64,000 bases of DNA from Candidatus Stahliibacteriota bacterium. Lineage in GTDB: Bacteria > Hydrothermota > Tepidihabitantia > SM23-42. Under the pieces are notes generated by a model. That model did no database searches and was not told the origin of the DNA. It worked only from the letters and a program-made list of their open reading frames with translations. Each line of letters opens with the position of its first letter. The first letter of the stretch is position 1. Shown one piece after another: positions 1-64,000 of the stretch. A program made the position numbers and the translations under genes. The DNA lies in contig JAUWCU010000002.1 of assembly GCA_030609135.1 (NCBI GenBank), positions 4,798-68,797 of the forward strand, in the 5' to 3' direction.

Positions 1-294
1 TCCTTCTGCATCAGTAAAAGAAGGTCTTCTTCCATGCGCTGTATCAGCCAATAAAGTAAATTGAGAAACTACAAGTGCGTTACCGTTTACATCCTTAATA
101 GAAAGATTAAATTTTCCATTACTATCTTCAAATATACGCAAATTAGCACACTTTTCAGCCAACTCTTTTGCATGGTTTTCTTTATCACCCTTTTTAATTC
201 CAATCAGAATCATTAATCCATTTCCAATTTCTGAAACTAATTTATCTTTCACAGTAACATGTGCTTTTGAAACCCTTTGAATCACTGCTTTCAT
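1..294 (-). CDS. dtd: D-aminoacyl-tRNA deacylase (Dtd), 3' end truncated by window edge
   Basis: Reverse-complement translation from the ATG at 292-294 gives [15 protein letters not shown]...[20 protein letters not shown], the Dtd family signature (SQFTL.AD). Not in the ORF track because the stop lies outside the window. Confidence 0.85.
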
Positions 295-343
295 ATTTTT
301 AACGCGAGATAAGTCTTCGCTACTCCTTTTATTTTTATAAAAT

Positions 344-420
344 TGTAGTTGCCCAATTTATTGGGCTGTTTATTATAGTCTTTAGACTCCTATTTTATGC
401 CTGATGAATCAGGCAACTAC
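344..420. mobile_element. MITE-like hairpin repeat, copy 1 (divergent variant)
   Basis: TGTAGTTGCCCAATTTATTGGGC ... GCCTGATGAATCAGGCAACTAC: terminal inverted repeats of the same family as 9249-9341, 9663-9710, 21394-21442 and 35743-35832. Confidence 0.45.
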
Positions 421-493
421 TTTGCTTTATTACCATATGCTATAAGCCATTAGCCATATGCCGCCCAGCGCTTTTTTCAAAAGTGTTGGGCAA

Positions 494-565
494 AGCGGGA
501 GACGGGATTTGAACCCGCAACCAACGGCTTGGAAAGCCGTGACTCTACCATTGAGTTACCCCCGC
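494..565 (-). tRNA. tRNA-Gly (anticodon UCC)
   Basis: Reverse complement folds as a cloverleaf: acceptor GCGGGGG/CTCCCGC, D-arm ACTC-AATGGTA-GAGT, anticodon stem ACGGC/GCCGT with loop TTTCCAA (anticodon TCC), T-arm GCGGG-TTCAAAT-CCCGT, discriminator T. No encoded CCA. Confidence 0.85.
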
Positions 566-573
566 ACATGAGT

Positions 574-601
574 ATTATATTAAACTATTTAAAAAAGTCA
601 A
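574..601 (-). promoter_or_regulatory. sigma70-type promoter for tRNA-Gly (TTGACT-16-TATAAT, about 8 nt before the mature 5' end)
   Basis: Minus-strand reading TTGACTtttttaaatagtttaaTATAATactcatgt followed by the tRNA 5' G. Confidence 0.45.
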
Positions 602-966
602 TAACACAAAGAGTGTATGAGAAGGCAGAAGGAGGTAAAAAGATGGCTAAGAAATAAGATTAATGACAAAATTTAAAATTTGATATTCGGCATTTGGAAT
701 TCTCTTTTAATAACCTCTCTGAGTCCTCTCATGCCTTGCTCGATAAATCGAGCGACTACAATATGTGGAGTTAGACCACTGGTGTGGGTTTGTAGTCGTT
801 TGACTTCCCACACCAAAATCTTTGGTGAGGGGACTTATCAAACAACACCCGATAAACCCCGCTCCTCTGTGAGGAACGTGGGTAAATCGCACCACTACAT
901 TTTTCGAAATTCATCCTTCAGGGGCAAACCTTTTATAGCAGTGGAGAGGACTCAGCAAACATCGTC

Positions 967-1430
967 TTGACTTCGATTTTTTTAGAATATAATCTTTTTA
1001 TGATTAAATATAAAAGAATTGAACATGATATTTATCCACTTCTTTCGAAATTAAAGGAGTCCTTATCAATAGATAATAATATAGTTTTCGCCTATATCTT
1101 CGGGTCTTATGGAATGGGCAAACCCACTCCACTCAGTGACGTTGATATTGCTGTCTATCTCTCATCCAAAGAAAACATCTGGGGCAAAAAGATGGAATTG
1201 ATTGAAAAAATTCTGATGAATTAGATATTGTGGTTCTAAATGAGGCTCCTTTGTCTCTTCAATTTCAGGTACTAAAGACTGGACGGCTACTTTTTTCTAA
1301 AAATGATAAATTGCGAATAAATTTTATCACCAGGGTATATGATATATATTGCGATGTTGAACCTCTAAGAAAGATTGCTCATGAAAATCTAATTAGGCGA
1401 ATCCACGAGGGCAAAATTGGAATTAGCTGA
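967..1430 (+). pseudogene. MNT-type minimal nucleotidyltransferase (Pol-beta superfamily), split by a frameshift in an A6 run at 1205-1210
   Basis: The first ORF carries the GS...DVDIAV nucleotidyltransferase motif (FGSYGMGKPTPLSDVDIAVYL). After stop 1222-1224 the other frame continues SDELDIVVLNEAPLSLQFQVLKTGRLLF..., the conserved C-terminal half of MNT proteins. The two halves join if one A is added or removed in the GAAAAAATT run. Confidence 0.55.
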
Positions 1431-1576
1431 AGATTGGAGATATAGAAAAGCATGGCGACCTGGATGGAAATATATTTTTGAAGACGCCAATAGTTTTGCC
1501 CTTTGATTCTTTAATCTGTAATCATTTTTATTGACATTCAAAATAAATTGGGTAAACTGTCCTGAGGAGGTAAATT

Positions 1577-2239
1577 ATGCCATTACTACTTATTTTATCA
1601 CTTATTGCTCAAACCGGGACAGGAATATATACTGCTGTGCCTAATATTACAATTGATAAACCTGCCCTGTCAGTTACTGGACAGGGAAATGCCACGCTTG
1701 GTGTTCAGGCAACAGAATACAAAATAATACTATACGCAGATACACATGCCGAAGAAGAAAAAGAAGCACTAAGAGCTTCAGAAGAAATGAGAGAAGAAAT
1801 AGTAAATGTCACGAAGAAAATCGGTGGCAAGAAAAAGGATGTTGTTCTAACAAGTCGTAATACACTTGAACCTATTGAGGGTGATCCTTATTTCCGTGTT
1901 GAACAGGATATCCAGATTTGGTTAAAGAACGTAAAAGACATAAATAAGGTCAAAGAAACATATTTACTTATTGATGGTGTACAGATCGGTTCGGCTACGC
2001 CTGTGATCGACGAAAGTGCAGATTATAGTCCAGCAATCAAAAAGGCAAGAGTAGATGCACTAAAGAACGCAAAACGGGAAGCAAAAGAATTGGCTGCTGA
2101 GATGGAAGTTCTGCTCGGTGATCCGATATTCATTTCGGAAAATATTGTTTACCCGGCATACACTGGGTATGAAACAAGCGAACAAGCAGAGATAGTTGTT
2201 TCAATCACAATTTACTATGGAATAGTATACAAGAAATAG
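1577..2239 (+). CDS. SIMPL/DUF541-like periplasmic protein
   Basis: 220-aa ORF with an AGGAGG Shine-Dalgarno 7 nt upstream; hydrophobic N-terminal segment; composition and length resemble the YggE/SIMPL family. Confidence 0.5.
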   Translation: MPLLLILSLIAQTGTGIYTAVPNITIDKPALSVTGQGNATLGVQATEYKIILYADTHAEEEKEALRASEEMREEIVNVTKKIGGKKKDVVLTSRNTLEPIEGDPYFRVEQDIQIWLKNVKDINKVKETYLLIDGVQIGSATPVIDESADYSPAIKKARVDALKNAKREAKELAAEMEVLLGDPIFISENIVYPAYTGYETSEQAEIVVSITIYYGIVYKK

Positions 2240-2369
2240 CCGATCGAGCTTTTCATAAAGATAGATATCGATATAGAAACGAGGAGGACCTACGCTGGAA
2301 AAAATATTTAAATTACAAGGGCATGGGACCAATGTAAAAACAGAGGTCATAGCTGGACTTACAACCTTT

Positions 2370-3593
2370 ATGACAATGGCATATATAATAGTTGTAAATC
2401 CTGCAATACTTGAGGCTGCTGGCATACCAAAGGGTCCATCCATGGTCGCTACAATTCTCTCAGCTTTTTTTGGAACCCTTCTTATGGGAGTTTATGCAAA
2501 ACGACCATTTGCTATTGCTCCATATATGGGTGAAAATGCATTTGTTGCATATACTGTTGTCAAAATTCTTGGTTATTCCTGGCAAACAGCACTCGGTGCA
2601 ATATTTATTGGTGGGGTGCTCTTCACTATTATAACTATTTTAAAGCTCAGGTCGTGGCTTGCCAATGCAATTCCTAAAAGCCTGAAATACTCATTTGCCG
2701 TTGGAATCGGGTTTTTTCTTGCATTTATAGGATTGAATGATGGAGGCATAGTGCAAGTAGGAGTACCTGGTGCTCCAGTGAGGATTGGAGATATCAGAAG
2801 TCAAGCAGTGCTTCTAGCCATCGCGGGAATTCTGATAATAGGCATTCTTATGGTGAAAAAGGTAAAAGGTTCAATCCTAATAGGGATTCTTGGAACTACC
2901 TTTTTAGCCTTTATTTTTGGTATTGCCAAGCCTCCGAGCCAATTGGTAAGTCTTCCTCCTTCTCTCTCCCCCATTTTTTTGAAATTGGATATTGTAGGAG
3001 CATTGTCATGGGGGTTTTTTGCAGTAATACTTACAGTTTTTATAATGGATTTCGTGGACACGATGGGCACTCTTATTGGTGTATCTGCTCGGGCAGGCTT
3101 TCTTGATGAAAACGGGAATCTACCTGAAATCAAGAAGCCAATGCTTGCGGATGCTCTTGCTACTGTATTTGGAGCATTGGTCGGAACCACTACAGCAGGA
3201 ACATATATTGAATCTGCCGCTGGTGTTGAAGAAGGAGGTAGAACAGGTCTTACTGCTGTGGTAACTGCGTTCCTATTTCTGATATGCCTATTTTTTGCTC
3301 CTCTTTTTACATCAATTCCCCCACAGGCTTATGGGGCTGCACTTGTTGTTGTAGGCATGATGATGATTTCTGTAGTTACAAAAATTGATTTTAAGGATTT
3401 CACAGAGTTAATCCCTAGTTTCTTTGTAATAATACTAATGAGCTTCACTTTTAATTTAGGTATTGGGATAACGGCAGGATTTGTGCTTTATCCTATATTT
3501 AAAGTCGTTACAGGAAGGTGCAAAGAGATACATCCCGGGTTATGGGTTCTTTTTGTTCTTTCGGCTCTTTTTTACATATTCTACCCATACTAA
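2370..3593 (+). CDS. NCS2-family purine permease (AzgA/PbuG-like guanine/hypoxanthine permease). True start may be a CTG at 2295.
   Basis: Multi-TM protein with the GLTTFMTMAYIIVVNP and AzgA-type permease motifs. The in-frame upstream sequence LEKIFKLQGHGTNVKTEVIAGLTTF matches the AzgA N-terminus and follows a perfect GAGGAGG Shine-Dalgarno 7 nt before the CTG at 2295. Confidence 0.8.
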   Translation: MTMAYIIVVNPAILEAAGIPKGPSMVATILSAFFGTLLMGVYAKRPFAIAPYMGENAFVAYTVVKILGYSWQTALGAIFIGGVLFTIITILKLRSWLANAIPKSLKYSFAVGIGFFLAFIGLNDGGIVQVGVPGAPVRIGDIRSQAVLLAIAGILIIGILMVKKVKGSILIGILGTTFLAFIFGIAKPPSQLVSLPPSLSPIFLKLDIVGALSWGFFAVILTVFIMDFVDTMGTLIGVSARAGFLDENGNLPEIKKPMLADALATVFGALVGTTTAGTYIESAAGVEEGGRTGLTAVVTAFLFLICLFFAPLFTSIPPQAYGAALVVVGMMMISVVTKIDFKDFTELIPSFFVIILMSFTFNLGIGITAGFVLYPIFKVVTGRCKEIHPGLWVLFVLSALFYIFYPY

Positions 3594-3828
3594 TTTAATA
3601 TTAAGGATATATTAATCACCGACAATCGCAATGTCTTTATTAGTGCGCTCCTTGATACGTCAAGTAAGATTGCCAAATTCTTAAAAAAACATTGAGCAGA
3701 TAGATAAGCAAAAATGATCTGTATTTGTGTTTATTTGGCGATAATCTTAAAGGAATTTATGTACTTTACAAATTTCCAAAAGCAAGTAAGAATGCCTGGT
3801 TATTCTTTAAGATAAAAAAGTCAATCTC

Positions 3829-3856
3829 TTGACTATTCTAAATATATCAGTATAAT
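3829..3856 (+). promoter_or_regulatory. sigma70-type promoter TTGACT-16-TATAAT, followed by a Shine-Dalgarno AAGGAGAAGGAGA, for the 3875 gene
   Basis: TTGACTattctaaatatatcagTATAAT at 3829-3856, then a purine-rich Shine-Dalgarno and the ATG at 3875. Confidence 0.55.
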
Positions 3857-3874
3857 AACCAAAGGAGAAGGAGA

Positions 3875-4162
3875 ATGCAAGATAATAAGAAGCACATAGA
3901 TATCGAACTGAGTGCTGAGCAATCTGAAGGGATATATGCCAATGGTGTTGGTATTAGCCATACGCCATCTGAATTTATCCTTGATTTTATGCGTTTTTTG
4001 CCGGGTGCTCAGAAAGCCAAGGTCTTTGCAAGGGTTATTATGACACCACAAAATGCCCATATCCTGAAACAAGCCTTAGAGCAACATTTGCAGAAATATG
4101 AGGACAAATTTGGCAAAATTAAAATCTTTGGTAAACCAGCAACAGAAATCGGTTTTAAGTAA
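3875..4162 (+). CDS. DUF3467-family small protein
   Basis: 95-aa ORF with a strong promoter and Shine-Dalgarno; the segment GIYANGVGISHTPSEFILDFMRFLPG matches DUF3467. Confidence 0.65.
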   Translation: MQDNKKHIDIELSAEQSEGIYANGVGISHTPSEFILDFMRFLPGAQKAKVFARVIMTPQNAHILKQALEQHLQKYEDKFGKIKIFGKPATEIGFK

Positions 4163-5261
4163 AACAATCGATTTCTTTGTTCAATCGATACATCATGCGT
4201 ATCTTGTAGGCGGATATGTACGAGATACAACGCTCGGCATAGAACCTCGTGATATCGACTTGGTGGTTGAAGGTGACGCGATAAAGGCAGCCAAGCAGCT
4301 AAATGCAAAGTTGAAAGGCAGCCTTGTTATACACAAAGAATTCGGTACTGCTTCTATTACCAAAGGACAGACAAGGATTGACCTGGCAAGCGCTCGGTTC
4401 GAGAAATATGCCTCACCTGCAAAACTACCCCATGTTTATCCATCAACTGTTAATGAGGACCTTAATCGCCGAGATTTCACGATCAATGCTATAGCTATGT
4501 CTATCTCAAATGAAAATTTTGGGGAAATTTTCGATCCCTTTAACGGTTTGGAGGATATCAAGAAAGGTGTAATTCGAGTTCTTCACAAAGAAAGTTTCAA
4601 TGATGATCCGACACGGATTTTCCGTGCCCTTAGATATAAAAATCGTTTTCGTTTCAAAATAGGCAAAAAAACAAAATCATTAATGACTGAGGCAATAAAT
4701 AAACGAATGATCCAATGTTTGAGCGGTCAGAGGACTATCAACGAAATAAGGTTAATCTTCAAGGAAAAGAACTATATAGACATTATTAAAGATCTTTCAA
4801 ATATGACATCACTGAAAATAAAGAAAAAAGACCTGGAACTATTGCCGGTTTTGGGACAAAACCGCATGTATTTTTATTTATCCACGGTCAAATCCTCCAA
4901 GTTTCCAATTACAAAAACAGAGAAACTCTTAGTCAAGGATTTTTATAACTTTAGCAAAACAATCGCACGTTTGGACAAAGCAACCAAGCACAGTACAATC
5001 TTTGCAATTCTCTTGCCTATTTCAATTGATGTCATCGATATTATACCTGTTGTGCTGCCTAAACTAAAACAAAAGGTCAGGACATTTAGACAGCTCAAGA
5101 AGAGAAAACTTCTGGTAACAGGCAGTGATTTGAAAAGACTTGGTTACAAACCCGGGAGGAGATTCAAAACTCTCCTGAATAAGATGCGCGATTGGCAATT
5201 CGACAAAAAAATAAAAAACAGAAAAGAAGCCCTTGAGTATTTGAAAAACATAAAACACTAA
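4098..5261 (+). CDS. cca: tRNA nucleotidyltransferase (CCA-adding enzyme) / poly(A) polymerase family
   Basis: GGYVRDTTLGIEPRDIDLVV ... RRDFTINAIA ... DPTRIFRALRY are head-domain motifs of class II CCA/PcnB enzymes. The start overlaps the upstream ORF by 65 nt; alternative TTG starts exist at 4110 and 4128. Confidence 0.8.
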   Translation: MRTNLAKLKSLVNQQQKSVLSKTIDFFVQSIHHAYLVGGYVRDTTLGIEPRDIDLVVEGDAIKAAKQLNAKLKGSLVIHKEFGTASITKGQTRIDLASARFEKYASPAKLPHVYPSTVNEDLNRRDFTINAIAMSISNENFGEIFDPFNGLEDIKKGVIRVLHKESFNDDPTRIFRALRYKNRFRFKIGKKTKSLMTEAINKRMIQCLSGQRTINEIRLIFKEKNYIDIIKDLSNMTSLKIKKKDLELLPVLGQNRMYFYLSTVKSSKFPITKTEKLLVKDFYNFSKTIARLDKATKHSTIFAILLPISIDVIDIIPVVLPKLKQKVRTFRQLKKRKLLVTGSDLKRLGYKPGRRFKTLLNKMRDWQFDKKIKNRKEALEYLKNIKH

Positions 5262-5893
5262 TGGGAAGTATTGTTTCCTTTTTGCTCTCTCTGCCGCCGA
5301 TTTTGTTCGCCTTAACCATCCACGAATACTCTCATGGGTATATGGCACTCCGTATGGGTGACCCGACCGCGAAGTTTGCTGGTCGGCTTACCCTTAACCC
5401 AATAAAACATATTGACATTATGGGTTTGTTCGCATTTATCATCTTCAGGTTTGGTTGGGCAAAACCCGTACCGATCAACCCTGGTAATTTCAGAGATTTA
5501 AAAAAGGGCATTCTCTACACTTCCTTAGCGGGTCCTCTCTCCAATTTCCTCATCGCAATCCCTTTTGGTCTAATAGCCAGGGGCATTCCGGTCCAGGTGG
5601 ATTTTCTTTTGCCCTTACGGATACTGCTTGAATTATTTGTGTTCTACAACCTCATATTCTGTGCTTTCAATCTTATTCCAATTCCACCCCTTGATGGCTC
5701 ACACGTTCTCTTTGCTTTGCTCCCACCCCAATATCGGCACATTGAACTATGGTTAACACGCTACGGTTTTTTTGTCCTAATCGGACTCATCATGTTTGAT
5801 AGGATCACTGGCATACCAGTTCTTTGGGGTTGGATTGGACCATTCGTGACTTTTTTCAGTACCCTCTTTGCTGGCAACTTAATAATCTTATGA
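5261..5893 (+). CDS. Peptidase M50 (site-2 protease family) membrane metalloprotease
   Basis: HEYSHG (HExxH) within a transmembrane segment and a downstream LDGSH motif; TAATG overlap with cca. Confidence 0.8.
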   Translation: MGSIVSFLLSLPPILFALTIHEYSHGYMALRMGDPTAKFAGRLTLNPIKHIDIMGLFAFIIFRFGWAKPVPINPGNFRDLKKGILYTSLAGPLSNFLIAIPFGLIARGIPVQVDFLLPLRILLELFVFYNLIFCAFNLIPIPPLDGSHVLFALLPPQYRHIELWLTRYGFFVLIGLIMFDRITGIPVLWGWIGPFVTFFSTLFAGNLIIL

Positions 5894-5899
5894 GGAGTA

Positions 5900-8176
5900 A
5901 TGAACAGATTCCTTAAAATCTTACTTGTAATCATAGGTGCAATCATCGTCATCCTGATTGTTGGCTATTTTCTGATAAAGAGTTACCTGACACCCAAAAC
6001 AGTACAAAATATTGCTGAAAAGGTTGCAACTGAGGCTATCCAATATCCAGTTGAGATCGGTCAAGTTGGTTTGCGTTTTGGATTCAAGGTGGGTATTACA
6101 ATAGACGATGTCAAAATACCCAATGCCAAAGGTTTTAGCCGTGAATCTATGGTCGAAATTGACCGAACCACCCTAAATTTAAAACTTCTGCCTTTATTGG
6201 GACGCCGGATAGTCATAAGTGGTCTGGATTTCTCAGGGATAAAGGTCAAAGTTGAAAGAAATAAACAGAACAAACTGAACTTCGCAGCTATCATACCCAA
6301 AGAAGCACAGGGCTCGAGTTGGTCACTATCTCTGTCTTCAGTCACTATTTCCCAAGGTAATGTATCCTATATTGATGCGTTGACCAAAACTGAAATAGAG
6401 GTTAAGGATATCGATCAAGAAATTAAGTTTCAAGGCAGCACGATATCTGCAACTGGTAAGAGCACGGTATACATCCTGAAAAACAAAACACTGCCAGAAA
6501 TAATAGTGAAAGTTGGCAATAACGTTGTGTACGATACCTTGGAAAAGGATTTCCAAATTAAGAAGCTTACAGCGTTGTACGACCCAGTACATCTTTTGAT
6601 TGATGGGACAATAAGCAACTTAGAGAAACTCGATATCGATGCCAAACTTAAAGTTGACGATATGTCAAAACTTACTACATTAATCCCTGCTAATTCACGT
6701 CCAGAAAAGCTTAGCGGCGTGCTTATCACAACATGTTCAGTAACCGGTAAAACTAAAAAGATTGTTGTTGCCGGGAACAGTAAACTCAAAAACGTATCTT
6801 TTACGCCAAAAGGATTGAACCGGGGATTTACAAAAATCCACGGTTCTTTATCATTTACGAGTAAAGCGATTAGAGATATATCACTACATGCGATGTTCGG
6901 AGATACGAAGCTGGAACTCAACGGAGCAGTAAGCAACCTTAACAACCCGATGTTGAACCTCAAAACCAAAGCAGTAGGAGATCTCCAAGATTTAGAGATG
7001 CTCACAACCGACATGAAAGATGTACAATTGAAAGGTCCACTTACCCTCAATATAACGATTAAAGGTAGCGCTGAAAAACCGTCATACCAAGGAAATTATA
7101 ATATAAGCAGCGGATTTATAAATGGCATCGGTTTAGCGAAACCGATAAGCAATTTTATTCTCAAAGGTACAATAGAAAATAGTGTTGCCAAAATAAATAG
7201 ATGTGGTGGCAGCATTGGGCGTTCTGATTTTTCATTGACCGGTAAGGTAACCAACTTTAAAAAACCAGTAATTGAAATCAACAATACCTCACATCTTATT
7301 GATCTTGACGAAATTCTACCAAAGCCAGAAAATCGCAAGCAACAACAAGGAAAGACAGCACCTATCACACTCCGTGGTAAGACCAAAATAAACAAGTTTA
7401 TCGGCGCAAACATGGAGTTCAGAAACATAAACACAAGTTTCTCCTATGAAAATGAAGTAATAGATTTGAGAAAATGTACGGCAGATGCTTTTGATGGCAA
7501 AGTGCAGTTTGATCTTTATTATAATGCAAATAGCCCTGAACCCTATCGTATCAACACGAAAATGACTTCGGTGTCGACCAAAAAAATTCTAAAACGCTTC
7601 TTGAATTTTGAGAATCTGGAAGGCAAACTAACTGGCGTCAGTAACTTCCAAGGCCGCGGTTTCAGTAAAAATGATGTTATCGCCAATCTCAGTGCCTCGG
7701 GTAATATCAAGTTAATTAACGGTGTATTCAGAAATTTCGATTTCATTACGAAACTCCTTGCTTGGCTCGGTATAAAAGACTACAAGATACTGAATTTCAA
7801 CAATTTGGTGGCCAATTTCAATATCGATAAGGGTAATACAAAAGTGAAAGACTGGGCCCTATCATCAAAAGTCGGTACTTTTCTTACAAATGGTTTCATA
7901 GGATTAAATGGAAACGTGAATTTGAACGTAACCACTACGCTCAAGAAGGAATACTCAGATATTGTGAAAAAGTACCACGGCGATTGGATATTCCCGATTG
8001 ATAATAAAGGACAGGCAACAATCGATATTAAGATCACCGGAAAACTCAACTCACCTAAATTCAGTCTTGATAAGGATAAAATTAAGCAACGCATCAAAGG
8101 TAAGTTGAAGAATGAATTCAATAAGAAAAAGAAAGAATGGGAAAAGAAACTGAAAGAATTACTGAAAGGGAAATGA
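5900..8176 (+). CDS. AsmA-family outer-membrane biogenesis protein
   Basis: 758 aa with an N-terminal TM anchor, a long beta-rich repetitive body and a lysine-rich C-terminus; AsmA/DUF748-like architecture. Confidence 0.65.
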   Translation: MNRFLKILLVIIGAIIVILIVGYFLIKSYLTPKTVQNIAEKVATEAIQYPVEIGQVGLRFGFKVGITIDDVKIPNAKGFSRESMVEIDRTTLNLKLLPLLGRRIVISGLDFSGIKVKVERNKQNKLNFAAIIPKEAQGSSWSLSLSSVTISQGNVSYIDALTKTEIEVKDIDQEIKFQGSTISATGKSTVYILKNKTLPEIIVKVGNNVVYDTLEKDFQIKKLTALYDPVHLLIDGTISNLEKLDIDAKLKVDDMSKLTTLIPANSRPEKLSGVLITTCSVTGKTKKIVVAGNSKLKNVSFTPKGLNRGFTKIHGSLSFTSKAIRDISLHAMFGDTKLELNGAVSNLNNPMLNLKTKAVGDLQDLEMLTTDMKDVQLKGPLTLNITIKGSAEKPSYQGNYNISSGFINGIGLAKPISNFILKGTIENSVAKINRCGGSIGRSDFSLTGKVTNFKKPVIEINNTSHLIDLDEILPKPENRKQQQGKTAPITLRGKTKINKFIGANMEFRNINTSFSYENEVIDLRKCTADAFDGKVQFDLYYNANSPEPYRINTKMTSVSTKKILKRFLNFENLEGKLTGVSNFQGRGFSKNDVIANLSASGNIKLINGVFRNFDFITKLLAWLGIKDYKILNFNNLVANFNIDKGNTKVKDWALSSKVGTFLTNGFIGLNGNVNLNVTTTLKKEYSDIVKKYHGDWIFPIDNKGQATIDIKITGKLNSPKFSLDKDKIKQRIKGKLKNEFNKKKKEWEKKLKELLKGK

Positions 8177-8185
8177 TAAGAAAAG

Positions 8186-8375
8186 GCAGGATCACTTCGT
8201 TCGCAGGATCATCCGCCTTTAGGCGGGATTCGCAGAAAACGCCATTTTTTAGCAAGCAGAGTGATATTGCAAGTTCCGCCATGTAAGGATGGCGAAACGA
8301 TACTGCAAGCCAAGACCATGGTCTTGGTGATACTGCGAGTTCCGCCCCTTTGAAAAAGGGCGGGACGATACTGCG
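8186..8375. repeat. Palindromic repeat array (GATACTGCRAGTTCCGCC-hairpin-GGCGGRACGATACTGC units plus CAGGATCAYYCG units)
   Basis: Two units, gatattgcaagttccgccatgtaaggatggcgaaacgatactgcaag and gatactgcgagttccgcccctttgaaaaagggcgggacgatactgcg, separated by the palindrome ccaagaccatggtcttgg. The same unit family occurs inverted at 32283-32476. It ends 7 nt before the mutM ATG. Confidence 0.55.
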
Positions 8376-8382
8376 TTTTATT

Positions 8383-9207
8383 ATGCCTGAACTCCCTGAA
8401 GTAGAGACTATCAAAAGAGAGTTGAAGCCCAAGATCATTAATAAAAAAATCCTGGCATGTATCGTTTTGCATAGTGATGTAATTGCATACCCAAAACCAA
8501 AGACATTTTGTAGAGCAATCATTAACGAAAGAGTGACTAATATAACGCGCAAAGCCAAATACCTACTTCTTGAGCTCACCAATGAAAAGAAAATTGTCTT
8601 CCATTTTAGGTTGTCTGGTACTATCTCATTGAGAAAACTGCACGTTAAACCTGAAGGTTTTACTAGGGTAATAATAAAGATCAACGGCTACCAGCTTTTC
8701 TTCAATGAACCAAGGGTGTTGGGTAGAATCTACCTTTTGAAAGGCAAAAAGAGATTGCCGTTTTTAAAAGGACTGTACAACCTCGGACTTGAACCGATTG
8801 CTGATGCATTCGACTTAGTCTATCTTCGCAACAAAATAAAAGGAAGAAAGGCAAAAATAAAAGCCTTGCTTCTTGACCAGAGTATCTGTGCCGGAGTCGG
8901 TAATATATATTCTGATGAAGCACTTTTCCATGCCGGAATAAGACCCTTGCGCCGTGCTAAGCGTATAACGACCAGAGAAACCGCAAAACTTGTAAGAACC
9001 CTAAAATACGTAATACAAAAAGGGATAGAGAATTACGGAACATCGGTTTCTGATTATCACCGAACCGATGGCAAAGATGGGAATTTTCAAAAACTTCTGT
9101 ATGTCTACGGCAAAGAGGATGAACCTTGTAAAGTCTGCGGGACAAAAATTGTCTTGGCGAAACTCGGCAACCGGTCCACTAGATACTGTCCTAAATGCCA
9201 GAAGTAA
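8383..9207 (+). CDS. mutM: Formamidopyrimidine-DNA glycosylase
   Basis: Starts MPELPEVE (catalytic Pro2/Glu3) and ends with the C-terminal zinc finger CKVCGTKI...RYCPKCQK. The ORF-track start at 8350 is an upstream extension running into the repeat array. Confidence 0.88.
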   Translation: MPELPEVETIKRELKPKIINKKILACIVLHSDVIAYPKPKTFCRAIINERVTNITRKAKYLLLELTNEKKIVFHFRLSGTISLRKLHVKPEGFTRVIIKINGYQLFFNEPRVLGRIYLLKGKKRLPFLKGLYNLGLEPIADAFDLVYLRNKIKGRKAKIKALLLDQSICAGVGNIYSDEALFHAGIRPLRRAKRITTRETAKLVRTLKYVIQKGIENYGTSVSDYHRTDGKDGNFQKLLYVYGKEDEPCKVCGTKIVLAKLGNRSTRYCPKCQK

Positions 9208-9210
9208 ATA

Positions 9211-9248
9211 CAAATTCCTAAATACCTAAAATCCAAAATGCCTAAAAT
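9211..9248. repeat. Mosaic repeat module (AAATACCTAAAATCCAAAATGCCTAAA)
   Basis: Reverse complement of the module present at 35895-35925 and 55215-55245. Confidence 0.45.
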
Positions 9249-9341
9249 TGTAGTCGCCCGATTTATCGGGCAATGTCTGATAAATCCCGCAATCCTATTT
9301 GTAGAATTATAATACGAAGCGGGATAAATCAGACAACTACA
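9249..9341. mobile_element. MITE-like hairpin repeat, copy 2 (full length)
   Basis: TGTAGTCGCCCGATTTATCGGGC at the left end and GTCTGATAAATCAGACAACTACA at the right end (about 23-bp imperfect terminal inverted repeats). Internal long inverted repeat GTCTGATAAATCCCGC...GCGGGATAAATCAGAC with a TATAAT-containing loop. Confidence 0.6.
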
Positions 9342-9381
9342 GTGCTATACTCTCTATTAAGTAACGGTGTATTGGAGTATG
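9342..9381. repeat. 40-nt direct repeat (copy a) flanking the MITE copies
   Basis: gtgctatactctctattaagtaacggtgtattggagtatg is repeated exactly at 9711-9750. Confidence 0.6.
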
Positions 9382-9584
9382 GGAGTAATCGTGTAAAACA
9401 GTTATTGAGTTATAAAAAACGTATCGTTCGTTTAATTCGTTATTATCGTTTAGATCGTTTCGTCCATTGTCTTCTGTTAAGATGGTTTTTTTACGAATAC
9501 GATATTCTTTGTTTCTTCGTTGATCTGGTTTTCTTGTTTCTTACTTCTCACTTCTCACTTCTTGCCTCTTATCTCGGTAGCTAC

Positions 9585-9632
9585 GGAGTGCAGTAGCTTG
9601 CTACTGCATGCAACGGCAAGCCGTTGCACTCC
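9585..9632. repeat. Nested palindrome / potential structured element
   Basis: Outer stem GGAGTGCA/TGCACTCC encloses two hairpins, CAGTAGC-TTG-GCTACTG and GCAACGGC-AA-GCCGTTGC, joined by CATGC. Confidence 0.4.
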
Positions 9633-9662
9633 ATCTACTCTCTACGCCCTACGTTCTTTATC

Positions 9663-9710
9663 GTAGTCGCCCGATTTATCGGGCAATGTCTGATAAATCA
9701 GACAACTACA
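9663..9710. mobile_element. MITE-like repeat, copy 3 (internally deleted short form)
   Basis: GTAGTCGCCCGATTTATCGGGCAATGTCTGATAAATCAGACAACTACA: same terminal inverted repeats as copy 2 with the central hairpin reduced to GTCTGATAAATCAGAC. Confidence 0.55.
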
Positions 9711-9920
9711 GTGCTATACTCTCTATTAAGTAACGGTGTATTGGAGTATGCGAGTATCAGAGGATATCGTATTCGTAAATCGTCCCGCAAAGCGGGATCC
9801 TCGATTTACCGATCATTATATGCATCAATATGAAAAATCGGGATGCATCGTACTTGTAATTTTGGATTAAAACGAATACGATTTACGAAATACGAGTACG
9901 ATTATCATCTCTGCTGTTTA

Positions 9921-9948
9921 TTGACAGCAAAAGAAAATTGACTATAGT
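9921..9948 (+). promoter_or_regulatory. sigma70-type promoter TTGACA-16-TATAGT, 7 nt upstream of the valS ATG (leaderless)
   Basis: TTGACAgcaaaagaaaattgacTATAGTtatgctaATGgatgag. Confidence 0.5.
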
Positions 9949-9955
9949 TATGCTA

Positions 9956-12589
9956 ATGGATGAGTTTCCAAACAAATATGACTCTCAGGGCATTGAAGAT
10001 CAATGGTATGAGTTCTGGCTGAACGCGAATCTTTTCACGCCTGATCCACATTCCAAAAAACCACCCTATACAATTATGATACCACTACCCAATATTACGG
10101 GTCGACTCACTCTGGGGCATACCCTGAATAACTCTATCCAGGATATCCTCATCAGATATAATAAACTGACCGGGCATGAAACCTTATGGATGGTCGGCAT
10201 GGACCATGCCGGGATCGCCACCCAAGTGGTTGTTGAGGAAAAACTACTGAAACAAGGCATTAAGAAGGAAGACTTGGGTCGGGAAAAATTCCTCCAAATT
10301 GTTTGGAAATGGAAAGAAGAATACGCCACAACAATTCGAAAACAACTGAAAAAAATGGGTTTTGCCCTTGACTGGTCGCGTGAGCAATTCACGTTATCTG
10401 AAGACTATTCAAAGAAAGTAATTAAAATATTCGTTGATTTGTACAAGAAAGGACTTATCTACCAGGGTGAATACATCATTAACTGGTGTCCGCGTTGTCT
10501 ATCTGCTTTATCCGATGAACAAGTCGAGACTGAAGAAGAACCTGGTAAGCTATTTTATATCAGGTATCCGATAATCGGTACCGAGAATTTCATCACTGTA
10601 GCAACAACCAGACCTGAAACTATGCTCGGCGATACCGGAATCTGCGTTAATCCAAAGGACCGCCGTTACAAGAAACTCATTGGGGGTACTGCCTTATTAC
10701 CGATCATGAAGCGTGCCATCCCCATTATCTGTGATGATTATGTTGATCCGGATTTCGGCACGGGTGCGTTAAAGATCACACCAGCGCATGATCCTTTTGA
10801 CTTTGATTTGGCTAAAAAACACAACCTTGAGTTTATCAATATCATGAACCCTGATGCGACACTCAATGAAAATGCCAAAGAATACAATACATTAGACCGT
10901 TATGAAGCACGCGCCAAAATCATCGTTGCTTTGGAAAAAGAGAATCTGCTTGAAAAAGTCGAAAAATATAAGGTACCCCTTGCTAAATGTCAACGCTGTC
11001 ATACCGCGATTGAACCAAGAATTAGCAAACAATGGTTCGTTCGCATGAAACCCTTGGCTAAACCCGCCTTAGAGGTAGTAAAGAATGAGACTGTGAAGCT
11101 GTATCCAAAAAGGTGGGTAAACCTCTATAATCACTGGATGGAGAACGTTCGAGATTGGTGTATTTCCAGGCAACTCTGGTGGGGACACAGGATACCGGTG
11201 TACTACTGTTCAAAATGCCATGACGCAGAAAGCACAGAAGTCAACAAAACACGACTGAATGTAGAGATAAAGAATCCAAAAGGTATGTTTGTCTCAACGA
11301 AAATGCCTAAGAAGTGTCCAGACTGCGGTTCTTGTGATATTTATCAGGACGAGGATGTTCTCGATACCTGGTTCAGTTCCTGGATCTGGCCCTTTGCAAC
11401 GCTTGGTTGGCCAAGTAAAACAAAAGATTTCAAGCGTTTCTATCCAACTCAAACTCTGGTAACAGCTTGGGATATTATTTACCTTTGGGTTGCCCGCATG
11501 ATCATGGCGGGTTTAGAATTCACTGGGCAAATACCTTTTTCCAGTGTTGTATTCCACCCCATGGTCAGGGATAAAAAGCGTAGAAAGATGTCGAAAAGTC
11601 TGGGTAATTCTCCAGATCCAATGGATTTGATCGCCAAATATGGAGCTGACGCATTGCGTTACGGGTTACAACTTATTACACCGAAGGAACAGGATGTTCT
11701 GTACTCTGAGAAAACAATCGATGTAGGTCGGAAGTTCTGTAATAAGTTGTGGAATGCAGCCCGATTAGTCTGGATGAATCACAAGAACGACAATGAAACA
11801 GCACCATCAAAACCCTCAATATATGATGCTTGGATCATTTCAGAATTCAATCAATTCATTAAGAATACTAACAACCATTTTTCAAACTTTGAACTAAATG
11901 CCATTGCTCGGGACATATACGATTTTGTCTGGCATACGTTCTGCGATTGGTATCTTGAGATTATTAAAATCTGCCCGTCAAAAGATACCCCGAAATACCT
12001 GTTAAAACAAATCATAATTATGCTCCATCCCTACATACCTTTTATCACTGAAGAAATATATCACAAATTCAATTTCGCAAAAAAGAGCATACTTCTCGAG
12101 GATTGGCCAAAGACAACAATTGTGAAAACTGATATCGTAAATGTCCAAATCACGAAACGTTTGATTGAGGAAATCCGAAATATCCGTGGTCTCTTCAATA
12201 TTAATCCAAAAGAGAAACTTCAAGCAATAATAAACACGAGAAAAGATTTCAAGGATTTTATCGAAAGAAACATCGCGGTCTTGCAGGGGCTTACCGCTCT
12301 TGAAATAATAGAATATGACAAAACCCCGGGTCAATCCGTGGCAAGTATTATTATGCCAGATGTCGAATGCTATGTCGTACTTGCCGGTATTGATATAGCA
12401 AAAGAGAAAAAACGTCTGACAAAAGAAATAACCGCACTCTCAAAGAGAATCGATGAAATTAAATATCGTTTGAATAACCCAAACTACATACGTAAAGCAA
12501 CTGTTGATGTCAAGCAACGCGAGCGAGAACGCCTCGAATGTTTTTTGAAGAAAAAAGAAGGAATTGTTAGAGCAATAGAAAAACTATGA
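9956..12589 (+). CDS. valS: Valine--tRNA ligase
   Basis: Class I aaRS motifs (PNITGRLTLGHTLN HIGH-like region; KMSKSLGN), a ValS-type editing/CP1 region and a C-terminal coiled coil. MDEFPNKYDSQGIEDQWYEFW matches the canonical ValS N-terminus. The ORF-track start (TTG 9938) lies inside the -10 box, so the ATG at 9956 is preferred; the same stop applies either way. Confidence 0.9.
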   Translation: MDEFPNKYDSQGIEDQWYEFWLNANLFTPDPHSKKPPYTIMIPLPNITGRLTLGHTLNNSIQDILIRYNKLTGHETLWMVGMDHAGIATQVVVEEKLLKQGIKKEDLGREKFLQIVWKWKEEYATTIRKQLKKMGFALDWSREQFTLSEDYSKKVIKIFVDLYKKGLIYQGEYIINWCPRCLSALSDEQVETEEEPGKLFYIRYPIIGTENFITVATTRPETMLGDTGICVNPKDRRYKKLIGGTALLPIMKRAIPIICDDYVDPDFGTGALKITPAHDPFDFDLAKKHNLEFINIMNPDATLNENAKEYNTLDRYEARAKIIVALEKENLLEKVEKYKVPLAKCQRCHTAIEPRISKQWFVRMKPLAKPALEVVKNETVKLYPKRWVNLYNHWMENVRDWCISRQLWWGHRIPVYYCSKCHDAESTEVNKTRLNVEIKNPKGMFVSTKMPKKCPDCGSCDIYQDEDVLDTWFSSWIWPFATLGWPSKTKDFKRFYPTQTLVTAWDIIYLWVARMIMAGLEFTGQIPFSSVVFHPMVRDKKRRKMSKSLGNSPDPMDLIAKYGADALRYGLQLITPKEQDVLYSEKTIDVGRKFCNKLWNAARLVWMNHKNDNETAPSKPSIYDAWIISEFNQFIKNTNNHFSNFELNAIARDIYDFVWHTFCDWYLEIIKICPSKDTPKYLLKQIIIMLHPYIPFITEEIYHKFNFAKKSILLEDWPKTTIVKTDIVNVQITKRLIEEIRNIRGLFNINPKEKLQAIINTRKDFKDFIERNIAVLQGLTALEIIEYDKTPGQSVASIIMPDVECYVVLAGIDIAKEKKRLTKEITALSKRIDEIKYRLNNPNYIRKATVDVKQRERERLECFLKKKEGIVRAIEKL

Positions 12590-12996
12590 AATATATTGGA
12601 TGGATCGTAAGCCTTATTCTATTAGCTGGAGTGTTTGCCGCATATAAAACTCAATACGTGCCAATAAAAAGGGATATTGATAAGCTTGAAAAAGAAATCG
12701 CAATGTGGGAAGATGTCCTCAAGAACGAAAAAGGGTTGATCGGCGACCGTAACCGCTTTCCCCTGGATCGATTTTTCAAGAACAACAAGCTCACCCCTTA
12801 TGGTGAAGTCGAGATCCTTCGTAAATTCAGTATGGAGTATAAGAACCTCGAATTATACGTATCAGCACCACGAGCTTTGGATCGAGCTGCCGATATAATG
12901 CGTTTCCTTGACGAGCAACGAATTGAATACAGGATTCTGCGCTGTATCGTGGTAATCGATTCGGTCGAGCGCTTTGAATACAAGTTTTCCAAATAA
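12586..12996 (+). CDS. Hypothetical membrane-anchored coiled-coil protein (FtsB/DivIC-like architecture)
   Basis: 136 aa with an N-terminal TM helix and a predicted coiled coil; ATGA overlap with the valS stop suggests translational coupling. Confidence 0.5.
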   Translation: MKYIGWIVSLILLAGVFAAYKTQYVPIKRDIDKLEKEIAMWEDVLKNEKGLIGDRNRFPLDRFFKNNKLTPYGEVEILRKFSMEYKNLELYVSAPRALDRAADIMRFLDEQRIEYRILRCIVVIDSVERFEYKFSK

Positions 12997-13372
12997 CGTG
13001 AAATCCGCACCGTTTAAAATTTGGAGATTGGTCATATTCTTACTAATCGGCAGTATTGCTTTGGCTAATGGTTTCAAGAAAAAGGATGCCAGTTTGGCGA
13101 TGCTGCTCTGTGTCTTCCCGGGTGGTGGACAGTACTACACCGAAAGATATGTGCCCGGTATTGTTATCAGCGCAAGTGAATTGGCGATCGGCTATTATGC
13201 TTACAAATACCATAAAGAAGAGGAGTATGAGAAAAGGAATTCCATGCTTTGGTGGGGTCTTTTTATCTTTGGATACTCGCTCGCTGATGCCTATGTGGGC
13301 GCGAAAATGTACGGTTTTGATATTGAGGCGGACATAGATAAGGTATCACTAAGTTACACATTCAAATGGTAA
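12974..13372 (+). CDS. Hypothetical membrane protein
   Basis: 132-aa ORF with two hydrophobic segments; TTG start at 12974. An in-frame GTG at 12998, immediately after the upstream stop, is an equally plausible start. Confidence 0.45.
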   Translation: MNTSFPNNVKSAPFKIWRLVIFLLIGSIALANGFKKKDASLAMLLCVFPGGGQYYTERYVPGIVISASELAIGYYAYKYHKEEEYEKRNSMLWWGLFIFGYSLADAYVGAKMYGFDIEADIDKVSLSYTFKW

Positions 13373-13654
13373 TTGCCAACGGCAATAATCAAGGAATGAT
13401 AACCGCGATTCCAAAATCTTAGACTATTATTCTGTAACATAAATTCTTGAAAACACCATATTGTCATTGCCCGATCCCCTGATCCCTTCGACATATAACT
13501 CAGGACTACAGCAAGTCAGAGGACAAGCTTGATCCTCCGGTCAAGCCGGAGGACGCAATCCATAGTAAGCAACTTTCTGGATTCCCGCTAGAGTTTACCC
13601 CGTACTTGATACGGGGCGGGAATGACAGCTATCGGAAATTAATGTTACACTGCA

Positions 13655-13927
13655 CTAGTGATTTGGGCTATTCTTGACCTGTTTTATGGCTTTAAGTAGC
13701 TCAACCATGACTTGTGTATGGAGCTGGTTTTTGGTGAGATGGTACATGGTCATTATGTGTCCTACGTCGCTCGATACATACATCGGTGGCAGATTGTTTA
13801 AGGTTAAAGTCATGATGTCACGGTAGCAGACATCACATTTACATAAATCCTTATCATCCTCATACCTTCTGTTCAATTCTTTTCGGACTATTTTTTCAAT
13901 ATAGTTTTCATAGCTCGATTGCTTCAT
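13655..13927 (-). CDS. ComFB-like late competence development family protein
   Basis: 90-aa protein MKQSSYENYIEKIVRKEL...DLCKCDVCYRDIMTLTLNNLPPMYV matches the ComFB family (the four-Cys CxC/CxxxxC region and LN.LPP.Y). Confidence 0.55.
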   Translation of the reverse strand: MKQSSYENYIEKIVRKELNRRYEDDKDLCKCDVCYRDIMTLTLNNLPPMYVSSDVGHIMTMYHLTKNQLHTQVMVELLKAIKQVKNSPNH

Positions 13928-13929
13928 AT

Positions 13930-15939
13930 TTATCTACCTTTTCCTATCAAATCAAGGAATTTCTGCTCAGACAAAATCTTAACACCAAAACTCTTTGCCC
14001 GATCAAATTTAGAACCGGGTTTTGTACCGCAAACAAGATAGTCGGTTTTTTTAGAGATAGTCGATCCTGGATGACCGCCATATTTACGAACCATTGCTTG
14101 AGCCTTTCTTCTTGCTATTGATCTAAGTTTTCCAGTGAAAACAAATGTCTTGCCTCGTAAAAACAGGATCTCCTTTTGTTTTTGATCTAATGCAAAATGC
14201 AAACCTATTTTCTTAAGCGCCTCTATTAATTTGAGGTTATGTTTATTCCTAAAGTAATTTATTATACTTTGCGCAATAACATTCCCAATTCCATCTATTT
14301 TTTCATATTCTTCAATTTTTGCATTAATAATTGTATCAATGCAGCCAAATTCATTGGCTAAAATGTTAGCACAGTTGACGCCAATATTCGGGATGCCCAG
14401 ACCGTATAATACTTTCATGAAATTCCGGTCCTTACTCTGTTCAATGGAACGCACAAGATTCTTTGCCGACTTTTCAGCCATTCTCTCCAGATTTACAAGA
14501 ACACCTTTTTTAAGGCGATATATTTCGTCGAAACTCCGAACTAAACCCCTGTCAACAAGCTGGCCTGTCAGGGTTATCCCGAGTCCTTTAATGTCCATTG
14601 CCGGACGGGAAGCAAAGTGCAAAATAGCACCTTTGATTTGTGCTGGACATGATCTATTAACACAACGCCAGTCTGCCTCATCTGGTAGCCTGACTATTTT
14701 CTCCTTGCAAACCGGACAGATTCCAGGGAATCTAAAAACCTTTTCTCTTCTCCGGCGTCGATCGATTACAACGGACACTACTTTTGGAATAACCTCTCCC
14801 CCTTTTTCAATTACCACAAAATCCTTGATCCTAATATCCTTTCTCTTAATTTCGTCTTCATTATGCAGGGTGGCGCGGGAAATAGTTGAACCTGATAACA
14901 AGACTGGTTCCAAGAGACCAACTGGAGTTATCCGACCAGTCCTGCCTACTTGGAGCGTTATATCATTGAGTTTAGTTATTACCTGACGTGCAGGATATTT
15001 GTACGCAATTGCCCAGCGTGGACTTTTTATAGTAGTACCCAATACCTCGCGCTGCTTATAATTATCGACTTTTATCACCAACCCATCCACTTCGTAGCCC
15101 AAGGTTTCTCTTTTATTCTGCCATTCGCTAATACAATCAAGGACTTGCTCAATGGACGTACATAATCTCATATGAGGGATAATTTTGAAACCGCTATTAC
15201 CAAATGCTTTGAGGGTTTTGTAGTGAGAGCTATACAGTCTGCCAGGCGAACGCGGTACAGTATGAATAAAAATATCAAGGCCACGTTTGGCGACCTTTTG
15301 CGCAGCAAGCAGTTTCAGTGTTCCGGCAGCTGCATTGCGCGGATTTGCAAATGATGGTACATCTGATTTCTCCCGTTCTTTGTTGAGTTTTGTAAATGAT
15401 GATATCGGCAAAAATACCTCACCCCTCACTTCGATATTCTTCAAAGCAGAATCTTCAGTCATAATACGTAATGGTACTGACCTAATCGTCCTCAGGTTTA
15501 ACGTGATATCATCACCGTAAACACCATCGCCCCGGGTCGAGCCAAGTACCAATTTACCATTTTCATAAATGAGCGCAACAGCAACCCCATCCACTTTGAG
15601 CGTAACCTCATAGTTAACACCACTTTCAAGTACCTTTTTGACTCGTCGGTCAAATTCCTTGACTTCATCTTCTGAATAAGTGTTGTCTAGACTCAACATT
15701 CTTGTTTCATGTTCGACAGTTTTGAACTCTTTAAGTGGCTCGCCACCTATTCGCTGGGTCGGTGAATCTGGTGTGATGAGTTGAGGAAAACATTCTTCCA
15801 CTGACTGGAGCCTTTTGTACAACTTATCATATTCATAATCAGTTATCAGGGGACGGTTCAGTACATAATAGTGATAGTTGTGTGTATCGATTTGTTTTGT
15901 TAGCCGTGCAATCTCTTTTTTCGCCTGCGCTACGGTCAT
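13930..15939 (-). CDS. ligA: NAD-dependent DNA ligase
   Basis: KVDG adenylation motif (KVDGVAVALIY), OB fold, zinc finger (CPVCKEKIVRLPDEADWRCVNRSCPAQ), HhH and BRCT regions. The start is placed at the second ATG (MTVAQAKKEI...): the ORF-track ATG at 15963 lies inside the spacer of the promoter (-35 at 15968-15973, -10 at 15946-15951), and the shorter N-terminus matches LigA homologues. Confidence 0.9.
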   Translation of the reverse strand: MTVAQAKKEIARLTKQIDTHNYHYYVLNRPLITDYEYDKLYKRLQSVEECFPQLITPDSPTQRIGGEPLKEFKTVEHETRMLSLDNTYSEDEVKEFDRRVKKVLESGVNYEVTLKVDGVAVALIYENGKLVLGSTRGDGVYGDDITLNLRTIRSVPLRIMTEDSALKNIEVRGEVFLPISSFTKLNKEREKSDVPSFANPRNAAAGTLKLLAAQKVAKRGLDIFIHTVPRSPGRLYSSHYKTLKAFGNSGFKIIPHMRLCTSIEQVLDCISEWQNKRETLGYEVDGLVIKVDNYKQREVLGTTIKSPRWAIAYKYPARQVITKLNDITLQVGRTGRITPVGLLEPVLLSGSTISRATLHNEDEIKRKDIRIKDFVVIEKGGEVIPKVVSVVIDRRRRREKVFRFPGICPVCKEKIVRLPDEADWRCVNRSCPAQIKGAILHFASRPAMDIKGLGITLTGQLVDRGLVRSFDEIYRLKKGVLVNLERMAEKSAKNLVRSIEQSKDRNFMKVLYGLGIPNIGVNCANILANEFGCIDTIINAKIEEYEKIDGIGNVIAQSIINYFRNKHNLKLIEALKKIGLHFALDQKQKEILFLRGKTFVFTGKLRSIARRKAQAMVRKYGGHPGSTISKKTDYLVCGTKPGSKFDRAKSFGVKILSEQKFLDLIGKGR

Positions 15940-15945
15940 CAGCAA

Positions 15946-15973
15946 ATTATATATATATAACATCTTGAGTCAA
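15946..15973 (-). promoter_or_regulatory. sigma70-type promoter TTGACT-16-TATAAT, 6 nt before the ligA ATG at 15939 (leaderless)
   Basis: Minus-strand reading TTGACTcaagatgttatatataTATAATttgctgATGacc. Confidence 0.5.
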
Positions 15974-15997
15974 TAAGAACCCCTAACCTGTTGAATA

Positions 15998-16025
15998 TTG
16001 ACATTTACGTAGTTTTATATAGAAT
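15998..16025 (+). promoter_or_regulatory. sigma70-type promoter TTGACA-16-TAGAAT, 5 nt before the nadB ATG (leaderless); divergent from the ligA promoter
   Basis: TTGACAtttacgtagttttataTAGAATttagtATGctg. Confidence 0.5.
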
Positions 16026-16030
16026 TTAGT

Positions 16031-17566
16031 ATGCTGAAAAAGGTGGATTTCCTTATTGTAGGATCAGGGATAGCCGGCTTGACATTTGCCATCAACTCTG
16101 CACAATATGGTCAAATACTCATTCTGACTAAAAAGAACAGAGCTGATTCGAATACCAACTATGCACAAGGGGGTATCGCATCAGTTTTTAGCGATGCGGA
16201 TTCATTTGATTGCCATATCAATGATACAATCAAAGCTGGTGAAGGGTTGAGCCACCAAGATGCTGTGAAAATAATGGTCGAGAATGGTCCAAAGCTAGTA
16301 AGGAAACTGTATGATAAGGGTTGTCGTTTTACGCTCGATGACCAGGACAATTTCGCCCTCGGTAAAGAAGGTGGTCATTCCCAACGCCGTATTGTACATG
16401 CCAAGGACTATACTGGTTATGAGATCGAACATATCCTCTTGGAGGAAGTCAAGAGAAAAAACGTTATAATAAGTGAAAATGAAATTGCACTTGATTTAAT
16501 AATAATCGACGGCGAATGTTTGGGACTCTACTTTTTTGACGCTAACAAACAAAAAATTGACTACATCTTAGCCAATGCTACAGTACTCGCGACCGGCGGC
16601 ACAGGACAAATATATCTTCACACCACAAATCCACCGATTGCCACAGGCGATGGTATTGCCATGGCTTTTCATGCTGGTGCGAGAGTGGCAAATATGGAGT
16701 TTGTACAATTCCACCCTACATCAGTCTACAACATACAAATCGATGGTCGGGCTTTTCTGATATCAGAGGCGTTACGCGGCGAGGGCGGCATATTGAAAAC
16801 AAAGAATGGTAAACCATTCATGGATAAATACGACCCGGCTGGGAACCTTGCTCCCCGGGATATCGTAGCACGAGCTTGTGTTTCTGAAATGTATGCAACG
16901 AAGTCAAAATATGTACTGCTTGATATTTCGCATGTCAATGCTGGCTATCTGAAGAATAGATTTCCGACGATCTATGAAACATGCATGAAATGGGGTATTG
17001 ATATGACTCGTGAACCAATACCAGTAGTACCAGCTGCCCATTATACATGTGGCGGGATTTTGGTTAACACCTGGGGTGAATCGTCCATCAACCGGTTATT
17101 CGCCCTGGGCGAATGCAGTTGTACTGGGGTACACGGCGCAAATAGGCTCGCGTCCAATTCCTTACTTGAAGCCCTGGTTTTTTCAACTAGAGCATCGGAA
17201 AGAGCGAAAAAGATAAAATCTATTAGAACAAAAACAAGGATACCCGTGAAACAAGCCGCGCAGACCGGACCAGATTATAGATTGCAGATTAAAGAAATCA
17301 TGGATCAATACGTTGGTGTCATACGAACTGTAAAGGGATTGGAAAAGGCACACGAATCCATCAGTGACTTCTGCAGCAAGTATGATGATGGCATACACCT
17401 AAAAAACGCCGAAGCTCGAAATGTCGCCGATATTGCAATGCTCATAGTCAAATCCGCCATCATGCGTACTGAATCCCGTGGTCTCCACTATATCAGGGAA
17501 TACCCTAAGAAAAAGAAAAAATTCATGAAGGATACGGTTATTGAGAAGAAGGATATCGGAAGATGA
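16031..17566 (+). CDS. nadB: L-aspartate oxidase
   Basis: FAD-binding dinucleotide motif DFLIVGSGIAGL, an NadB/fumarate-reductase flavoprotein-family core (HYTCGG, RLASNSL) and an NadB-length C-terminal domain. Confidence 0.9.
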   Translation: MLKKVDFLIVGSGIAGLTFAINSAQYGQILILTKKNRADSNTNYAQGGIASVFSDADSFDCHINDTIKAGEGLSHQDAVKIMVENGPKLVRKLYDKGCRFTLDDQDNFALGKEGGHSQRRIVHAKDYTGYEIEHILLEEVKRKNVIISENEIALDLIIIDGECLGLYFFDANKQKIDYILANATVLATGGTGQIYLHTTNPPIATGDGIAMAFHAGARVANMEFVQFHPTSVYNIQIDGRAFLISEALRGEGGILKTKNGKPFMDKYDPAGNLAPRDIVARACVSEMYATKSKYVLLDISHVNAGYLKNRFPTIYETCMKWGIDMTREPIPVVPAAHYTCGGILVNTWGESSINRLFALGECSCTGVHGANRLASNSLLEALVFSTRASERAKKIKSIRTKTRIPVKQAAQTGPDYRLQIKEIMDQYVGVIRTVKGLEKAHESISDFCSKYDDGIHLKNAEARNVADIAMLIVKSAIMRTESRGLHYIREYPKKKKKFMKDTVIEKKDIGR

Positions 17567-17778
17567 ATTTCAAATGACAAATTACAAATAAATCCAAATG
17601 TCAAATGACCAACATAAAAAGAAAGAATTCTTGAAGAATACGGTTATTAGTAGGTCGATGTTTTGGGTAAGGATACAGGAAATCATTAATAGATTAATAA
17701 GCGTATTGCGAATGTCTGGACATTTTCACTTAATTCGCTGTCATTCGCATTTATTCGTTTTTTAAAAAGGGAAGGAGA

Positions 17779-18078
17779 ATGGAACAAGGCGAGATTGAGG
17801 TTTTACTAGAATTAGGGCAATCATATCTCTTAAACAAAGAATATGAACATGCAATTAAGAAATTCAACGAAGCCCTAAGTATAAACCCGTATGACCCCGA
17901 ATTGTATTATAATTTAGGGCTTGCTTATGAAGGAGCCAATAGGCTTTTAGAAGCAATATCAATGTATGAAAAAACATTATACCTGGATAAAACGTTCAGT
18001 AATGCTGAGATACGTCTCAATAAACTCAAGGGGAAAAAGACAGAAGCAAAGGAGAAATCAACCGAAGAAACAAAATGA
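17779..18078 (+). CDS. Small TPR-repeat protein (paralogue of 33036-33293)
   Basis: 99 aa with two TPR-like helical repeats; shares PELYYNLGLAYEG with the minus-strand ORF at 33036-33293; Shine-Dalgarno AAGGGAAGGAGA upstream. Confidence 0.6.
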   Translation: MEQGEIEVLLELGQSYLLNKEYEHAIKKFNEALSINPYDPELYYNLGLAYEGANRLLEAISMYEKTLYLDKTFSNAEIRLNKLKGKKTEAKEKSTEETK

Positions 18079-18223
18079 AATGCCCACGTTGCGGTAGAGA
18101 CATGAAAGAAACTAAAGGAACACACCACAAGAAAAAAAATGGAAATGCCTGCATTGCGGCAAGGTCCGTTTCAGCAACTTAAGGGAAAAACATAAAAAAG
18201 TCTTGACAAACAACAATATTTAA
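18075..18223 (+). pseudogene. Small zinc-ribbon protein interrupted at an A8 homopolymer (frameshift or -1 slippery site)
   Basis: The ATG at 18075 (overlapping the TPR gene stop) gives MKCPRCGRDMKETKGTHHKKK, then an A8 run. The -1 frame continues WKCLHCGKVRFSNLREKHKKVLTNNNI*, completing a CxxC...CxxC zinc ribbon. In frame 0 the product ends after 34 aa without the second CxxC. Confidence 0.4.
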
Positions 18224-18232
18224 TTATATTAT
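18204..18232 (+). promoter_or_regulatory. sigma70-type promoter TTGACA-17-TATTAT, 9 nt before the ATG at 18242
   Basis: TTGACAaacaacaatatttaattaTATTATtcacatagtATG. Confidence 0.4.
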
Positions 18233-18241
18233 TCACATAGT

Positions 18242-18883
18242 ATGGAAACATTTTACTCAATCTTAGGAGTCACGCTTTATTCGACGGCTGAGGAAATCAA
18301 AAAATCCTATCTTAGATTAGCACAAAAATATCATCCAGATCGTCATTTTAACCCCGAGGATAAAATCAAAGCCAATGAAAAATTCGCCAAGATCACTGAA
18401 GGCTACCGTGTTCTGTCAGATGAGAAACTCAAAACAGAATATGATAAATCGCTAGAAAAGGGGGTTAAACCAAAGGATGAAGCTAAGAAAACACAAGCGG
18501 GGAATGCCTTCAAAAGGGCTATTGCATTCCTTAAACAAAATGATCCATGGCGAGCAGTTAACCTTTTGCGCATTGCCTGTCGCTACCACGAACAACCCAT
18601 GTACCTATCATATTTAGGACTTGCTCTGGTTTATACCAAGCAGTATCAAAAAGAAGGCTTTGAAAAAATCGAAAGTGCAATCAAACAAGTAATGTTCAAC
18701 CCGATATTCTATGTTAACCGTGGATTGGCACACGAACACATCGGCGATAAGTCAAGAGCACTTGAATCATATTATGAGGCACTCAACTGGGACGCGAACA
18801 ACCGGACAGCGAAAAAAGGTATTGAAAGACTGCAACGTAAGAAAAAGGGGTTATTAAGGAAATTGTTTGGCGGGGACAAATGA
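18242..18883 (+). CDS. J-domain (DnaJ-like) protein with a TPR-like C-terminal region
   Basis: The N-terminus FYSILGVTLYSTAEEIKKSYLRLAQKYHPDR contains the HPD motif of the J domain. Confidence 0.75.
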   Translation: METFYSILGVTLYSTAEEIKKSYLRLAQKYHPDRHFNPEDKIKANEKFAKITEGYRVLSDEKLKTEYDKSLEKGVKPKDEAKKTQAGNAFKRAIAFLKQNDPWRAVNLLRIACRYHEQPMYLSYLGLALVYTKQYQKEGFEKIESAIKQVMFNPIFYVNRGLAHEHIGDKSRALESYYEALNWDANNRTAKKGIERLQRKKKGLLRKLFGGDK

Positions 18884-19149
18884 AAAAAACCAATATTCTC
18901 ACCGGCTTTGAAAAACTCTGCCGCGATTTAGAGATAGTGGTAAAATACGATAGGTTTTTTGGTCGCGGTGGCTTTTGCAGACTCAGGGATCAATCCTATT
19001 TTATAATCAATGAAAGGCTTTCCAATGAAGCTAAAGAACAGATATTTGTCGATGAACTAAAGGCATTCGACTTAACTTCTACACAGATCCCCCTACAATT
19101 AAAAGACCTACTCAGCAAACCCGGTAGGGAAAAAGATAAGAGATTCTAA
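18880..19149 (+). CDS. Hypothetical protein
   Basis: 89-aa ORF with an ATGA overlap with the upstream stop (translational coupling); no recognisable domain. Confidence 0.4.
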   Translation: MKKTNILTGFEKLCRDLEIVVKYDRFFGRGGFCRLRDQSYFIINERLSNEAKEQIFVDELKAFDLTSTQIPLQLKDLLSKPGREKDKRF

Positions 19150-19163
19150 ACATCCTACGGGGT

Positions 19164-20090
19164 TTACTGTTCATCCCTAATTTCTCCAATCAATTCCTCA
19201 AGCAAATCCTCTAAGGTCACAAGCCCAATCGCCATACCCTGGCTACTAAGAACAATTGCCATGTGCTCACCTTTTTGTTTCATCGCGGTGAAAATCGGCA
19301 TACAACGCTCTTTTGCATCAATAAAGAGTGGTTTTCTCAAAACAACTCTATTTTTGTAGAAGTAGTCTTTTATATTAAAAATGCCAACGATATTGCTTTT
19401 TTTACCTTGGTAAACAGGAATCCTTGTATATATCCTTTTGTGTTTTTCAGTAAGCGATTTCAATTCAGCCCCTTTGCGACACGTGAAGGCGGTATCCAAA
19501 GGTATTACTATTTCGCCGATTGTACGCTTGGAGAAATTAAAAAGCCTGGTAGCAAACTTCCTTGCCTCCTCTTCATACTCGCTCATCGCGTGGATAATAT
19601 CAGATCTTCGTATTGAATCAGTTCTTGCTTCAGTCCTGAAGAGGTAAGCCAGTCTTTTGGAGATAAAAGCATAAAAACTAACAATGGGATAAGTGACGAC
19701 TTCATTGTAATAAATCAAATTACTAAGGTGGCTCATAACCTTACTTGGATAAGAAAGGGCTATTGACTTAGGAATGAATAAACCAACCGTTAATGAAAAC
19801 AACGAGAGTACGATAGTTGAAAAAACTACTCCATTGTCGCCGAAAAGGTCAATGAAGAACTTGGCGAAGAGAGTCGATGCCACCACAATAATGAAGTTAT
19901 CGCTCACTGAAATTGTCGAGAAAAAACGCTCGGGTCGAGCCATAAAATTGCTAACCCGTAGTGCCCAGAGTTTTTTTTCACGCTTTGCTCTAAGCACATG
20001 CATTTTTTCAAGACTAATTAAACCGGTCTCACTCGCCGCGAAGAAACCTTGTAGCACAACAAGCAATAGTGGTAGTATAAAGTATATCAT
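19164..20090 (-). CDS. CNNM/DUF21 membrane domain plus CBS-pair protein (HlyC/CorC family, lacking the CorC_HlyC C-terminal domain)
   Basis: N-terminal DUF21 TM region with the SETGLISL motif and a tandem CBS region; paralogue of the adjacent gene; 4-nt overlap with it. Confidence 0.75.
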   Translation of the reverse strand: MIYFILPLLLVVLQGFFAASETGLISLEKMHVLRAKREKKLWALRVSNFMARPERFFSTISVSDNFIIVVASTLFAKFFIDLFGDNGVVFSTIVLSLFSLTVGLFIPKSIALSYPSKVMSHLSNLIYYNEVVTYPIVSFYAFISKRLAYLFRTEARTDSIRRSDIIHAMSEYEEEARKFATRLFNFSKRTIGEIVIPLDTAFTCRKGAELKSLTEKHKRIYTRIPVYQGKKSNIVGIFNIKDYFYKNRVVLRKPLFIDAKERCMPIFTAMKQKGEHMAIVLSSQGMAIGLVTLEDLLEELIGEIRDEQ

Positions 20091-21346
20091 TGCCCCACCT
20101 TCTCAATAAGAACCCTTTCTATTATTCGATCTCGCGTCTCTTCGATTTTAATCTTAAGACCCGGCAGTTTTATGCTCTCCTTTTCATTGGGGATTTTCCC
20201 AAAGTGATTTAGGATGAAACCAGATAACCTTTCTCCTTCATCAGCAAACGGTTCTACTTCGAGCACGCGGGCAAGCTCGCCAATGCTGATATCACCATCA
20301 AAAATATATCGATTGACACCAACCTTTTTATAGGGAAGATCAGTGACCTCATCATATTCATCGACTATCTCACCAAAGAGAGATTCAAGAATATCCTCAA
20401 GCGTTACGATCCCGCTGAAACTACCAAATTCATCAACAATAATACTAATGTGAATGCCATTTCGCCTGAATTCACTGAGCAGGTTGTCAATTAACTTTGT
20501 CTCGGGGACTATATAAGGATCACGCATAAGTTCCTTCACAGTGATTTCTTTGTTGGCTTTGCTGTTCATATGACTGATAAAAACGTTCTTTGCATACAGG
20601 ATACCAACGACATCATGGTTTTTGTTGAAAACACAAATTCTCGAGTGCTTCTCTGAAACCATTGTTTCCCGAACGTCTTGCAAACTGGCATCAACCGCGA
20701 CCCCCACAACTTTGTATCGCGGGGTCATAATATCGCTTACTCGCATCTTACCAAACTGGAGGATTTGATAACCGAATTTTTCTTCGCCTTCATCTAACAC
20801 GCTGTTCTTTTTTGCCTCACTCAACATGATTCTAATTTCTTCATCTGAAATTGCAGTATGGTCCTCAGGAGGCTGTTTGCTTATAATCGCCTTGGTAAAC
20901 ACCATCATCAAAGATGAAATCGGCCGAAAAACGTAGGAAATAATGCTAATTATCTTGCTGAATTTGAGTGACAAATATTCCGCATTTGAAAACGCGATTG
21001 TCTTAGGAGTGATTTCTCCAAAGATCAAGAGCAAAGATGTCATGATTATAAAGTAAACAATGAAAGAGAGTGTGGTATTTATTCGGCTGCTTGCAATTAT
21101 TTGGATCAGGATGATGGCACCGACTGAGGAAGCAGCGATGTTCACGAGAATATTTGCCAACAAGATAGCGGCAAGTGTTTTCCCCGATTCCTTTTTCAAG
21201 CGATCGAGTGTTTGAGCCCCTTTTCTTTCTTCGTAGATGAGGGTCTTAATACGGAAACGCGACAAGGAGAAAATTGCTGCTTCGATACCTGAAAAAAAGG
21301 CACTCAAAACCAGAAATATCACTATTAGGGCAAAGTATAATAACAT
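20087..21346 (-). CDS. corC: HlyC/CorC-family protein (DUF21 + CBS pair + CorC_HlyC transporter-associated domain)
   Basis: FFSGIEAAIFSL DUF21 motif, CBS pair and a C-terminal CorC_HlyC-like domain (GDISIGELARVLEVE...); ybeX-equivalent position after ybeY. Confidence 0.8.
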   Translation of the reverse strand: MLLYFALIVIFLVLSAFFSGIEAAIFSLSRFRIKTLIYEERKGAQTLDRLKKESGKTLAAILLANILVNIAASSVGAIILIQIIASSRINTTLSFIVYFIIMTSLLLIFGEITPKTIAFSNAEYLSLKFSKIISIISYVFRPISSLMMVFTKAIISKQPPEDHTAISDEEIRIMLSEAKKNSVLDEGEEKFGYQILQFGKMRVSDIMTPRYKVVGVAVDASLQDVRETMVSEKHSRICVFNKNHDVVGILYAKNVFISHMNSKANKEITVKELMRDPYIVPETKLIDNLLSEFRRNGIHISIIVDEFGSFSGIVTLEDILESLFGEIVDEYDEVTDLPYKKVGVNRYIFDGDISIGELARVLEVEPFADEGERLSGFILNHFGKIPNEKESIKLPGLKIKIEETRDRIIERVLIEKVGQ

Positions 21347-21393
21347 GTTACTGAGGAAAAAATGAAATGGTTCTCATATCATCCACGATATGA

Positions 21394-21442
21394 TGTAGTC
21401 GCCTGATTTATCAGGCTTTGTCCAATAAATTGGACAACTACA
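21394..21442. mobile_element. MITE-like repeat, copy 4 (short form) between ybeY and corC
   Basis: TGTAGTCGCCTGATTTATCAGGC ttt GTCCAATAAATTGGACAACTACA. Confidence 0.5.
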
Positions 21443-21557
21443 ATTATTAATGCCCGATTCCCACAGTTCCTATATCCATTACCCAAAATGAGAACTATTT
21501 CATGTTCTCCGTAATAAATTGAGATTAGGAATCCAGGTGATGTAACCATGTGCTCTG

Positions 21558-21956
21558 CTACACACTTGACTGCGCTGTCTTCACCAACTTAAGATATTGA
21601 AGACATTTGCTTTCCATCGTTTTGGTTTCCGCTTTTGTCTTATGGTCATAACCTACGATATGCAGTAAACCGTGTATAATGTAATAGTACAATTCGTCAA
21701 TGTTGCTGATCCGGTCATATGATATATAGATTTCCGAAACCTCTTCCATACGAAATGAAATCACATTTGTTGGTTTGTCTTTTTTAAGGAACTTTCTGTT
21801 TAATTCCTTGAGATAATTGTCATTGGTTAGGATTATGTTGAGATTTTTGAGCTCAGTTTTTTCGTCTACTAACGTCTTTTCAACAAGAGCAATGATATCT
21901 TTTCTAACGTTCGACGATAGACAACAGGCGGCCTGGTTGAAAATATTAACTTGCAA
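21558..21956 (-). CDS. ybeY: Endoribonuclease YbeY (rRNA maturation factor)
   Basis: The HGLLHIVGYDH zinc-binding motif (H..LH..G.DH) is characteristic of YbeY; size 132 aa. Confidence 0.85.
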   Translation of the reverse strand: MQVNIFNQAACCLSSNVRKDIIALVEKTLVDEKTELKNLNIILTNDNYLKELNRKFLKKDKPTNVISFRMEEVSEIYISYDRISNIDELYYYIIHGLLHIVGYDHKTKAETKTMESKCLQYLKLVKTAQSSV

Positions 21957-24053
21957 TCAAAGTTTTCTGTTTTTTCCGTCTACCTTTTCGCCGGTCTTTT
22001 CTCCACTCAGATCATATTCTAAACGGGGATGGAAAACACCAGTAAGGATTGACAGAAATGCGGTACTCACTTGGACCAGGTCCTGTCGCGTAATAGGACA
22101 TTCGTCGAGTTGACCGTCGGCAAATTTCTTTTCAATATTATCTTTAAGCATTTTTTGCAACTTCGTGACCGTGATGTTTTTCTCACTCCTCGCTGCAGCC
22201 TCAATAGAATCGGCAAGCATGACCACTGCAGATTCCTTGGTTTTTGGTTTAGGACCTGGATACCGAAAAGTATCTTCGTCGATATCCGGAGAAGTATCCA
22301 GTGCTTTCTTATAAAACAATTCAATGGCTGTTGTACCATGGTGTTGCTCGATAATATTAATGAGCTCCTTTGGCAATTTCATTTTCTTCGCCATTTCCAC
22401 ACCGTCTTTGACATGGGATATGATGACCAGAGTACTCATTTGGGGCTTGAGCGTATCATGCGGATTTTCAACGCCGAGTTGATTCTCAATATAATACTCA
22501 GGTTTCTTCAGCTTGCCGATATCATGATAGTACGCGCCGACCCTCGCCAGAATCGGATCCGCCCCAATCACCCGGGCGGCGGCTTCAGCCAGGCTACCGA
22601 CAACAATTGAATGATGATAAGTACCTGGCGCCTCAATAGCCATCTCTTTGAATAATGGCAGATTAAGGTTGCCTTGTTCGAGTAGCGTTAGATCTGTGCA
22701 GAAATCAAAAAGTTTCTCAAACAACGGTAATAGAAGAACGAAAAGAACGCTCCCCAAAATGCTGTTTAGGATACCTTCACCAAGATGCAATAAGATGAGT
22801 TTGCCTTTCAATAAATACATATCGGCAAAGAGTATCGCCGTCATGTTGGCGATTGCAATATATATCATCGGTCTGTAAAGAGATAATCTGGAACTGATCG
22901 CTCGTGATGAAAAAGCAGCTACTACCCCGCTGACTAACAAAAAAATGAATATCGACAGGGAATTCAGGGTAACACCAAACAAGGAAGCAAAGACCAAAGT
23001 TATGATAATCGCTATGTAGAAATCAAAATACAGTGCAAACAACAGAATGAAAAAAGAAATTGGTAAAAGATATATTGTATCAATTGCATATGCAGTTTTA
23101 CCAACCACTAAATAGATGGCTGAAAGTACAGCAACAAAATAAATATTTTTTCCCTCGAAGAGTTTCACTTTCACAACTAAACTTATATTTAGTAAAAGAA
23201 ATATTGCGGCAGAGTAAAGTAAATTCCGAAAGAGCATAGTTTTCAGTATTTCCCAGGTGCCAACGGATATATAAGTAGTTTCCAATGCCGCGATTATTTC
23301 TCTTGCTTCCTTGGTGACCCGCTTATGTTTCTCTACAATGATCTCGCCTTTCAGTATCTTCCCTTTTGTCTTGGGTACGTTGGCAAAAACCCCATCTATT
23401 CTCTCTTCTGTTTTCTCTACGTTGTAGATAACATTCGGGATAAGCAGAAAACTAACCAACATTTGCTGTTCAGGCTTTTTTCGATAACTGAGTATACTCT
23501 CTGCCTCAGCAATTGAGTATAGCCTTTCTAAGGATTCAACTATTTCTTTATCGCCACTTGCGATCGTGATTATTCTAAACTGAAGGGGTTTTGCATCAAC
23601 GACGCCAGCTGCATATATGTTACCAAGTTCATCAATGAGGTCTTCGTAAGTGTTCCTAAATCGAGTTCTGGTCAGGTATCTTATTACAATACCATCAAGA
23701 GCATATTCTTTCTGGGTTAAGAAAACCAGGGAATCTTCGGTGAGCGACGAAAGATCACGAAGTGAATCAATGAGGTTTACAAGACCATCCAGTTTTTTAA
23801 TAACCATTTTGTATACAGAATTATTCAAATCAAAGACAGGTGGAATCCTTGCTGCAATTTCCGCCTTCTCTGCATATAGTTCCTGTTCGGTTTTAGGGAT
23901 GAAAAAATCATAAGGAGCGATTATATTTGAAGTCGCTATTTTACCTTCATTGATGGTATATTTCGTGGGTACTCTCGGCGGTGGGAATATTACATTTAGT
24001 AAGAAGAAAATACCAATGAGTATGAGGTATTTAGGTTGTATCTTTGGCTTCAT
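21957..24053 (-). CDS. 7TM-receptor-linked HD-family phosphohydrolase (PgpH/YqfF-like)
   Basis: N-terminal extracellular segment, a 7TM block, and a C-terminal HD domain ([21 protein letters not shown]...GAYYHDIGK); conserved phoH-pgpH-ybeY neighbourhood. Confidence 0.8.
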
Positions 24054-24936
24054 AAGCTTTGATTATTTTCTGAACCAGATTATGCCTGGCTACATCTTTT
24101 TCATTCAAATACACAAATCGTATCGGCTGAATGTCTTTCAGAATATGTTGAATTTCAATCAAACCAGAATATATGTTAGATGGTAAATCGACCTGAGTGA
24201 TGTCACCGGTAATAACTACCTTTGACCTCCAGCCCATCCTTGTTAAGAACATCTTCATCTGTATGCTGGTCGTATTCTGTGCTTCATCAAGTATGATAAA
24301 TGAATCGTTGAGTGTTCTACCCCGCATGAAAGCAAGGGGTGCGACTTCTATAGTCTTCATTGTGAGGTATTTCTTGACACGATCATAGGGAAGAAAATCG
24401 TGGAGCGCGTCATAGAGCGGTCTCAGATAAGGGTCAACCTTTTCCTCAAGCGCACCGGGTAAAAAACCCAAGGACTCACCAGCTTCAACTGCTGGTCTCG
24501 TTAGGATTATTCGTTCAACCCTTTTAGACATCAAATACGATACAGCCTTTGCCACACCGAGATACGTTTTACCCGTACCAGCCGGTCCTATACTAATTAC
24601 AATATCATAGTCATCGATAGCTTTCAGATACCCTGCCTGTCCAGTGCTTTTTGCCTTAACCAACCGCTTTGGCGTGGTTACGCATGACGGGTTTTTTTCT
24701 TCCGCTTTACTAATCCTCTGGTGCTCGTCCTTTCTTGCCTTGTCCAAATCCCTCAACACTTTTATCACCGCCTTGGCTGCCTTTTTGATATTTGCTTCCT
24801 CGCCCTTTAAGTGAATACACTGATCGCGCATAGATGCAATGATGCTGAATTTAGCCTGGATGTTTTTGAGAAGTTCATCTTGGAAACCAAGAACTTCAGT
24901 GGGGGCGTAGTCAGATATGGAGATTGTTACTTTCAC
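24031..24936 (-). CDS. phoH: PhoH-family ATPase (YbeZ)
   Basis: Walker [13 protein letters not shown], PhoH-like C-terminal region; GTG start. Confidence 0.85.
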
Positions 24937-24975
24937 ATTTAAGGGAGGGGCAGTTAACTGCCCCTCCCATAATTT

Positions 24976-25572
24976 TTAGTCGTGTGGTATTACAAATTCC
25001 TGTCTTGGGTATATCCAATCAGGATCTTTGATTTTGTCTTTGTTTGCCTCATATATTTCAGGCCATCTTCTTGAATTAGAGTAGATTGAATAATATGAAG
25101 CAATTAACGTAAGACAATCGCCAGGTATTACGCTATAGTCCTCTAAATAGGGAATCATTAATACCCAACCCGGATATATAAGGTTTGGATTATTGATTTT
25201 ATCCTTGTTTGCTTCGAATATCATAGGCCATTTTGCGCCTGCATGATACACTTCCCTCATGCCGGCAATCTTGGACAACCAATCTCCCTCCACAACCTTA
25301 TAACGTCCATACTGGCATATTCCCCAGGTTTCTTTTAATTCATCGAGTTTTGCCGCAAGTCCATCACGAGTTGTTTCTAGACCAGCAACCTCTGATCGCA
25401 GTGCTTCAACATCGGAAACGAGCTCCGATATTTTGGCTTCAGCTTCTGCAATCTGCTGTTGTAGGGCTAATAGCTCGACTTGAGCTTGTTCCTCGGTTAG
25501 TTTATCCTCGGCAAACATGAAGGCAGGAACCAATAAGAAAAGAACCAGACAAGTAGAAACGATCTTTTTCAT
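24976..25572 (-). CDS. Secreted coiled-coil protein with two C-terminal LysM-like domains
   Basis: Signal peptide MKKIVSTCLVLFLLVPAFMFA, a coiled coil, and two repeats of ...GDWLSKIAG...W..I...N and ...GDCLTLIAS...RWPEIYEAN. Start chosen at the ATG at 25572 with a GGAGG Shine-Dalgarno; the longer ORF-track extension lacks a ribosome-binding site and buries the signal peptide. Confidence 0.65.
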   Translation of the reverse strand: MKKIVSTCLVLFLLVPAFMFAEDKLTEEQAQVELLALQQQIAEAEAKISELVSDVEALRSEVAGLETTRDGLAAKLDELKETWGICQYGRYKVVEGDWLSKIAGMREVYHAGAKWPMIFEANKDKINNPNLIYPGWVLMIPYLEDYSVIPGDCLTLIASYYSIYSNSRRWPEIYEANKDKIKDPDWIYPRQEFVIPHD

Positions 25573-25582
25573 TTTATCCTCC

Positions 25583-25840
25583 TTATTTCTTGCAGCGTGT
25601 GTCGATCTTGTTCTGCAACTCTTCGATTTGACTATTGAGGTTAGCAATCTCGCTTTCGAGCGCCATTTTCATCGAGGTCAGTTCATCGAATTCAGCTTCA
25701 AGCTCAGCTATTTTTGATTGTGCGGCTTCCAGGGCGGCTCTAGTTTCCGCAAGTGCATCTAAAGTCTCCTGATTTGCCATTTTTGGACCACAACCAATAA
25801 CGACAATAGTGAGGAGAAGAACCGCAAGTATTTTTTTCAT
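25583..25840 (-). CDS. Small coiled-coil lipoprotein
   Basis: Signal peptide with lipobox VVIGC and a heptad-rich coiled coil; strong Shine-Dalgarno GGAGGTGG. Confidence 0.6.
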   Translation of the reverse strand: MKKILAVLLLTIVVIGCGPKMANQETLDALAETRAALEAAQSKIAELEAEFDELTSMKMALESEIANLNSQIEELQNKIDTRCKK

Positions 25841-26054
25841 AATGCCACCTCCTTATGGGCTTATTTATACTAAATCATATTCATAATTCCTCAAATGTCA
25901 ATAGGGAAATAGAAAGAAGCACGAAATGCAAATCTTCAAAACCACTACCACCTCCATAAAATACCATAATTGTGTGACTTTCAGAAAATGAGCGTTTGTT
26001 GTTTCAATATTTGAATTTTGAAATTGTTTCGAATTTAGGGCTTAGGTTTTAGAT

Positions 26055-26099
26055 ATTGTCAAGAGGTTCTCTTGACAATCTGTTGAATCTGACTATTAT
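26055..26099 (+). promoter_or_regulatory. ispD promoter (TTGACA 26072-26077, TATTAT 26094-26099; ATG 5 nt downstream) with a perfect 11-bp inverted repeat over the -35
   Basis: ATTGTCAAGAGgttCTCTTGACAATctgttgaatctgacTATTATttccaATG. Confidence 0.5.
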
Positions 26100-26104
26100 T
26101 TCCA

Positions 26105-26767
26105 ATGCGTAATTACGCTATTGTCGTAGCTGCTGGAAAGGGTAAGAGATTCGGGACTGCTAAGCAATTCCACCTGATCTACGGTATCCCGATGTTTATC
26201 TACAGCGTCCAGTCTTTTCATCAAAATAGACATATCCACACCATAATTCTTGTTGTACCAAAGCGGAAAATAGAAACTACCACGCAGCTCATTAAAAGAT
26301 TCAAACTGGAAAAGGTCAAGAAAATAGTCGCTGGAGGGAAGCGCCGTCAAGATTCAGTATTAAAAGGCTTGAACCAACTGAAGCGACAATCAGGTATTGT
26401 ACTAATCCATGACGGTGTCCGACCCCTGGTTGCTCAATCCTTGATAGATAAGGGTATAAAACTATGCAAAAGGCACAAGGCTGTTATTTTCGGTACGGCG
26501 ATTGGCGATACTGTAAAAGAAGCCGCAAACCGCCGCGTTGTGCGTACCGTACCGCGGCGCAACCTCTTCCTCGTTCAGACCCCTCAGTTCTTTGATATAA
26601 AACTCCTAAAAAAAGCCTTCCGTCAGACTATAAAATTTGATGAGTACACGGATGAGGCAGCAATACTTGAGGCACAAAGCATCCCCGTACATATCTTCCA
26701 AGGTCAACGCGACAATATCAAAGTAACGAGAAAAGAAGATCTCAGATTAATCGAAAAGCTATTGTGA
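26105..26767 (+). CDS. ispD: 2-C-methyl-D-erythritol 4-phosphate cytidylyltransferase
   Basis: AIVVAAGKGKRFG nucleotide-binding motif and IspD-family length. Confidence 0.85.
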   Translation: MRNYAIVVAAGKGKRFGTAKQFHLIYGIPMFIYSVQSFHQNRHIHTIILVVPKRKIETTTQLIKRFKLEKVKKIVAGGKRRQDSVLKGLNQLKRQSGIVLIHDGVRPLVAQSLIDKGIKLCKRHKAVIFGTAIGDTVKEAANRRVVRTVPRRNLFLVQTPQFFDIKLLKKAFRQTIKFDEYTDEAAILEAQSIPVHIFQGQRDNIKVTRKEDLRLIEKLL

Positions 26768-27891
26768 AAAAGGTCATCCTGCTTGGCTCAACTGGTTCCA
26801 TAGGACGTAACGCAATAAAAGTTATTAAAGACCTTCATGATTTCAAAATCGTCGGGTTAGCCGCCTACACTAATTATCAAATGCTTTCTGAACAAGCCAA
26901 GTATATAAAACCGCGTAGTGTTACCTTGGTTGATAAGAAACACTATGCAGTACTCAAGGGTGAAATAAGTAGAGCCAAGGTTTTCTGCGGTGAATCTGGT
27001 ATCACCGAGATGATCGATGCTACACAGGCAGATATTTTGATTGCCGCGTTTGCCAGCGCAGTCGGCATCCTCGGTATAAAAAGGGCAATCGAGAAACGTC
27101 TGCGTCTCTGTCTTGCGACCAAAGAAATACTGGTTAGTTTCGGCGATGTCATCATGCATGAAGTTCACCGGCATAACATAGATCTCATACCTATTGACAG
27201 CGAACATTCGGCAATATATCAATGCCTTGAAGGTAGAAATAGTGATGAAGTCAAGGCAATAATATTAACTGCCTCAGGTGGACCATTCCTTAAAAAATCG
27301 ATGAAGAATGTAACAAAAGCTGACGTGCTGAATCATCCAGTTTGGAAAATGGGTGCTAAAATTACCGTAGATTCAGCAACGATGATGAACAAAGGGCTTG
27401 AAGTTATTGAAGCACACCATCTTTTCAATATACCAGCTGAGCGCATCAAGGTTGTGATACACCCTGAAGCAATATGTCACTCGCTCGTGCAGTTTATCGA
27501 TGGCACAATGCTCGCTCAAATGTCCACACCAGATATGCAATTACCTATCCAACATTCACTCACATATCCTAAGCGTCGTCCATCAATGGTGCAACACTTG
27601 GATATAAGCCAGGTGAAACATTTGAGGTTTATGCCTCCTAACCATAGGAAATTTCCATGTCTTACATTTGCCTATGATGCTCTTATCACAGGTAAAAGCA
27701 TGCCTGCCGTGCTCAACGCCGCAAATGAAGAAACAGTCAAGTTATTTCTCGAAGATAAGATTGAATTTCACCAAATTCCGCGTATAATTAAGAAAGTCAT
27801 GAGTGAACATAAACCCCAAAAGGGTTCTATTGAAAACTACATAGAACAGGCATCATGGGCTAAGCAAACAGTTAGGAGGATAACTTGTTAG
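26764..27891 (+). CDS. dxr: 1-deoxy-D-xylulose 5-phosphate reductoisomerase
   Basis: N-terminal NADPH motif LGSTGSIGRNA, Dxr core (DSEHSAI, NKGLEVIEAH); overlaps the ispD stop. Confidence 0.9.
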   Translation: MKKVILLGSTGSIGRNAIKVIKDLHDFKIVGLAAYTNYQMLSEQAKYIKPRSVTLVDKKHYAVLKGEISRAKVFCGESGITEMIDATQADILIAAFASAVGILGIKRAIEKRLRLCLATKEILVSFGDVIMHEVHRHNIDLIPIDSEHSAIYQCLEGRNSDEVKAIILTASGGPFLKKSMKNVTKADVLNHPVWKMGAKITVDSATMMNKGLEVIEAHHLFNIPAERIKVVIHPEAICHSLVQFIDGTMLAQMSTPDMQLPIQHSLTYPKRRPSMVQHLDISQVKHLRFMPPNHRKFPCLTFAYDALITGKSMPAVLNAANEETVKLFLEDKIEFHQIPRIIKKVMSEHKPQKGSIENYIEQASWAKQTVRRITC

Positions 27892-29246
27892 AACTAGCAA
27901 CTTCAGGCTTTTGGTCTCCAATAGCTGATTTCGTAATATATCTAATATTACCATTTATGCTGCTGCTTGCCTTTTGTATAACAATTCATGAGTTTGGCCA
28001 TTTTTTGTTTGCCAAAATATTTGGCATACCGGTGGAGAAATTCTCAATAGGCTATGGTCCACCTCTTATAAGAGTGAAGATCGGTGAGACTGATTTTCGA
28101 ATTGCTTATTTCCCGTTGGGTGGTTACATAAAGATGGCTGGCGAAGATGAAGGTAAAATTCTAAAACATGAGAATGAACCGTTGCCAGAGCCCAAAACCA
28201 AACTACCTCGAGAAGAAAAGGCTGGTTTCTATGATGCGCCCATATATAAACGTATTATCGTGGTGTCAGCCGGACCAATGTTCAACATAATATCCGCAAT
28301 TATTGTCATGGCATTCACCTTTAGCATACTAGGCATTGCGGTTGATTATTCAACAACGATAGAAGTTGAGGAAAACGGCTATGCTGCACAGGTGGGATTT
28401 ATGAGCGGTGACTCAGTTATATCGGCAAATGACATACCAATTAATAACTGGGACGAATTCATTGAAATCTTGGCAAAAAACATCGATGGTGAAATCATAG
28501 TTAGCATAATAAGAGATGGCGAGGAAATTACACGTGCACTGAGAGTTGTCCCTGACTCGCTCGGTTTTACGAATTTCGTTGAACCACGCGCAGGTGCTGT
28601 AAAAAAAGGTGGTCCCGCTCACAAGGCAGGTATAACAGCAGGTGATAGGATACTGACAATAGATGGGTGCGATGTGCAGTCATGGACCGAGATGGTTAAT
28701 ATTGTAAGAAATTCTAAAAAGCCAGAGCTTCTATTTGAATGGGAACATAATGGTGAAACTAAAACTGCGTACATCGCGCCAGAGTCGGACTATGATTTTC
28801 TGTTAAATGATACGATTCGGAAAGTTGATATTCTTAAACCTCATAGACGTCAGTTCATTTCGATCCTTAGAGCACTAAGACTTTCATTTACTCGTACTCA
28901 TAACTTGATTGTGCTCACGTTGGATATGTTATATCAAATGATTACAGGTAAAATATCAAGAAAGGCACTCGGCGGTCCGATTGCGATTGCGAAATTAAGC
29001 AGGGAATCTGCTAAGTGGGGATTTGAGTTCCTGCTCGGTCTTCTGGCAGTTATTTCCGTAAATCTTGGGATTGTAAACCTCTTTCCTATCCCAGCACTTG
29101 ATGGTGGTCACATTCTTATCGGTACAATAGAAGCGGTAAGACGTAAGCGCTTCAGCAAAAAAACAATACTTATTATGCAACAGATTGGCTATGCGTTCAT
29201 TCTCCTCCTCATTTTGTTCGTTACATTCAACGATATCACGAGATGA
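27885..29246 (+). CDS. rseP: RIP metalloprotease RseP (M50 zinc protease with PDZ domain)
   Basis: HEFGHFLFAK HExxH in TM1, an internal PDZ domain, and a C-terminal LDGGH motif. Confidence 0.85.
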   Translation: MLELATSGFWSPIADFVIYLILPFMLLLAFCITIHEFGHFLFAKIFGIPVEKFSIGYGPPLIRVKIGETDFRIAYFPLGGYIKMAGEDEGKILKHENEPLPEPKTKLPREEKAGFYDAPIYKRIIVVSAGPMFNIISAIIVMAFTFSILGIAVDYSTTIEVEENGYAAQVGFMSGDSVISANDIPINNWDEFIEILAKNIDGEIIVSIIRDGEEITRALRVVPDSLGFTNFVEPRAGAVKKGGPAHKAGITAGDRILTIDGCDVQSWTEMVNIVRNSKKPELLFEWEHNGETKTAYIAPESDYDFLLNDTIRKVDILKPHRRQFISILRALRLSFTRTHNLIVLTLDMLYQMITGKISRKALGGPIAIAKLSRESAKWGFEFLLGLLAVISVNLGIVNLFPIPALDGGHILIGTIEAVRRKRFSKKTILIMQQIGYAFILLLILFVTFNDITR

Positions 29247-29351
29247 TTGACATCATCTCAGAATTTAGACAGATTATTGCGGATTCAAACGGATATTGTC
29301 ATCTGTATACATCTGCTGTAATCCGTCTGAATCAAATAGTTCTTTAGAACT

Positions 29352-30656
29352 ATGAGAATTTTATTCTACAACCCGGCAACAACCCAGAAAAGATATGAGT
29401 CCTACGAGGCAATAAAGGGAAGCGCCTTTTTCCGCAGACCCAATTATGACGCAATGCGTCTTTCTTTCCTATCAAAAACACATGACTTCAGATATTATGA
29501 TGAACGTATTGAAAAAAAGCCCGAGTTCACACCCGATCTGGTCGTTGTCAACGTACCTCTTAACCTTTCGCGCTACGTTTCATCGACAATAAGAAAAAAC
29601 TGGCCGCGGGATACCAAGGTGATCTCATATGGATTCTTCCCAACGCTCTTTCCTGAACGCAACAAGAAATTCGCCGATAGTACAATAATCGGTGACGTAG
29701 CTAATATCTGGAAAAGAATTCTTGCACACGCAGAAAGCGGCAAGCTTTTAAAAGCCTACAACTCAAATCGGAAAGACCAGTTCAGCATTGACCGCACAAT
29801 TGAAATTAAGTATGGCTTAACCCCGGCGCTGTCACAACTGAAAACATCCTTTGGCTGCACGTGTCTCAAACGCAACAAGGATTTCTGCTATGAGAACATC
29901 ATGTACAAAAGACTGGTCCAGTGGGATCTCGACGAGGCAATCCATGCAGTCGCGCATATAAAGCGGAAAATTGTTTTCTTGCGTGATGATGACTTCTTCC
30001 ATGATATTGACTATGCAATTAACTTTCTAGAAAAGTGCTGGCGCTTCAAGAAAATGTGGATATGTCAAAGTACAGGACGATTGTTCGAGCACCCTAAATT
30101 GTTCCCTGTACTACGCGACAATGGCGTCCGCATCATACACCTAAAAGAAGACTGGTTAGGCAATGACCTGGTGTACAAAATTGATGACCCGGATTTCCTT
30201 AAGGATAAGAAGCGTCAAATCGAACTACTCCATAGTAACAGAATAGCATGTGGTCTTTTGTTGAGACTTGGTTTTGAAGGTGAAGATTTTACTTTCTATC
30301 GAAAATTGCTGAAGCTTCTTCTGAATGTTAAAGTCGATATGGTCAAGGTTACTGTTCAGACACCAATGCCGAATACTGAGACCTTTCGCCGATATCAAAA
30401 GGATGGTTTCATCGCACAAGATCTGACCCTCTACGATCAATGGATGCCGGTCGTTCAAATCCCGGGCATGAGCCCACAAGCCCTTTATTCATGGATGGAG
30501 TGGTTGCGTGATAGGTTCTATTCCTGGGATTCTATTCTCTACAGAAACATCTCGGTTTCACCAAGACTCGGTCTTTACAATACTATGCTGTTCAACCTTT
30601 TACCTAATCTTTCATATCGTAACAATTTCCTTGAGAAAGTGGGCTATCCGCCCTAA
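29352..30656 (+). CDS. B12-binding-domain/radical-SAM-like protein with a non-canonical cysteine motif
   Basis: The N-terminal Rossmann-like region (RILFYNP...) resembles the cobalamin-binding domain of class B radical SAM enzymes; TIM-barrel-like core and DUF4070-like C-terminus. In place of CxxxCxxC the sequence is GCTCLKRNKDFC (CxC-x8-C). Confidence 0.55.
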   Translation: MRILFYNPATTQKRYESYEAIKGSAFFRRPNYDAMRLSFLSKTHDFRYYDERIEKKPEFTPDLVVVNVPLNLSRYVSSTIRKNWPRDTKVISYGFFPTLFPERNKKFADSTIIGDVANIWKRILAHAESGKLLKAYNSNRKDQFSIDRTIEIKYGLTPALSQLKTSFGCTCLKRNKDFCYENIMYKRLVQWDLDEAIHAVAHIKRKIVFLRDDDFFHDIDYAINFLEKCWRFKKMWICQSTGRLFEHPKLFPVLRDNGVRIIHLKEDWLGNDLVYKIDDPDFLKDKKRQIELLHSNRIACGLLLRLGFEGEDFTFYRKLLKLLLNVKVDMVKVTVQTPMPNTETFRRYQKDGFIAQDLTLYDQWMPVVQIPGMSPQALYSWMEWLRDRFYSWDSILYRNISVSPRLGLYNTMLFNLLPNLSYRNNFLEKVGYPP

Positions 30657-31540
30657 TTACCGAGTATTTTTAACCGCGCTTCAGTTCTAACCAAATAATT
30701 TTTTGCACCTTCGTGAGTGGGTTGATACTTGAGGACAGTTTTGAGTAGAGATAAGGCGCCGTTGTAATCTTCGTCAAGAAATTTACTGACCGCGGTGCTA
30801 TACATCCTCTCTATCTCTTCAGCAGAAATCTTCGCAGTTTTGCTTTTTTGTTTACTTACGTCTTTCTTTTTTTGAAATAACCGTGAATCGGCTTCTTCCA
30901 TTTGTGCAAGTGCTGTCTCGTTGAGCGAATCGATAGCAACCACTTTGTTATAGTAATAATAGGCATCGGCAAGTTTGCCAGAATCTTCGAGCGCGCGGGC
31001 GTAGTCAAGTAGACTACCTATGCAGACTATCTTTTTCGCCTCGTATAGTTCATTAATACTGTCCCTGGTGGCAACAGGATAATCATATTTTTCAAGCGCG
31101 GCAATATATCGCTCGGCTAATGTGATTTCACCATTCTCAATGGCATTGTGAAATGCTTCCAGATAGATATTTAGAGAATCGGTTTGTTTTTCCAAGGCAA
31201 GGCGATCAAAAGTCTTTACCATGTCAAAAACAAATCGTTTACCTTCAGTACTTATTGCTATGGATTTTTTTAACATCTCGTAGTCTTCGGCTTCAAGAAT
31301 AAAAGCGTACGTATCTGGCTTAAGTGCAACGCAAAAACTGCTTCGTGTCGTCTTGAAAGACTGACCGAGTTCTTCAACCGTCACCTTGACTAATGGTATG
31401 GAATCATGAGTAAGCGAATCACGAATCACTGCAGAAACATTGATTGTTTCCGCCTGGAGAAATGCACTACTATATAGATCGCCGTTATTGAAAGATACAA
31501 TCAGTTGTGCGATCATAGCTAAAATTATCGATCTTAACAC
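30653..31540 (-). CDS. Secreted hypothetical protein with a TPR-like helical region
   Basis: 295 aa with an N-terminal signal/TM segment and an alpha-helical repeat C-terminus. Confidence 0.5.
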   Translation of the reverse strand: MLRSIILAMIAQLIVSFNNGDLYSSAFLQAETINVSAVIRDSLTHDSIPLVKVTVEELGQSFKTTRSSFCVALKPDTYAFILEAEDYEMLKKSIAISTEGKRFVFDMVKTFDRLALEKQTDSLNIYLEAFHNAIENGEITLAERYIAALEKYDYPVATRDSINELYEAKKIVCIGSLLDYARALEDSGKLADAYYYYNKVVAIDSLNETALAQMEEADSRLFQKKKDVSKQKSKTAKISAEEIERMYSTAVSKFLDEDYNGALSLLKTVLKYQPTHEGAKNYLVRTEARLKILGN

Positions 31541-31592
31541 TCACACCCCCTTCTACGATATTATAGTAAATAATAGTAAAAAATCAATAGAC

Positions 31593-32276
31593 CTATGCCA
31601 TGCCAAGATACTTGTGGACCTGAGGTATTATCCTCACATCATTTAGCCGCTCAAGTGCAGTTTTCTGAATATCGAGGATATTTGGTATAACACATTCAAA
31701 GACCGGCTGAATAATGAGTGGTATGTTCTTATCTACACCGACGATGATTTCACACACTTTGTCCAATTCCTGAGGCAATAGATTTTCATTAATCACCATC
31801 TTCACGAACACGTTTTTACAGGCGGCTATCTTAAGACATTTCTTATGTTCATTCCAGAGTTTGGGACGTCCAGTTGCCGTGGGGATCTTGAAATCCAGTG
31901 ATACCGTATTCATGTACTTAATGAGCTTCTTGAGTTTATCAGGCAAAGCACCGTTGGTGTCGAGGTAGATATCCTTTTTCATCTGACGAATACTCCTGCA
32001 CAACTCACCAAGAAAATCCATTTGCAGCAAAGGTTCACCACCAGTAATCGCGATTTCATCAGCATCCAGTTTATCAAGGAGGAAATCTACTTCAACCGGG
32101 TTAGGCGATAGTTCTCCAGCATAGACAAAAGGACCTTCCGTTTTTTGAGTGTTTGGTGTATCGCAATAATTGCAGGAAAGGTTGCATCCTAAAAATCTTA
32201 TAAAGGTCTGTCGCTTCCCCACCTTAATGCCTTCACCCTGGATAGATGTAAATATTTCTCTAATATAACCCTTCAT
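31593..32276 (-). CDS. queE: 7-carboxy-7-deazaguanine synthase
   Basis: MKGYIREIFTSIQGEG...GCNLSCNYCDTP is the QueE N-terminus with its CxxxCxxC cluster motif. Start set at the ATG at 32276; the 28-codon upstream extension in the ORF track runs through the repeat array. Confidence 0.8.
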   Translation of the reverse strand: MKGYIREIFTSIQGEGIKVGKRQTFIRFLGCNLSCNYCDTPNTQKTEGPFVYAGELSPNPVEVDFLLDKLDADEIAITGGEPLLQMDFLGELCRSIRQMKKDIYLDTNGALPDKLKKLIKYMNTVSLDFKIPTATGRPKLWNEHKKCLKIAACKNVFVKMVINENLLPQELDKVCEIIVGVDKNIPLIIQPVFECVIPNILDIQKTALERLNDVRIIPQVHKYLGMA

Positions 32277-32282
32277 GCAGAA

Positions 32283-32476
32283 AAACGCAGCATCATCCCT
32301 TTGGGATTCGCAGTACCACCCCGACAAAGTCGAGGTTTGCAGTATCGCCCCGCCATGCAAGAATGGCGGAACTTGCAGTATCGCCTTCGGCTCGCAATGT
32401 AAAATAAAAGAAAGCGTTTTCTGCGAACGTAGTGATCCTGCGAACGTGGTGATCCTGCGAGCGTAGCGATCCTACG
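32283..32476. repeat. Palindromic repeat array (inverted copy of the 8186-8375 family) including 17-nt tandem repeats
   Basis: gcagtatcgccccgccatgcaagaatggcggaacttgcagtatcgcc is the reverse complement of the GATACTGCAAGTTCCGCCAT...unit. The 17-mer TGCGAACGTRGTGATCC is repeated about 3.3 times at 32422-32476; the array sits between the queE ATG and the upstream gene stop. Confidence 0.55.
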
Positions 32477-32481
32477 TTTAA

Positions 32482-33039
32482 TTATTCCACCCATTTCACT
32501 TTACAACGCGCCTTATCAATGTTTGCGTACTCTTCTTTGTATTTAGTCATGACTTGTTCGGCAAACCTATGCGGATCAATATCAAAGTCTTTCAAACCCC
32601 TTGTCTTCACCGGCGTATTATCGGACACAATATTAATGCCAAAGTGTATGAGTGAAGATAACGGTGTTACTGTTGCAATGGAAATCGACAGCTTGGCATC
32701 GCCATCATATAAATCACTACCTCGCCTTGTAATGTTAATGTCACGGCACATCTCATTCAAGACTTCGCCAATAATGGTGGTCAAGACAAGTTGCCTTAGT
32801 ACTGCTTTTTCAAGATCAGTATCATAGTGTTCTATAATGAAATGCAACATCGACGCAGAGTATATTTTTGCATCGGCTTTGACATCCTCAATATCAGCCA
32901 TCTGCTCAGTCGGAATATCGCACTTGCCACAAAAAGCAATGATTGAATCGCCAAGCATGTCAAATTCAGTAAATGCATAATTGCTGTGTAATTGTCCACC
33001 AGTATAGGCTATCTCTTGCTTAATATATTTCGTTTTCAT
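32482..33039 (-). CDS. Conserved hypothetical protein (possibly DUF366-like)
   Basis: 185 aa, no TM; weak recollection of DUF366-type proteins. Function unknown. Confidence 0.5.
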   Translation of the reverse strand: MKTKYIKQEIAYTGGQLHSNYAFTEFDMLGDSIIAFCGKCDIPTEQMADIEDVKADAKIYSASMLHFIIEHYDTDLEKAVLRQLVLTTIIGEVLNEMCRDINITRRGSDLYDGDAKLSISIATVTPLSSLIHFGINIVSDNTPVKTRGLKDFDIDPHRFAEQVMTKYKEEYANIDKARCKVKWVE

Positions 33040-33293
33040 TCTTCAACTAACTTAATAAGGTGTTCCTGGGCTGATTTGTAATCCGGGTTCAATTTTAAGA
33101 CGAGTCTGAACGAATCACGTGCCTTATCTTTTTCGTTCAAACCTTCGTAAGCCATACCCAAATTGTAATACAGCTCAGGATTCATCTTGTTTATCTTTTC
33201 AGCTCTTTTCATAACCTTGATAGCCTCTTCAAACTTTTGGCTCAGAATATAGAAATTGCCCAGCTCAAGGAGGTCATCGAATATTTGATTCAT
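33036..33293 (-). CDS. Small TPR-repeat protein (paralogue of 17779-18078)
   Basis: 85 aa; shares NPELYYNLGMAYEG with the other small TPR ORF. Confidence 0.6.
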   Translation of the reverse strand: MNQIFDDLLELGNFYILSQKFEEAIKVMKRAEKINKMNPELYYNLGMAYEGLNEKDKARDSFRLVLKLNPDYKSAQEHLIKLVEE

Positions 33294-33976
33294 AGTTTCT
33301 CGATCTTTTCGAGGTCCTCATTTTTACCGAGCATTATCAATACGTCACCTGATATTACTTCATCGTCACCACCCGGGCCTACAACGATCTCCTCCTTAAA
33401 ATCTGTTGAGCCATCGGGCAGGGTAAACGGCAACTTCCTCTTAATGGCAATCACACTTACTTTGAATTTCTCACGCATTTTCAATTCACTGAGAGTTTTA
33501 TTAACAAGTTTCTTAGGGATAACCATTTCGATTATGCCGTAGGTTTTTGAGAGCTCGATAAAATCAAAGATCTTCGGACTGGCTAGGCTTTCCGCGAGTC
33601 TTTCAGCCATCTCTCTTTCCGGGAAGATAATTCGATCTGCCCCAACTTTTCTTAAGATCTTCGAGTGAAGTTCACTTTTTGCCTTTACGATCACCTTCCT
33701 CAAACCCAGTTCTTTCAAGGATAAGGTGATCATAATACTATCTTCAATGGTCTCGCCCATACTCACTATTGCCGTGTCAAAATCAGTAATACCAAGTTCT
33801 TTCAAACCCTTTTCATCGGTTGCGTCCATGACCACAGCTTGGGAAACAATGCCTTCCATTTCTTTAACGCGTTCTTCATCTTCGTCGATAGCCAGAACAT
33901 CAAAACCCTTTGCGCTAAGTGCCTGGGCAATACTTGATCCAAAGCGGCCTAATCCTATGACGACAAATTGCTTCAT
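33290..33976 (-). CDS. trkA: TrkA/KtrA-type K+ transport regulatory protein (RCK N- and C-domains)
   Basis: N-terminal GLGRFG Rossmann motif (TrkA_N) and a C-terminal TrkA_C region. Confidence 0.8.
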   Translation of the reverse strand: MKQFVVIGLGRFGSSIAQALSAKGFDVLAIDEDEERVKEMEGIVSQAVVMDATDEKGLKELGITDFDTAIVSMGETIEDSIMITLSLKELGLRKVIVKAKSELHSKILRKVGADRIIFPEREMAERLAESLASPKIFDFIELSKTYGIIEMVIPKKLVNKTLSELKMREKFKVSVIAIKRKLPFTLPDGSTDFKEEIVVGPGGDDEVISGDVLIMLGKNEDLEKIEKL

Positions 33977-33985
33977 TAATTCCTC

Positions 33986-34492
33986 CTAATTACCTAAGAT
34001 ACCGAGTTTCTTCTTCAAATATGGTATCAAACCATTGTTCGTAACTATCTTTAAAATAAAATCCGGCAGTTTCTTTGCTTTAATGATTTCATTAGTGCGC
34101 ATGTTTTTAATTATACCGATTAGTAGATCAATTTCAATATCATCGTTGTGCTCAACCTGCTGCGTAATCCCCGGCGCGATAATCACTGGCAGACCCAAAT
34201 TGATTGCATTCCTGTAGAAAATCCGGGCAAAGGTTTCCGCAACAACCGCTCTGACACCAAAATACTTAAGGCAAGTGGCGGCTTGCTCACGGGATGAACC
34301 GCAGCCGAAGTTCTTGCCGCCGACTATGATATCACCGGGATTTGCATTTTTCAGGAATTCAGGATGGACCGCTTCAAAACAATGCTTTGCCATTTCCTCG
34401 CGATCTGCAGTAATAGATAGATACTTACCCGGATAGATCACGTCAGTATTTATATTGTTGCCGAATTTGTATACATGTCCCTTAATCAACAT
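33986..34492 (-). CDS. leuD: Aconitase-family small subunit (3-isopropylmalate dehydratase LeuD-type)
   Basis: NTDVIYPGKYL...GKNFGCGSSREQA signature of LeuD/HacB small subunits. Confidence 0.85.
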   Translation of the reverse strand: MLIKGHVYKFGNNINTDVIYPGKYLSITADREEMAKHCFEAVHPEFLKNANPGDIIVGGKNFGCGSSREQAATCLKYFGVRAVVAETFARIFYRNAINLGLPVIIAPGITQQVEHNDDIEIDLLIGIIKNMRTNEIIKAKKLPDFILKIVTNNGLIPYLKKKLGILGN

Positions 34493-35742
34493 GGTTCAGT
34501 TATCTCCCCTTTCAGCGCTGAAGCCGCCACGGTCCCCGGTGAAGCCAGATAAACAAAAGCTTCCGGACTGCCCATCCGCCCCTTAAAATTGCGATTTGTC
34601 GTTGCCAGACAAATTTCTTCAGGAGCAAGTAAACCCTGATGTGCACCGAGGCAAGGTCCGCAACCTGGATTCAATACAAGTCCACCGGCTCGGACAAAAA
34701 TCTCAATATAGCCTTTATGTAGAGCCTCAAGATAGACTCTGCGTGAAGCCGGGATCACTAATAACCGGGTGTCTGGATGTACTGTTTTACCCTCTAAAAT
34801 CTCGGCTGCGGCAGCCAAATCTTCTAATCTCCCATTAGTACACGACCCGATTAATGCCTGGTCAATCTTTAGGCCGGTTATTTCACTGACCGGTTTGACA
34901 TTGTCAACTGAATGTGGACAGGCAACTTGACTCGTTAAGCTACTGACATTGATATTCAATTCACCACTATATTCAACATCTTGATCAGGTAAGATAACCT
35001 GGAAATGTTTATCGGTCCTCTTTTTTAGATACGCTATGGTTTGTTCATCCGGGGGCACAAACGCGACTTTTGCCCCCATTTCCATAGGCAGATTGGAAAG
35101 AACCATACGTGATGCGATAGTCATATGAGATATTGTTTCACCATGGAATTCTACTGCCTGGTAATTGGCACCATCCGCACCCAATATCCCGATAATATGC
35201 AAGATAAGATCCTTTGCCGTTACACAAGGTTTGAATTTCCCATCCACATTAATCTTTATTGATTCCGGTACGCGCAACCATAGTTCTCCGGTTGCCCAAA
35301 CGCCAGCCATTTCCGTAGCCCCAATTCCGGTTGCAAAAGTGCCAAAAGCACCATGTGTAGTTGTATGAGAATCAGTGCCTACTAAGACCTCGCCAGGTAA
35401 ATCATGCCCCAATTCCGCTAAAACCTGGTGACAAATCCCTTGTCTCAAATCATAGAAGTACTTGATCTGCTGTTCTTTTGCAAATGTCCGTAAACGACGA
35501 TGAGTAGCTGCGGTCCTTTCACTATCTGCAGGTATACGGTGATCGAATAGTATGACAATTCTCTCCTTATCCCAAACTTTTTTAACACCGATTTCTTTAA
35601 ACGATCTTAACACAACATCGGCATTTTCATGGGACATAGCCACATCAACTCTTGCCATAACAATTTCGTTAGGCGATACTACTTTTTTACCTGACGCTCT
35701 GGCTAAGATTTTTTCAGCAATCGTTTTATTCATAGAAATCAT
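34486..35742 (-). CDS. leuC: Aconitase-family large subunit (3-isopropylmalate dehydratase LeuC-type, short archaeal-type form)
   Basis: Fe-S cluster ligands and motifs VGTDSHTTTHGA, GSCTNGRLEDL, NPGCGPCLG. Alternative start at Met4 (MNKTIAEKIL). Confidence 0.85.
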   Translation of the reverse strand: MISMNKTIAEKILARASGKKVVSPNEIVMARVDVAMSHENADVVLRSFKEIGVKKVWDKERIVILFDHRIPADSERTAATHRRLRTFAKEQQIKYFYDLRQGICHQVLAELGHDLPGEVLVGTDSHTTTHGAFGTFATGIGATEMAGVWATGELWLRVPESIKINVDGKFKPCVTAKDLILHIIGILGADGANYQAVEFHGETISHMTIASRMVLSNLPMEMGAKVAFVPPDEQTIAYLKKRTDKHFQVILPDQDVEYSGELNINVSSLTSQVACPHSVDNVKPVSEITGLKIDQALIGSCTNGRLEDLAAAAEILEGKTVHPDTRLLVIPASRRVYLEALHKGYIEIFVRAGGLVLNPGCGPCLGAHQGLLAPEEICLATTNRNFKGRMGSPEAFVYLASPGTVAASALKGEITEPC

Positions 35743-35832
35743 TGTAGTCGCTCAATTCATTGAGCAGCCTGATAAATCCCGCAATCCTGTTTGTAGAATT
35801 ATAATACGAAGCGGGATAAATCAGGCAACTAC
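35743..35832. mobile_element. MITE-like repeat, copy 5 (full length), immediately abutting the leuC start codon
   Basis: TGTAGTCGCTCAATTCATTGAGC ... GCCTGATAAATCCCGC...GCGGGATAAATCAGGCAACTAC. The left terminal inverted repeat begins 1 nt after the leuC ATG (35740-35742). Confidence 0.6.
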
Positions 35833-35865
35833 GTTTTTGAAAATCAGATTCATCAAAAGCGTTTA

Positions 35866-36063
35866 ATCCGTCCCTTCGGTGATCTGGTTCATTTAGGTAT
35901 TTAGGCATTTTGGATTTTAGGTATTTGCTTTTTCTCCGGTACACCGTTACTCCCTTACGCCGTTTCCCCCAGTCTCCTTGTCCCCTTATCTTCAAAGATC
36001 CCCTGATCTCCTGACCCCACGTGTCTCCATGTCTCCGTTTCTCCATTTCTCTGTTTCTCCGTT
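35866..36063. repeat. Mosaic repeat modules plus five tandem octamers (GTKTCTCC / reverse-complement GGAGAMAC) ending at the ccl stop codon
   Basis: 35876-35985 share about 100 nt with 55195-55300 (gatctggttcatttagg...acaccgt.actccc.tacgccgtttccccc.gtctcc). 36020-36059 = gtgtctcc atgtctcc gtttctcc atttctct gtttctcc. Confidence 0.5.
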
Positions 36064-36828
36064 TCATTTCGTAATGTCCCGCTCCCATGGTCCATCATAG
36101 GTAACTTCTTGTTCACACATACGACGCATAGGCTTCTGCGTCGTCATTTCCTCGTACACATGTGCGATAAGACCAGCACATCGACCAATTAAAAAGAAAG
36201 CTTTACCGAGTTTCCAATCAAACCCCATATCTGATATGATCGCAGCGATTGCTCCATCGACATTTATGGGTAATGCTTTGCCCTCAGCGAATTCTTCTTT
36301 CAGCGCAAGGCTCAGCTTTATATGCTCTTTAGTGATTTTTAAATCATCAGCCATTTCATAGAGCCGTTTGGTTCGGGGGTCGTTTTTATGGAGGCGATGA
36401 CCAAACCCGGGCATGCGTCTACCCTGCTTTTTAAGAGTCTTTAGTAGTGTCTGAGCAGTTCTTTCATAATCCCACTTTTCCTCTTGCCTTTTCTTTACCC
36501 AATTCTGTAAAATGCGTGCACCATCTTCAATTGCTCCACCGTGGACATCACCAACTGCCAAAATCCCTGCAGCAACTGCACTAGGCAAAGGTACACCAGC
36601 TGAGGCAACGATGCGCGCAGCGTGTGTTGAGGGTGGAGTAACACTGTGGTCAATTGAGGAAGTAATGATTGCATCGATCATTTTCGCTTCTTTTTTATCC
36701 GGCATTCTTCCTCTTATCAGAAGAAAAAATACTGAACTAAATGGTATATTACCGATAAGGTCTTCCTGACGATAGCCGCGTGTTACAATATTATCTGGTT
36801 CAACCTTTGAAATCTTTGTTTGCCACAT
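36064..36828 (-). CDS. Citrate-synthase-like short protein, candidate citryl-CoA lyase (Ccl-like; equivalent to the AclA C-terminal domain)
   Basis: 254 aa containing the citrate synthase signature GFGHRLHKNDPR and catalytic His/Asp region but lacking the N-terminal half of a true citrate synthase. Lies directly downstream of SucC/SucD-like genes. Confidence 0.6.
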   Translation of the reverse strand: MWQTKISKVEPDNIVTRGYRQEDLIGNIPFSSVFFLLIRGRMPDKKEAKMIDAIITSSIDHSVTPPSTHAARIVASAGVPLPSAVAAGILAVGDVHGGAIEDGARILQNWVKKRQEEKWDYERTAQTLLKTLKKQGRRMPGFGHRLHKNDPRTKRLYEMADDLKITKEHIKLSLALKEEFAEGKALPINVDGAIAAIISDMGFDWKLGKAFFLIGRCAGLIAHVYEEMTTQKPMRRMCEQEVTYDGPWERDITK

Positions 36829-36944
36829 AATTGTTCCTCCAAATACCTAAAGTTGTGGGAGAGCCTTTCCAGGCTCGATTTTCGCGGGCAGCCCGCCCCC
36901 AAATATTTTTCCATAGCTTCTTGCCATTAATCGCCTTCTTTGCC

Positions 36945-37841
36945 TTATCCTGGCTTCTCCTGCCTTTTTCTGTCTTCTAAAGCCCTTTTCACAAGTATCG
37001 GTATCTCGCTCAGTGTTTGCGCAAGTATTGCGCCGTGCTTTTGTAAAGCTTCAATTTTGCCATGAGCAGTACCCATATTACCCTCAATGATCGCACCAGC
37101 ATGACCGAGCCGCTTACCTTGAGGTGCTGCTTTACCTGTTATATAAGCAATAACTGGTTTTAACATATGTTCAATAAAAGGAGCTGCTAATTCTTCATAA
37201 ACCCCACCGATTTCACCGGCCATCACAACCGCATCGGTCTCAGGGTCATTTTCAAACAATCGTAATATGTCCTCGTAGTTTGCTCCCAGGATTGGATCCC
37301 CACCCAGACCAACTGAAGTCGATTCACCAAAGCCAGCAAGGTTTAGAGAATTTGCCAAATAATATGTCACGGCGCCGCTGCGTGCAATCGTACCTATGCG
37401 TCCGGGTTTAAAGGTAATTTTTGGGAGCATACCAACGAGTGCCTTACCTGGTGAAATTACACCTGGCGTATTGCCTCCTATAACGACGACACCCTTTTCT
37501 TTGGCTTTCTGGCGTGCGTATAGCATATCGTGAATTGGGATGCATTCAGTTATTACAATGACCGTTTTAATACCGGCATCAATTGCCTCAAGTATTGCAT
37601 CCTTTGCAAAACGTGGCGGTACCCAAATGCTTGACACAGCAGCATCCGGATGTTTTTCCAAACACTGGTGTACAGTATCATACACTCTTACACCTTCAAC
37701 TTCCTGACCACCTTTGCCCGGCGTCACACCACCAGCGATCTTTGTCCCGTATTCGAGCATGAACTTTGTATGGAGTGATGCATTTTTTCCAGTAATCCCC
37801 TGGACTATCGTTTTCGTTTCATTATCAATAACAATACTCAT
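36945..37841 (-). CDS. Succinyl-CoA synthetase alpha-subunit-like protein (candidate citryl-CoA synthetase small subunit / split AclA N-domain)
   Basis: CoA-binding Rossmann N-domain and the phosphohistidine loop GHAGAII. Confidence 0.7.
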   Translation of the reverse strand: MSIVIDNETKTIVQGITGKNASLHTKFMLEYGTKIAGGVTPGKGGQEVEGVRVYDTVHQCLEKHPDAAVSSIWVPPRFAKDAILEAIDAGIKTVIVITECIPIHDMLYARQKAKEKGVVVIGGNTPGVISPGKALVGMLPKITFKPGRIGTIARSGAVTYYLANSLNLAGFGESTSVGLGGDPILGANYEDILRLFENDPETDAVVMAGEIGGVYEELAAPFIEHMLKPVIAYITGKAAPQGKRLGHAGAIIEGNMGTAHGKIEALQKHGAILAQTLSEIPILVKRALEDRKRQEKPG

Positions 37842-37846
37842 TGTTA

Positions 37847-39079
37847 TTATTCCTTATCTGCGCAATCTGTGTCCGCCTCTGGCGGATTTTCTGTGTCAAT
37901 CTGTGTCTTGGCCACCCGGATCGTTTCCTTAATCACTTGCTCAATAGGTGTATCAACCGCATATATCTTGATTTTTTTGAATAGCTCTGGAAAATTTCTT
38001 TTTGCTTGTTCCAGTATTTTTCTGCCCTGCTCTTCCATATTACCGGCCATCCTCATGATCATCGGTTTTTCAGGTTTGTTTTCCTTTACATATTGCACTA
38101 TTGCCCTTGCCCAATCATCACACCGAGAAATGCCTCCAAAACGGGCACCGAATATAGCTTTCACTTTAGGGTTATCAACAAGCAATCCAAGCATAGCCCG
38201 GAGCTTTTCTTGAGTCGGAGCACCACCTGAATCCATAAAGTTAGCCGGTTTTCCTTGATAAAGTGTTATCAAATCTATCGCCGCAATGCCAAAACCAGCA
38301 CCTCCGGGGAATACACCGATATCACCATCAAGATCCACATAAGGGATACCTTTCGCCTTAGCTATTTGTTCGCGTTGGGTCAACTCCCCGAGCTCGTGCC
38401 TTGCCACAATACCCATTTCTTTGAGTTCTCGGTGCTTAAACATAGCATCTTCGTCAAGGTCAATTTTGGCATCGAGCGCATAAATGTTTCCGTCTTTTGA
38501 TAAAACCAGCGGGTTAATTTCAACTAACTTACAATCAAAGCCTAAGAAAAGTTTGTACACCTTCAAGATAATACCCGCAACTATCCCTAACCCATCACTC
38601 GAGAATCCCAAATCACCTGATATAGTTCTTGCCTTAAAACCATGCATTATTTCACCTGGATTAAAGTAATACTTTAATAATGCACCAGGATCGTCTTTAG
38701 TAATTGCTTCTATGTCCACGCCGCCTTTTTTGCTCGCCATAAATAAGAGCTTATGCTCGAGCCGATCGATCAATGCAGCAATATATACTTCTCTTTCAAT
38801 ATTTATTTTCTTCTCCAGGAGAACTTTCTCAATGACAAATGGACCATGCTTCTTACCTAAAATTGAGCATATCATGGCCTCAGCCTCTTCTCTACACTCG
38901 GCAAATTGAACAAGCCCAGCTTTGCCCCGGCCGCCTAAAAACGCCTGTCCTTTAATAACCACCGGATAGACGACCTTATCCAGCTCATTGAAGCTATCCC
39001 TACTGATGACAACTGACTCGGGTACTGGTATCATGTACTTTCTGAATAGTTTTTTTGCTTCGAATTCGTATAATCTCAT
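37847..39079 (-). CDS. Succinyl-CoA synthetase beta-subunit-like ATP-grasp protein (candidate citryl-CoA synthetase large subunit / AclB-like)
   Basis: The ATP-grasp N-terminus MRLYEFEAKKLF..GGRGKAG parallels SucC; the C-terminal CoA-ligase domain differs from the canonical SucC glycine-rich loop. Confidence 0.7.
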   Translation of the reverse strand: MRLYEFEAKKLFRKYMIPVPESVVISRDSFNELDKVVYPVVIKGQAFLGGRGKAGLVQFAECREEAEAMICSILGKKHGPFVIEKVLLEKKINIEREVYIAALIDRLEHKLLFMASKKGGVDIEAITKDDPGALLKYYFNPGEIMHGFKARTISGDLGFSSDGLGIVAGIILKVYKLFLGFDCKLVEINPLVLSKDGNIYALDAKIDLDEDAMFKHRELKEMGIVARHELGELTQREQIAKAKGIPYVDLDGDIGVFPGGAGFGIAAIDLITLYQGKPANFMDSGGAPTQEKLRAMLGLLVDNPKVKAIFGARFGGISRCDDWARAIVQYVKENKPEKPMIMRMAGNMEEQGRKILEQAKRNFPELFKKIKIYAVDTPIEQVIKETIRVAKTQIDTENPPEADTDCADKE

Positions 39080-39150
39080 CGGCTATAATTATATAAAAAT
39101 AAAAATATATTGCAATAGGCAGTGACCACAGTGTGGTATTGCAGGTATCG

Positions 39151-39660
39151 CTATTTTGATCTTTCTATATCAAAATCTATAAAATCGCAGTGATGTATAA
39201 TTACAGCTTCATTAGAACGCTTCACCTTCTCGCCTTCAACTGAATGGGCTGCCACGATGTGGGCAACTTCAATGGGCAAACCAGCATCAAGGGTTAAACC
39301 ATATCCTGCTACTGGATGCCGAATAAGTTTACCAAAACTGGACTTAGTGTATTTTTTACCAAGCTTTTTGTATTCAAGTAATTTCCCGACGTCATGGACC
39401 AACCCGCCGGCAATAATGTGGTCTATTTTAACATCCTGGCGTTTACCTGCTACTGCTATTGCCATACGCGTAACTGCCCTGGTATGTTCAACGAGTGTCT
39501 TTTTTGTCTTGATGAGCAGAGTAAACGGTATTTTGTCAATTCTCTGCCACTTGCCTTTTTTCATAGCTAATAGCCATACTGCGATAACGCCTTCGCGAAG
39601 TGATTTACTTGTTATCTTTTCAATCTCAGGAAATAGCTTTATTATGTATTTTTTATCCAT
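39151..39660 (-). CDS. HD-domain phosphohydrolase
   Basis: HTRAV...GGLVHDVGK HD motif; 169 aa. Confidence 0.7.
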   Translation of the reverse strand: MDKKYIIKLFPEIEKITSKSLREGVIAVWLLAMKKGKWQRIDKIPFTLLIKTKKTLVEHTRAVTRMAIAVAGKRQDVKIDHIIAGGLVHDVGKLLEYKKLGKKYTKSSFGKLIRHPVAGYGLTLDAGLPIEVAHIVAAHSVEGEKVKRSNEAVIIHHCDFIDFDIERSK

Positions 39661-39712
39661 AATTCCCCTTTCTGATAAACTGCTAAGTCAATGATCTCCC
39701 CGCCCCAGAAAG

Positions 39713-39741
39713 CAGGGTATCTTATTTTCTATTTCACCCTC
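39713..39741. repeat. Conserved 29-nt intergenic motif CAGGGTATCTTAYTTTCTATTTCACCCTC (copy 1)
   Basis: Near-identical to 45529-45557; contains AGGGT...ACCCT inverted ends. Confidence 0.5.
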
Positions 39742-39798
39742 TCCGCCGCTTGCCGCGGCACGATGTTTTAAATATTTGAACTTCACACACATCAGATT

Positions 39799-42700
39799 CT
39801 ACTGCCCGGACAGAGGCTGTACCAAAACGTCGTCGTAATCAGTCACCATACCCTCTTGTTCCAAGACCCCAATACCAATACCTCCATTGATAAATGGATT
39901 ATCATTGTCCGTATAGCTAATTCGAAGGCTGTCATTCAAGTAGCCTTTAATCTGATGAGGTTGGGATTGAATTTCAACCTTGAGGTTGTACCAGACATTT
40001 TGCTCGGGCTTGAAAGGATAGCTTGCGAGGAATATCCAAATTCCGTTGACTCGTTTGTAAAGGTCAATGCAACCTGCATCACCATGAATGCCGAAGCGGT
40101 AGTAATTCAAATCATCCTGTACCCGGAAAAAGACGTATGATTTCAACCAAGACACACTAGCACTACCTATTATTCTGGTCCTAACCTGATATTGGTAATT
40201 CGTCCAGTCGCAAGCCTCAGCCACGGTGGCAAAATGCGTGCTGCCGCTACCCCGGGCAAAACTAGGTTCTTCGGGCGGAACGAACCATGTTCCTTGGCGT
40301 TTGTTCCATAGGGTATCCATCACACCACTATCAAAGTTGTCAGCGAACAATGTATCTGGTGGTTCGAGCGGACGCACGACAATGTCATCGTAATAGTTGG
40401 TCATATTGCCTTCAGTAATACCGATGCCGATACCACCATACTGATATTTTGTGTCATTGGCAGTAATTACTTGCTTACCATTGAAGAAACAACGAATCCA
40501 ATTGCCCTGAACCTTAACCGCAAGATTGTACCAGCTGTCCTTCTGGGGTTGAAAATCATAAGTACCAAGCCTTGTCCATCCATGTAAGCTATCGCGTCGA
40601 TAGAGCACGAGCCTTGGTTCATCTCCCTTTATTCCGTATCTGTAGTACTGAGTGTCATTTTGGACACGGAAGAAAACATAAGATTTGAGATACGGTATAT
40701 CCGGATGAGTACTTCCCGCCATTTTAGTATTGACCTGAAAACGGTAATTGGTCCATCCTTCATCACCCGCACCGACTGTGGCAAGGTAAGAAGAATAATT
40801 CCCACTGCCTTTTGCACTGCTGTCCTCAACCGACCACGCATTTGGATCATCCCATTTATACCATTGACTACTCATTGAACCAGAATTAAAATCGTCATAG
40901 AAAATATCTCCGGGTAATGGTCTCATTGCCCGGTTAACCTGCTCTGTAATACTACCAACCGTATCACTGTTACTAATAGCGGTTATGTAGAGGGTACCGA
41001 CAGTATCTTTTAATTCTAAAAATACTTCAACTTCTTTGGTTCCATGTCCGGGGAGTGTAACCGGATTGTTCCCAATGAATGCTATCTCTCCATGTCCTTG
41101 TGTAAATGCTCCAGTCAAGGTAACAGACATCGTATCAGTTGTGTTGTTTATCAAAGTCAATGGAAAGCTATCACCAGTCGGAAACTTTATGAATAAATCT
41201 TCGGGTAGCTCAAGGCTCACCGGGTCATAAACCCATACTGTAAACAATGTTGAATCATCTGGCGTCGGGCTAGTATTAATCACCCAGAAAGTATCTTCAC
41301 CAAGGGGATGGGTATCTGGGATTGTAAAATCATATTGAATCTCCCGAACTTCACACTGACGCAGCCAAAAAGTACGAAAAGAGCAATTCCCAAATGGTGT
41401 GGTGATTAGCAACGCGTATTGTTTAGAGCCGAACTCAAGATTCTGAACCCGGAGTTTGAATTTTCCAGCCTTACCTTGGCAGAGCACTGGTGAAGACATC
41501 GATGAATATTCGTACCTCGGTTCCTGACTGAGCCGAACAAGTGCGGAAACCATGTGTTCGGGCACATTAAGCATATCCATGGCAGTAGGATCGTAATAGA
41601 CCCATCTTGGTCCAAAATAATCTCCTGACAAAACATAACAATGATCATACGTGCCTAATCCGGGGAACATTATTTTAACACCCAGATTGTATCTAAATGG
41701 ATCCATGCTGACTTGTGACCTATCCATGTTCACCATTGGAATAAGCAAGTCATTATCTGGGATTTTAAAAATATTGCCTTTAATATCTGCAGGCAGTCGT
41801 AGAGCATGGGCATTAAGTACCCATGTCTTACCCTTATACAAATTAAAAAGAGGTTGATACTTAAGGTCTATTAAGCGACTTAAGGGTTCATCTACATTAG
41901 CCTCAAGGCTTGGATAAAGTCCACCATACAAAGCAGTCTTGTCCTTGGTTTCGGTCTCACTAGCTAATGTGTCAATGACAAAAAGTATTAAAGGGCGGGA
42001 TAGACCAAGATACTGCAGACAACTTACTACTTCAGGATGTCTTTCAACCATGATTCCATCGATGTTTTTACATACCTCCACGCTTGTGGGCCCATTGGCT
42101 AAAATGCCTTTGTTACGATTATGCACCTCTCTACAGATTTTTTCATTTATTTCTTCCAGCGCAAATCCAAGCATATAGACAGGAGTAGTATTAATCATGG
42201 TCACGCTATCGTTGTGAGCGTAATCATAATAGTGGTAATCATCCCGGTCATAGAAGATACCTGCCGCTGGAAAACTATCTAAAACAGCCGTTATCTGAGT
42301 GTCGATGTATGCCGCCCAGGAACGTTCACCCGGGGGATAAAAGGACAAAAGATTCGTGTCCGGATTCATAAGTCGGCATGCTTGAAAAGCTTTAAGGGGA
42401 TTTCCATCCTGATCTTTCGCAAGAGATGAATCAAAAGGAAAAGGTATTGTGTCATTATATACCCAACTTTTCCATGCCTCCATAGACTGAGTATATGGAT
42501 ATGAACCAATCTGATGATCATTAAATAAATTCATAATGTACGTAATGGTATCGTAGGTATAATAATCATTGCCGGCGTGTCGAAGCCAATATTTATAAGT
42601 CGTAGTGCTATCTCCATCTCTTATGCCCAGCCATTTGAAACGGTCCTGGGGTACATAGAGGCCAAAAAATGCCTTGTTGTGATAGTATTCTTCCCATTTT

Positions 42701-43905
42701 ACTCCGAATATTTGACAGGTATCTATTTTTTCCAGCTCACCAAATGTCCAGGAACCTGCTATGAAGAATCGTCCTTCATAGTCTTGTATTTGGGAACTGT
42801 CATGAGGTGTAAAATATTCTGGATACCGTGTTTGCATATAGGCAAGCCCTGGTCGCCAGTCGCCTTCATGAGGGACAAGATACAATGAAGTCTGGGCAGC
42901 CTGGCTCTGCGGTACGTACATTTGCATATAATTGTATGAGACCCTAAAAGTATCGGAAGCAGGGGTTTTTCTTAATTTAAATTGCAGTCGCGGTTTTTTC
43001 ACTTCAAATGGGCAGATAAAAGATACACCATAATCCAAAGTGGTATCATATAGAGTTACAGACGGCAAAATGCAGAAATTCTCACGATAGATGATTGTTT
43101 TATTGAAGTAGTCTTCGATGAAATACGGTGCATTGGCATCAGCCCAGAACGCATATTGCATTGTATCAAGAAGCGGTAAAGAAAAATCCAGACGCAATGA
43201 GCGTCTTGTCGGATTCTCAATATTGAGCCAGACATGATTATCCCAACGTAATCCGAGTGTATCCATTGTATAACTAACCAGTGCCTGATGATTCGGAAAA
43301 TTAATTTGAAAGCTGATCATCCCCTGTGTGGGAGTATTAACCGTGTCAATATAAACTAAGGAATCAACATCCTCATCTTGCAGATATTCCTGACTTATCA
43401 GCGTGTCCCGGAATACTATTTGTCCTGGCTCATTAGCTGAGAGCAACCCACTATGACCTTTTACTGTCAGACCGCGTATCACGCCTGTTTGCCTCCAGAA
43501 TATCACCTCCATGTGGATGTTGCGTAATATGATTAAGGTATCATTACTCTCGAATTCCACTTTCACCAGCTCAACTTCACCCATATTCACCGGTCCGATT
43601 TCAGGGTCATAAGTAATAACCTTGTTTCTAAAATATGAACCATATTCAAAATGAACATCATACTTACCTGCAGGAAGTGCACCGAACCGAGAAGCATGAA
43701 AATAACCATCTCCATACATCGGATGATGATAACTTACTGTATCAAGCACAATGCTCGTGTCGTTTTGATACACCGCCTTGATGTGGACTCCATTGGTTCT
43801 TACACCCTCTACCTTGGTAAAACCGTAGCAAAGTGTTTCTGCATAAGCAGTTTGCACAGCGCCCAGGCAAAACAATGCTACTATGAGTGACAAAATGTTC
43901 TTCAC
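39799..43905 (-). CDS. Large secreted protein (1368 aa) with two tandem C-terminal DUF1080/LamG-like jelly-roll domains
   Basis: Signal peptide MKNILSLIVALFCLGAVQTAYA. The last ~340 aa are two ~170-aa repeats (...W.NY.....K.YVFFRVQ.D..YYR.GI.GD...L.R...G.W..L..Y.F.P...WYNL.V..Q.....Y...D..........GGIGIG...). No recognisable catalytic motif in the N-terminal 1000 aa. Confidence 0.7.
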   Translation of the reverse strand: MKNILSLIVALFCLGAVQTAYAETLCYGFTKVEGVRTNGVHIKAVYQNDTSIVLDTVSYHHPMYGDGYFHASRFGALPAGKYDVHFEYGSYFRNKVITYDPEIGPVNMGEVELVKVEFESNDTLIILRNIHMEVIFWRQTGVIRGLTVKGHSGLLSANEPGQIVFRDTLISQEYLQDEDVDSLVYIDTVNTPTQGMISFQINFPNHQALVSYTMDTLGLRWDNHVWLNIENPTRRSLRLDFSLPLLDTMQYAFWADANAPYFIEDYFNKTIIYRENFCILPSVTLYDTTLDYGVSFICPFEVKKPRLQFKLRKTPASDTFRVSYNYMQMYVPQSQAAQTSLYLVPHEGDWRPGLAYMQTRYPEYFTPHDSSQIQDYEGRFFIAGSWTFGELEKIDTCQIFGVKWEEYYHNKAFFGLYVPQDRFKWLGIRDGDSTTTYKYWLRHAGNDYYTYDTITYIMNLFNDHQIGSYPYTQSMEAWKSWVYNDTIPFPFDSSLAKDQDGNPLKAFQACRLMNPDTNLLSFYPPGERSWAAYIDTQITAVLDSFPAAGIFYDRDDYHYYDYAHNDSVTMINTTPVYMLGFALEEINEKICREVHNRNKGILANGPTSVEVCKNIDGIMVERHPEVVSCLQYLGLSRPLILFVIDTLASETETKDKTALYGGLYPSLEANVDEPLSRLIDLKYQPLFNLYKGKTWVLNAHALRLPADIKGNIFKIPDNDLLIPMVNMDRSQVSMDPFRYNLGVKIMFPGLGTYDHCYVLSGDYFGPRWVYYDPTAMDMLNVPEHMVSALVRLSQEPRYEYSSMSSPVLCQGKAGKFKLRVQNLEFGSKQYALLITTPFGNCSFRTFWLRQCEVREIQYDFTIPDTHPLGEDTFWVINTSPTPDDSTLFTVWVYDPVSLELPEDLFIKFPTGDSFPLTLINNTTDTMSVTLTGAFTQGHGEIAFIGNNPVTLPGHGTKEVEVFLELKDTVGTLYITAISNSDTVGSITEQVNRAMRPLPGDIFYDDFNSGSMSSQWYKWDDPNAWSVEDSSAKGSGNYSSYLATVGAGDEGWTNYRFQVNTKMAGSTHPDIPYLKSYVFFRVQNDTQYYRYGIKGDEPRLVLYRRDSLHGWTRLGTYDFQPQKDSWYNLAVKVQGNWIRCFFNGKQVITANDTKYQYGGIGIGITEGNMTNYYDDIVVRPLEPPDTLFADNFDSGVMDTLWNKRQGTWFVPPEEPSFARGSGSTHFATVAEACDWTNYQYQVRTRIIGSASVSWLKSYVFFRVQDDLNYYRFGIHGDAGCIDLYKRVNGIWIFLASYPFKPEQNVWYNLKVEIQSQPHQIKGYLNDSLRISYTDNDNPFINGGIGIGVLEQEGMVTDYDDVLVQPLSGQ

Positions 43906-44003
43906 GCTATCCTCCTTTCCCCTTACTTTAATCGTTCGACTGAGATCACGTCGAAGTCCTCTCCCCTATGGGGAGAGGGAAGGGTGAGGGGAGTCAAGAT
44001 TCC

Positions 44004-45401
44004 CTATTTCATCTTCACAACCCGCACAGGCTTGAAACTCTTGTCTTCAGGGATGAAAAAATAAACCCCGGCAGAAAGACCAAAACCGATTTTATCCCCA
44101 GAATAACTACCAACCTGTCTCCCCATGATATCATAGAGAATAAAGTGTTCCCTTTCACAACCGAGAGCGGATGCAAAAGAAACAAATGGATTAGGAACAA
44201 CTTGTAAATTTGACGTGTAAGGTCGATGCCAAGCACTATTATTATCCTCGATCCCTGTATTTCCATCCGCATCGGTTTTGACAAGATAAACCTGACGCTG
44301 ATTTCCGAATGAATACGTAAACCCGGCGATGATATACCCACCATCTGTGGTCTGCTGGACAGAGTAGCTGCCATCGTTGGAGTTCCCGCCGTAGCATCTT
44401 ATCCATTGATCATTACCAAGAGAATCGATCTTTGCTACGTAGGCACTACCAAGCCCGAGAGCATCGGTATATCCTGCAACGATATACCCTCCATCAGTAG
44501 TCTGCTGAATACAAAATCCCTGTTCATAACCCTGACCTGATATCACCCCATACCCTCTGGTCCACAAAGTATCCCCGAGAGAATCAGTCTTTATGAGATA
44601 GACATCTTCATTGTTACTCGATATATACCAGTAGTATCCCGCGATGATATATCCACCATCTGTGGTCTGCTGGACAGAGTAGCCTTCTTGTACATTCGCA
44701 ACTCCTCTTTGGTATCTCCCTGTCCAGAGTGTATCACCAAGAGAGTCGGTCTTCACCAGGTAGACATCGTTTCCTATCATCCCCGCTGCAATATAACCCC
44801 CATTCTGCGTCTGCTGAACTGAATAGCCATTGTCATCGAAATTTCTAGTCCATAGAGTATCTCCGAGAGAGTCGGTTTTGATAAGGATAAAGTTACCTTG
44901 ACGGTCACAATAATCCCACCAATAAGGACCGCCAACAATAATATACCCTCCATCAGTAGTCTGCCGAACACAATTCCCACATGAGGCACCTCCATATGTT
45001 TTAGTCCATAAAGTGTCTCCAAGAGAATCGATTTTAACAAGATAAATATGTTCATTATTTCCAAAAGAAGTAGTGTAACCGGTGATGATATAGCCTTCAT
45101 CAACGGTTTGCTGGACAGAGTAGCCCCAATCTCTCCCTGTCCCTCCATAGATCTTAGCCCAGAGCGTATCTCCGAGAGAATCGGTCTTCACCAGGTAGAT
45201 CTGGTCGCTATCTCCATAAGAACTAGTATATCCTACCACTATATAGCCACCATCTGTGGTTTGGTCTACAGAACGACCTTCCTCATAGCCCGCCCCTCCA
45301 TAGTTCCTCTCCCACATCAGTTGAGAAAAACCTGTGCCTGCAAAGACCATGACAAGCAGCACCCAGAGCACAAGCCGAAGTGGATTAAAATCTTTTTCCA
45401 T
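44004..45401 (-). CDS. SBBP beta-propeller-repeat surface protein with a T9SS-type C-terminal sorting domain
   Basis: Signal peptide, then about 9 repeats of ...GG.G.D.GYSVQQTTDGGYIIAGYT.S.G....YLVKTDSLGDTLW...; the C-terminus ...GVYFFIPEDKSFKPVRVVKMK resembles Por-secretion CTDs. Confidence 0.7.
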   Translation of the reverse strand: MEKDFNPLRLVLWVLLVMVFAGTGFSQLMWERNYGGAGYEEGRSVDQTTDGGYIVVGYTSSYGDSDQIYLVKTDSLGDTLWAKIYGGTGRDWGYSVQQTVDEGYIITGYTTSFGNNEHIYLVKIDSLGDTLWTKTYGGASCGNCVRQTTDGGYIIVGGPYWWDYCDRQGNFILIKTDSLGDTLWTRNFDDNGYSVQQTQNGGYIAAGMIGNDVYLVKTDSLGDTLWTGRYQRGVANVQEGYSVQQTTDGGYIIAGYYWYISSNNEDVYLIKTDSLGDTLWTRGYGVISGQGYEQGFCIQQTTDGGYIVAGYTDALGLGSAYVAKIDSLGNDQWIRCYGGNSNDGSYSVQQTTDGGYIIAGFTYSFGNQRQVYLVKTDADGNTGIEDNNSAWHRPYTSNLQVVPNPFVSFASALGCEREHFILYDIMGRQVGSYSGDKIGFGLSAGVYFFIPEDKSFKPVRVVKMK

Positions 45402-45416
45402 TTATCCTCCTAAATA

Positions 45417-45444
45417 ATAATAATCTTTTTGAATAATATGTCAA
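45417..45444 (-). promoter_or_regulatory. sigma70-type promoter TTGACA-16-TATTAT with a downstream Shine-Dalgarno AGGAGG for the SBBP gene
   Basis: Minus-strand reading TTGACAtattattcaaaaagatTATTATtatttAGGAGGataaATG. Confidence 0.45.
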
Positions 45445-45528
45445 GCCTTATTGGTAACTGTTCAGATAAATCGAAAGTAGGATTAGAAAAAGGGGAATGT
45501 TCAAAATAGACAGGTTATAATACTTTGG

Positions 45529-45557
45529 CAGGGTATCTTACTTTCTATTTCACCCTC
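45529..45557. repeat. Conserved 29-nt intergenic motif (copy 2)
   Basis: cagggtatcttactttctatttcaccctc; see 39713-39741. Confidence 0.5.
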
Positions 45558-45794
45558 ACCCCTGAAACAAGTTCAGGGCAGGCTCTACCCCATGAAATAC
45601 AACGTTTTTTGACCCGTTAGATACTGAGCTTCAAATATGCTTATGCTCTTCAATCGTATAACAGGGTGTTATCTAACGGGGTTGACGGTAATAAGACTGA
45701 AAGTTTGGTAGCGAACATAGTAATGGATTTATCAAGTTTCAATCAGTATTATTTCACAGGGTGAACTCTCTCCCGTCAGCGTAGTTCATACTCT

Positions 45795-46307
45795 TTATTC
45801 ATTATGGTTTTTCTTCTTCAGATAATCAAGTAAGCCGCCCGCCTTCATGATTTTCATTTCAAGCGGTGTAATAGCGATGCCTTGATAAACCTTATTCTGT
45901 GATAAATTAGTGATTTTACCATTTTCAATGTTAACCTCAAGCCGGTCTTTCTGTTCAATCTCCCCGGTTCTATCAAATAGCACAATCGGTAAACCAGTAT
46001 TAACCGCATTTCTATGGAATATCCTGGCAAAAGACCTGGCGATCACAAGAGAAACACCAATACCATGGATACCTACAGTCGCATGCTCACGTGAAGAACC
46101 GCAGCCGAAATTCTTGCCGGCTACAATAATATCACCCGGTTCCACGTTTTCTATGAATTCTTCCCCGCCAGGCGCGCCTTCCATAGCATGGAGCGCCATT
46201 TCCTGCTTGTCAGTAATGGGCAGATACTTACCCGGATATATCTGGTCAGTATCAATATCATCTCCAAAGCACCATACCTTTCCTTTAATTATCACATTAC
46301 ACCTCAC
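45795..46307 (-). CDS. Aconitase-family small subunit, second copy (LeuD-type)
   Basis: DTDQIYPGKYL...GKNFGCGSSREHA. Confidence 0.85.
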   Translation of the reverse strand: MRCNVIIKGKVWCFGDDIDTDQIYPGKYLPITDKQEMALHAMEGAPGGEEFIENVEPGDIIVAGKNFGCGSSREHATVGIHGIGVSLVIARSFARIFHRNAVNTGLPIVLFDRTGEIEQKDRLEVNIENGKITNLSQNKVYQGIAITPLEMKIMKAGGLLDYLKKKNHNE

Positions 46308-47592
46308 GTGGATCAGTAATGACTCCTGTCAAAGCAGTCGCGGCAGCGGTTGCTGGCGATGCAAGAAAAACTTTAGCACCTTGACCGAGCTTGCCTATGA
46401 AATTACGATTTGAAGTAGAAACCATTACTTCACCAGGTGCAAGAATACCAGGGTGTCCAGTCGTACACAGTGCACAACCCGGGTTGGTCACCACGGCGCC
46501 AGCATTTATAAAAATGTCGTACAAGCCTTGTTTCAGTGATTTTTTTGCTACTTCCATGGTTGCTGGCACAATAATTAAACGCATACCAGGTTTAATTTTA
46601 TTCCCTTTTAATATTTGTGCAGCGATATTCAAATCCTCAAATCTACCATTAGTACAAGAACCTATGAAAACCTGATCAACCTCAGTCTTGGCAATATTTT
46701 TAACATCCTTTACATTATCCGGTGAATGGGGACAGGCGATCTGGGGTTGCAGATCATCGATATTGAATTCATGTATTTCTTCGTATACAGCATCTGAGTC
46801 AGGTTCAATTGTTTCAACCTTTTCTTTAGTCCTCGTTTTGATATAATCCAAAATCTCATGGTTAGGCTGTATAAAACCGATATCTCCAGACATCTCGGTT
46901 ACCATACTTGCCATTGTTATACGTTCAGCAAGATTCAAATGGTCGATTGTCTGACCAGAGAATTCGACTGCCCGGTTGAGCGCACCGTCAGTCTTCAATG
47001 TCTTGAGTAGAAAAAGTATTATATCTTTTGCCGTAACGAACTTCTTTAGTTTACCAGTAACTTCAATCTTGATCGTTGGTGGTATACGAAAATATAACTC
47101 ACCCTTGTACATTGCGCCGGCAATATCGGTTGTGCCCATACCAAACCCTGCAGCACCGACCCCACCAAGCAGATTCATATGACTATCAGTACCAACAATA
47201 ATATCCCATGGTTTTGCCAAACCGTTTTCAAAAAGAATATGCTGACCAATACCTGTATCGATGTCAAAGAGTTTTACACCTTGACGAGCAGCAAATTCCC
47301 TCAAGAATTTTTGATTTACCGCGACTTTCTCGTCACGAGCAGGGATATGAAGGTCAAAAGTTATCACTACTTTTCTATTATCAAATACCGACTGTTCACC
47401 AAACTTGTTCTGATATTCCTGGATAACATTTGGTCCGCCAAAATCGCGCATCGCTACAAGATTCAATTTCGCCCAGATATATTCACCTGGTTTAACATCT
47501 TTACCTGCCGCGCGTGCAAAAATCTTCTCAATGATTGTCATGGCTTTGCCAAGCTTACAAAATCCAAGTTCCAAGAACCAAGAGTTAAGCAC
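46297..47592 (-). CDS. Aconitase-family large subunit, second copy (LeuC-type)
   Basis: VGTDSHMNLLGG, GSCTNGRFEDL, NPGCALCTTGH Fe-S cluster motifs. Confidence 0.85.
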   Translation of the reverse strand: MLNSWFLELGFCKLGKAMTIIEKIFARAAGKDVKPGEYIWAKLNLVAMRDFGGPNVIQEYQNKFGEQSVFDNRKVVITFDLHIPARDEKVAVNQKFLREFAARQGVKLFDIDTGIGQHILFENGLAKPWDIIVGTDSHMNLLGGVGAAGFGMGTTDIAGAMYKGELYFRIPPTIKIEVTGKLKKFVTAKDIILFLLKTLKTDGALNRAVEFSGQTIDHLNLAERITMASMVTEMSGDIGFIQPNHEILDYIKTRTKEKVETIEPDSDAVYEEIHEFNIDDLQPQIACPHSPDNVKDVKNIAKTEVDQVFIGSCTNGRFEDLNIAAQILKGNKIKPGMRLIIVPATMEVAKKSLKQGLYDIFINAGAVVTNPGCALCTTGHPGILAPGEVMVSTSNRNFIGKLGQGAKVFLASPATAAATALTGVITDPREV

Positions 47593-47595
47593 ATA

Positions 47596-48021
47596 CTAAT
47601 CTTTGACTTTGTTATAGATTGATCCGAAAATATTTCTGAGTTCATATGATTCCTGGACCAATATTACTACTGTTTCTTGATTACCAATCTGCGTTCTTCG
47701 CATAATGCGTAGCCAATAATTCGATTCTCTTGTCTCTTTAAGAACAATGCTAATCTTATGCCTAAAGTCTGCTTTTGAACTGGTCGCCTGAGCTTCCTCA
47801 TAATTAGCGCCGACTGAAGTACCTGATTTTGCCAGTTGATACCTAATAACATCATTTTCTTTTTCGTAGGGAACTGTTTTCAGGAGATCAATAATGGCAA
47901 CTGCAAATTCAAATGTTCTCTCTTTTAAATCAATGATATATTCTGCTCCTGGTTCCTTGACCTCAAATCTTAATGGTGCTTTTTGAATGATCTCATATAC
48001 TTTTTCTTGTTGACACTTCAT
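47596..48021 (-). CDS. Four-helix-bundle protein of the 23S rRNA intervening-sequence protein family
   Basis: ERTFEFAVAIIDLLKTVP...IRYQLAKSGTSVGANYEEAQ...SKADFRHKISIVLKETRESNYWLRI is the TIGR02436-type signature. Start placed at MKCQQ (48021); the ORF-track extension overlaps the upstream gene by 17 nt. Confidence 0.7.
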   Translation of the reverse strand: MKCQQEKVYEIIQKAPLRFEVKEPGAEYIIDLKERTFEFAVAIIDLLKTVPYEKENDVIRYQLAKSGTSVGANYEEAQATSSKADFRHKISIVLKETRESNYWLRIMRRTQIGNQETVVILVQESYELRNIFGSIYNKVKD

Positions 48022-48073
48022 TATTCCTATCACTCTCTTGGTTCTTGGAACTTGGTTCTTGGAACTTGAGAAA

Positions 48074-49165
48074 TTACAATTTCTCTGCAATGGCTTCTGC
48101 CATTTCTAAGCTCGTCGCCTCACCGCCCATATCATACGTTTTGGTTTTTCCTTCCTCGATAACCTGGGCAACCGCTTTCTCGAACCGGTCCGCAGCAGCG
48201 TGTTCGCCAAGCCATTCAAGCATCATTTTAGCAGCAAGGATTGTTGCGATCGGGTTTACCTTATACATACCAGCATATTTTGGCGCTGAGCCGTGGGTCG
48301 GTTCAAAAACTGCATAGCTGTCACCAATATTACCGCTCGAGCCAAAACCGAGACCCCCGGTCATCTGCGCACATAAATCAGAAATAATATCACCATATAG
48401 GTTGGGTGCAACCAGAATGTCGTAGTTAAATGGTTTCTTAAGCAACCACTGACAAAGAGAATCAACATTCGCATTATCAGCTTCAATACCAGGGTAGTCT
48501 GCAGCAACCTGATCAAATTTTTCAAGGAATAAACCATCTGTTGCTCTCACGACATTTGCCTTATGGACACACGTAACCTTTTTCCTTTTGTGCTTTTGTG
48601 CAAAATCAAAAGCTGCTCGGACAATCCTCTCGCACCCTTTGGGCGTATTGACCTTCACAGAAATAGCTGCATCCCTGGCTACATTTTCCATTCCCTTGAT
48701 CGACAACATTTCTACAGGAACTTGATTATACTCAATGCCCGAGTACAGATCTTCAGTATTCTCCCGAAAAATGACAAAATCAATACCCTCTTTAAAGTTC
48801 AGTGGGTTACCTTTATACGCCTTACACGGACGTTTGCATATGTATAAATCAAACTTCTGACGCATTCGCACAATCGGACTTCGGTAAACCAAACCTTTGT
48901 TTCTTAAGCTTGGTACGAGTTCAGTATCGGCAATACTCTTTGGTTTTGAAGTTATTGCACCGAACATCGCACAATCAGTACTCCTCATTAGTTCAACAGT
49001 TCGCTTAGGCAGAGGCTCGCCTTCTTTGCACCAGAATTCCCAACCTACATCACCATGTATGTATTGAGCATCAAGACCAATTCTATCAAGGACGATTCTT
49101 GTTGCGTCGAGAACATCCTTTCCTATACCATCACCAGGTAACCAGGCAATCTTATATTTTGCCAT
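48074..49165 (-). CDS. Beta-decarboxylating dehydrogenase of the isocitrate/homoisocitrate/3-isopropylmalate dehydrogenase family (HICDH-like subgroup)
   Basis: FGAITSKP (compare GAATSP of Thermus homoisocitrate dehydrogenase), DLYICKRP, FVIFRENTEDLYSGIE, NLYGDIISD, HGSAPKYAGMYKVNP (Icd-like APKYAG rather than the LeuB APDIAG). Confidence 0.8.
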   Translation of the reverse strand: MAKYKIAWLPGDGIGKDVLDATRIVLDRIGLDAQYIHGDVGWEFWCKEGEPLPKRTVELMRSTDCAMFGAITSKPKSIADTELVPSLRNKGLVYRSPIVRMRQKFDLYICKRPCKAYKGNPLNFKEGIDFVIFRENTEDLYSGIEYNQVPVEMLSIKGMENVARDAAISVKVNTPKGCERIVRAAFDFAQKHKRKKVTCVHKANVVRATDGLFLEKFDQVAADYPGIEADNANVDSLCQWLLKKPFNYDILVAPNLYGDIISDLCAQMTGGLGFGSSGNIGDSYAVFEPTHGSAPKYAGMYKVNPIATILAAKMMLEWLGEHAAADRFEKAVAQVIEEGKTKTYDMGGEATSLEMAEAIAEKL

Positions 49166-49277
49166 CTTTACTCCTTAACGAATGGACACTGGATTAGGGT
49201 TCGGATACTATATTCTTATTCCAGTTTCCAAACCCAAACCTATCATCTGTTTTGTTCAGCATCCTAACCCATAGACC

Positions 49278-50393
49278 TTATACTATCCCCTCATATATGC
49301 GGTATTTTTTGTAGAGCTTACCACCCATTTTTGTAACAGCATTGTTGGTCGGGTGGTTATCCTCAAGTACCCATGATAGCTCACCTGCATTGTAGCCGAG
49401 CTGCTGAGCGGCTCGAAAAGACTCAAGGAAAAGTAATGACTCTAAACCCATTTTTCTGTACTGCTTGCGTACACCCATGATTATCATACGCGCGTCTTTT
49501 ATTTTCTTTTTGTAATACAGGAATTTCAGCATCTCAATAGGCCCCAATCGTCCGTTCAGTTTTTTTAGAACCGTATTGTAATTCGGTACAGCAAGCGAGA
49601 CTGCTACTGGAACACCGTCTATTTCTATGATCGGCACCAACTCCGGGATAATCAATGATTTCATATTCTCGGCAAAGGCACTTATTTCCTCATCAGTCAT
49701 CGGTACAAAGCCCCAATTACGGCTCCACGCATCATTATAGATCTCTTGTATTTTCTTTACTTCATTTTCAAAGTCAGCAACATTAATCGGTCTGACCTTC
49801 ATATCATGTACTCGTCTCCGTACAATAGAACAAATTCTTTCCAGATATTCAAAGGGTGCATCTTTCATATCACAGTAATACGCAAAGAGATCTTTGGTTT
49901 TCTTAAGCCCGCACTTTTTTATCAAATCATCGTAATACTCATAATTGTAAGGCATCATTATAAAAGGCGTTGTATAAAAACCCTCAATCAGAACTCCACA
50001 TTCATTATTAGTCGATGGATTCAAAGGACCGATGTATTTGGTGATATTTTTGTCACTAAGATATTCCTTTACATGTTCAAAAAGGGCTTTTCCTGCATCT
50101 TCATCATCATCACACTCAAAGAACCCAAAATATGCTGTCTTTTCATCCCAGAATTCCATGAAGTTATAGTCAATAATCGCGCATATCCTCCCGGACAACT
50201 GTTTATCCCGGTAGACAAGAAACAATTCCTTTTCAGCATGGCTCCAGAACGAATTCTTTGTTTTATCAAAGAGATTACGTACCTCACGTTTAAGCGGAGG
50301 CACCCAATAGCGATTTTTTTTATACAATTTAAAAGGAAGGTTTATAAAATCCTTCAGTTCTTTTTCGGTTTTTACAGGAACTACAGTAATCAT
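49278..50393 (-). CDS. GNAT-fold N-acyltransferase-family protein (about 370 aa)
   Basis: N-terminal MITVVPVKTEKELKDFINLPFKLYKKNRYWVPPL... family commonly annotated as GNAT N-acetyltransferase; C-terminal acyl-CoA N-acyltransferase-like core; co-transcribed with the alpha-oxoamine synthase (stop/start overlap at 50393). Confidence 0.5.
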   Translation of the reverse strand: MITVVPVKTEKELKDFINLPFKLYKKNRYWVPPLKREVRNLFDKTKNSFWSHAEKELFLVYRDKQLSGRICAIIDYNFMEFWDEKTAYFGFFECDDDEDAGKALFEHVKEYLSDKNITKYIGPLNPSTNNECGVLIEGFYTTPFIMMPYNYEYYDDLIKKCGLKKTKDLFAYYCDMKDAPFEYLERICSIVRRRVHDMKVRPINVADFENEVKKIQEIYNDAWSRNWGFVPMTDEEISAFAENMKSLIIPELVPIIEIDGVPVAVSLAVPNYNTVLKKLNGRLGPIEMLKFLYYKKKIKDARMIIMGVRKQYRKMGLESLLFLESFRAAQQLGYNAGELSWVLEDNHPTNNAVTKMGGKLYKKYRIYEGIV

Positions 50394-51580
50394 TATTTCT
50401 TTAACCCAAATTCTTCAGCACAGTGTGCAAAAGCCTCTAAGATAATTTCAATGTCTTCATCCGTATGTGTAGACATATAGCTGGTCCGAATCAAAGCGCG
50501 GCCGGGCGGCGTCGCCGGAGAAATAACCGGGTTTGCAAAAATACCGCTCGCAATCAGTTTTTTCCAAAAGGCAAAGCATTGTTCATCTTCACCAATGATA
50601 ATCGGGATGACCGGCGTCTCACTATCACCAGTATCAAGCCCGATATCTCTAAAACCCTTTAACATACGTCGGGCTACCGCCCACAATCTTTTGCGGCGTT
50701 CAGGTTCGGTTCTGATAATATTCAAAGCCATCTGGGCACTCGCAACTGAAGCAGGAATCATGGACGCCGAAAATATTAATGCCCGGGCACGATGCTTAAT
50801 ATGGGTGATAACGTCTTTATCACCGACAACAAAACCGCCCAGTGATGCAAATGCTTTACTAAACGTCCCCATTAGTAAGTCAACTCTATCGAGCACACCA
50901 AAGTGCTCACATGTACCTTGACCTTTTTCGCCGTGTACACCGACTCCGTGTGCATCGTCAACGAGTAAGCGGCACTTATATTTTTCTTTCAAACGGACGA
51001 TTTCAGGGAGGTTAGCCAAATCACCTTCCATGCTGAATACGCCATCAACAATTATCAATTTACCGCGGTCTTCAGGTAACGTCTTTAATATCCGCTCTAA
51101 ATCTTCCATATCATTGTGCCGATACTTCTTAACATCGGCAAATGATAAACGGCAGCCATCAATGATAGAAGCATGGTCCTGACGATCAATGATCAAGAGA
51201 TCGTCTTTGCCGCCGAGTGCTGAAATAATACCCAAATTCGTTTGAAAACCAGTGGAAAAAATAATCGCCCCGTCTTTTTCATAGAACTCAGCCAGGTCTT
51301 TTTCAAGTTTGACGTGAATATCGAGTGTCCCATTGAGAAACCTTGAACCAGAACATGTCGAGCCATACTTTTCCACGGCTTTGATCGCTGCTTCCTTCAT
51401 GCGCGGATCAGCAGCCAGACCAAGGTATCCATTAGATCCGATCATTATAAATTCTTTACCATCTATTTTGACGCGGTGACCCTGGGCAGATTCTATCGGT
51501 GTGAAATATGGATAAATCCCCAATTCCTGTGTTTTTTTCACTCGTTCAACGGTGAAAGCACACTTTTTAAATAAATCCAT
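50393..51580 (-). CDS. Alpha-oxoamine synthase (PLP-dependent; KBL/BioF/serine-palmitoyltransferase family)
   Basis: GSNGYLGL, DGVFSMEGD, the PLP lysine region TFSKAFASLGG, and an ELGIYPYF N-terminal motif typical of Spt/CFAT-like members. Confidence 0.8.
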   Translation of the reverse strand: MDLFKKCAFTVERVKKTQELGIYPYFTPIESAQGHRVKIDGKEFIMIGSNGYLGLAADPRMKEAAIKAVEKYGSTCSGSRFLNGTLDIHVKLEKDLAEFYEKDGAIIFSTGFQTNLGIISALGGKDDLLIIDRQDHASIIDGCRLSFADVKKYRHNDMEDLERILKTLPEDRGKLIIVDGVFSMEGDLANLPEIVRLKEKYKCRLLVDDAHGVGVHGEKGQGTCEHFGVLDRVDLLMGTFSKAFASLGGFVVGDKDVITHIKHRARALIFSASMIPASVASAQMALNIIRTEPERRKRLWAVARRMLKGFRDIGLDTGDSETPVIPIIIGEDEQCFAFWKKLIASGIFANPVISPATPPGRALIRTSYMSTHTDEDIEIILEAFAHCAEEFGLKK

Positions 51581-51609
51581 TGGATAGTATAGTTACTTTT
51601 TGTCTGAAG

Positions 51610-52878
51610 TCAACCTATGTTCCTCAGGAACCATTTCAGGTCAAAAATCTTTGCGATCTCTTTTTCATTAAGGTATTGACACACTTTTTTGTCCTTAAGA
51701 ACTGTCTTTTTCAGATCTTCTTTTGCCGCAATAGTCTTGAAAGACAAACGCTGTACAGTGTTATAAGCCTCTCCCCTGCTCATACCATGTTGTACGAGTT
51801 TGTTCATTAAATTCTGGGAGGCGTAAACACCGTAGCTTGCCTCAATATTCTCCATCATGCGTTTTGGATACACATTCAGGTTCTCAAGCACCCAGCGTGT
51901 TTTTAGAGTAAGGTAATGTGCCAAGTGAAATGCATCCGGGAAAATAACCCGTTCGACTGAAGAATTAGTAATATCCCGTTCATGCCAGAGCGTGATATTC
52001 TCGTAAGCCGGGATTAGATAGCTACGCAGAACCCGCACCAAACCGCTTATGCGTTCACAGGTAATCGGATTTTTCTTATGCGGCATGGCAGAAGAACCCT
52101 TTTGCCCACGAGTAAACGGTTCAAGCACCTCACCTATTTCAGTACGGGAAAGGTTCCGGATTTCAGTAGCAATCCTTTCCAAGGCGCATGCATACAGTGC
52201 AATAATAGCAAGCAGCAAAGCGAAACGATCCCTTGGTAGAACTTGAGTTGACACGGGTTCTGGTTTCAAACCTAACTTCCTCATAACTCTTTTCTCAAGC
52301 GCTGGTGATAGCATTGTATAGGTACCAACTGCACCAGACAGCTTACCAAAGGACATTTCTTTCCTAGCAAGGATAAGACGCTGATACGCCCGCTTGACTT
52401 CTTCATACCAGGAAGCGACTTTGTAACCGAATGTAATAGGTTGAGCAAAAACACCATGTGTTCTGCCCATCTGGGGCGTTTTTTTGTATTTCAAGGAAAG
52501 CCTTTTCAACACGGTCAGGAGTTTCTTCACATCACCCAGCAAAACATCAATAGCTTCAAGGAGCATCAACACAAAGGCGGTATCAACAAGATCGTACGAG
52601 GTCAGTCCAAAGTGCAACCATTTACCAGCTCGCTTGTCGAGTTTTTCCCGGGCAGCTTCTAAAAAAGCAATAACGTCATGGTTGGTGACTTTTTCTATGG
52701 TTCGAACTCGTTCTGGTTTCACCTTTATCTTGGCTAGTTTGCTACTGAGTCCACGCGGAATCACCCCGGATTTTTCCTCAATCCCAGCAACAATTCGTTC
52801 GACAAAAAGCCATTTCTTTAATTTGTATTCATCATTGAATATTCTTGCCATCTCTTTTGTCTGATAACGTGTTATCAT
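51610..52878 (-). CDS. purB: Adenylosuccinate lyase
   Basis: The MITRYQTKEMARIF N-terminus and the fumarate-lyase signature GSSAMPHKKNP. Confidence 0.9.
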   Translation of the reverse strand: MITRYQTKEMARIFNDEYKLKKWLFVERIVAGIEEKSGVIPRGLSSKLAKIKVKPERVRTIEKVTNHDVIAFLEAAREKLDKRAGKWLHFGLTSYDLVDTAFVLMLLEAIDVLLGDVKKLLTVLKRLSLKYKKTPQMGRTHGVFAQPITFGYKVASWYEEVKRAYQRLILARKEMSFGKLSGAVGTYTMLSPALEKRVMRKLGLKPEPVSTQVLPRDRFALLLAIIALYACALERIATEIRNLSRTEIGEVLEPFTRGQKGSSAMPHKKNPITCERISGLVRVLRSYLIPAYENITLWHERDITNSSVERVIFPDAFHLAHYLTLKTRWVLENLNVYPKRMMENIEASYGVYASQNLMNKLVQHGMSRGEAYNTVQRLSFKTIAAKEDLKKTVLKDKKVCQYLNEKEIAKIFDLKWFLRNIG

Positions 52879-52894
52879 ATTATTGCTCCTTGCA

Positions 52895-54340
52895 TTATGA
52901 ACCCAGATACAACTGGATTATTAAACCACCTCGGTCCAAAATAAAATAAAGGAAACGGTCACTTTTCATTGCTTCATTAAAATCATTCTTATTCCGTATG
53001 CGTTTGTTATCGATTCTTAGAATAACATCACCCGCTCTAATGCCCAATCGTTCTCCAGTGCTGCCTTTTTCAACCTCTAAGACAACAACACCATCTTTGT
53101 ACCCTGATTTATATCTCTTGGCTAGTTGCGTACTTATATCTTCAACGTACAATCCAAACCTGCTTATCATCTTCGAGTATTTGAATTCCTCAACTATGAG
53201 TTTGACTTTGATGGTGTTCTCATCCCTTAAACCAGTGATTTGGAGTTCCTCATCCACAAAAACATTGGCGATAAAATTATCCCAGTCTGACACCCGTTTT
53301 ATTAAGATGCCATTGACTTCAACGATTCTATCGCCGATCTTTATGCCGGCTTTTTTTGAAGGACTTAGCGAATCAACGTTAGTTACTATCACACCAAAGA
53401 CAGGAATCCTAAAGTTTTCAACAATATCCGGGGGGATATCCTGTAACCATAAACCAACCCAAGCCTGACGGATCTTGCTGTGCTCTTTAGCCTCAGCGAT
53501 GAACTTCCTTGCAAAATTGATGGGTCGGGCAAACCCAATACCTTCAGACCCACCGCTCGATGTAAAAATGAAATTATTTATGCCGATTACCTGACCAAGA
53601 ACATTGACTAAAGGACCGCCTGAATTACCCGGATTTATTGCCGCATCAGTCTGGATCATGTTTTTATAGACTCTTTCATCATGGCTTGATTTTATTGATC
53701 TATTCAGTGCCGAGACAACGCCAACTGTAACTGTAGGGCTTGTATCTTCAAGCAAAAATCCAAATGGGTTGCCAAAAGCGATCACCCATTCCCCGATCAT
53801 CAAATCGTCAGAATTCCCAAATTCAACATACGGTAAGTCATTTGTATCGATCTTCATCAGTGCCAGGTCCATAGTACGGTCAGCGACCACAACCATACCC
53901 TCTATTTGCCGACCATCGGGCAAGGTTATCTTAATTTTGGTTGCATTGGATATCACGTGTTCATTCGTTAAAATATAGCCATCCTGGGAAATAATAACGC
54001 CTGTACCAAGACTCTTAACTTGTTGTTTATGATATCGTTCGGGGAAAAAATCACGGAAAAAATCACGGAACATATTATCTGCATAAGGTGAGAAAAAAGG
54101 AGAAGTTGCCACAACTTTTGTTTGAATCACCGATATGGAAACTACTGCATCCGTGACTTTATTGGCGGCTAGAACAATGGCATTTGTCCTTTGTATCGAA
54201 ACATTTTTGTTCCGACTTAGCCTTTCGTCTTGCCGGTTACGAAAAAACTGCGGTCCTACTGTACTGTATAGGGTTATTGCAAAAATTGTGACCACAATGC
54301 CGAAAAATCCGTAAAAAATGTTCTTCTTTGTTATTATCAT
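52895..54340 (-). CDS. htrA: HtrA/DegP-family serine protease with two PDZ domains
   Basis: N-terminal TM anchor, catalytic triad region with GNSGGPLVN, then two PDZ domains. Confidence 0.85.
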   Translation of the reverse strand: MIITKKNIFYGFFGIVVTIFAITLYSTVGPQFFRNRQDERLSRNKNVSIQRTNAIVLAANKVTDAVVSISVIQTKVVATSPFFSPYADNMFRDFFRDFFPERYHKQQVKSLGTGVIISQDGYILTNEHVISNATKIKITLPDGRQIEGMVVVADRTMDLALMKIDTNDLPYVEFGNSDDLMIGEWVIAFGNPFGFLLEDTSPTVTVGVVSALNRSIKSSHDERVYKNMIQTDAAINPGNSGGPLVNVLGQVIGINNFIFTSSGGSEGIGFARPINFARKFIAEAKEHSKIRQAWVGLWLQDIPPDIVENFRIPVFGVIVTNVDSLSPSKKAGIKIGDRIVEVNGILIKRVSDWDNFIANVFVDEELQITGLRDENTIKVKLIVEEFKYSKMISRFGLYVEDISTQLAKRYKSGYKDGVVVLEVEKGSTGERLGIRAGDVILRIDNKRIRNKNDFNEAMKSDRFLYFILDRGGLIIQLYLGS

Positions 54341-54380
54341 GTTCAGTCCTTTCTTGCTATCATAGACACGGCAGGCGTAA

Positions 54381-55109
54381 TCAGTACTTCACTTCCACAA
54401 GAAATAACCCCTGTGGAGGTGCGAAAAAGAGATCTCTTATCTTACCGTCTAAAACATCTTGTGTCTGCGCTGGCTTATAATGACCACGACCCACATCATG
54501 CAGAAAACCGACTATGCCGCGCACCATCTTTCTGAAGAAGCGATCACCCTTAATTTGTATTATAATACGTGAATTCTGTTCTGTCAAGCTAATGCTGTAG
54601 AGAATGCAGAATGTATTATCCTTGTCATTTTCAGCAGAGAAGTATTTGAAATTGCGTTGGCCAATCAAACAATCCTTTGCCTTTTCCATTTTGGATAAAT
54701 CGAGCGGGTACCTCACATACCAATTGTATCGCAGCTTGAATGGCGATGGTTGAAGAACTATATTATACTCATAAACCTTATATTGTGCAGAATATCTGCT
54801 ATGAAAATCGTCGTTCACCTTAAAAATCTGCTTAATATATATATCGTTACCTGTCAACGAATTGAGTGCCTTGCGGATCTTGGCTAATTCAAGAGAAGAG
54901 GATGTGTGGAAATTTGCAACCTGACCAAATGCATGGACTCCTTGGTCAGTTCTCCCAGCTCCGATTATCCTGATGTTCTCGCTGGTTAGTTGCTTTAAAG
55001 CATGCTCGACCTCACCCTGGACAGTCCGTTCATTGGGCTGGTACTGCCACCCGCAGAAATCAGTCCCGTCGTATTCAATAACGACCTTAATGTTTTTCAT
55101 CTTAATCAT
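54381..55109 (-). CDS. truA: tRNA pseudouridine(38-40) synthase
   Basis: IEYDGTDFCGWQYQ...RTDQGVHAFGQVANF with the catalytic Asp in RTD.GVHA. Confidence 0.85.
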   Translation of the reverse strand: MIKMKNIKVVIEYDGTDFCGWQYQPNERTVQGEVEHALKQLTSENIRIIGAGRTDQGVHAFGQVANFHTSSSLELAKIRKALNSLTGNDIYIKQIFKVNDDFHSRYSAQYKVYEYNIVLQPSPFKLRYNWYVRYPLDLSKMEKAKDCLIGQRNFKYFSAENDKDNTFCILYSISLTEQNSRIIIQIKGDRFFRKMVRGIVGFLHDVGRGHYKPAQTQDVLDGKIRDLFFAPPQGLFLVEVKY

Positions 55110-55165
55110 TCAATAAGTTATTCAGTTATCAGGTCATTATGTCACTGAGTCATTAAGTCATTTTT
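55110..55165. repeat. Tandem octamer array (RATGACYN x about 7) immediately upstream of the truA start
   Basis: Minus-sense reading aatgactt aatgactc agtgacat aatgacct gataactg aataactt attgaATG. Confidence 0.45.
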
Positions 55166-55312
55166 TACGAATACGATATTCTCCGTTTCTTCGTTGATCT
55201 GGTTCATTTAGGCATTTTGGATTTTAAGTATTTACTTTTTCTCCAATACACCGTCACTCCCCTACGCCGTTTCCCCCGGTCTCCGTGTCTCCAGCAAAGC
55301 GTGTTCATTCCG
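55166..55312. repeat. Mosaic repeat modules (TTTACGAATACGATATTCT... and CATTTAGGCATTTTGGATTTTAAGTATTT...CCGTTTCCCCCGGTCTCC)
   Basis: 55161-55205 matches 9487-9535; 55195-55300 matches 35876-35985; a reverse-complement partial copy lies at 9211-9248. Confidence 0.5.
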
Positions 55313-56776
55313 TTACGCCAGCGGTAGTATTACCTTAAAAGTGGTCCCTCTACGCATTTCACTATGCACCTCGATACTTCCGTCATGTGCCTCAATTATG
55401 TTCTTGGCTATTGCTAAACCAAGACCTATGCCACCTTTTTTTGTTGTAAAGAAAGGCTCGAAGATCTTTTCCATGGCTCGTTTGGAAATGCCTTTGCCGG
55501 TATCCTGTATTTCAACCATACCTTTCTTTTTGTCTATATATGTCCTTATCTTAACAGTCTTACCTTCAGGGGTAGCTTCGCAGGCATTACTAATAATATT
55601 CACCAGACCGGCTTTCAGTTTATTGAGATCACCAAGGATGAAGAAATCATTGTCTTCTCTTTTTATCACTATCTTGTTGGTTTTGGCACGCGGCAACGCA
55701 TCAATGAATGCCTCGTTTATGACTTCACTGATACGCAAACGATTTTTCTTGAACGGCACAAACTGGGCAAAGTTCAAGAAATCAGTAACAATTTCATTCA
55801 ACCTTATTGATTCGTCTAATGCCATATTTGTAAAATGGAGGATATCAGCATCCTTCTGTGAATCCCGGATTACTTCAAGGGATCCTCTTATTGACGATAA
55901 GGGATTCCGGATCTCATGTGCCAAAGAACCACCTAATTCCGCAAGGAGTTGTGTCTGTTTGGAGACGCGTGATTTTTCTTCCAGTTTTCTAATAGCTGTA
56001 ATATCCTGAAGTATACCAAGACCGATTTTTGAACTGTAAATTCTGGCGCACGACAATACAAAATACCGTTTACCAATCTTCAGTTCAATCGACCTTTTTG
56101 CGTGACGTGCCTTAAGAAATTTTGCAATATAGAGGTGAACTCTTGACTGTATTGGACCTTCTGGGATATTGGTATGTATTATCGTGCCGCGCCGGTCGAT
56201 GGTTATGATCCCTGAAGGAAGATTCTTTAATATTTCTTCGGTTGTGAGCCTTAATCTCGCGGCTTCTTCAGTACGGTTTTGGTAGCGCTTTGACCATGCG
56301 CCACTCAGTATCCCGGTAAAGAGAAAGAGTAGTCCAAAGACATAGAATCGATACATGACATATTGCATTGTCGCACTTGTCTCGCGCATTTCATAGAATA
56401 GCAAGCCGAGAAAGAAAATCACCGAAATAACACTAACCGTATAGGCACCAGTTTTATAAAGGTATAAGGATACGACAATAATCAACAATATGTAGAGCAA
56501 TGGGAAGATAGATTCAACCCCGCCTGAGTAGTGAATCATAGAACCAATGAGCGGGATATCGACCAAAAAAATGATGTAAAGGGAAGTTTTTTCTGGTAGC
56601 CAGGTCTGCAAGAGTAGAAAAACCGAAGCTAATATGAAAGATGCAAGGATAATAAACCAAAAAGGTGTTGGGATACTGTGAATTATTGGATATGAGGATA
56701 ACAGAATAAAAGTTATCACCAGTGGGTGAAGAATAATCAGACCAGCTTTTCTACTGAAGAACGTCGAATATACCAC
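55313..56776 (-). CDS. Membrane sensor histidine kinase (PilS-like context)
   Basis: 6-TM N-terminal domain, HisKA H-box LAHEIRNPLSSI, HATPase_c N/G boxes (GGIGLGLAIAK); adjacent to pilC/pilT/pilB. Confidence 0.8.
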   Translation of the reverse strand: MVYSTFFSRKAGLIILHPLVITFILLSSYPIIHSIPTPFWFIILASFILASVFLLLQTWLPEKTSLYIIFLVDIPLIGSMIHYSGGVESIFPLLYILLIIVVSLYLYKTGAYTVSVISVIFFLGLLFYEMRETSATMQYVMYRFYVFGLLFLFTGILSGAWSKRYQNRTEEAARLRLTTEEILKNLPSGIITIDRRGTIIHTNIPEGPIQSRVHLYIAKFLKARHAKRSIELKIGKRYFVLSCARIYSSKIGLGILQDITAIRKLEEKSRVSKQTQLLAELGGSLAHEIRNPLSSIRGSLEVIRDSQKDADILHFTNMALDESIRLNEIVTDFLNFAQFVPFKKNRLRISEVINEAFIDALPRAKTNKIVIKREDNDFFILGDLNKLKAGLVNIISNACEATPEGKTVKIRTYIDKKKGMVEIQDTGKGISKRAMEKIFEPFFTTKKGGIGLGLAIAKNIIEAHDGSIEVHSEMRRGTTFKVILPLA

Positions 56777-56876
56777 TATCTATTCCCAACCTGCACCCAA
56801 ACATATGCAATAGCGTTTGCCTACACAGCTATCCGCACTCAGTAACTCTGTCACAACCTATTGTTTGCTTATAAAG

Positions 56877-58082
56877 TTATTCCGTAATTGTGCCGGCTAA
56901 TTGGAATATGGGCAGGTACATGGAAATAACCAAGAATCCAACAATCCCACCCAAAAAGACCATGATAAGAGGTTCGAGAGCAGCGGTCAGGTTCTCGACT
57001 GCTTGATCTACCTCTTCATCGTAGAAATCAGCGACTTTAGCAAGCATCTCGTCCAAACCTCCCGATGCTTCGCCGATCGCAATCATTTGCGTAACCATCG
57101 GTGGAAAGACCGCAGTTTTGGACAACGGATCAGCGATGTTTTCACCGCCTTTAATCGAGATTCGAGCTTTTAAAATGGCATCCTCGACAACCCAGTTCCC
57201 GGCACTGCGTGCGGTTATTTCCAGAGCATCAATTATGGGTACACCACTGGAAAGCAAAGTTGATAGGGTTCTTGCGAAACGAGCAATTGACTGTTTTCTT
57301 ATTAGATCGCCGAAGACCGGGAACTTAAGGAATATTGGATCCATTGCCTTTGCACCAGAGCTAGTTTTATGCCACCGTCTGAGGATCGTAAATAGGGCAA
57401 TGACGATAATCACTAATGGTATTATCGCAACCTTGAGAAAATCAGACATTTTCATGACCAAGCGTGTCATAGCTGGTAATTCAGCTCCTACGCCAGCATA
57501 CATTTTTGCAAAAATAGGTATCACAAAAAGGAGCATTACCGAAATAGCGCCAACTGCAACGAGCGAAATAATGGCCGGATAAATCATCGCACCCTTTATC
57601 TTCCGTCTCAGCGCCGCGCTCTTTTCCAAATATACAGCCAGACGCATGAGGATGACATCCAAAGCACCGCCGGTTTCACCTGACTCGATCATATTCACAT
57701 ACAGGTTATCAAAGGCCTTTGGTTGTCGACGTAACGCATCAGCAAGTGACAAACCACCTTCAACATCGCCTCTCACTTCAGTCAAGATTTTACGCAGCGC
57801 CAGACTTTCCGTCTGTTTACCGAGAATCTCCAGACACGTTAACAACGGAAGACCAGCGTTGAGCATAGTCGAAAATTGTCTAGTAAAAACAGCCAGTGCA
57901 CGTCCTGTAACCCGGCCCGCAAATAGCGTCAACTTTTTCTTCTCTTCTTTAACCTTTATTGAAGTGGGAATAATTTTCTTCTGGCGCAGCGCAGCTACAA
58001 CGTCGGTTTGAGAACCTGCAGCAATTTCACCAGTAGCTGAGGCCCCTGATGCTGTTCTACCTTTCCAGACAAAAGTTGGCAT
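56877..58082 (-). CDS. pilC: Type IV pilus assembly platform protein PilC (GspF family)
   Basis: Two T2SSF repeats and 3 TM segments; Shine-Dalgarno AAGGAGGTGA. Confidence 0.85.
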   Translation of the reverse strand: MPTFVWKGRTASGASATGEIAAGSQTDVVAALRQKKIIPTSIKVKEEKKKLTLFAGRVTGRALAVFTRQFSTMLNAGLPLLTCLEILGKQTESLALRKILTEVRGDVEGGLSLADALRRQPKAFDNLYVNMIESGETGGALDVILMRLAVYLEKSAALRRKIKGAMIYPAIISLVAVGAISVMLLFVIPIFAKMYAGVGAELPAMTRLVMKMSDFLKVAIIPLVIIVIALFTILRRWHKTSSGAKAMDPIFLKFPVFGDLIRKQSIARFARTLSTLLSSGVPIIDALEITARSAGNWVVEDAILKARISIKGGENIADPLSKTAVFPPMVTQMIAIGEASGGLDEMLAKVADFYDEEVDQAVENLTAALEPLIMVFLGGIVGFLVISMYLPIFQLAGTITE

Positions 58083-58260
58083 TTCACCTCCTTATGTTAT
58101 AAAGGTTACGTTTTGCGGTTTGGGTTTTTAAAAAACGATTCGTTTATCGATAATCGATAGTCGTTATATCGAAACCCTTCCACGAAACCGTTTCGCGTTT
58201 CGCTCAACGCAACCAATAAATTGTTATCAGACCGAATTCTATTAAACCCCATAAGCTATC

Positions 58261-59331
58261 TTAAGCCCTCTGTCCTTGCTCAACCATATGTTCAAATTCT
58301 TCTATGTTAGGCGTATAATCAAAGGCTGTTTCTAATGTAATCGTGCGTTTTGCATACAGATTAAACAAAGAATTGTTCATTGTCTGCATACCATATTTCG
58401 AACCGGCTTGGATCGTTGAATAAATTTGATGTTCTTTTTCATCACGGATAAGAGCACGGATAGCTGGAGTTGCGATCATAACCTCGCACGCAAGAACCCG
58501 CCCACCACCGATTTTCGGAAGTAACTGTTGCGTAATCACACCTTCAACCACAAAAGCAAGTTGTGCTCTTACCTGGCCTTGCTGGTGAGGGGGAAAAACG
58601 TCGATGATACGGTGAATTGACTCAGCGCATGAATTAGTATGCAAAGTGGCTAGGGTAAGGTGACCTGTTTCGGCAATAGTAAGCGTCGTACCGATAGTCT
58701 CCGTATCACGCATCTCACCGATCATAACAACATCAGGGTCTTCACGTAAAACATATTTCAATGCATTACCAAAGGATTTCGTATCGCTACCTACCTGACG
58801 TTGGTTAATTATCGCCTTTTTGTGCCTAAACAGATACTCAATAGGATCCTCGACAGTGACTATGTGACATCGACGTTCATTATTCACCTTATCGATCACT
58901 GCCGCCAAGGTGGTTGATTTTCCGCTACCGGTTGGACCAGTACAGAGTATTAAACCCTTTGGTCTACTGGAAAGTTCCTGAACAACGAGTGGGATCCCCA
59001 GTTCTTTAAACCCCCTGATCTCAAACGGGATGGTTCGTAGAGCTGCAGCAACGCTACCCCGTTGTTGGAAACAATTACCTCGAAAACGCGATAAACCAGC
59101 AATACCAAAGGAGAAGTCCAATTCCCACTCCATCTCGAATTTCTTTTTTTGCTGATCATTTAATACGCTGTATATCAGGTTTTGAATCAATTCCGGGGTC
59201 ATAATCTCATAGTTGGTTGGCACCAAATCACCATCGATTCGATACATCGGCGGCGCACCAGTAGTCAAGTGCAAGTCGGTTGAATTCCTCTGCACCATTT
59301 CTTCTAAAAGTTGTTTCATTGTTACAGGCAT
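58261..59331 (-). CDS. pilT: Twitching-motility retraction ATPase PilT
   Basis: Walker A GPTGSGKSTT, Asp box, His box and an AIRALIRD-type PilT C-terminal motif; 356 aa without the N-terminal GspE_N domain. Confidence 0.88.
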   Translation of the reverse strand: MPVTMKQLLEEMVQRNSTDLHLTTGAPPMYRIDGDLVPTNYEIMTPELIQNLIYSVLNDQQKKKFEMEWELDFSFGIAGLSRFRGNCFQQRGSVAAALRTIPFEIRGFKELGIPLVVQELSSRPKGLILCTGPTGSGKSTTLAAVIDKVNNERRCHIVTVEDPIEYLFRHKKAIINQRQVGSDTKSFGNALKYVLREDPDVVMIGEMRDTETIGTTLTIAETGHLTLATLHTNSCAESIHRIIDVFPPHQQGQVRAQLAFVVEGVITQQLLPKIGGGRVLACEVMIATPAIRALIRDEKEHQIYSTIQAGSKYGMQTMNNSLFNLYAKRTITLETAFDYTPNIEEFEHMVEQGQRA

Positions 59332-59365
59332 AGAGCCTCCTTTAAATTAATCATAGAGCATGTAT

Positions 59366-61087
59366 CTAAAATGCCGTAGTTTCCCTCATTAATTCTTCAA
59401 CAGTCGTAACCCCTTGTTTTATCTTATCCATCCCATCCTCACGCAGCGTTACCATACCTTCTTTGGCAGCTTGTCTTGCAAGCTCGTCTGAAGAAGCACC
59501 TTTCAGTATCATCTGTCTTAGTTCCGGAGATATCGGCATTACTTCATAAAGACCAACTCTGCCTTTATACCCGGTCTGGTTGCAGTGACTGCATCCTTTT
59601 CCCTTAAAGACTATGCCATCTGGAAAAGTACCTTCAGGTATGCCAGCGTCTTCAATGAGCTTTTCGCTTACCTTAATCTTCTCTTTACACTTCGGACAAA
59701 TTCTTCTTACCAGACGCTGTGCTTGAATAAGAACCAGAGCACTCGACACTAGATATCGTTTTATACCGATATCAACTAATCGGTTAACTGTTGTCGGTGC
59801 ATCATTGGTATGAATCGTCGAAAAGACCAAGTGCCCGGTTAGCGCAGCTCTTATGGCGATGTCCGCTGTTTCATTATCACGGATTTCACCAACGAGTATT
59901 ATATTCGGCGACTGACGCAAAAAAGCACGCAATGCACTGGCAAAAGTTAAACCAATCTCTTCATGAACTTGTATTTGATTAATGCCACGCAAATTATACT
60001 CGACCGGATCTTCAACCGTCATTATCTGGCGCTTAGGTTTGTTTAACCGTGCAAGTGTAGAATAAAGAGTGGTTGTTTTACCGCTACCAGTTGGGCCGGT
60101 TACAAGAACTATACCGTAAGGGCTTTCAATCGCCCTCAAAAATTTCTTTAAAGCTTTTGGAGCAAAACCAAGTTTCGAGAGGTCGAGCATCAAAGAACTC
60201 CGATCCAATATTCGCATAACGACTTTTTCGCCGTACAAAGTCGGGATTACGGAAACACGTAAGTCAATCATCTTATCGCCGACCTGAATATTTATACGAC
60301 CGTCCTGACATCGCCTATGTTCAGCGATATTCATCTTCGCCATAAGCTTCAACCTGGTAATAATACCAGCTTTTAGATTTAGGGGCGGCGACTGTTGTTC
60401 TTGAAGCACGCCATCGATTCTAAAACGAACCCTGACCACCTTTTCAAAAGGTTCAATATGAATATCTGAAGCAAGTCTATTTACGGCATCGGCAATATAG
60501 AAATTAACCAACCTTATAACTGGGCCGCCTTCGGCATCAGCTCTCAGTTTATTTTCCTCTACTTCTTCTTGGAATTCAGTTTCGAGAAGTTCCATGTCCT
60601 CAATACCCAGTTCCTTGGCACCACCAGTGGTGGTCTCCGCGGTCACTTCAGCAATACCTTTTTCCATTGTGTAGTAGCGATCCAGTGCTTCCCTGATGCT
60701 CGATTCAGCAGCCAAAACAGGGTTTATTTCCATGGACGTAATGAAACGCAAATCTTCAATCGCACTTATGTCAGTCGGGTCAACCATTGCCACGGTCAGG
60801 TATCTTCCTTTTCGGTCAATAGGCAGCACTTCATAATGGTACACTTTTTCCGCCGGGATCATTTTGAGAACTTCTTTTTCAGGAATAATATAATCGAGGT
60901 CAACAACCTCCATTTTATAAAGGTTGCTCAATTGCGCAAGCAACTTACTTTCCGGGATCATCTCAAGACGGTTCAAAACATTGACCAAACGCTGTCCAGT
61001 TTCGCGCCGCTCCTGCATAGCCTCGCGTAATTGTTCCTCAGTTATTAGACCACTATCTATTAAATATGAAGCAAGTCTTTCTTCCAT
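59366..61087 (-). CDS. pilB: Type IV pilus assembly ATPase PilB / GspE-family (copy 1)
   Basis: N-terminal T2SSE_N domain, Walker A GPTGSGKTTT, and a tetracysteine motif CPKCK...CSHCNQTGY. Confidence 0.85.
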   Translation of the reverse strand: MEERLASYLIDSGLITEEQLREAMQERRETGQRLVNVLNRLEMIPESKLLAQLSNLYKMEVVDLDYIIPEKEVLKMIPAEKVYHYEVLPIDRKGRYLTVAMVDPTDISAIEDLRFITSMEINPVLAAESSIREALDRYYTMEKGIAEVTAETTTGGAKELGIEDMELLETEFQEEVEENKLRADAEGGPVIRLVNFYIADAVNRLASDIHIEPFEKVVRVRFRIDGVLQEQQSPPLNLKAGIITRLKLMAKMNIAEHRRCQDGRINIQVGDKMIDLRVSVIPTLYGEKVVMRILDRSSLMLDLSKLGFAPKALKKFLRAIESPYGIVLVTGPTGSGKTTTLYSTLARLNKPKRQIMTVEDPVEYNLRGINQIQVHEEIGLTFASALRAFLRQSPNIILVGEIRDNETADIAIRAALTGHLVFSTIHTNDAPTTVNRLVDIGIKRYLVSSALVLIQAQRLVRRICPKCKEKIKVSEKLIEDAGIPEGTFPDGIVFKGKGCSHCNQTGYKGRVGLYEVMPISPELRQMILKGASSDELARQAAKEGMVTLREDGMDKIKQGVTTVEELMRETTAF

Positions 61088-62796
61088 TAAACCACCTTTG
61101 TTTCACGGATCACTTCCTCAACCGATGTTAGTCCCTGTTCGAGCTTGCGTATTGCTGAATCATGAAGGGTCTCCATACCTTGTTCGACCGCGGTTTTTTC
61201 AAGTTCTTCACTCGTTGCACCCTTTAGGATCAAATCACGTATCTCGGCAGTAATCATCATGTTTTCAAAAATTCCAATCCTTCCTTTATAGCCGGTGCCC
61301 CGACATTGCTCACAGCCTTCACCACGAACCAATGAATAATCTATCTTTCCAGGTTCAAGTCCAGCATCCATGAGTACTTCGTCTGGATATTTAACTTCTT
61401 GTCGGCATTTGCTACAGACTTTTCTCAACAATCTCTGTGACTCGATTGCCAACACCGTAGATGCAATCAAAAAGGGTTCAACATTCATATTAATCAATCT
61501 GGTTACCGTTGCCCCAGCTGAATTTGTATGGACCGTTGATAAAACAAGGTGTCCAGTCAATGATGCACGGATTGATATTTGAGTAGTTTCCAAATCACGA
61601 ATTTCACCGACCATTATGATGTTCGGGTCCTGTCGAAGATATGAACGCAATGCACGAGCAAAGGTTAAACCAATCTTTTCGTGAACTTGCAGCTGATTAA
61701 TCCCATGCAGCGAGTATTCAATTGGATCTTCAGCCGTAATTATGTTGAGACCAGGATCATTCAGTTCAGTCAATGCAGAATACAAGGTCGTCGTCTTACC
61801 AGAACCAGTTGGACCAGTAACAAGAACGATACCATAAGGTGTTTGAATCGCACTGCGGAAGGTCTTTAGGGTTTTCTCCTCAAAACCTAAAAGATCAAGG
61901 TTCAGCTGTACCGTTGAACGGTCAAGGATACGTAAGGCAATCTTTTCACCAAAAAGCGTCGGTACCGTCGAAACACGAATGTCAATGATCTTGTTGTGAA
62001 TTCTTGCTTTAATTCGACCGTCTTGCGGTAATCTCTTCTCTTCGACTTTCAGTTTTCCCATCACTTTTATAACCGTCGCCAAAGCACGGTTCATCCGCTT
62101 TGGCGGTTTCAACATCTCGTGGAGTATGCCATCAATACGATAGCGTATCCTCATATCATCTTCGTACGGCTCAATATGTACATCCGATACATTCAGGTCA
62201 ACTGCGTCAGTAATGATCTTGCTGACAAGCTTGAGGGCTGGTCCACTATCACGGTCATCCTGAACAGATGATAAATCTTCCTCAGCCGCCTTGACTTCTG
62301 TGCCATCAATAACTTTGACATCTGCATCGCCAGCATCGGCCATTTCTATCTCGTACATAACATCAGATAACATTTTCTGAACATTATAGTGGTCTTGCAC
62401 TACCTTTAGTAAAGCATCTTCGCCAGCAACAACTGCATCTACCTCAAAGCCTGTCGCAAATTGGATATCCTCAATCGCCGCCACATCGCCAGGGTTAATC
62501 ATCGCGACGGTGAGGGTACGTCCGAAGCGTGAAACCGGCACGATAAGATATTTCCCGGCGAGATCACTGGGGACTAACTTTAACAATGATTCATCAATTT
62601 CTATGTTTCTAAGATCAACTGATTTAACACCATAATGTTTTGAAAGTGCTACCAACATCTCTTCTTCTTTTACATAGCCGAGATTTATCAGCGTAGTTCC
62701 AAGTCTAGTCCCGTCTTTCTTCTGGGCTTCTAAAGCTTGAGCAAGCATATCCTCAGAAATTGTACCCTGTTTAACTAATAACTCGCCTAATTTCAT
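61087..62796 (-). CDS. GspE/PilB-family secretion ATPase (copy 2, tandem paralogue)
   Basis: Same architecture (T2SSE_N, GPTGSGKTTT, CSKCRQ...CEQCRGTGY); 1-nt overlap with copy 1. Confidence 0.85.
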   Translation of the reverse strand: MKLGELLVKQGTISEDMLAQALEAQKKDGTRLGTTLINLGYVKEEEMLVALSKHYGVKSVDLRNIEIDESLLKLVPSDLAGKYLIVPVSRFGRTLTVAMINPGDVAAIEDIQFATGFEVDAVVAGEDALLKVVQDHYNVQKMLSDVMYEIEMADAGDADVKVIDGTEVKAAEEDLSSVQDDRDSGPALKLVSKIITDAVDLNVSDVHIEPYEDDMRIRYRIDGILHEMLKPPKRMNRALATVIKVMGKLKVEEKRLPQDGRIKARIHNKIIDIRVSTVPTLFGEKIALRILDRSTVQLNLDLLGFEEKTLKTFRSAIQTPYGIVLVTGPTGSGKTTTLYSALTELNDPGLNIITAEDPIEYSLHGINQLQVHEKIGLTFARALRSYLRQDPNIIMVGEIRDLETTQISIRASLTGHLVLSTVHTNSAGATVTRLINMNVEPFLIASTVLAIESQRLLRKVCSKCRQEVKYPDEVLMDAGLEPGKIDYSLVRGEGCEQCRGTGYKGRIGIFENMMITAEIRDLILKGATSEELEKTAVEQGMETLHDSAIRKLEQGLTSVEEVIRETKVV

Positions 62797-62804
62797 AGTT
62801 TATT

Positions 62805-62905
62805 ATAATATATTGAAATATTTTAACTTGTCAAGGCTTTATTTGCACTATTATTGTTTGAAACACTACTTGCTGGCTTGACACTTTTTCATATATCATT
62901 ATAAT
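62805..62905. promoter_or_regulatory. Divergent leaderless promoter pair (minus: TTGACA 62829-62834 / TATTAT 62805-62810; plus: TTGACA 62878-62883 / TATAAT 62900-62905)
   Basis: Plus strand TTGACActttttcatatatcatTATAATtccccggtATG; minus strand TTGACAagttaaaatatttcaataTATTATaataaactATG. Confidence 0.45.
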
Positions 62906-62913
62906 TCCCCGGT

Positions 62914-63306
62914 ATGAATAAATGTATTGCACTTGTTTTAGTCTCAATTTTTTTACTGATTGCTCAAAAAATTACCCCTCTATCTGGGAAAACACGTCCA
63001 ACTGGATACAATCTAGCACCGGAAATACTTGCGGTATTGCAACATAATCCTGATCCGTGGTTTTCTGAAGACAAGTTCTACCACCTCACAGCATGTGCAG
63101 TAATTCCGTGCTTGACCTTTCATTTATATACCAACTTTGGAAACGGCGATGTAACCAAGGCAAAGGTGTATTCAGTATCAGCGACCGCTCTTGTCGGTAT
63201 TGGCAAAGAAATATGTGATAAAAAGAAAAAGAACCATTTCTCATGGAAAGATTTATTCTGGGATAGCGTTGGTCTGGCAATAGGTTATTTTTTATTTATC
63301 GATTGA
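62914..63306 (+). CDS. Hypothetical membrane/secreted protein
   Basis: 130-aa ORF with an N-terminal hydrophobic segment and the leaderless-type promoter directly upstream. Confidence 0.45.
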   Translation: MNKCIALVLVSIFLLIAQKITPLSGKTRPTGYNLAPEILAVLQHNPDPWFSEDKFYHLTACAVIPCLTFHLYTNFGNGDVTKAKVYSVSATALVGIGKEICDKKKKNHFSWKDLFWDSVGLAIGYFLFID

Positions 63307-63310
63307 TTTC

Positions 63311-64000
63311 TTAAGCCATGGTTTTTGCAGTAATTTCGACAAGCTGCTGCCTTACTTCTGGCATAAAATCAGCACGCACTACCGGGTGCACCGCATTAGT
63401 AAGAAATACAACAATGCTATCCTTAATCGGATCAACAAGACACATAGTACCGGTAAAACCAGAGTGGTAGAAAGACCTGCTTGAAACGAAATTAGGGAAC
63501 GGGTTTATTATCCAACCGAGTCCTCGTTTTTCCTTACCATTCGTTTGAACCCGTGTCATCATCTTCACCGTTTTTTTACTGACTATACCACCTGCTGTAT
63601 ACACACGCACGAGTTTTGCCAATTCCTGAGCAGTCGAGAAAAGTCCCGCATTACCTGATACACCATTGAAACCGTAGAATGAATTCCCGTCATGAACTTC
63701 ACCCTTGAGCACGTAGTTGCGCCATTTTATTGCTTTGGTCCTACCATACTGCGCCGCGGTCTGCTCCTCATATTTATTGCCGAATTCAGTTGCCGCAACA
63801 TTTTTCTTCTTGACCGGACCAAACATTGTTTTGCTCAATCCCAAAGGTTTAAAGATGTATTCTTTACAGAATCTATCAAGGCGCAGATTTGCTACTTTTT
63901 CTACAATCATGCCTAAGAGTATGTACCCAAGGCAAGAATAAAGAACCCCTTTGTTCTTGCTTGCTACACTTGCTAAATACTGCAGTCGCTCTTGTTGAGG
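63311..64000 (-). CDS. Serine hydrolase of the beta-lactamase/PBP4*-like family, N-terminus beyond the window edge
   Basis: The C-terminal two thirds of a class-C-like beta-lactamase fold (YGRTKAIKW.., GLGW, HSGFTGT). The reading frame is open through position 64000 with no stop, and the SxxK motif is still upstream. Confidence 0.7.
   Translation of the reverse strand, partial: PQQERLQYLASVASKNKGVLYSCLGYILLGMIVEKVANLRLDRFCKEYIFKPLGLSKTMFGPVKKKNVAATEFGNKYEEQTAAQYGRTKAIKWRNYVLKGEVHDGNSFYGFNGVSGNAGLFSTAQELAKLVRVYTAGGIVSKKTVKMMTRVQTNGKEKRGLGWIINPFPNFVSSRSFYHSGFTGTMCLVDPIKDSIVVFLTNAVHPVVRADFMPEVRQQLVEITAKTMA

What the first reader, a model, noticed from the sequence alone, without database searches (positions are those of the whole stretch)
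49278..51580. An alpha-oxoamine synthase (Spt/KBL/BioF family) translationally coupled to a ~370-aa GNAT N-acyltransferase: candidate aminolipid or sphingolipid-type biosynthesis pair
The alpha-oxoamine synthase has a GxYPYF N-terminal motif, as seen in serine-palmitoyltransferase and cysteate-acyltransferase-like enzymes, rather than a typical BioF context (no other bio genes nearby). Its stop overlaps the start of a GNAT-fold N-acyltransferase.

Bacterial ceramide synthases and N-acyl amino-acid lipid synthases are GNAT-fold enzymes that pair with such a condensing enzyme. So this two-gene unit may make an N-acylated long-chain amino lipid (ceramide-, sulfonolipid- or glycine/serine-lipid-like).
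Basis: inference. Interest (0 to 1): 0.55.

Follow-up and report, generated by a model that had tools for sequence, protein, structure and literature searches.

The report
Bacterial ceramide-synthesis gene pair (Spt + bCerS)
Two overlapping genes in an uncultured WOR-3 bacterium look like the first two enzymes of the known bacterial pathway for making ceramide (a sphingolipid); this is a sound but fairly ordinary addition to a pathway already inferred in some 40 bacterial phyla.

Summary
Two minus-strand genes, 50393-51580 (395 aa) and 49278-50393 (371 aa), share a TAATG stop/start overlap.

The first gene is an alpha-oxoamine synthase that is clearly serine-palmitoyltransferase-like. Its best NCBIfam model is Spt of the CFB group (549 bits, against 392 for BioF and 380 for KBL). 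It is 54% identical, without gaps, to Sphingobacterium multivorum SPT, and 19 of 22 active-site residues are identical.

The second gene is a tandem-GNAT protein of the large, uncurated YghO family. It is 33-35% identical over its full length to the proteins at the ceramide-synthase (bCerS) position of proteobacterial sphingolipid loci in E. coli, Sphingomonas and Roseomonas.

In 80 genomes from more than 20 phyla, 53 have an AOS homologue near the GNAT, 39 of them immediately upstream. Of those 53, 37 also carry an epimerase-type CerR-like reductase.

So the pair most likely makes 3-ketosphinganine and N-acylates it.

No CerR, ACP, bio or tdh gene lies in the 64-kb window, and no CerR-like gene lies near the pair in seven other WOR-3 loci.

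Verdict: a new member of a known kind, of modest interest.

The parts
50393..51580 (-). spt-like gene: PLP-dependent alpha-oxoamine synthase (395 aa), predicted serine palmitoyltransferase of the Bacteroidota (CFB) type
   Evidence: Pfam PF00155 at 3.5e-58. NCBIfam NF047600 SerpalmtaseCFB 548.8 bits (cutoff 640), against BetaP Spt 410, BioF 392 and KBL 380. PDB 3a2b/8guh S. multivorum SPT 432 bits, against Sphingomonas SPT 295, KBL 259 and CFAT 251. 54% identity without gaps and 19 of 22 active-site or acyl-wall residues identical.
50855..50866 (-). TFSK motif holding the predicted PLP Schiff-base lysine (Lys242, equivalent to Lys244 of S. multivorum SPT)
   Evidence: Translation; alignment; residue roles taken from PMC10196870.
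51503..51520 (-). GIYPYF N-terminal motif (Tyr23, Tyr25 and Phe26, equivalent to Tyr25, Tyr27 and Phe28 of S. multivorum SPT, which form part of the acyl-chain binding wall)
   Evidence: PMC10196870.
50391..50395 (-). TAATG stop/start overlap between spt-like and bcerS-like genes (suggests translational coupling)
   Evidence: Sequence read. Tight spacing recurs in relatives: the tblastn gap is 0-300 bp in 39 of 80 loci.
49278..50393 (-). bcerS-like gene: 371-aa tandem-GNAT N-acyltransferase of the YghO family, predicted bacterial ceramide synthase
   Evidence: AF2 pLDDT 92.6. Foldseek top hits are tandem GNATs (2wpw, 7q3a, 5kf1, MshD). 33-35% full-length identity (E 1e-70 to 1e-77) to E. coli YghO and to the Sphingomonas and Roseomonas proteins found in sphingolipid loci. 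Synteny with AOS and CerR-like genes.
49809..50393 (-). N-terminal GNAT-like half (about aa 1-195), with no recognisable CoA-binding motif; probably contributes to the acceptor or lipid site
   Evidence: Secondary structure of the model; the Pfam match lies only in the C-terminal half. The functional role is inference.
49281..49808 (-). C-terminal GNAT half (about aa 196-371), with the Pfam Acetyltransf_1 match and the family signature motifs YNDAWSRNWG (49710-49739) and ELSWVLEDN (49356-49382)
   Evidence: N220, W223, N226, W227, G228, E338, W341, L343 and N346 are invariant from WOR-3 to E. coli and Sphingomonas.
51586..51613 (-). sigma-70-like promoter match (TTGACT-16-TATACT) just upstream of the spt-like start, overlapping the end of purB
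   Evidence: This is a consensus match only; such matches were not strongly enriched (29 found against 18 +/- 4 expected), so the evidence is weak.

Best explanation
The two genes encode the first two enzymes of the bacterial ceramide pathway defined in Caulobacter.

The upstream enzyme is a soluble PLP-dependent serine palmitoyltransferase. It condenses L-serine (possibly also alanine or glycine) with a long-chain acyl-CoA or acyl-ACP, with decarboxylation, to give 3-ketosphinganine.

The downstream enzyme is a tandem-GNAT acyl-CoA N-acyltransferase of the YghO/bCerS family. It N-acylates that long-chain base to give an oxidised (3-keto) dihydroceramide. A reductase encoded elsewhere would then reduce this to dihydroceramide for use as an envelope lipid.

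The one-base stop/start overlap suggests that the two proteins are made together. The pair sits in a long co-directional run of housekeeping genes (pilS-like kinase, truA, htrA, purB, spt, bcerS, Iso_dh). This arrangement is conserved in WOR-3 and fits a constitutive membrane lipid.

What is shown: the gene structure, the homology, the fold and the synteny. What is inferred: the substrates, the order of steps, the product and its location.
For: AOS identity:
- The Spt (CFB) model scores 548.8 bits, at least 139 bits above every non-Spt model.
- The best solved relative is S. multivorum SPT (432 bits). KBL, CFAT and BioF score 206-259 bits.
- Lys242, His136, Asp208, His211, Thr239, Ser183, Asn50, Gly78 and Ser79 match the catalytic and serine-binding residues described in PMC10196870.

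GNAT identity:
- The fold is tandem GNAT.
- It is a full-length homologue (33-35% identity) of E. coli YghO and of the Sphingomonas parapaucimobilis and Roseomonas proteins.
- In E. coli, yghO lies beside lptF-lptG paralogues, an Spt that passes the NCBIfam equivalog cutoff (599.9 bits against 500), an ACP, an epimerase-family reductase and a fatty acyl-AMP ligase.
- In Roseomonas the order is lptF2-lptG2-GNAT. [quoted passage not shown]

Synteny:
- 53 of 80 genome loci from more than 20 phyla have an AOS 43-86% identical to this one close to the GNAT, and in 39 it lies directly upstream.
- 37 of those 53 also have a CerR-like epimerase-family gene. These include cultured Myxococcus and Pyxidicoccus, with the order Spt-GNAT-CerR.

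The pathway order (acylation before reduction) and the cytoplasmic location of Spt and bCerS come from PMC11087976.
Against: - The AOS is below NCBI's equivalog cutoff for CFB Spt (548.8 against 640), so its amino-acid specificity is not proven.
- No CerR-like reductase, dedicated ACP or acyl-ACP synthetase lies in the 64-kb window. None lies within the 1-10 kb of flank held around the pair in seven other WOR-3-type loci.
- I could not obtain the Caulobacter bCerS (CCNA_01212) sequence. The link to the biochemically characterised enzyme is therefore indirect, resting on homology plus conserved position in proteobacterial loci.
- No curated Pfam or NCBIfam model exists for this family.
- No lipid data exist for WOR-3, which is uncultured.
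- 22 of 80 loci with at least 1.3 kb of upstream flank carry the GNAT without a nearby AOS, so some family members could have other acceptors.
Confidence: 0.8

Rival explanations
1. The AOS is a 2-amino-3-ketobutyrate CoA ligase (KBL, threonine catabolism) or BioF (biotin synthesis), and the GNAT is an unrelated generic acetyltransferase that merely overlaps it.
For: KBL and BioF models do score well, because the superfamily is close-knit: TIGR00858 392 bits and NF005394 380 bits. The only Pfam hit of the GNAT is the generic PF00583.
Against: Both scores are below their curated cutoffs (426 and 460) and 157-169 bits below the Spt model. No tdh or bioA/B/D genes lie in the window. The AOS-GNAT pairing is conserved across more than 20 phyla and often includes a CerR-type reductase, which neither KBL nor BioF function would explain.
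Confidence: 0.04
2. The pair makes a different N-acylated long-chain amino lipid. One option is a sulfonolipid (cysteate condensation, capnine-type). Another is a 1-deoxy, glycine- or lysine-derived sphingoid lipid, made because the AOS prefers an amino acid other than serine.
For: The AOS is below the Spt equivalog cutoff. Spt-like enzymes accept Ala and Gly (PMC10196870). Environmental 1-deoxy-, sulfono- and lysine-ceramides of unknown origin are reported (PMC11334938). Three of the 22 compared residues differ (Ser53 to Gly, Ala79 to Ser, Met271 to Ile). Ala79 contacts the substrate side chain through a water molecule.
Against: Solved CFAT scores only 251 bits against 432 for SPT. The residues that hold the serine hydroxyl and carboxylate network (Asn52, Gly80, Ser81, His138, Ser243 in S. 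multivorum numbering) are conserved.
Confidence: 0.1
3. The GNAT is an N-acyl amino acid synthase (OlsB/GlsB-like) that makes glycine, serine or ornithine lipids independently of the AOS.
For: Such enzymes are also acyl-CoA/ACP N-acyltransferases. In addition, 22 of 80 loci have the GNAT without a nearby AOS.
Against: The only Pfam hit of the GNAT was PF00583, and the OlsB family model was not among the hits. The fold is a 370-aa tandem GNAT, unlike OlsB-type single-domain enzymes (the latter point is from my own knowledge). The nearest characterised context is sphingolipid loci. Spt and bCerS are also unlinked in known producers such as Bacteroidota (PMC11334938).
Confidence: 0.04

Closest known systems
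Caulobacter crescentus ceramide pathway: Spt (CCNA_01220), bCerS (CCNA_01212), CerR (CCNA_01222) (Stankeviciute et al. 2022; Olea-Ozuna et al. 2021; as summarised in PMC11087976, PMC9393093 and PMC11324152)
   Same: Both have a soluble AOS-type Spt plus a soluble or peripheral GNAT-type N-acyltransferase. The window GNAT is homologous (33-35% identity over full length) to alphaproteobacterial and E. coli proteins that occupy the bCerS position next to lptF2/lptG2. A CerR-type epimerase-family reductase accompanies the pair in 37 of 53 syntenic loci.
   Different: Here the two genes overlap and stand alone. There is no dedicated ACP, acyl-ACP synthetase, CerR, LptF2/G2, ceramide kinase or headgroup genes in 64 kb. 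The Spt is of the Bacteroidota (CFB) type rather than the alphaproteobacterial type (334 bits to the AlphaP model against 549 to the CFB model). A direct alignment to CCNA_01212 was not possible.
Sphingobacterium multivorum / Bacteroidota serine palmitoyltransferase (PDB 3A2B, 8GUH)
   Same: 54% identity over 371 residues without gaps. The PLP-binding motif GTFSK, His/Asp/His around PLP, the serine-binding network and the Tyr-x-Tyr-Phe acyl wall are all conserved.
   Different: In sphingolipid-producing Bacteroidota, spt is not clustered with bcerS or cerR (PMC11334938), whereas here it overlaps bcerS. The score is below the NCBIfam CFB equivalog cutoff. Three residues differ: Ser53 to Gly, Ala79 to Ser and Met271 to Ile.
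E. coli YghO locus (lptF/lptG paralogues, Spt, ACP, epimerase, fatty acyl-AMP ligase, yghO), shown as a 'sphingolipid operon' of strain UTI89 in bioRxiv 10.64898/2026.04.12.717747
   Same: YghO is 35% identical to the window GNAT over its full length (E 2e-72). It shares the signature motifs NxxWxxNWG and ExxWxLEDN.
   Different: The E. coli Spt is of the beta/gamma-proteobacterial type (39% identical to the window AOS). It is transcribed divergently from yghO, and the locus carries the ACP, ligase, reductase and transporter genes missing here.
Tandem-GNAT enzymes with solved structures (MshD mycothiol synthase, clavulanate CBG 2WPW, MAB_4324, GlmA glucosamine N-acetyltransferase, N-myristoyltransferase)
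   Same: They share the overall two-GNAT-domain architecture (Foldseek E 5e-14 to 1e-7, TM 0.4-0.64).
   Different: Sequence identity is only 10-16%. They use different acceptors and, except NMT, use acetyl-CoA. There is no PDB sequence hit at E<=1.
KBL / BioF / CFAT / ALAS alpha-oxoamine synthases
   Same: Same fold-type I PLP superfamily and the same Claisen-type decarboxylative condensation chemistry.
   Different: They score 140-340 bits lower than Spt models and structures, and partner genes (tdh, bioADB) are absent from the window.

Membership tests
Serine palmitoyltransferase (bacterial Spt, alpha-oxoamine synthase family) | Fold-type I PLP enzyme with a GTFSK Schiff-base lysine motif and His/Asp/His around PLP | tested here: met
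   PF00155 at 3.5e-58. TFSK at 50855-50866. His136, Asp208, His211, Thr239 and Lys242 align with His138, Asp210, His213, Thr241 and Lys244 of S. multivorum SPT.
Serine palmitoyltransferase (bacterial Spt, alpha-oxoamine synthase family) | Closer to characterised Spt than to KBL, BioF, ALAS, CFAT or CqsA | tested here: met
   NCBIfam Spt-CFB 548.8 bits, against BioF 392, KBL 380 and ALAS 256. PDB SPT 432 bits, against KBL 259, CFAT 251 and BioF 209.
Serine palmitoyltransferase (bacterial Spt, alpha-oxoamine synthase family) | Reaches the curated equivalog score of an NCBIfam Spt model | tested here: not met
   548.8 bits against a cutoff of 640 for NF047600, and 409.8 against 500 for NF047599. 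The models were built for CFB and proteobacterial lineages, and WOR-3 lies outside them.
Serine palmitoyltransferase (bacterial Spt, alpha-oxoamine synthase family) | Genomic association with bCerS and/or CerR (the criterion used for 'Spt-like clade B' in PMC11334938) | tested here: met
   It overlaps a YghO/bCerS-family gene. Its homologues at 51-60% identity sit in AOS-GNAT-CerR clusters.
Serine palmitoyltransferase (bacterial Spt, alpha-oxoamine synthase family) | Catalyses L-serine plus long-chain acyl-CoA/ACP to 3-ketosphinganine | not testable with these tools
   Requires an enzyme assay or lipidomics.
Bacterial ceramide synthase bCerS (YghO-family tandem GNAT) | GNAT-fold acyl-CoA N-acyltransferase of about 360-390 aa without transmembrane segments | tested here: met
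   371 aa. The AF2 model is a tandem GNAT and contains no long helices. bCerS is described as a soluble or peripheral protein with no predicted TM in PMC11087976.
Bacterial ceramide synthase bCerS (YghO-family tandem GNAT) | Sequence homology to the characterised enzyme (Caulobacter CCNA_01212) | tested here: inconclusive
   The CCNA_01212 sequence could not be obtained. As a surrogate, there is 33-35% full-length identity to the Roseomonas, Sphingomonas and E. coli proteins at the equivalent position (next to lptF2/lptG2, in Spt/ACP/CerR loci).
Bacterial ceramide synthase bCerS (YghO-family tandem GNAT) | Clustering with spt and cerR | tested here: met
   Clustering with spt is met in the window and in 53 of 80 loci. 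cerR is absent from the window, but a CerR-like gene is present in 37 of those 53 loci.
Bacterial ceramide synthase bCerS (YghO-family tandem GNAT) | N-acylates 3-ketosphinganine or sphinganine with acyl-CoA | not testable with these tools
   Requires biochemistry.
OlsB/GlsB N-acyl amino-acid lipid synthases | Match to the OlsB-type acyltransferase family model | tested here: not met
   The only Pfam hit at E<=0.01 is PF00583, and there is no NCBIfam hit.
BioF (biotin) / KBL (threonine degradation) | Reaches the curated equivalog score, with bioA/B/D or tdh nearby | tested here: not met
   392 bits against 426 for BioF and 380 against 460 for KBL. No such neighbours were found in 64 kb.

The most novel reading that the evidence does not exclude
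WOR-3 bacteria make sphingolipids by a trimmed, CerR-independent route. On this reading the overlapping spt-bcerS pair is the whole dedicated pathway. The product either stays as a 3-keto (oxidised) ceramide or is reduced by a non-orthologous enzyme.

The pair's conserved operonic link to a LeuB/homoisocitrate-dehydrogenase-type Iso_dh gene might be functional rather than accidental. That link is seen in every WOR-3 locus examined, and in one it overlaps the GNAT by 8 bp. An Elusimicrobiota lineage has leuA-leuCD-leuB directly upstream of the pair. A functional link could reflect supply of iso-branched 2-oxoacid primers for branched long-chain bases, as Bacteroides sphingolipids depend on branched-chain amino-acid metabolism.
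Probability: 0.15. Interest if true: 0.5.

Novelty: new member of a known kind. Interest (0 to 1): 0.28.

Why it matters
It assigns a specific function to two genes that public records label only as 'aminotransferase class I/II' and 'N-acetyltransferase' or 'hypothetical protein'. It also suggests that the uncultured phylum WOR-3 makes ceramide-type envelope lipids. That is useful for interpreting environmental sphingolipid signatures.

It also shows that the very large YghO family has no Pfam or NCBIfam model, although it appears to be the bacterial ceramide synthase family. More than 5,700 relatives were scored here, including E. coli YghO. A curated model would re-annotate thousands of genes.

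It does not change the picture of how bacteria make ceramide.

Tried and rejected
1. The original bCerS paper (Nat Chem Biol 2022; DOI and PMC8891067) is not held, so neither the CCNA_01212 sequence nor its reported features could be used directly.
2. Fold search against AFDB50, which might have returned the Caulobacter protein, is not available on the machine. Only the PDB was searched.
3. A PDB sequence search with the GNAT found nothing at E<=1.
4. NCBIfam gave no family for the window GNAT. It also gave none for E. coli YghO or for the Sphingomonas, Roseomonas and Myxococcus homologues. The empty result therefore reflects a missing model and is not evidence against membership.
5. tblastn with two CerR-like queries found nothing in the window at E<1e-10, and Pfam scans of all window ORFs of at least 150 aa found no epimerase/SDR, ACP or acyl-CoA ligase. 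I judged a further 5.8-billion-protein search unlikely to be informative, since only the top 120 hits are shown and most are unnamed.
6. I considered whether the Iso_dh could be the missing reductase and rejected it. It scores as an isocitrate/homoisocitrate/isopropylmalate dehydrogenase and lies with aconitase-family genes, and in Elusimicrobiota it is plainly leuB within leuABCD.
7. The supplements held for PMC11334938 do not mention WOR-3, so whether that phylum was among its 38 phyla is unknown.
8. A literature search for yghO found nothing functional.
Full report
**Observation.**
An alpha-oxoamine synthase (AOS) is at 50393..51580 (395 aa). A GNAT-like protein is at 49278..50393 (371 aa). 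The junction reads ...AAATAATGATT..., so the TAA stop and the ATG start share one base. The GxYPYF motif (GIYPYF, 51503-51520) and the PLP-lysine motif (TFSK, 50855-50866) are both present.

**Source organism and setting.**
The window has about 41% G+C. The closest relatives of the GNAT are labelled candidate division WOR-3, at 60-96% identity. The pair lies in a long co-directional run of housekeeping genes:
- type IV pilus genes
- a PilS-like kinase
- truA
- htrA
- purB
- AOS
- GNAT
- an Iso_dh-family dehydrogenase
- aconitase-family subunits
- citryl-CoA synthetase/lyase-like genes

Among the ORFs of at least 150 aa in the 64 kb, all scanned against Pfam, there are no bio genes, no tdh, no acyl carrier protein, no acyl-CoA/ACP ligase and no epimerase/SDR-type reductase.

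**The AOS is a serine palmitoyltransferase-type enzyme.**
- Among NCBIfam models the best is NF047600, serine palmitoyltransferase of the CFB group, at 548.8 bits. Next come the betaproteobacterial Spt model (409.8), the BioF/Kbl-related subfamily (407), BioF (392), KBL (380), the alphaproteobacterial Spt model (334) and ALAS (256). The score is below the curated CFB cutoff of 640, as might be expected for a phylum outside the model's seed.
- Among solved structures, Sphingobacterium multivorum SPT (3A2B, 8GUH) scores 432 bits. Sphingomonas SPT scores about 290-295, KBL 239-259, cysteate fatty-acyltransferase 251 and BioF about 205-209.
- The alignment to 3A2B covers 371 residues without a gap, at 54% identity.
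- I mapped 22 residues that PMC10196870 describes as contacting PLP or L-serine, or as forming the acyl-chain wall. Of these, 19 are identical. They include the Schiff-base lysine, His138, Asp210 and His213, and also Thr241, Ser185, Asn52, Gly80, Ser81 and the Tyr25/Tyr27/Phe28 wall (S. multivorum numbering). The three differences are Ser53 to Gly, Ala79 to Ser and Met271 to Ile.
- Spt is therefore strongly favoured over KBL, BioF or CFAT. Preference among amino acids cannot be settled by sequence.

**The GNAT is a tandem-GNAT protein of the YghO family.**
- Pfam gives only a weak PF00583 hit in the C-terminal half (24.8 bits). NCBIfam and PDB sequence searches give nothing.
- An AlphaFold2 model built on 31 homologues is confident (mean pLDDT 92.6, pTM 0.89). 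Foldseek against the PDB returns tandem-GNAT enzymes: clavulanate-pathway 2WPW, MAB_4324, glucosamine N-acetyltransferase GlmA, VipF and MshD. N-myristoyltransferase and the MprF soluble domain appear further down. E-values run from 5e-14 to 1e-7, with 10-16% identity.
- The family is very large. More than 5,700 of the 8,000 candidates scored had E<=1e-5.

**Link to the known bacterial ceramide synthase.**
A tblastn search of PLSDB found full-length matches at 33-35% identity to three proteins. These are E. coli YghO, a Sphingomonas parapaucimobilis 'N-acetyltransferase' and Roseomonas proteins mis-named 'dATP pyrophosphohydrolase'. Pairwise BLASTP gives E values of 1e-70 to 1e-77. Their contexts are proteobacterial sphingolipid loci:
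- E. coli: lptF and lptG paralogues, an AOS, an acyl carrier protein, an NAD-dependent epimerase-family protein and a fatty acyl-AMP ligase, with yghO alongside. That AOS passes the NCBIfam Spt equivalog cutoff (599.9 against 500).
- Sphingomonas: an AOS, lptF, lptG, a desaturase and the GNAT.
- Roseomonas: two LptF/G-family permeases directly followed by the GNAT. A diacylglycerol-kinase-family gene, a CDP-alcohol phosphatidyltransferase, nucleotidyltransferases, a fatty acyl-AMP ligase and an epimerase-family gene lie nearby.

In Caulobacter the sphingolipid locus spans ccna_01212 to ccna_01226. LptG2 is CCNA_01213 and LptF2 is CCNA_01214 (bioRxiv 10.64898/2026.04.12.717747). bcerS is CCNA_01212, spt 01220, acp 01221, cerR 01222 and the ACP synthetase 01223 (PMC9393093). 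The same preprint shows an E. coli UTI89 'sphingolipid operon'. The YghO-family gene thus occupies the bCerS position.

I could not retrieve the CCNA_01212 sequence, so this link rests on homology plus conserved position and not on a direct alignment. No Pfam or NCBIfam model covers E. coli YghO or the Sphingomonas, Roseomonas or Myxococcus homologues either.

An alignment of 17 sequences from WOR-3 to E. coli keeps 32 invariant positions. These include the motifs N220-x-x-W-x-x-N-W-G228 and E338-x-x-W-x-L-x-x-N346 in the C-terminal GNAT half.

**Synteny across phyla.**
A scan of one genome per species found 594 confirmed relatives, and the best 80 loci were kept. They come from:
- WOR-3, Elusimicrobiota, Nitrospirota and Zixibacteria
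- Latescibacterota, Desulfuromonadales, Bryobacterales and Gemmatimonadota
- Calditrichota, Planctomycetota, Verrucomicrobiota and Spirochaetes
- Ignavibacteria, Bacteroidota and Cloacimonadota
- cultured Myxococcus and Pyxidicoccus

tblastn against these loci gave the following:
- 53 of 80 have an AOS 43-86% identical to the window's within the flank.
- In 39 it lies directly upstream on the same strand, with a gap of 0-300 bp.
- In 5, all Bryobacterales or Acidobacteriota, it lies directly downstream.
- 37 of the 53 also carry an epimerase-family gene homologous to the reductases of the E. coli and Roseomonas loci. This is the CerR type.

Independent look-ups showed epimerase-AOS-GNAT triads in Elusimicrobia. 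An unnamed lineage also has the triad, next to a PAP2 gene and a second YghO paralogue. In Myxococcus the order is AOS, GNAT, CerR-like, all contiguous.

In 22 loci with adequate flank the GNAT stands without an AOS. These include Ignavibacteria, Bacteroidota, Cloacimonadota and Spirochaetes. This matches published remarks that the genes are unlinked in Bacteroidota and Cloacimonadota (PMC11334938).

**Mechanism proposed.**
This follows the Caulobacter model: Spt and bCerS are cytoplasmic, acylation precedes reduction, and CerR is periplasmic (PMC11087976).
1. The AOS condenses serine with a long-chain acyl thioester to give 3-ketosphinganine.
2. The tandem GNAT transfers a second acyl chain from acyl-CoA to the amine, giving an oxidised dihydroceramide.
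3. A reductase encoded elsewhere completes dihydroceramide.

The stop/start overlap suggests coupled translation. The gene structure, homology, fold and synteny are shown here. The substrates, the order of steps and the product are inferred.

**What is unusual.**
- No CerR-like gene lies in the 64-kb window. None lies within the 1-10 kb of flank held in seven other WOR-3-type loci (L001, L007, L008, L015, L090, L091, L092).
- In the window and five of those loci (L001, L007, L090, L091, L092) an Iso_dh-family gene follows the GNAT directly. In L091 it overlaps the GNAT by 8 bp although the other neighbours differ.
- An Elusimicrobiota lineage has leuA-leuC-leuD-leuB directly upstream of AOS-GNAT.
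- The Iso_dh scores as a homoisocitrate/isopropylmalate/isocitrate dehydrogenase. It is not a credible ketosphinganine reductase. The link may be inherited synteny, or it may reflect supply of branched 2-oxoacid primers. I leave it as an aside.

**Comparison with what is known, and novelty.**
The Spt/bCerS/CerR pathway is established in Caulobacter. Spt-like genes, often next to bCerS and CerR, have already been inferred in 38-40 bacterial phyla (PMC11334938). Whether WOR-3 was among them could not be checked.

This pair is therefore a new member of a known kind. It is a CFB-type Spt fused in operon to a YghO/bCerS-family acyltransferase, without the accessory genes of proteobacterial loci.

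Interest is modest. The practical value is the re-annotation of a very large, uncurated protein family and a lipid prediction for an uncultured phylum.

Noticed in passing
window 48074-49165 (-); also L001 7246-8337, L090 11227-12318, L091 11130-12221, L092 4394-5497, L028 4197-5258: An Iso_dh-family dehydrogenase directly follows the GNAT in the window and five other WOR-3 loci. Its best NCBIfam hits, AksF2 and LEU3_arch, are below cutoff. In L091 it overlaps the GNAT stop by 8 bp although the other neighbours differ. In Elusimicrobiota L028 and L036, leuA-leuC-leuD-leuB lies directly upstream of AOS-GNAT. This may be inherited synteny or a link to branched-chain primer supply.
   Followed up: partly
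window 47596-48090 (-): A small ORF of the '23S rRNA-intervening sequence protein' family (PF05635, 62.6 bits) is wedged between the Iso_dh and aconitase-family genes and overlaps the Iso_dh 3' end by 17 nt. It is absent from the same position in related WOR-3 genomes (L001, L090).
   Followed up: partly
window 44004-45401 (-) and 39799-43905 (-): The first is a 465-aa protein made of about eight repeats ending '...YLVKTDSLGDTLW', with a C-terminus resembling a T9SS sorting signal; Pfam gives only a weak DUF5122 beta-propeller hit. Next to it is a 1368-aa protein whose only Pfam hit is a 3-keto-disaccharide hydrolase domain. Both are probably secreted or surface proteins.
   Followed up: no
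window 55313-62796 (-): A type IV pilus cluster with two PilB-like ATPases in tandem (59366-61087 and 61087-62796, with a 1-base overlap). It also has PilT (58261-59331), PilC (56877-58082) and a PilS-like histidine kinase (55313-56776). The order is conserved in WOR-3 genome CP070686.1 (L090).
   Followed up: no
window 33986-39079 (-) and 45795-47592 (-): There are two separate sets of two-subunit aconitase-family genes. With them are citryl-CoA synthetase-like (ATP-grasp_2/Ligase_CoA and CoA_binding) and short citrate-synthase-like (citryl-CoA lyase-type) genes. This suggests a reductive or split TCA module.
   Followed up: no
L004 8339-9538; L020 5711-6808; L040 10211-11326; L064 10266-11378: Some sphingolipid-type clusters (a delta-proteobacterial lineage and Myxococcales) carry a second, divergent YghO-family paralogue, 38-42% identical to the window GNAT, a few genes from the first. 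In L004 a PAP2-family gene and a large PKS-like gene also lie nearby.
   Followed up: no
L089 6983-8134 (Roseomonas marmotae plasmid) and other Roseomonas records: The YghO/bCerS-family gene is annotated 'dATP pyrophosphohydrolase' in several RefSeq records. This looks like a propagated misannotation. E. coli and other records call it 'protein YghO', 'N-acetyltransferase' or 'hypothetical protein'.
   Followed up: partly
L055 6306-7934 (Myxococcus): The AOS reading frame continues about 120 codons past the end of AOS homology (about 7565) before the stop, just upstream of the GNAT gene. This could be a C-terminal extension or an unresolved small gene. The high G+C content makes ORF calls unreliable here.
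   Followed up: no
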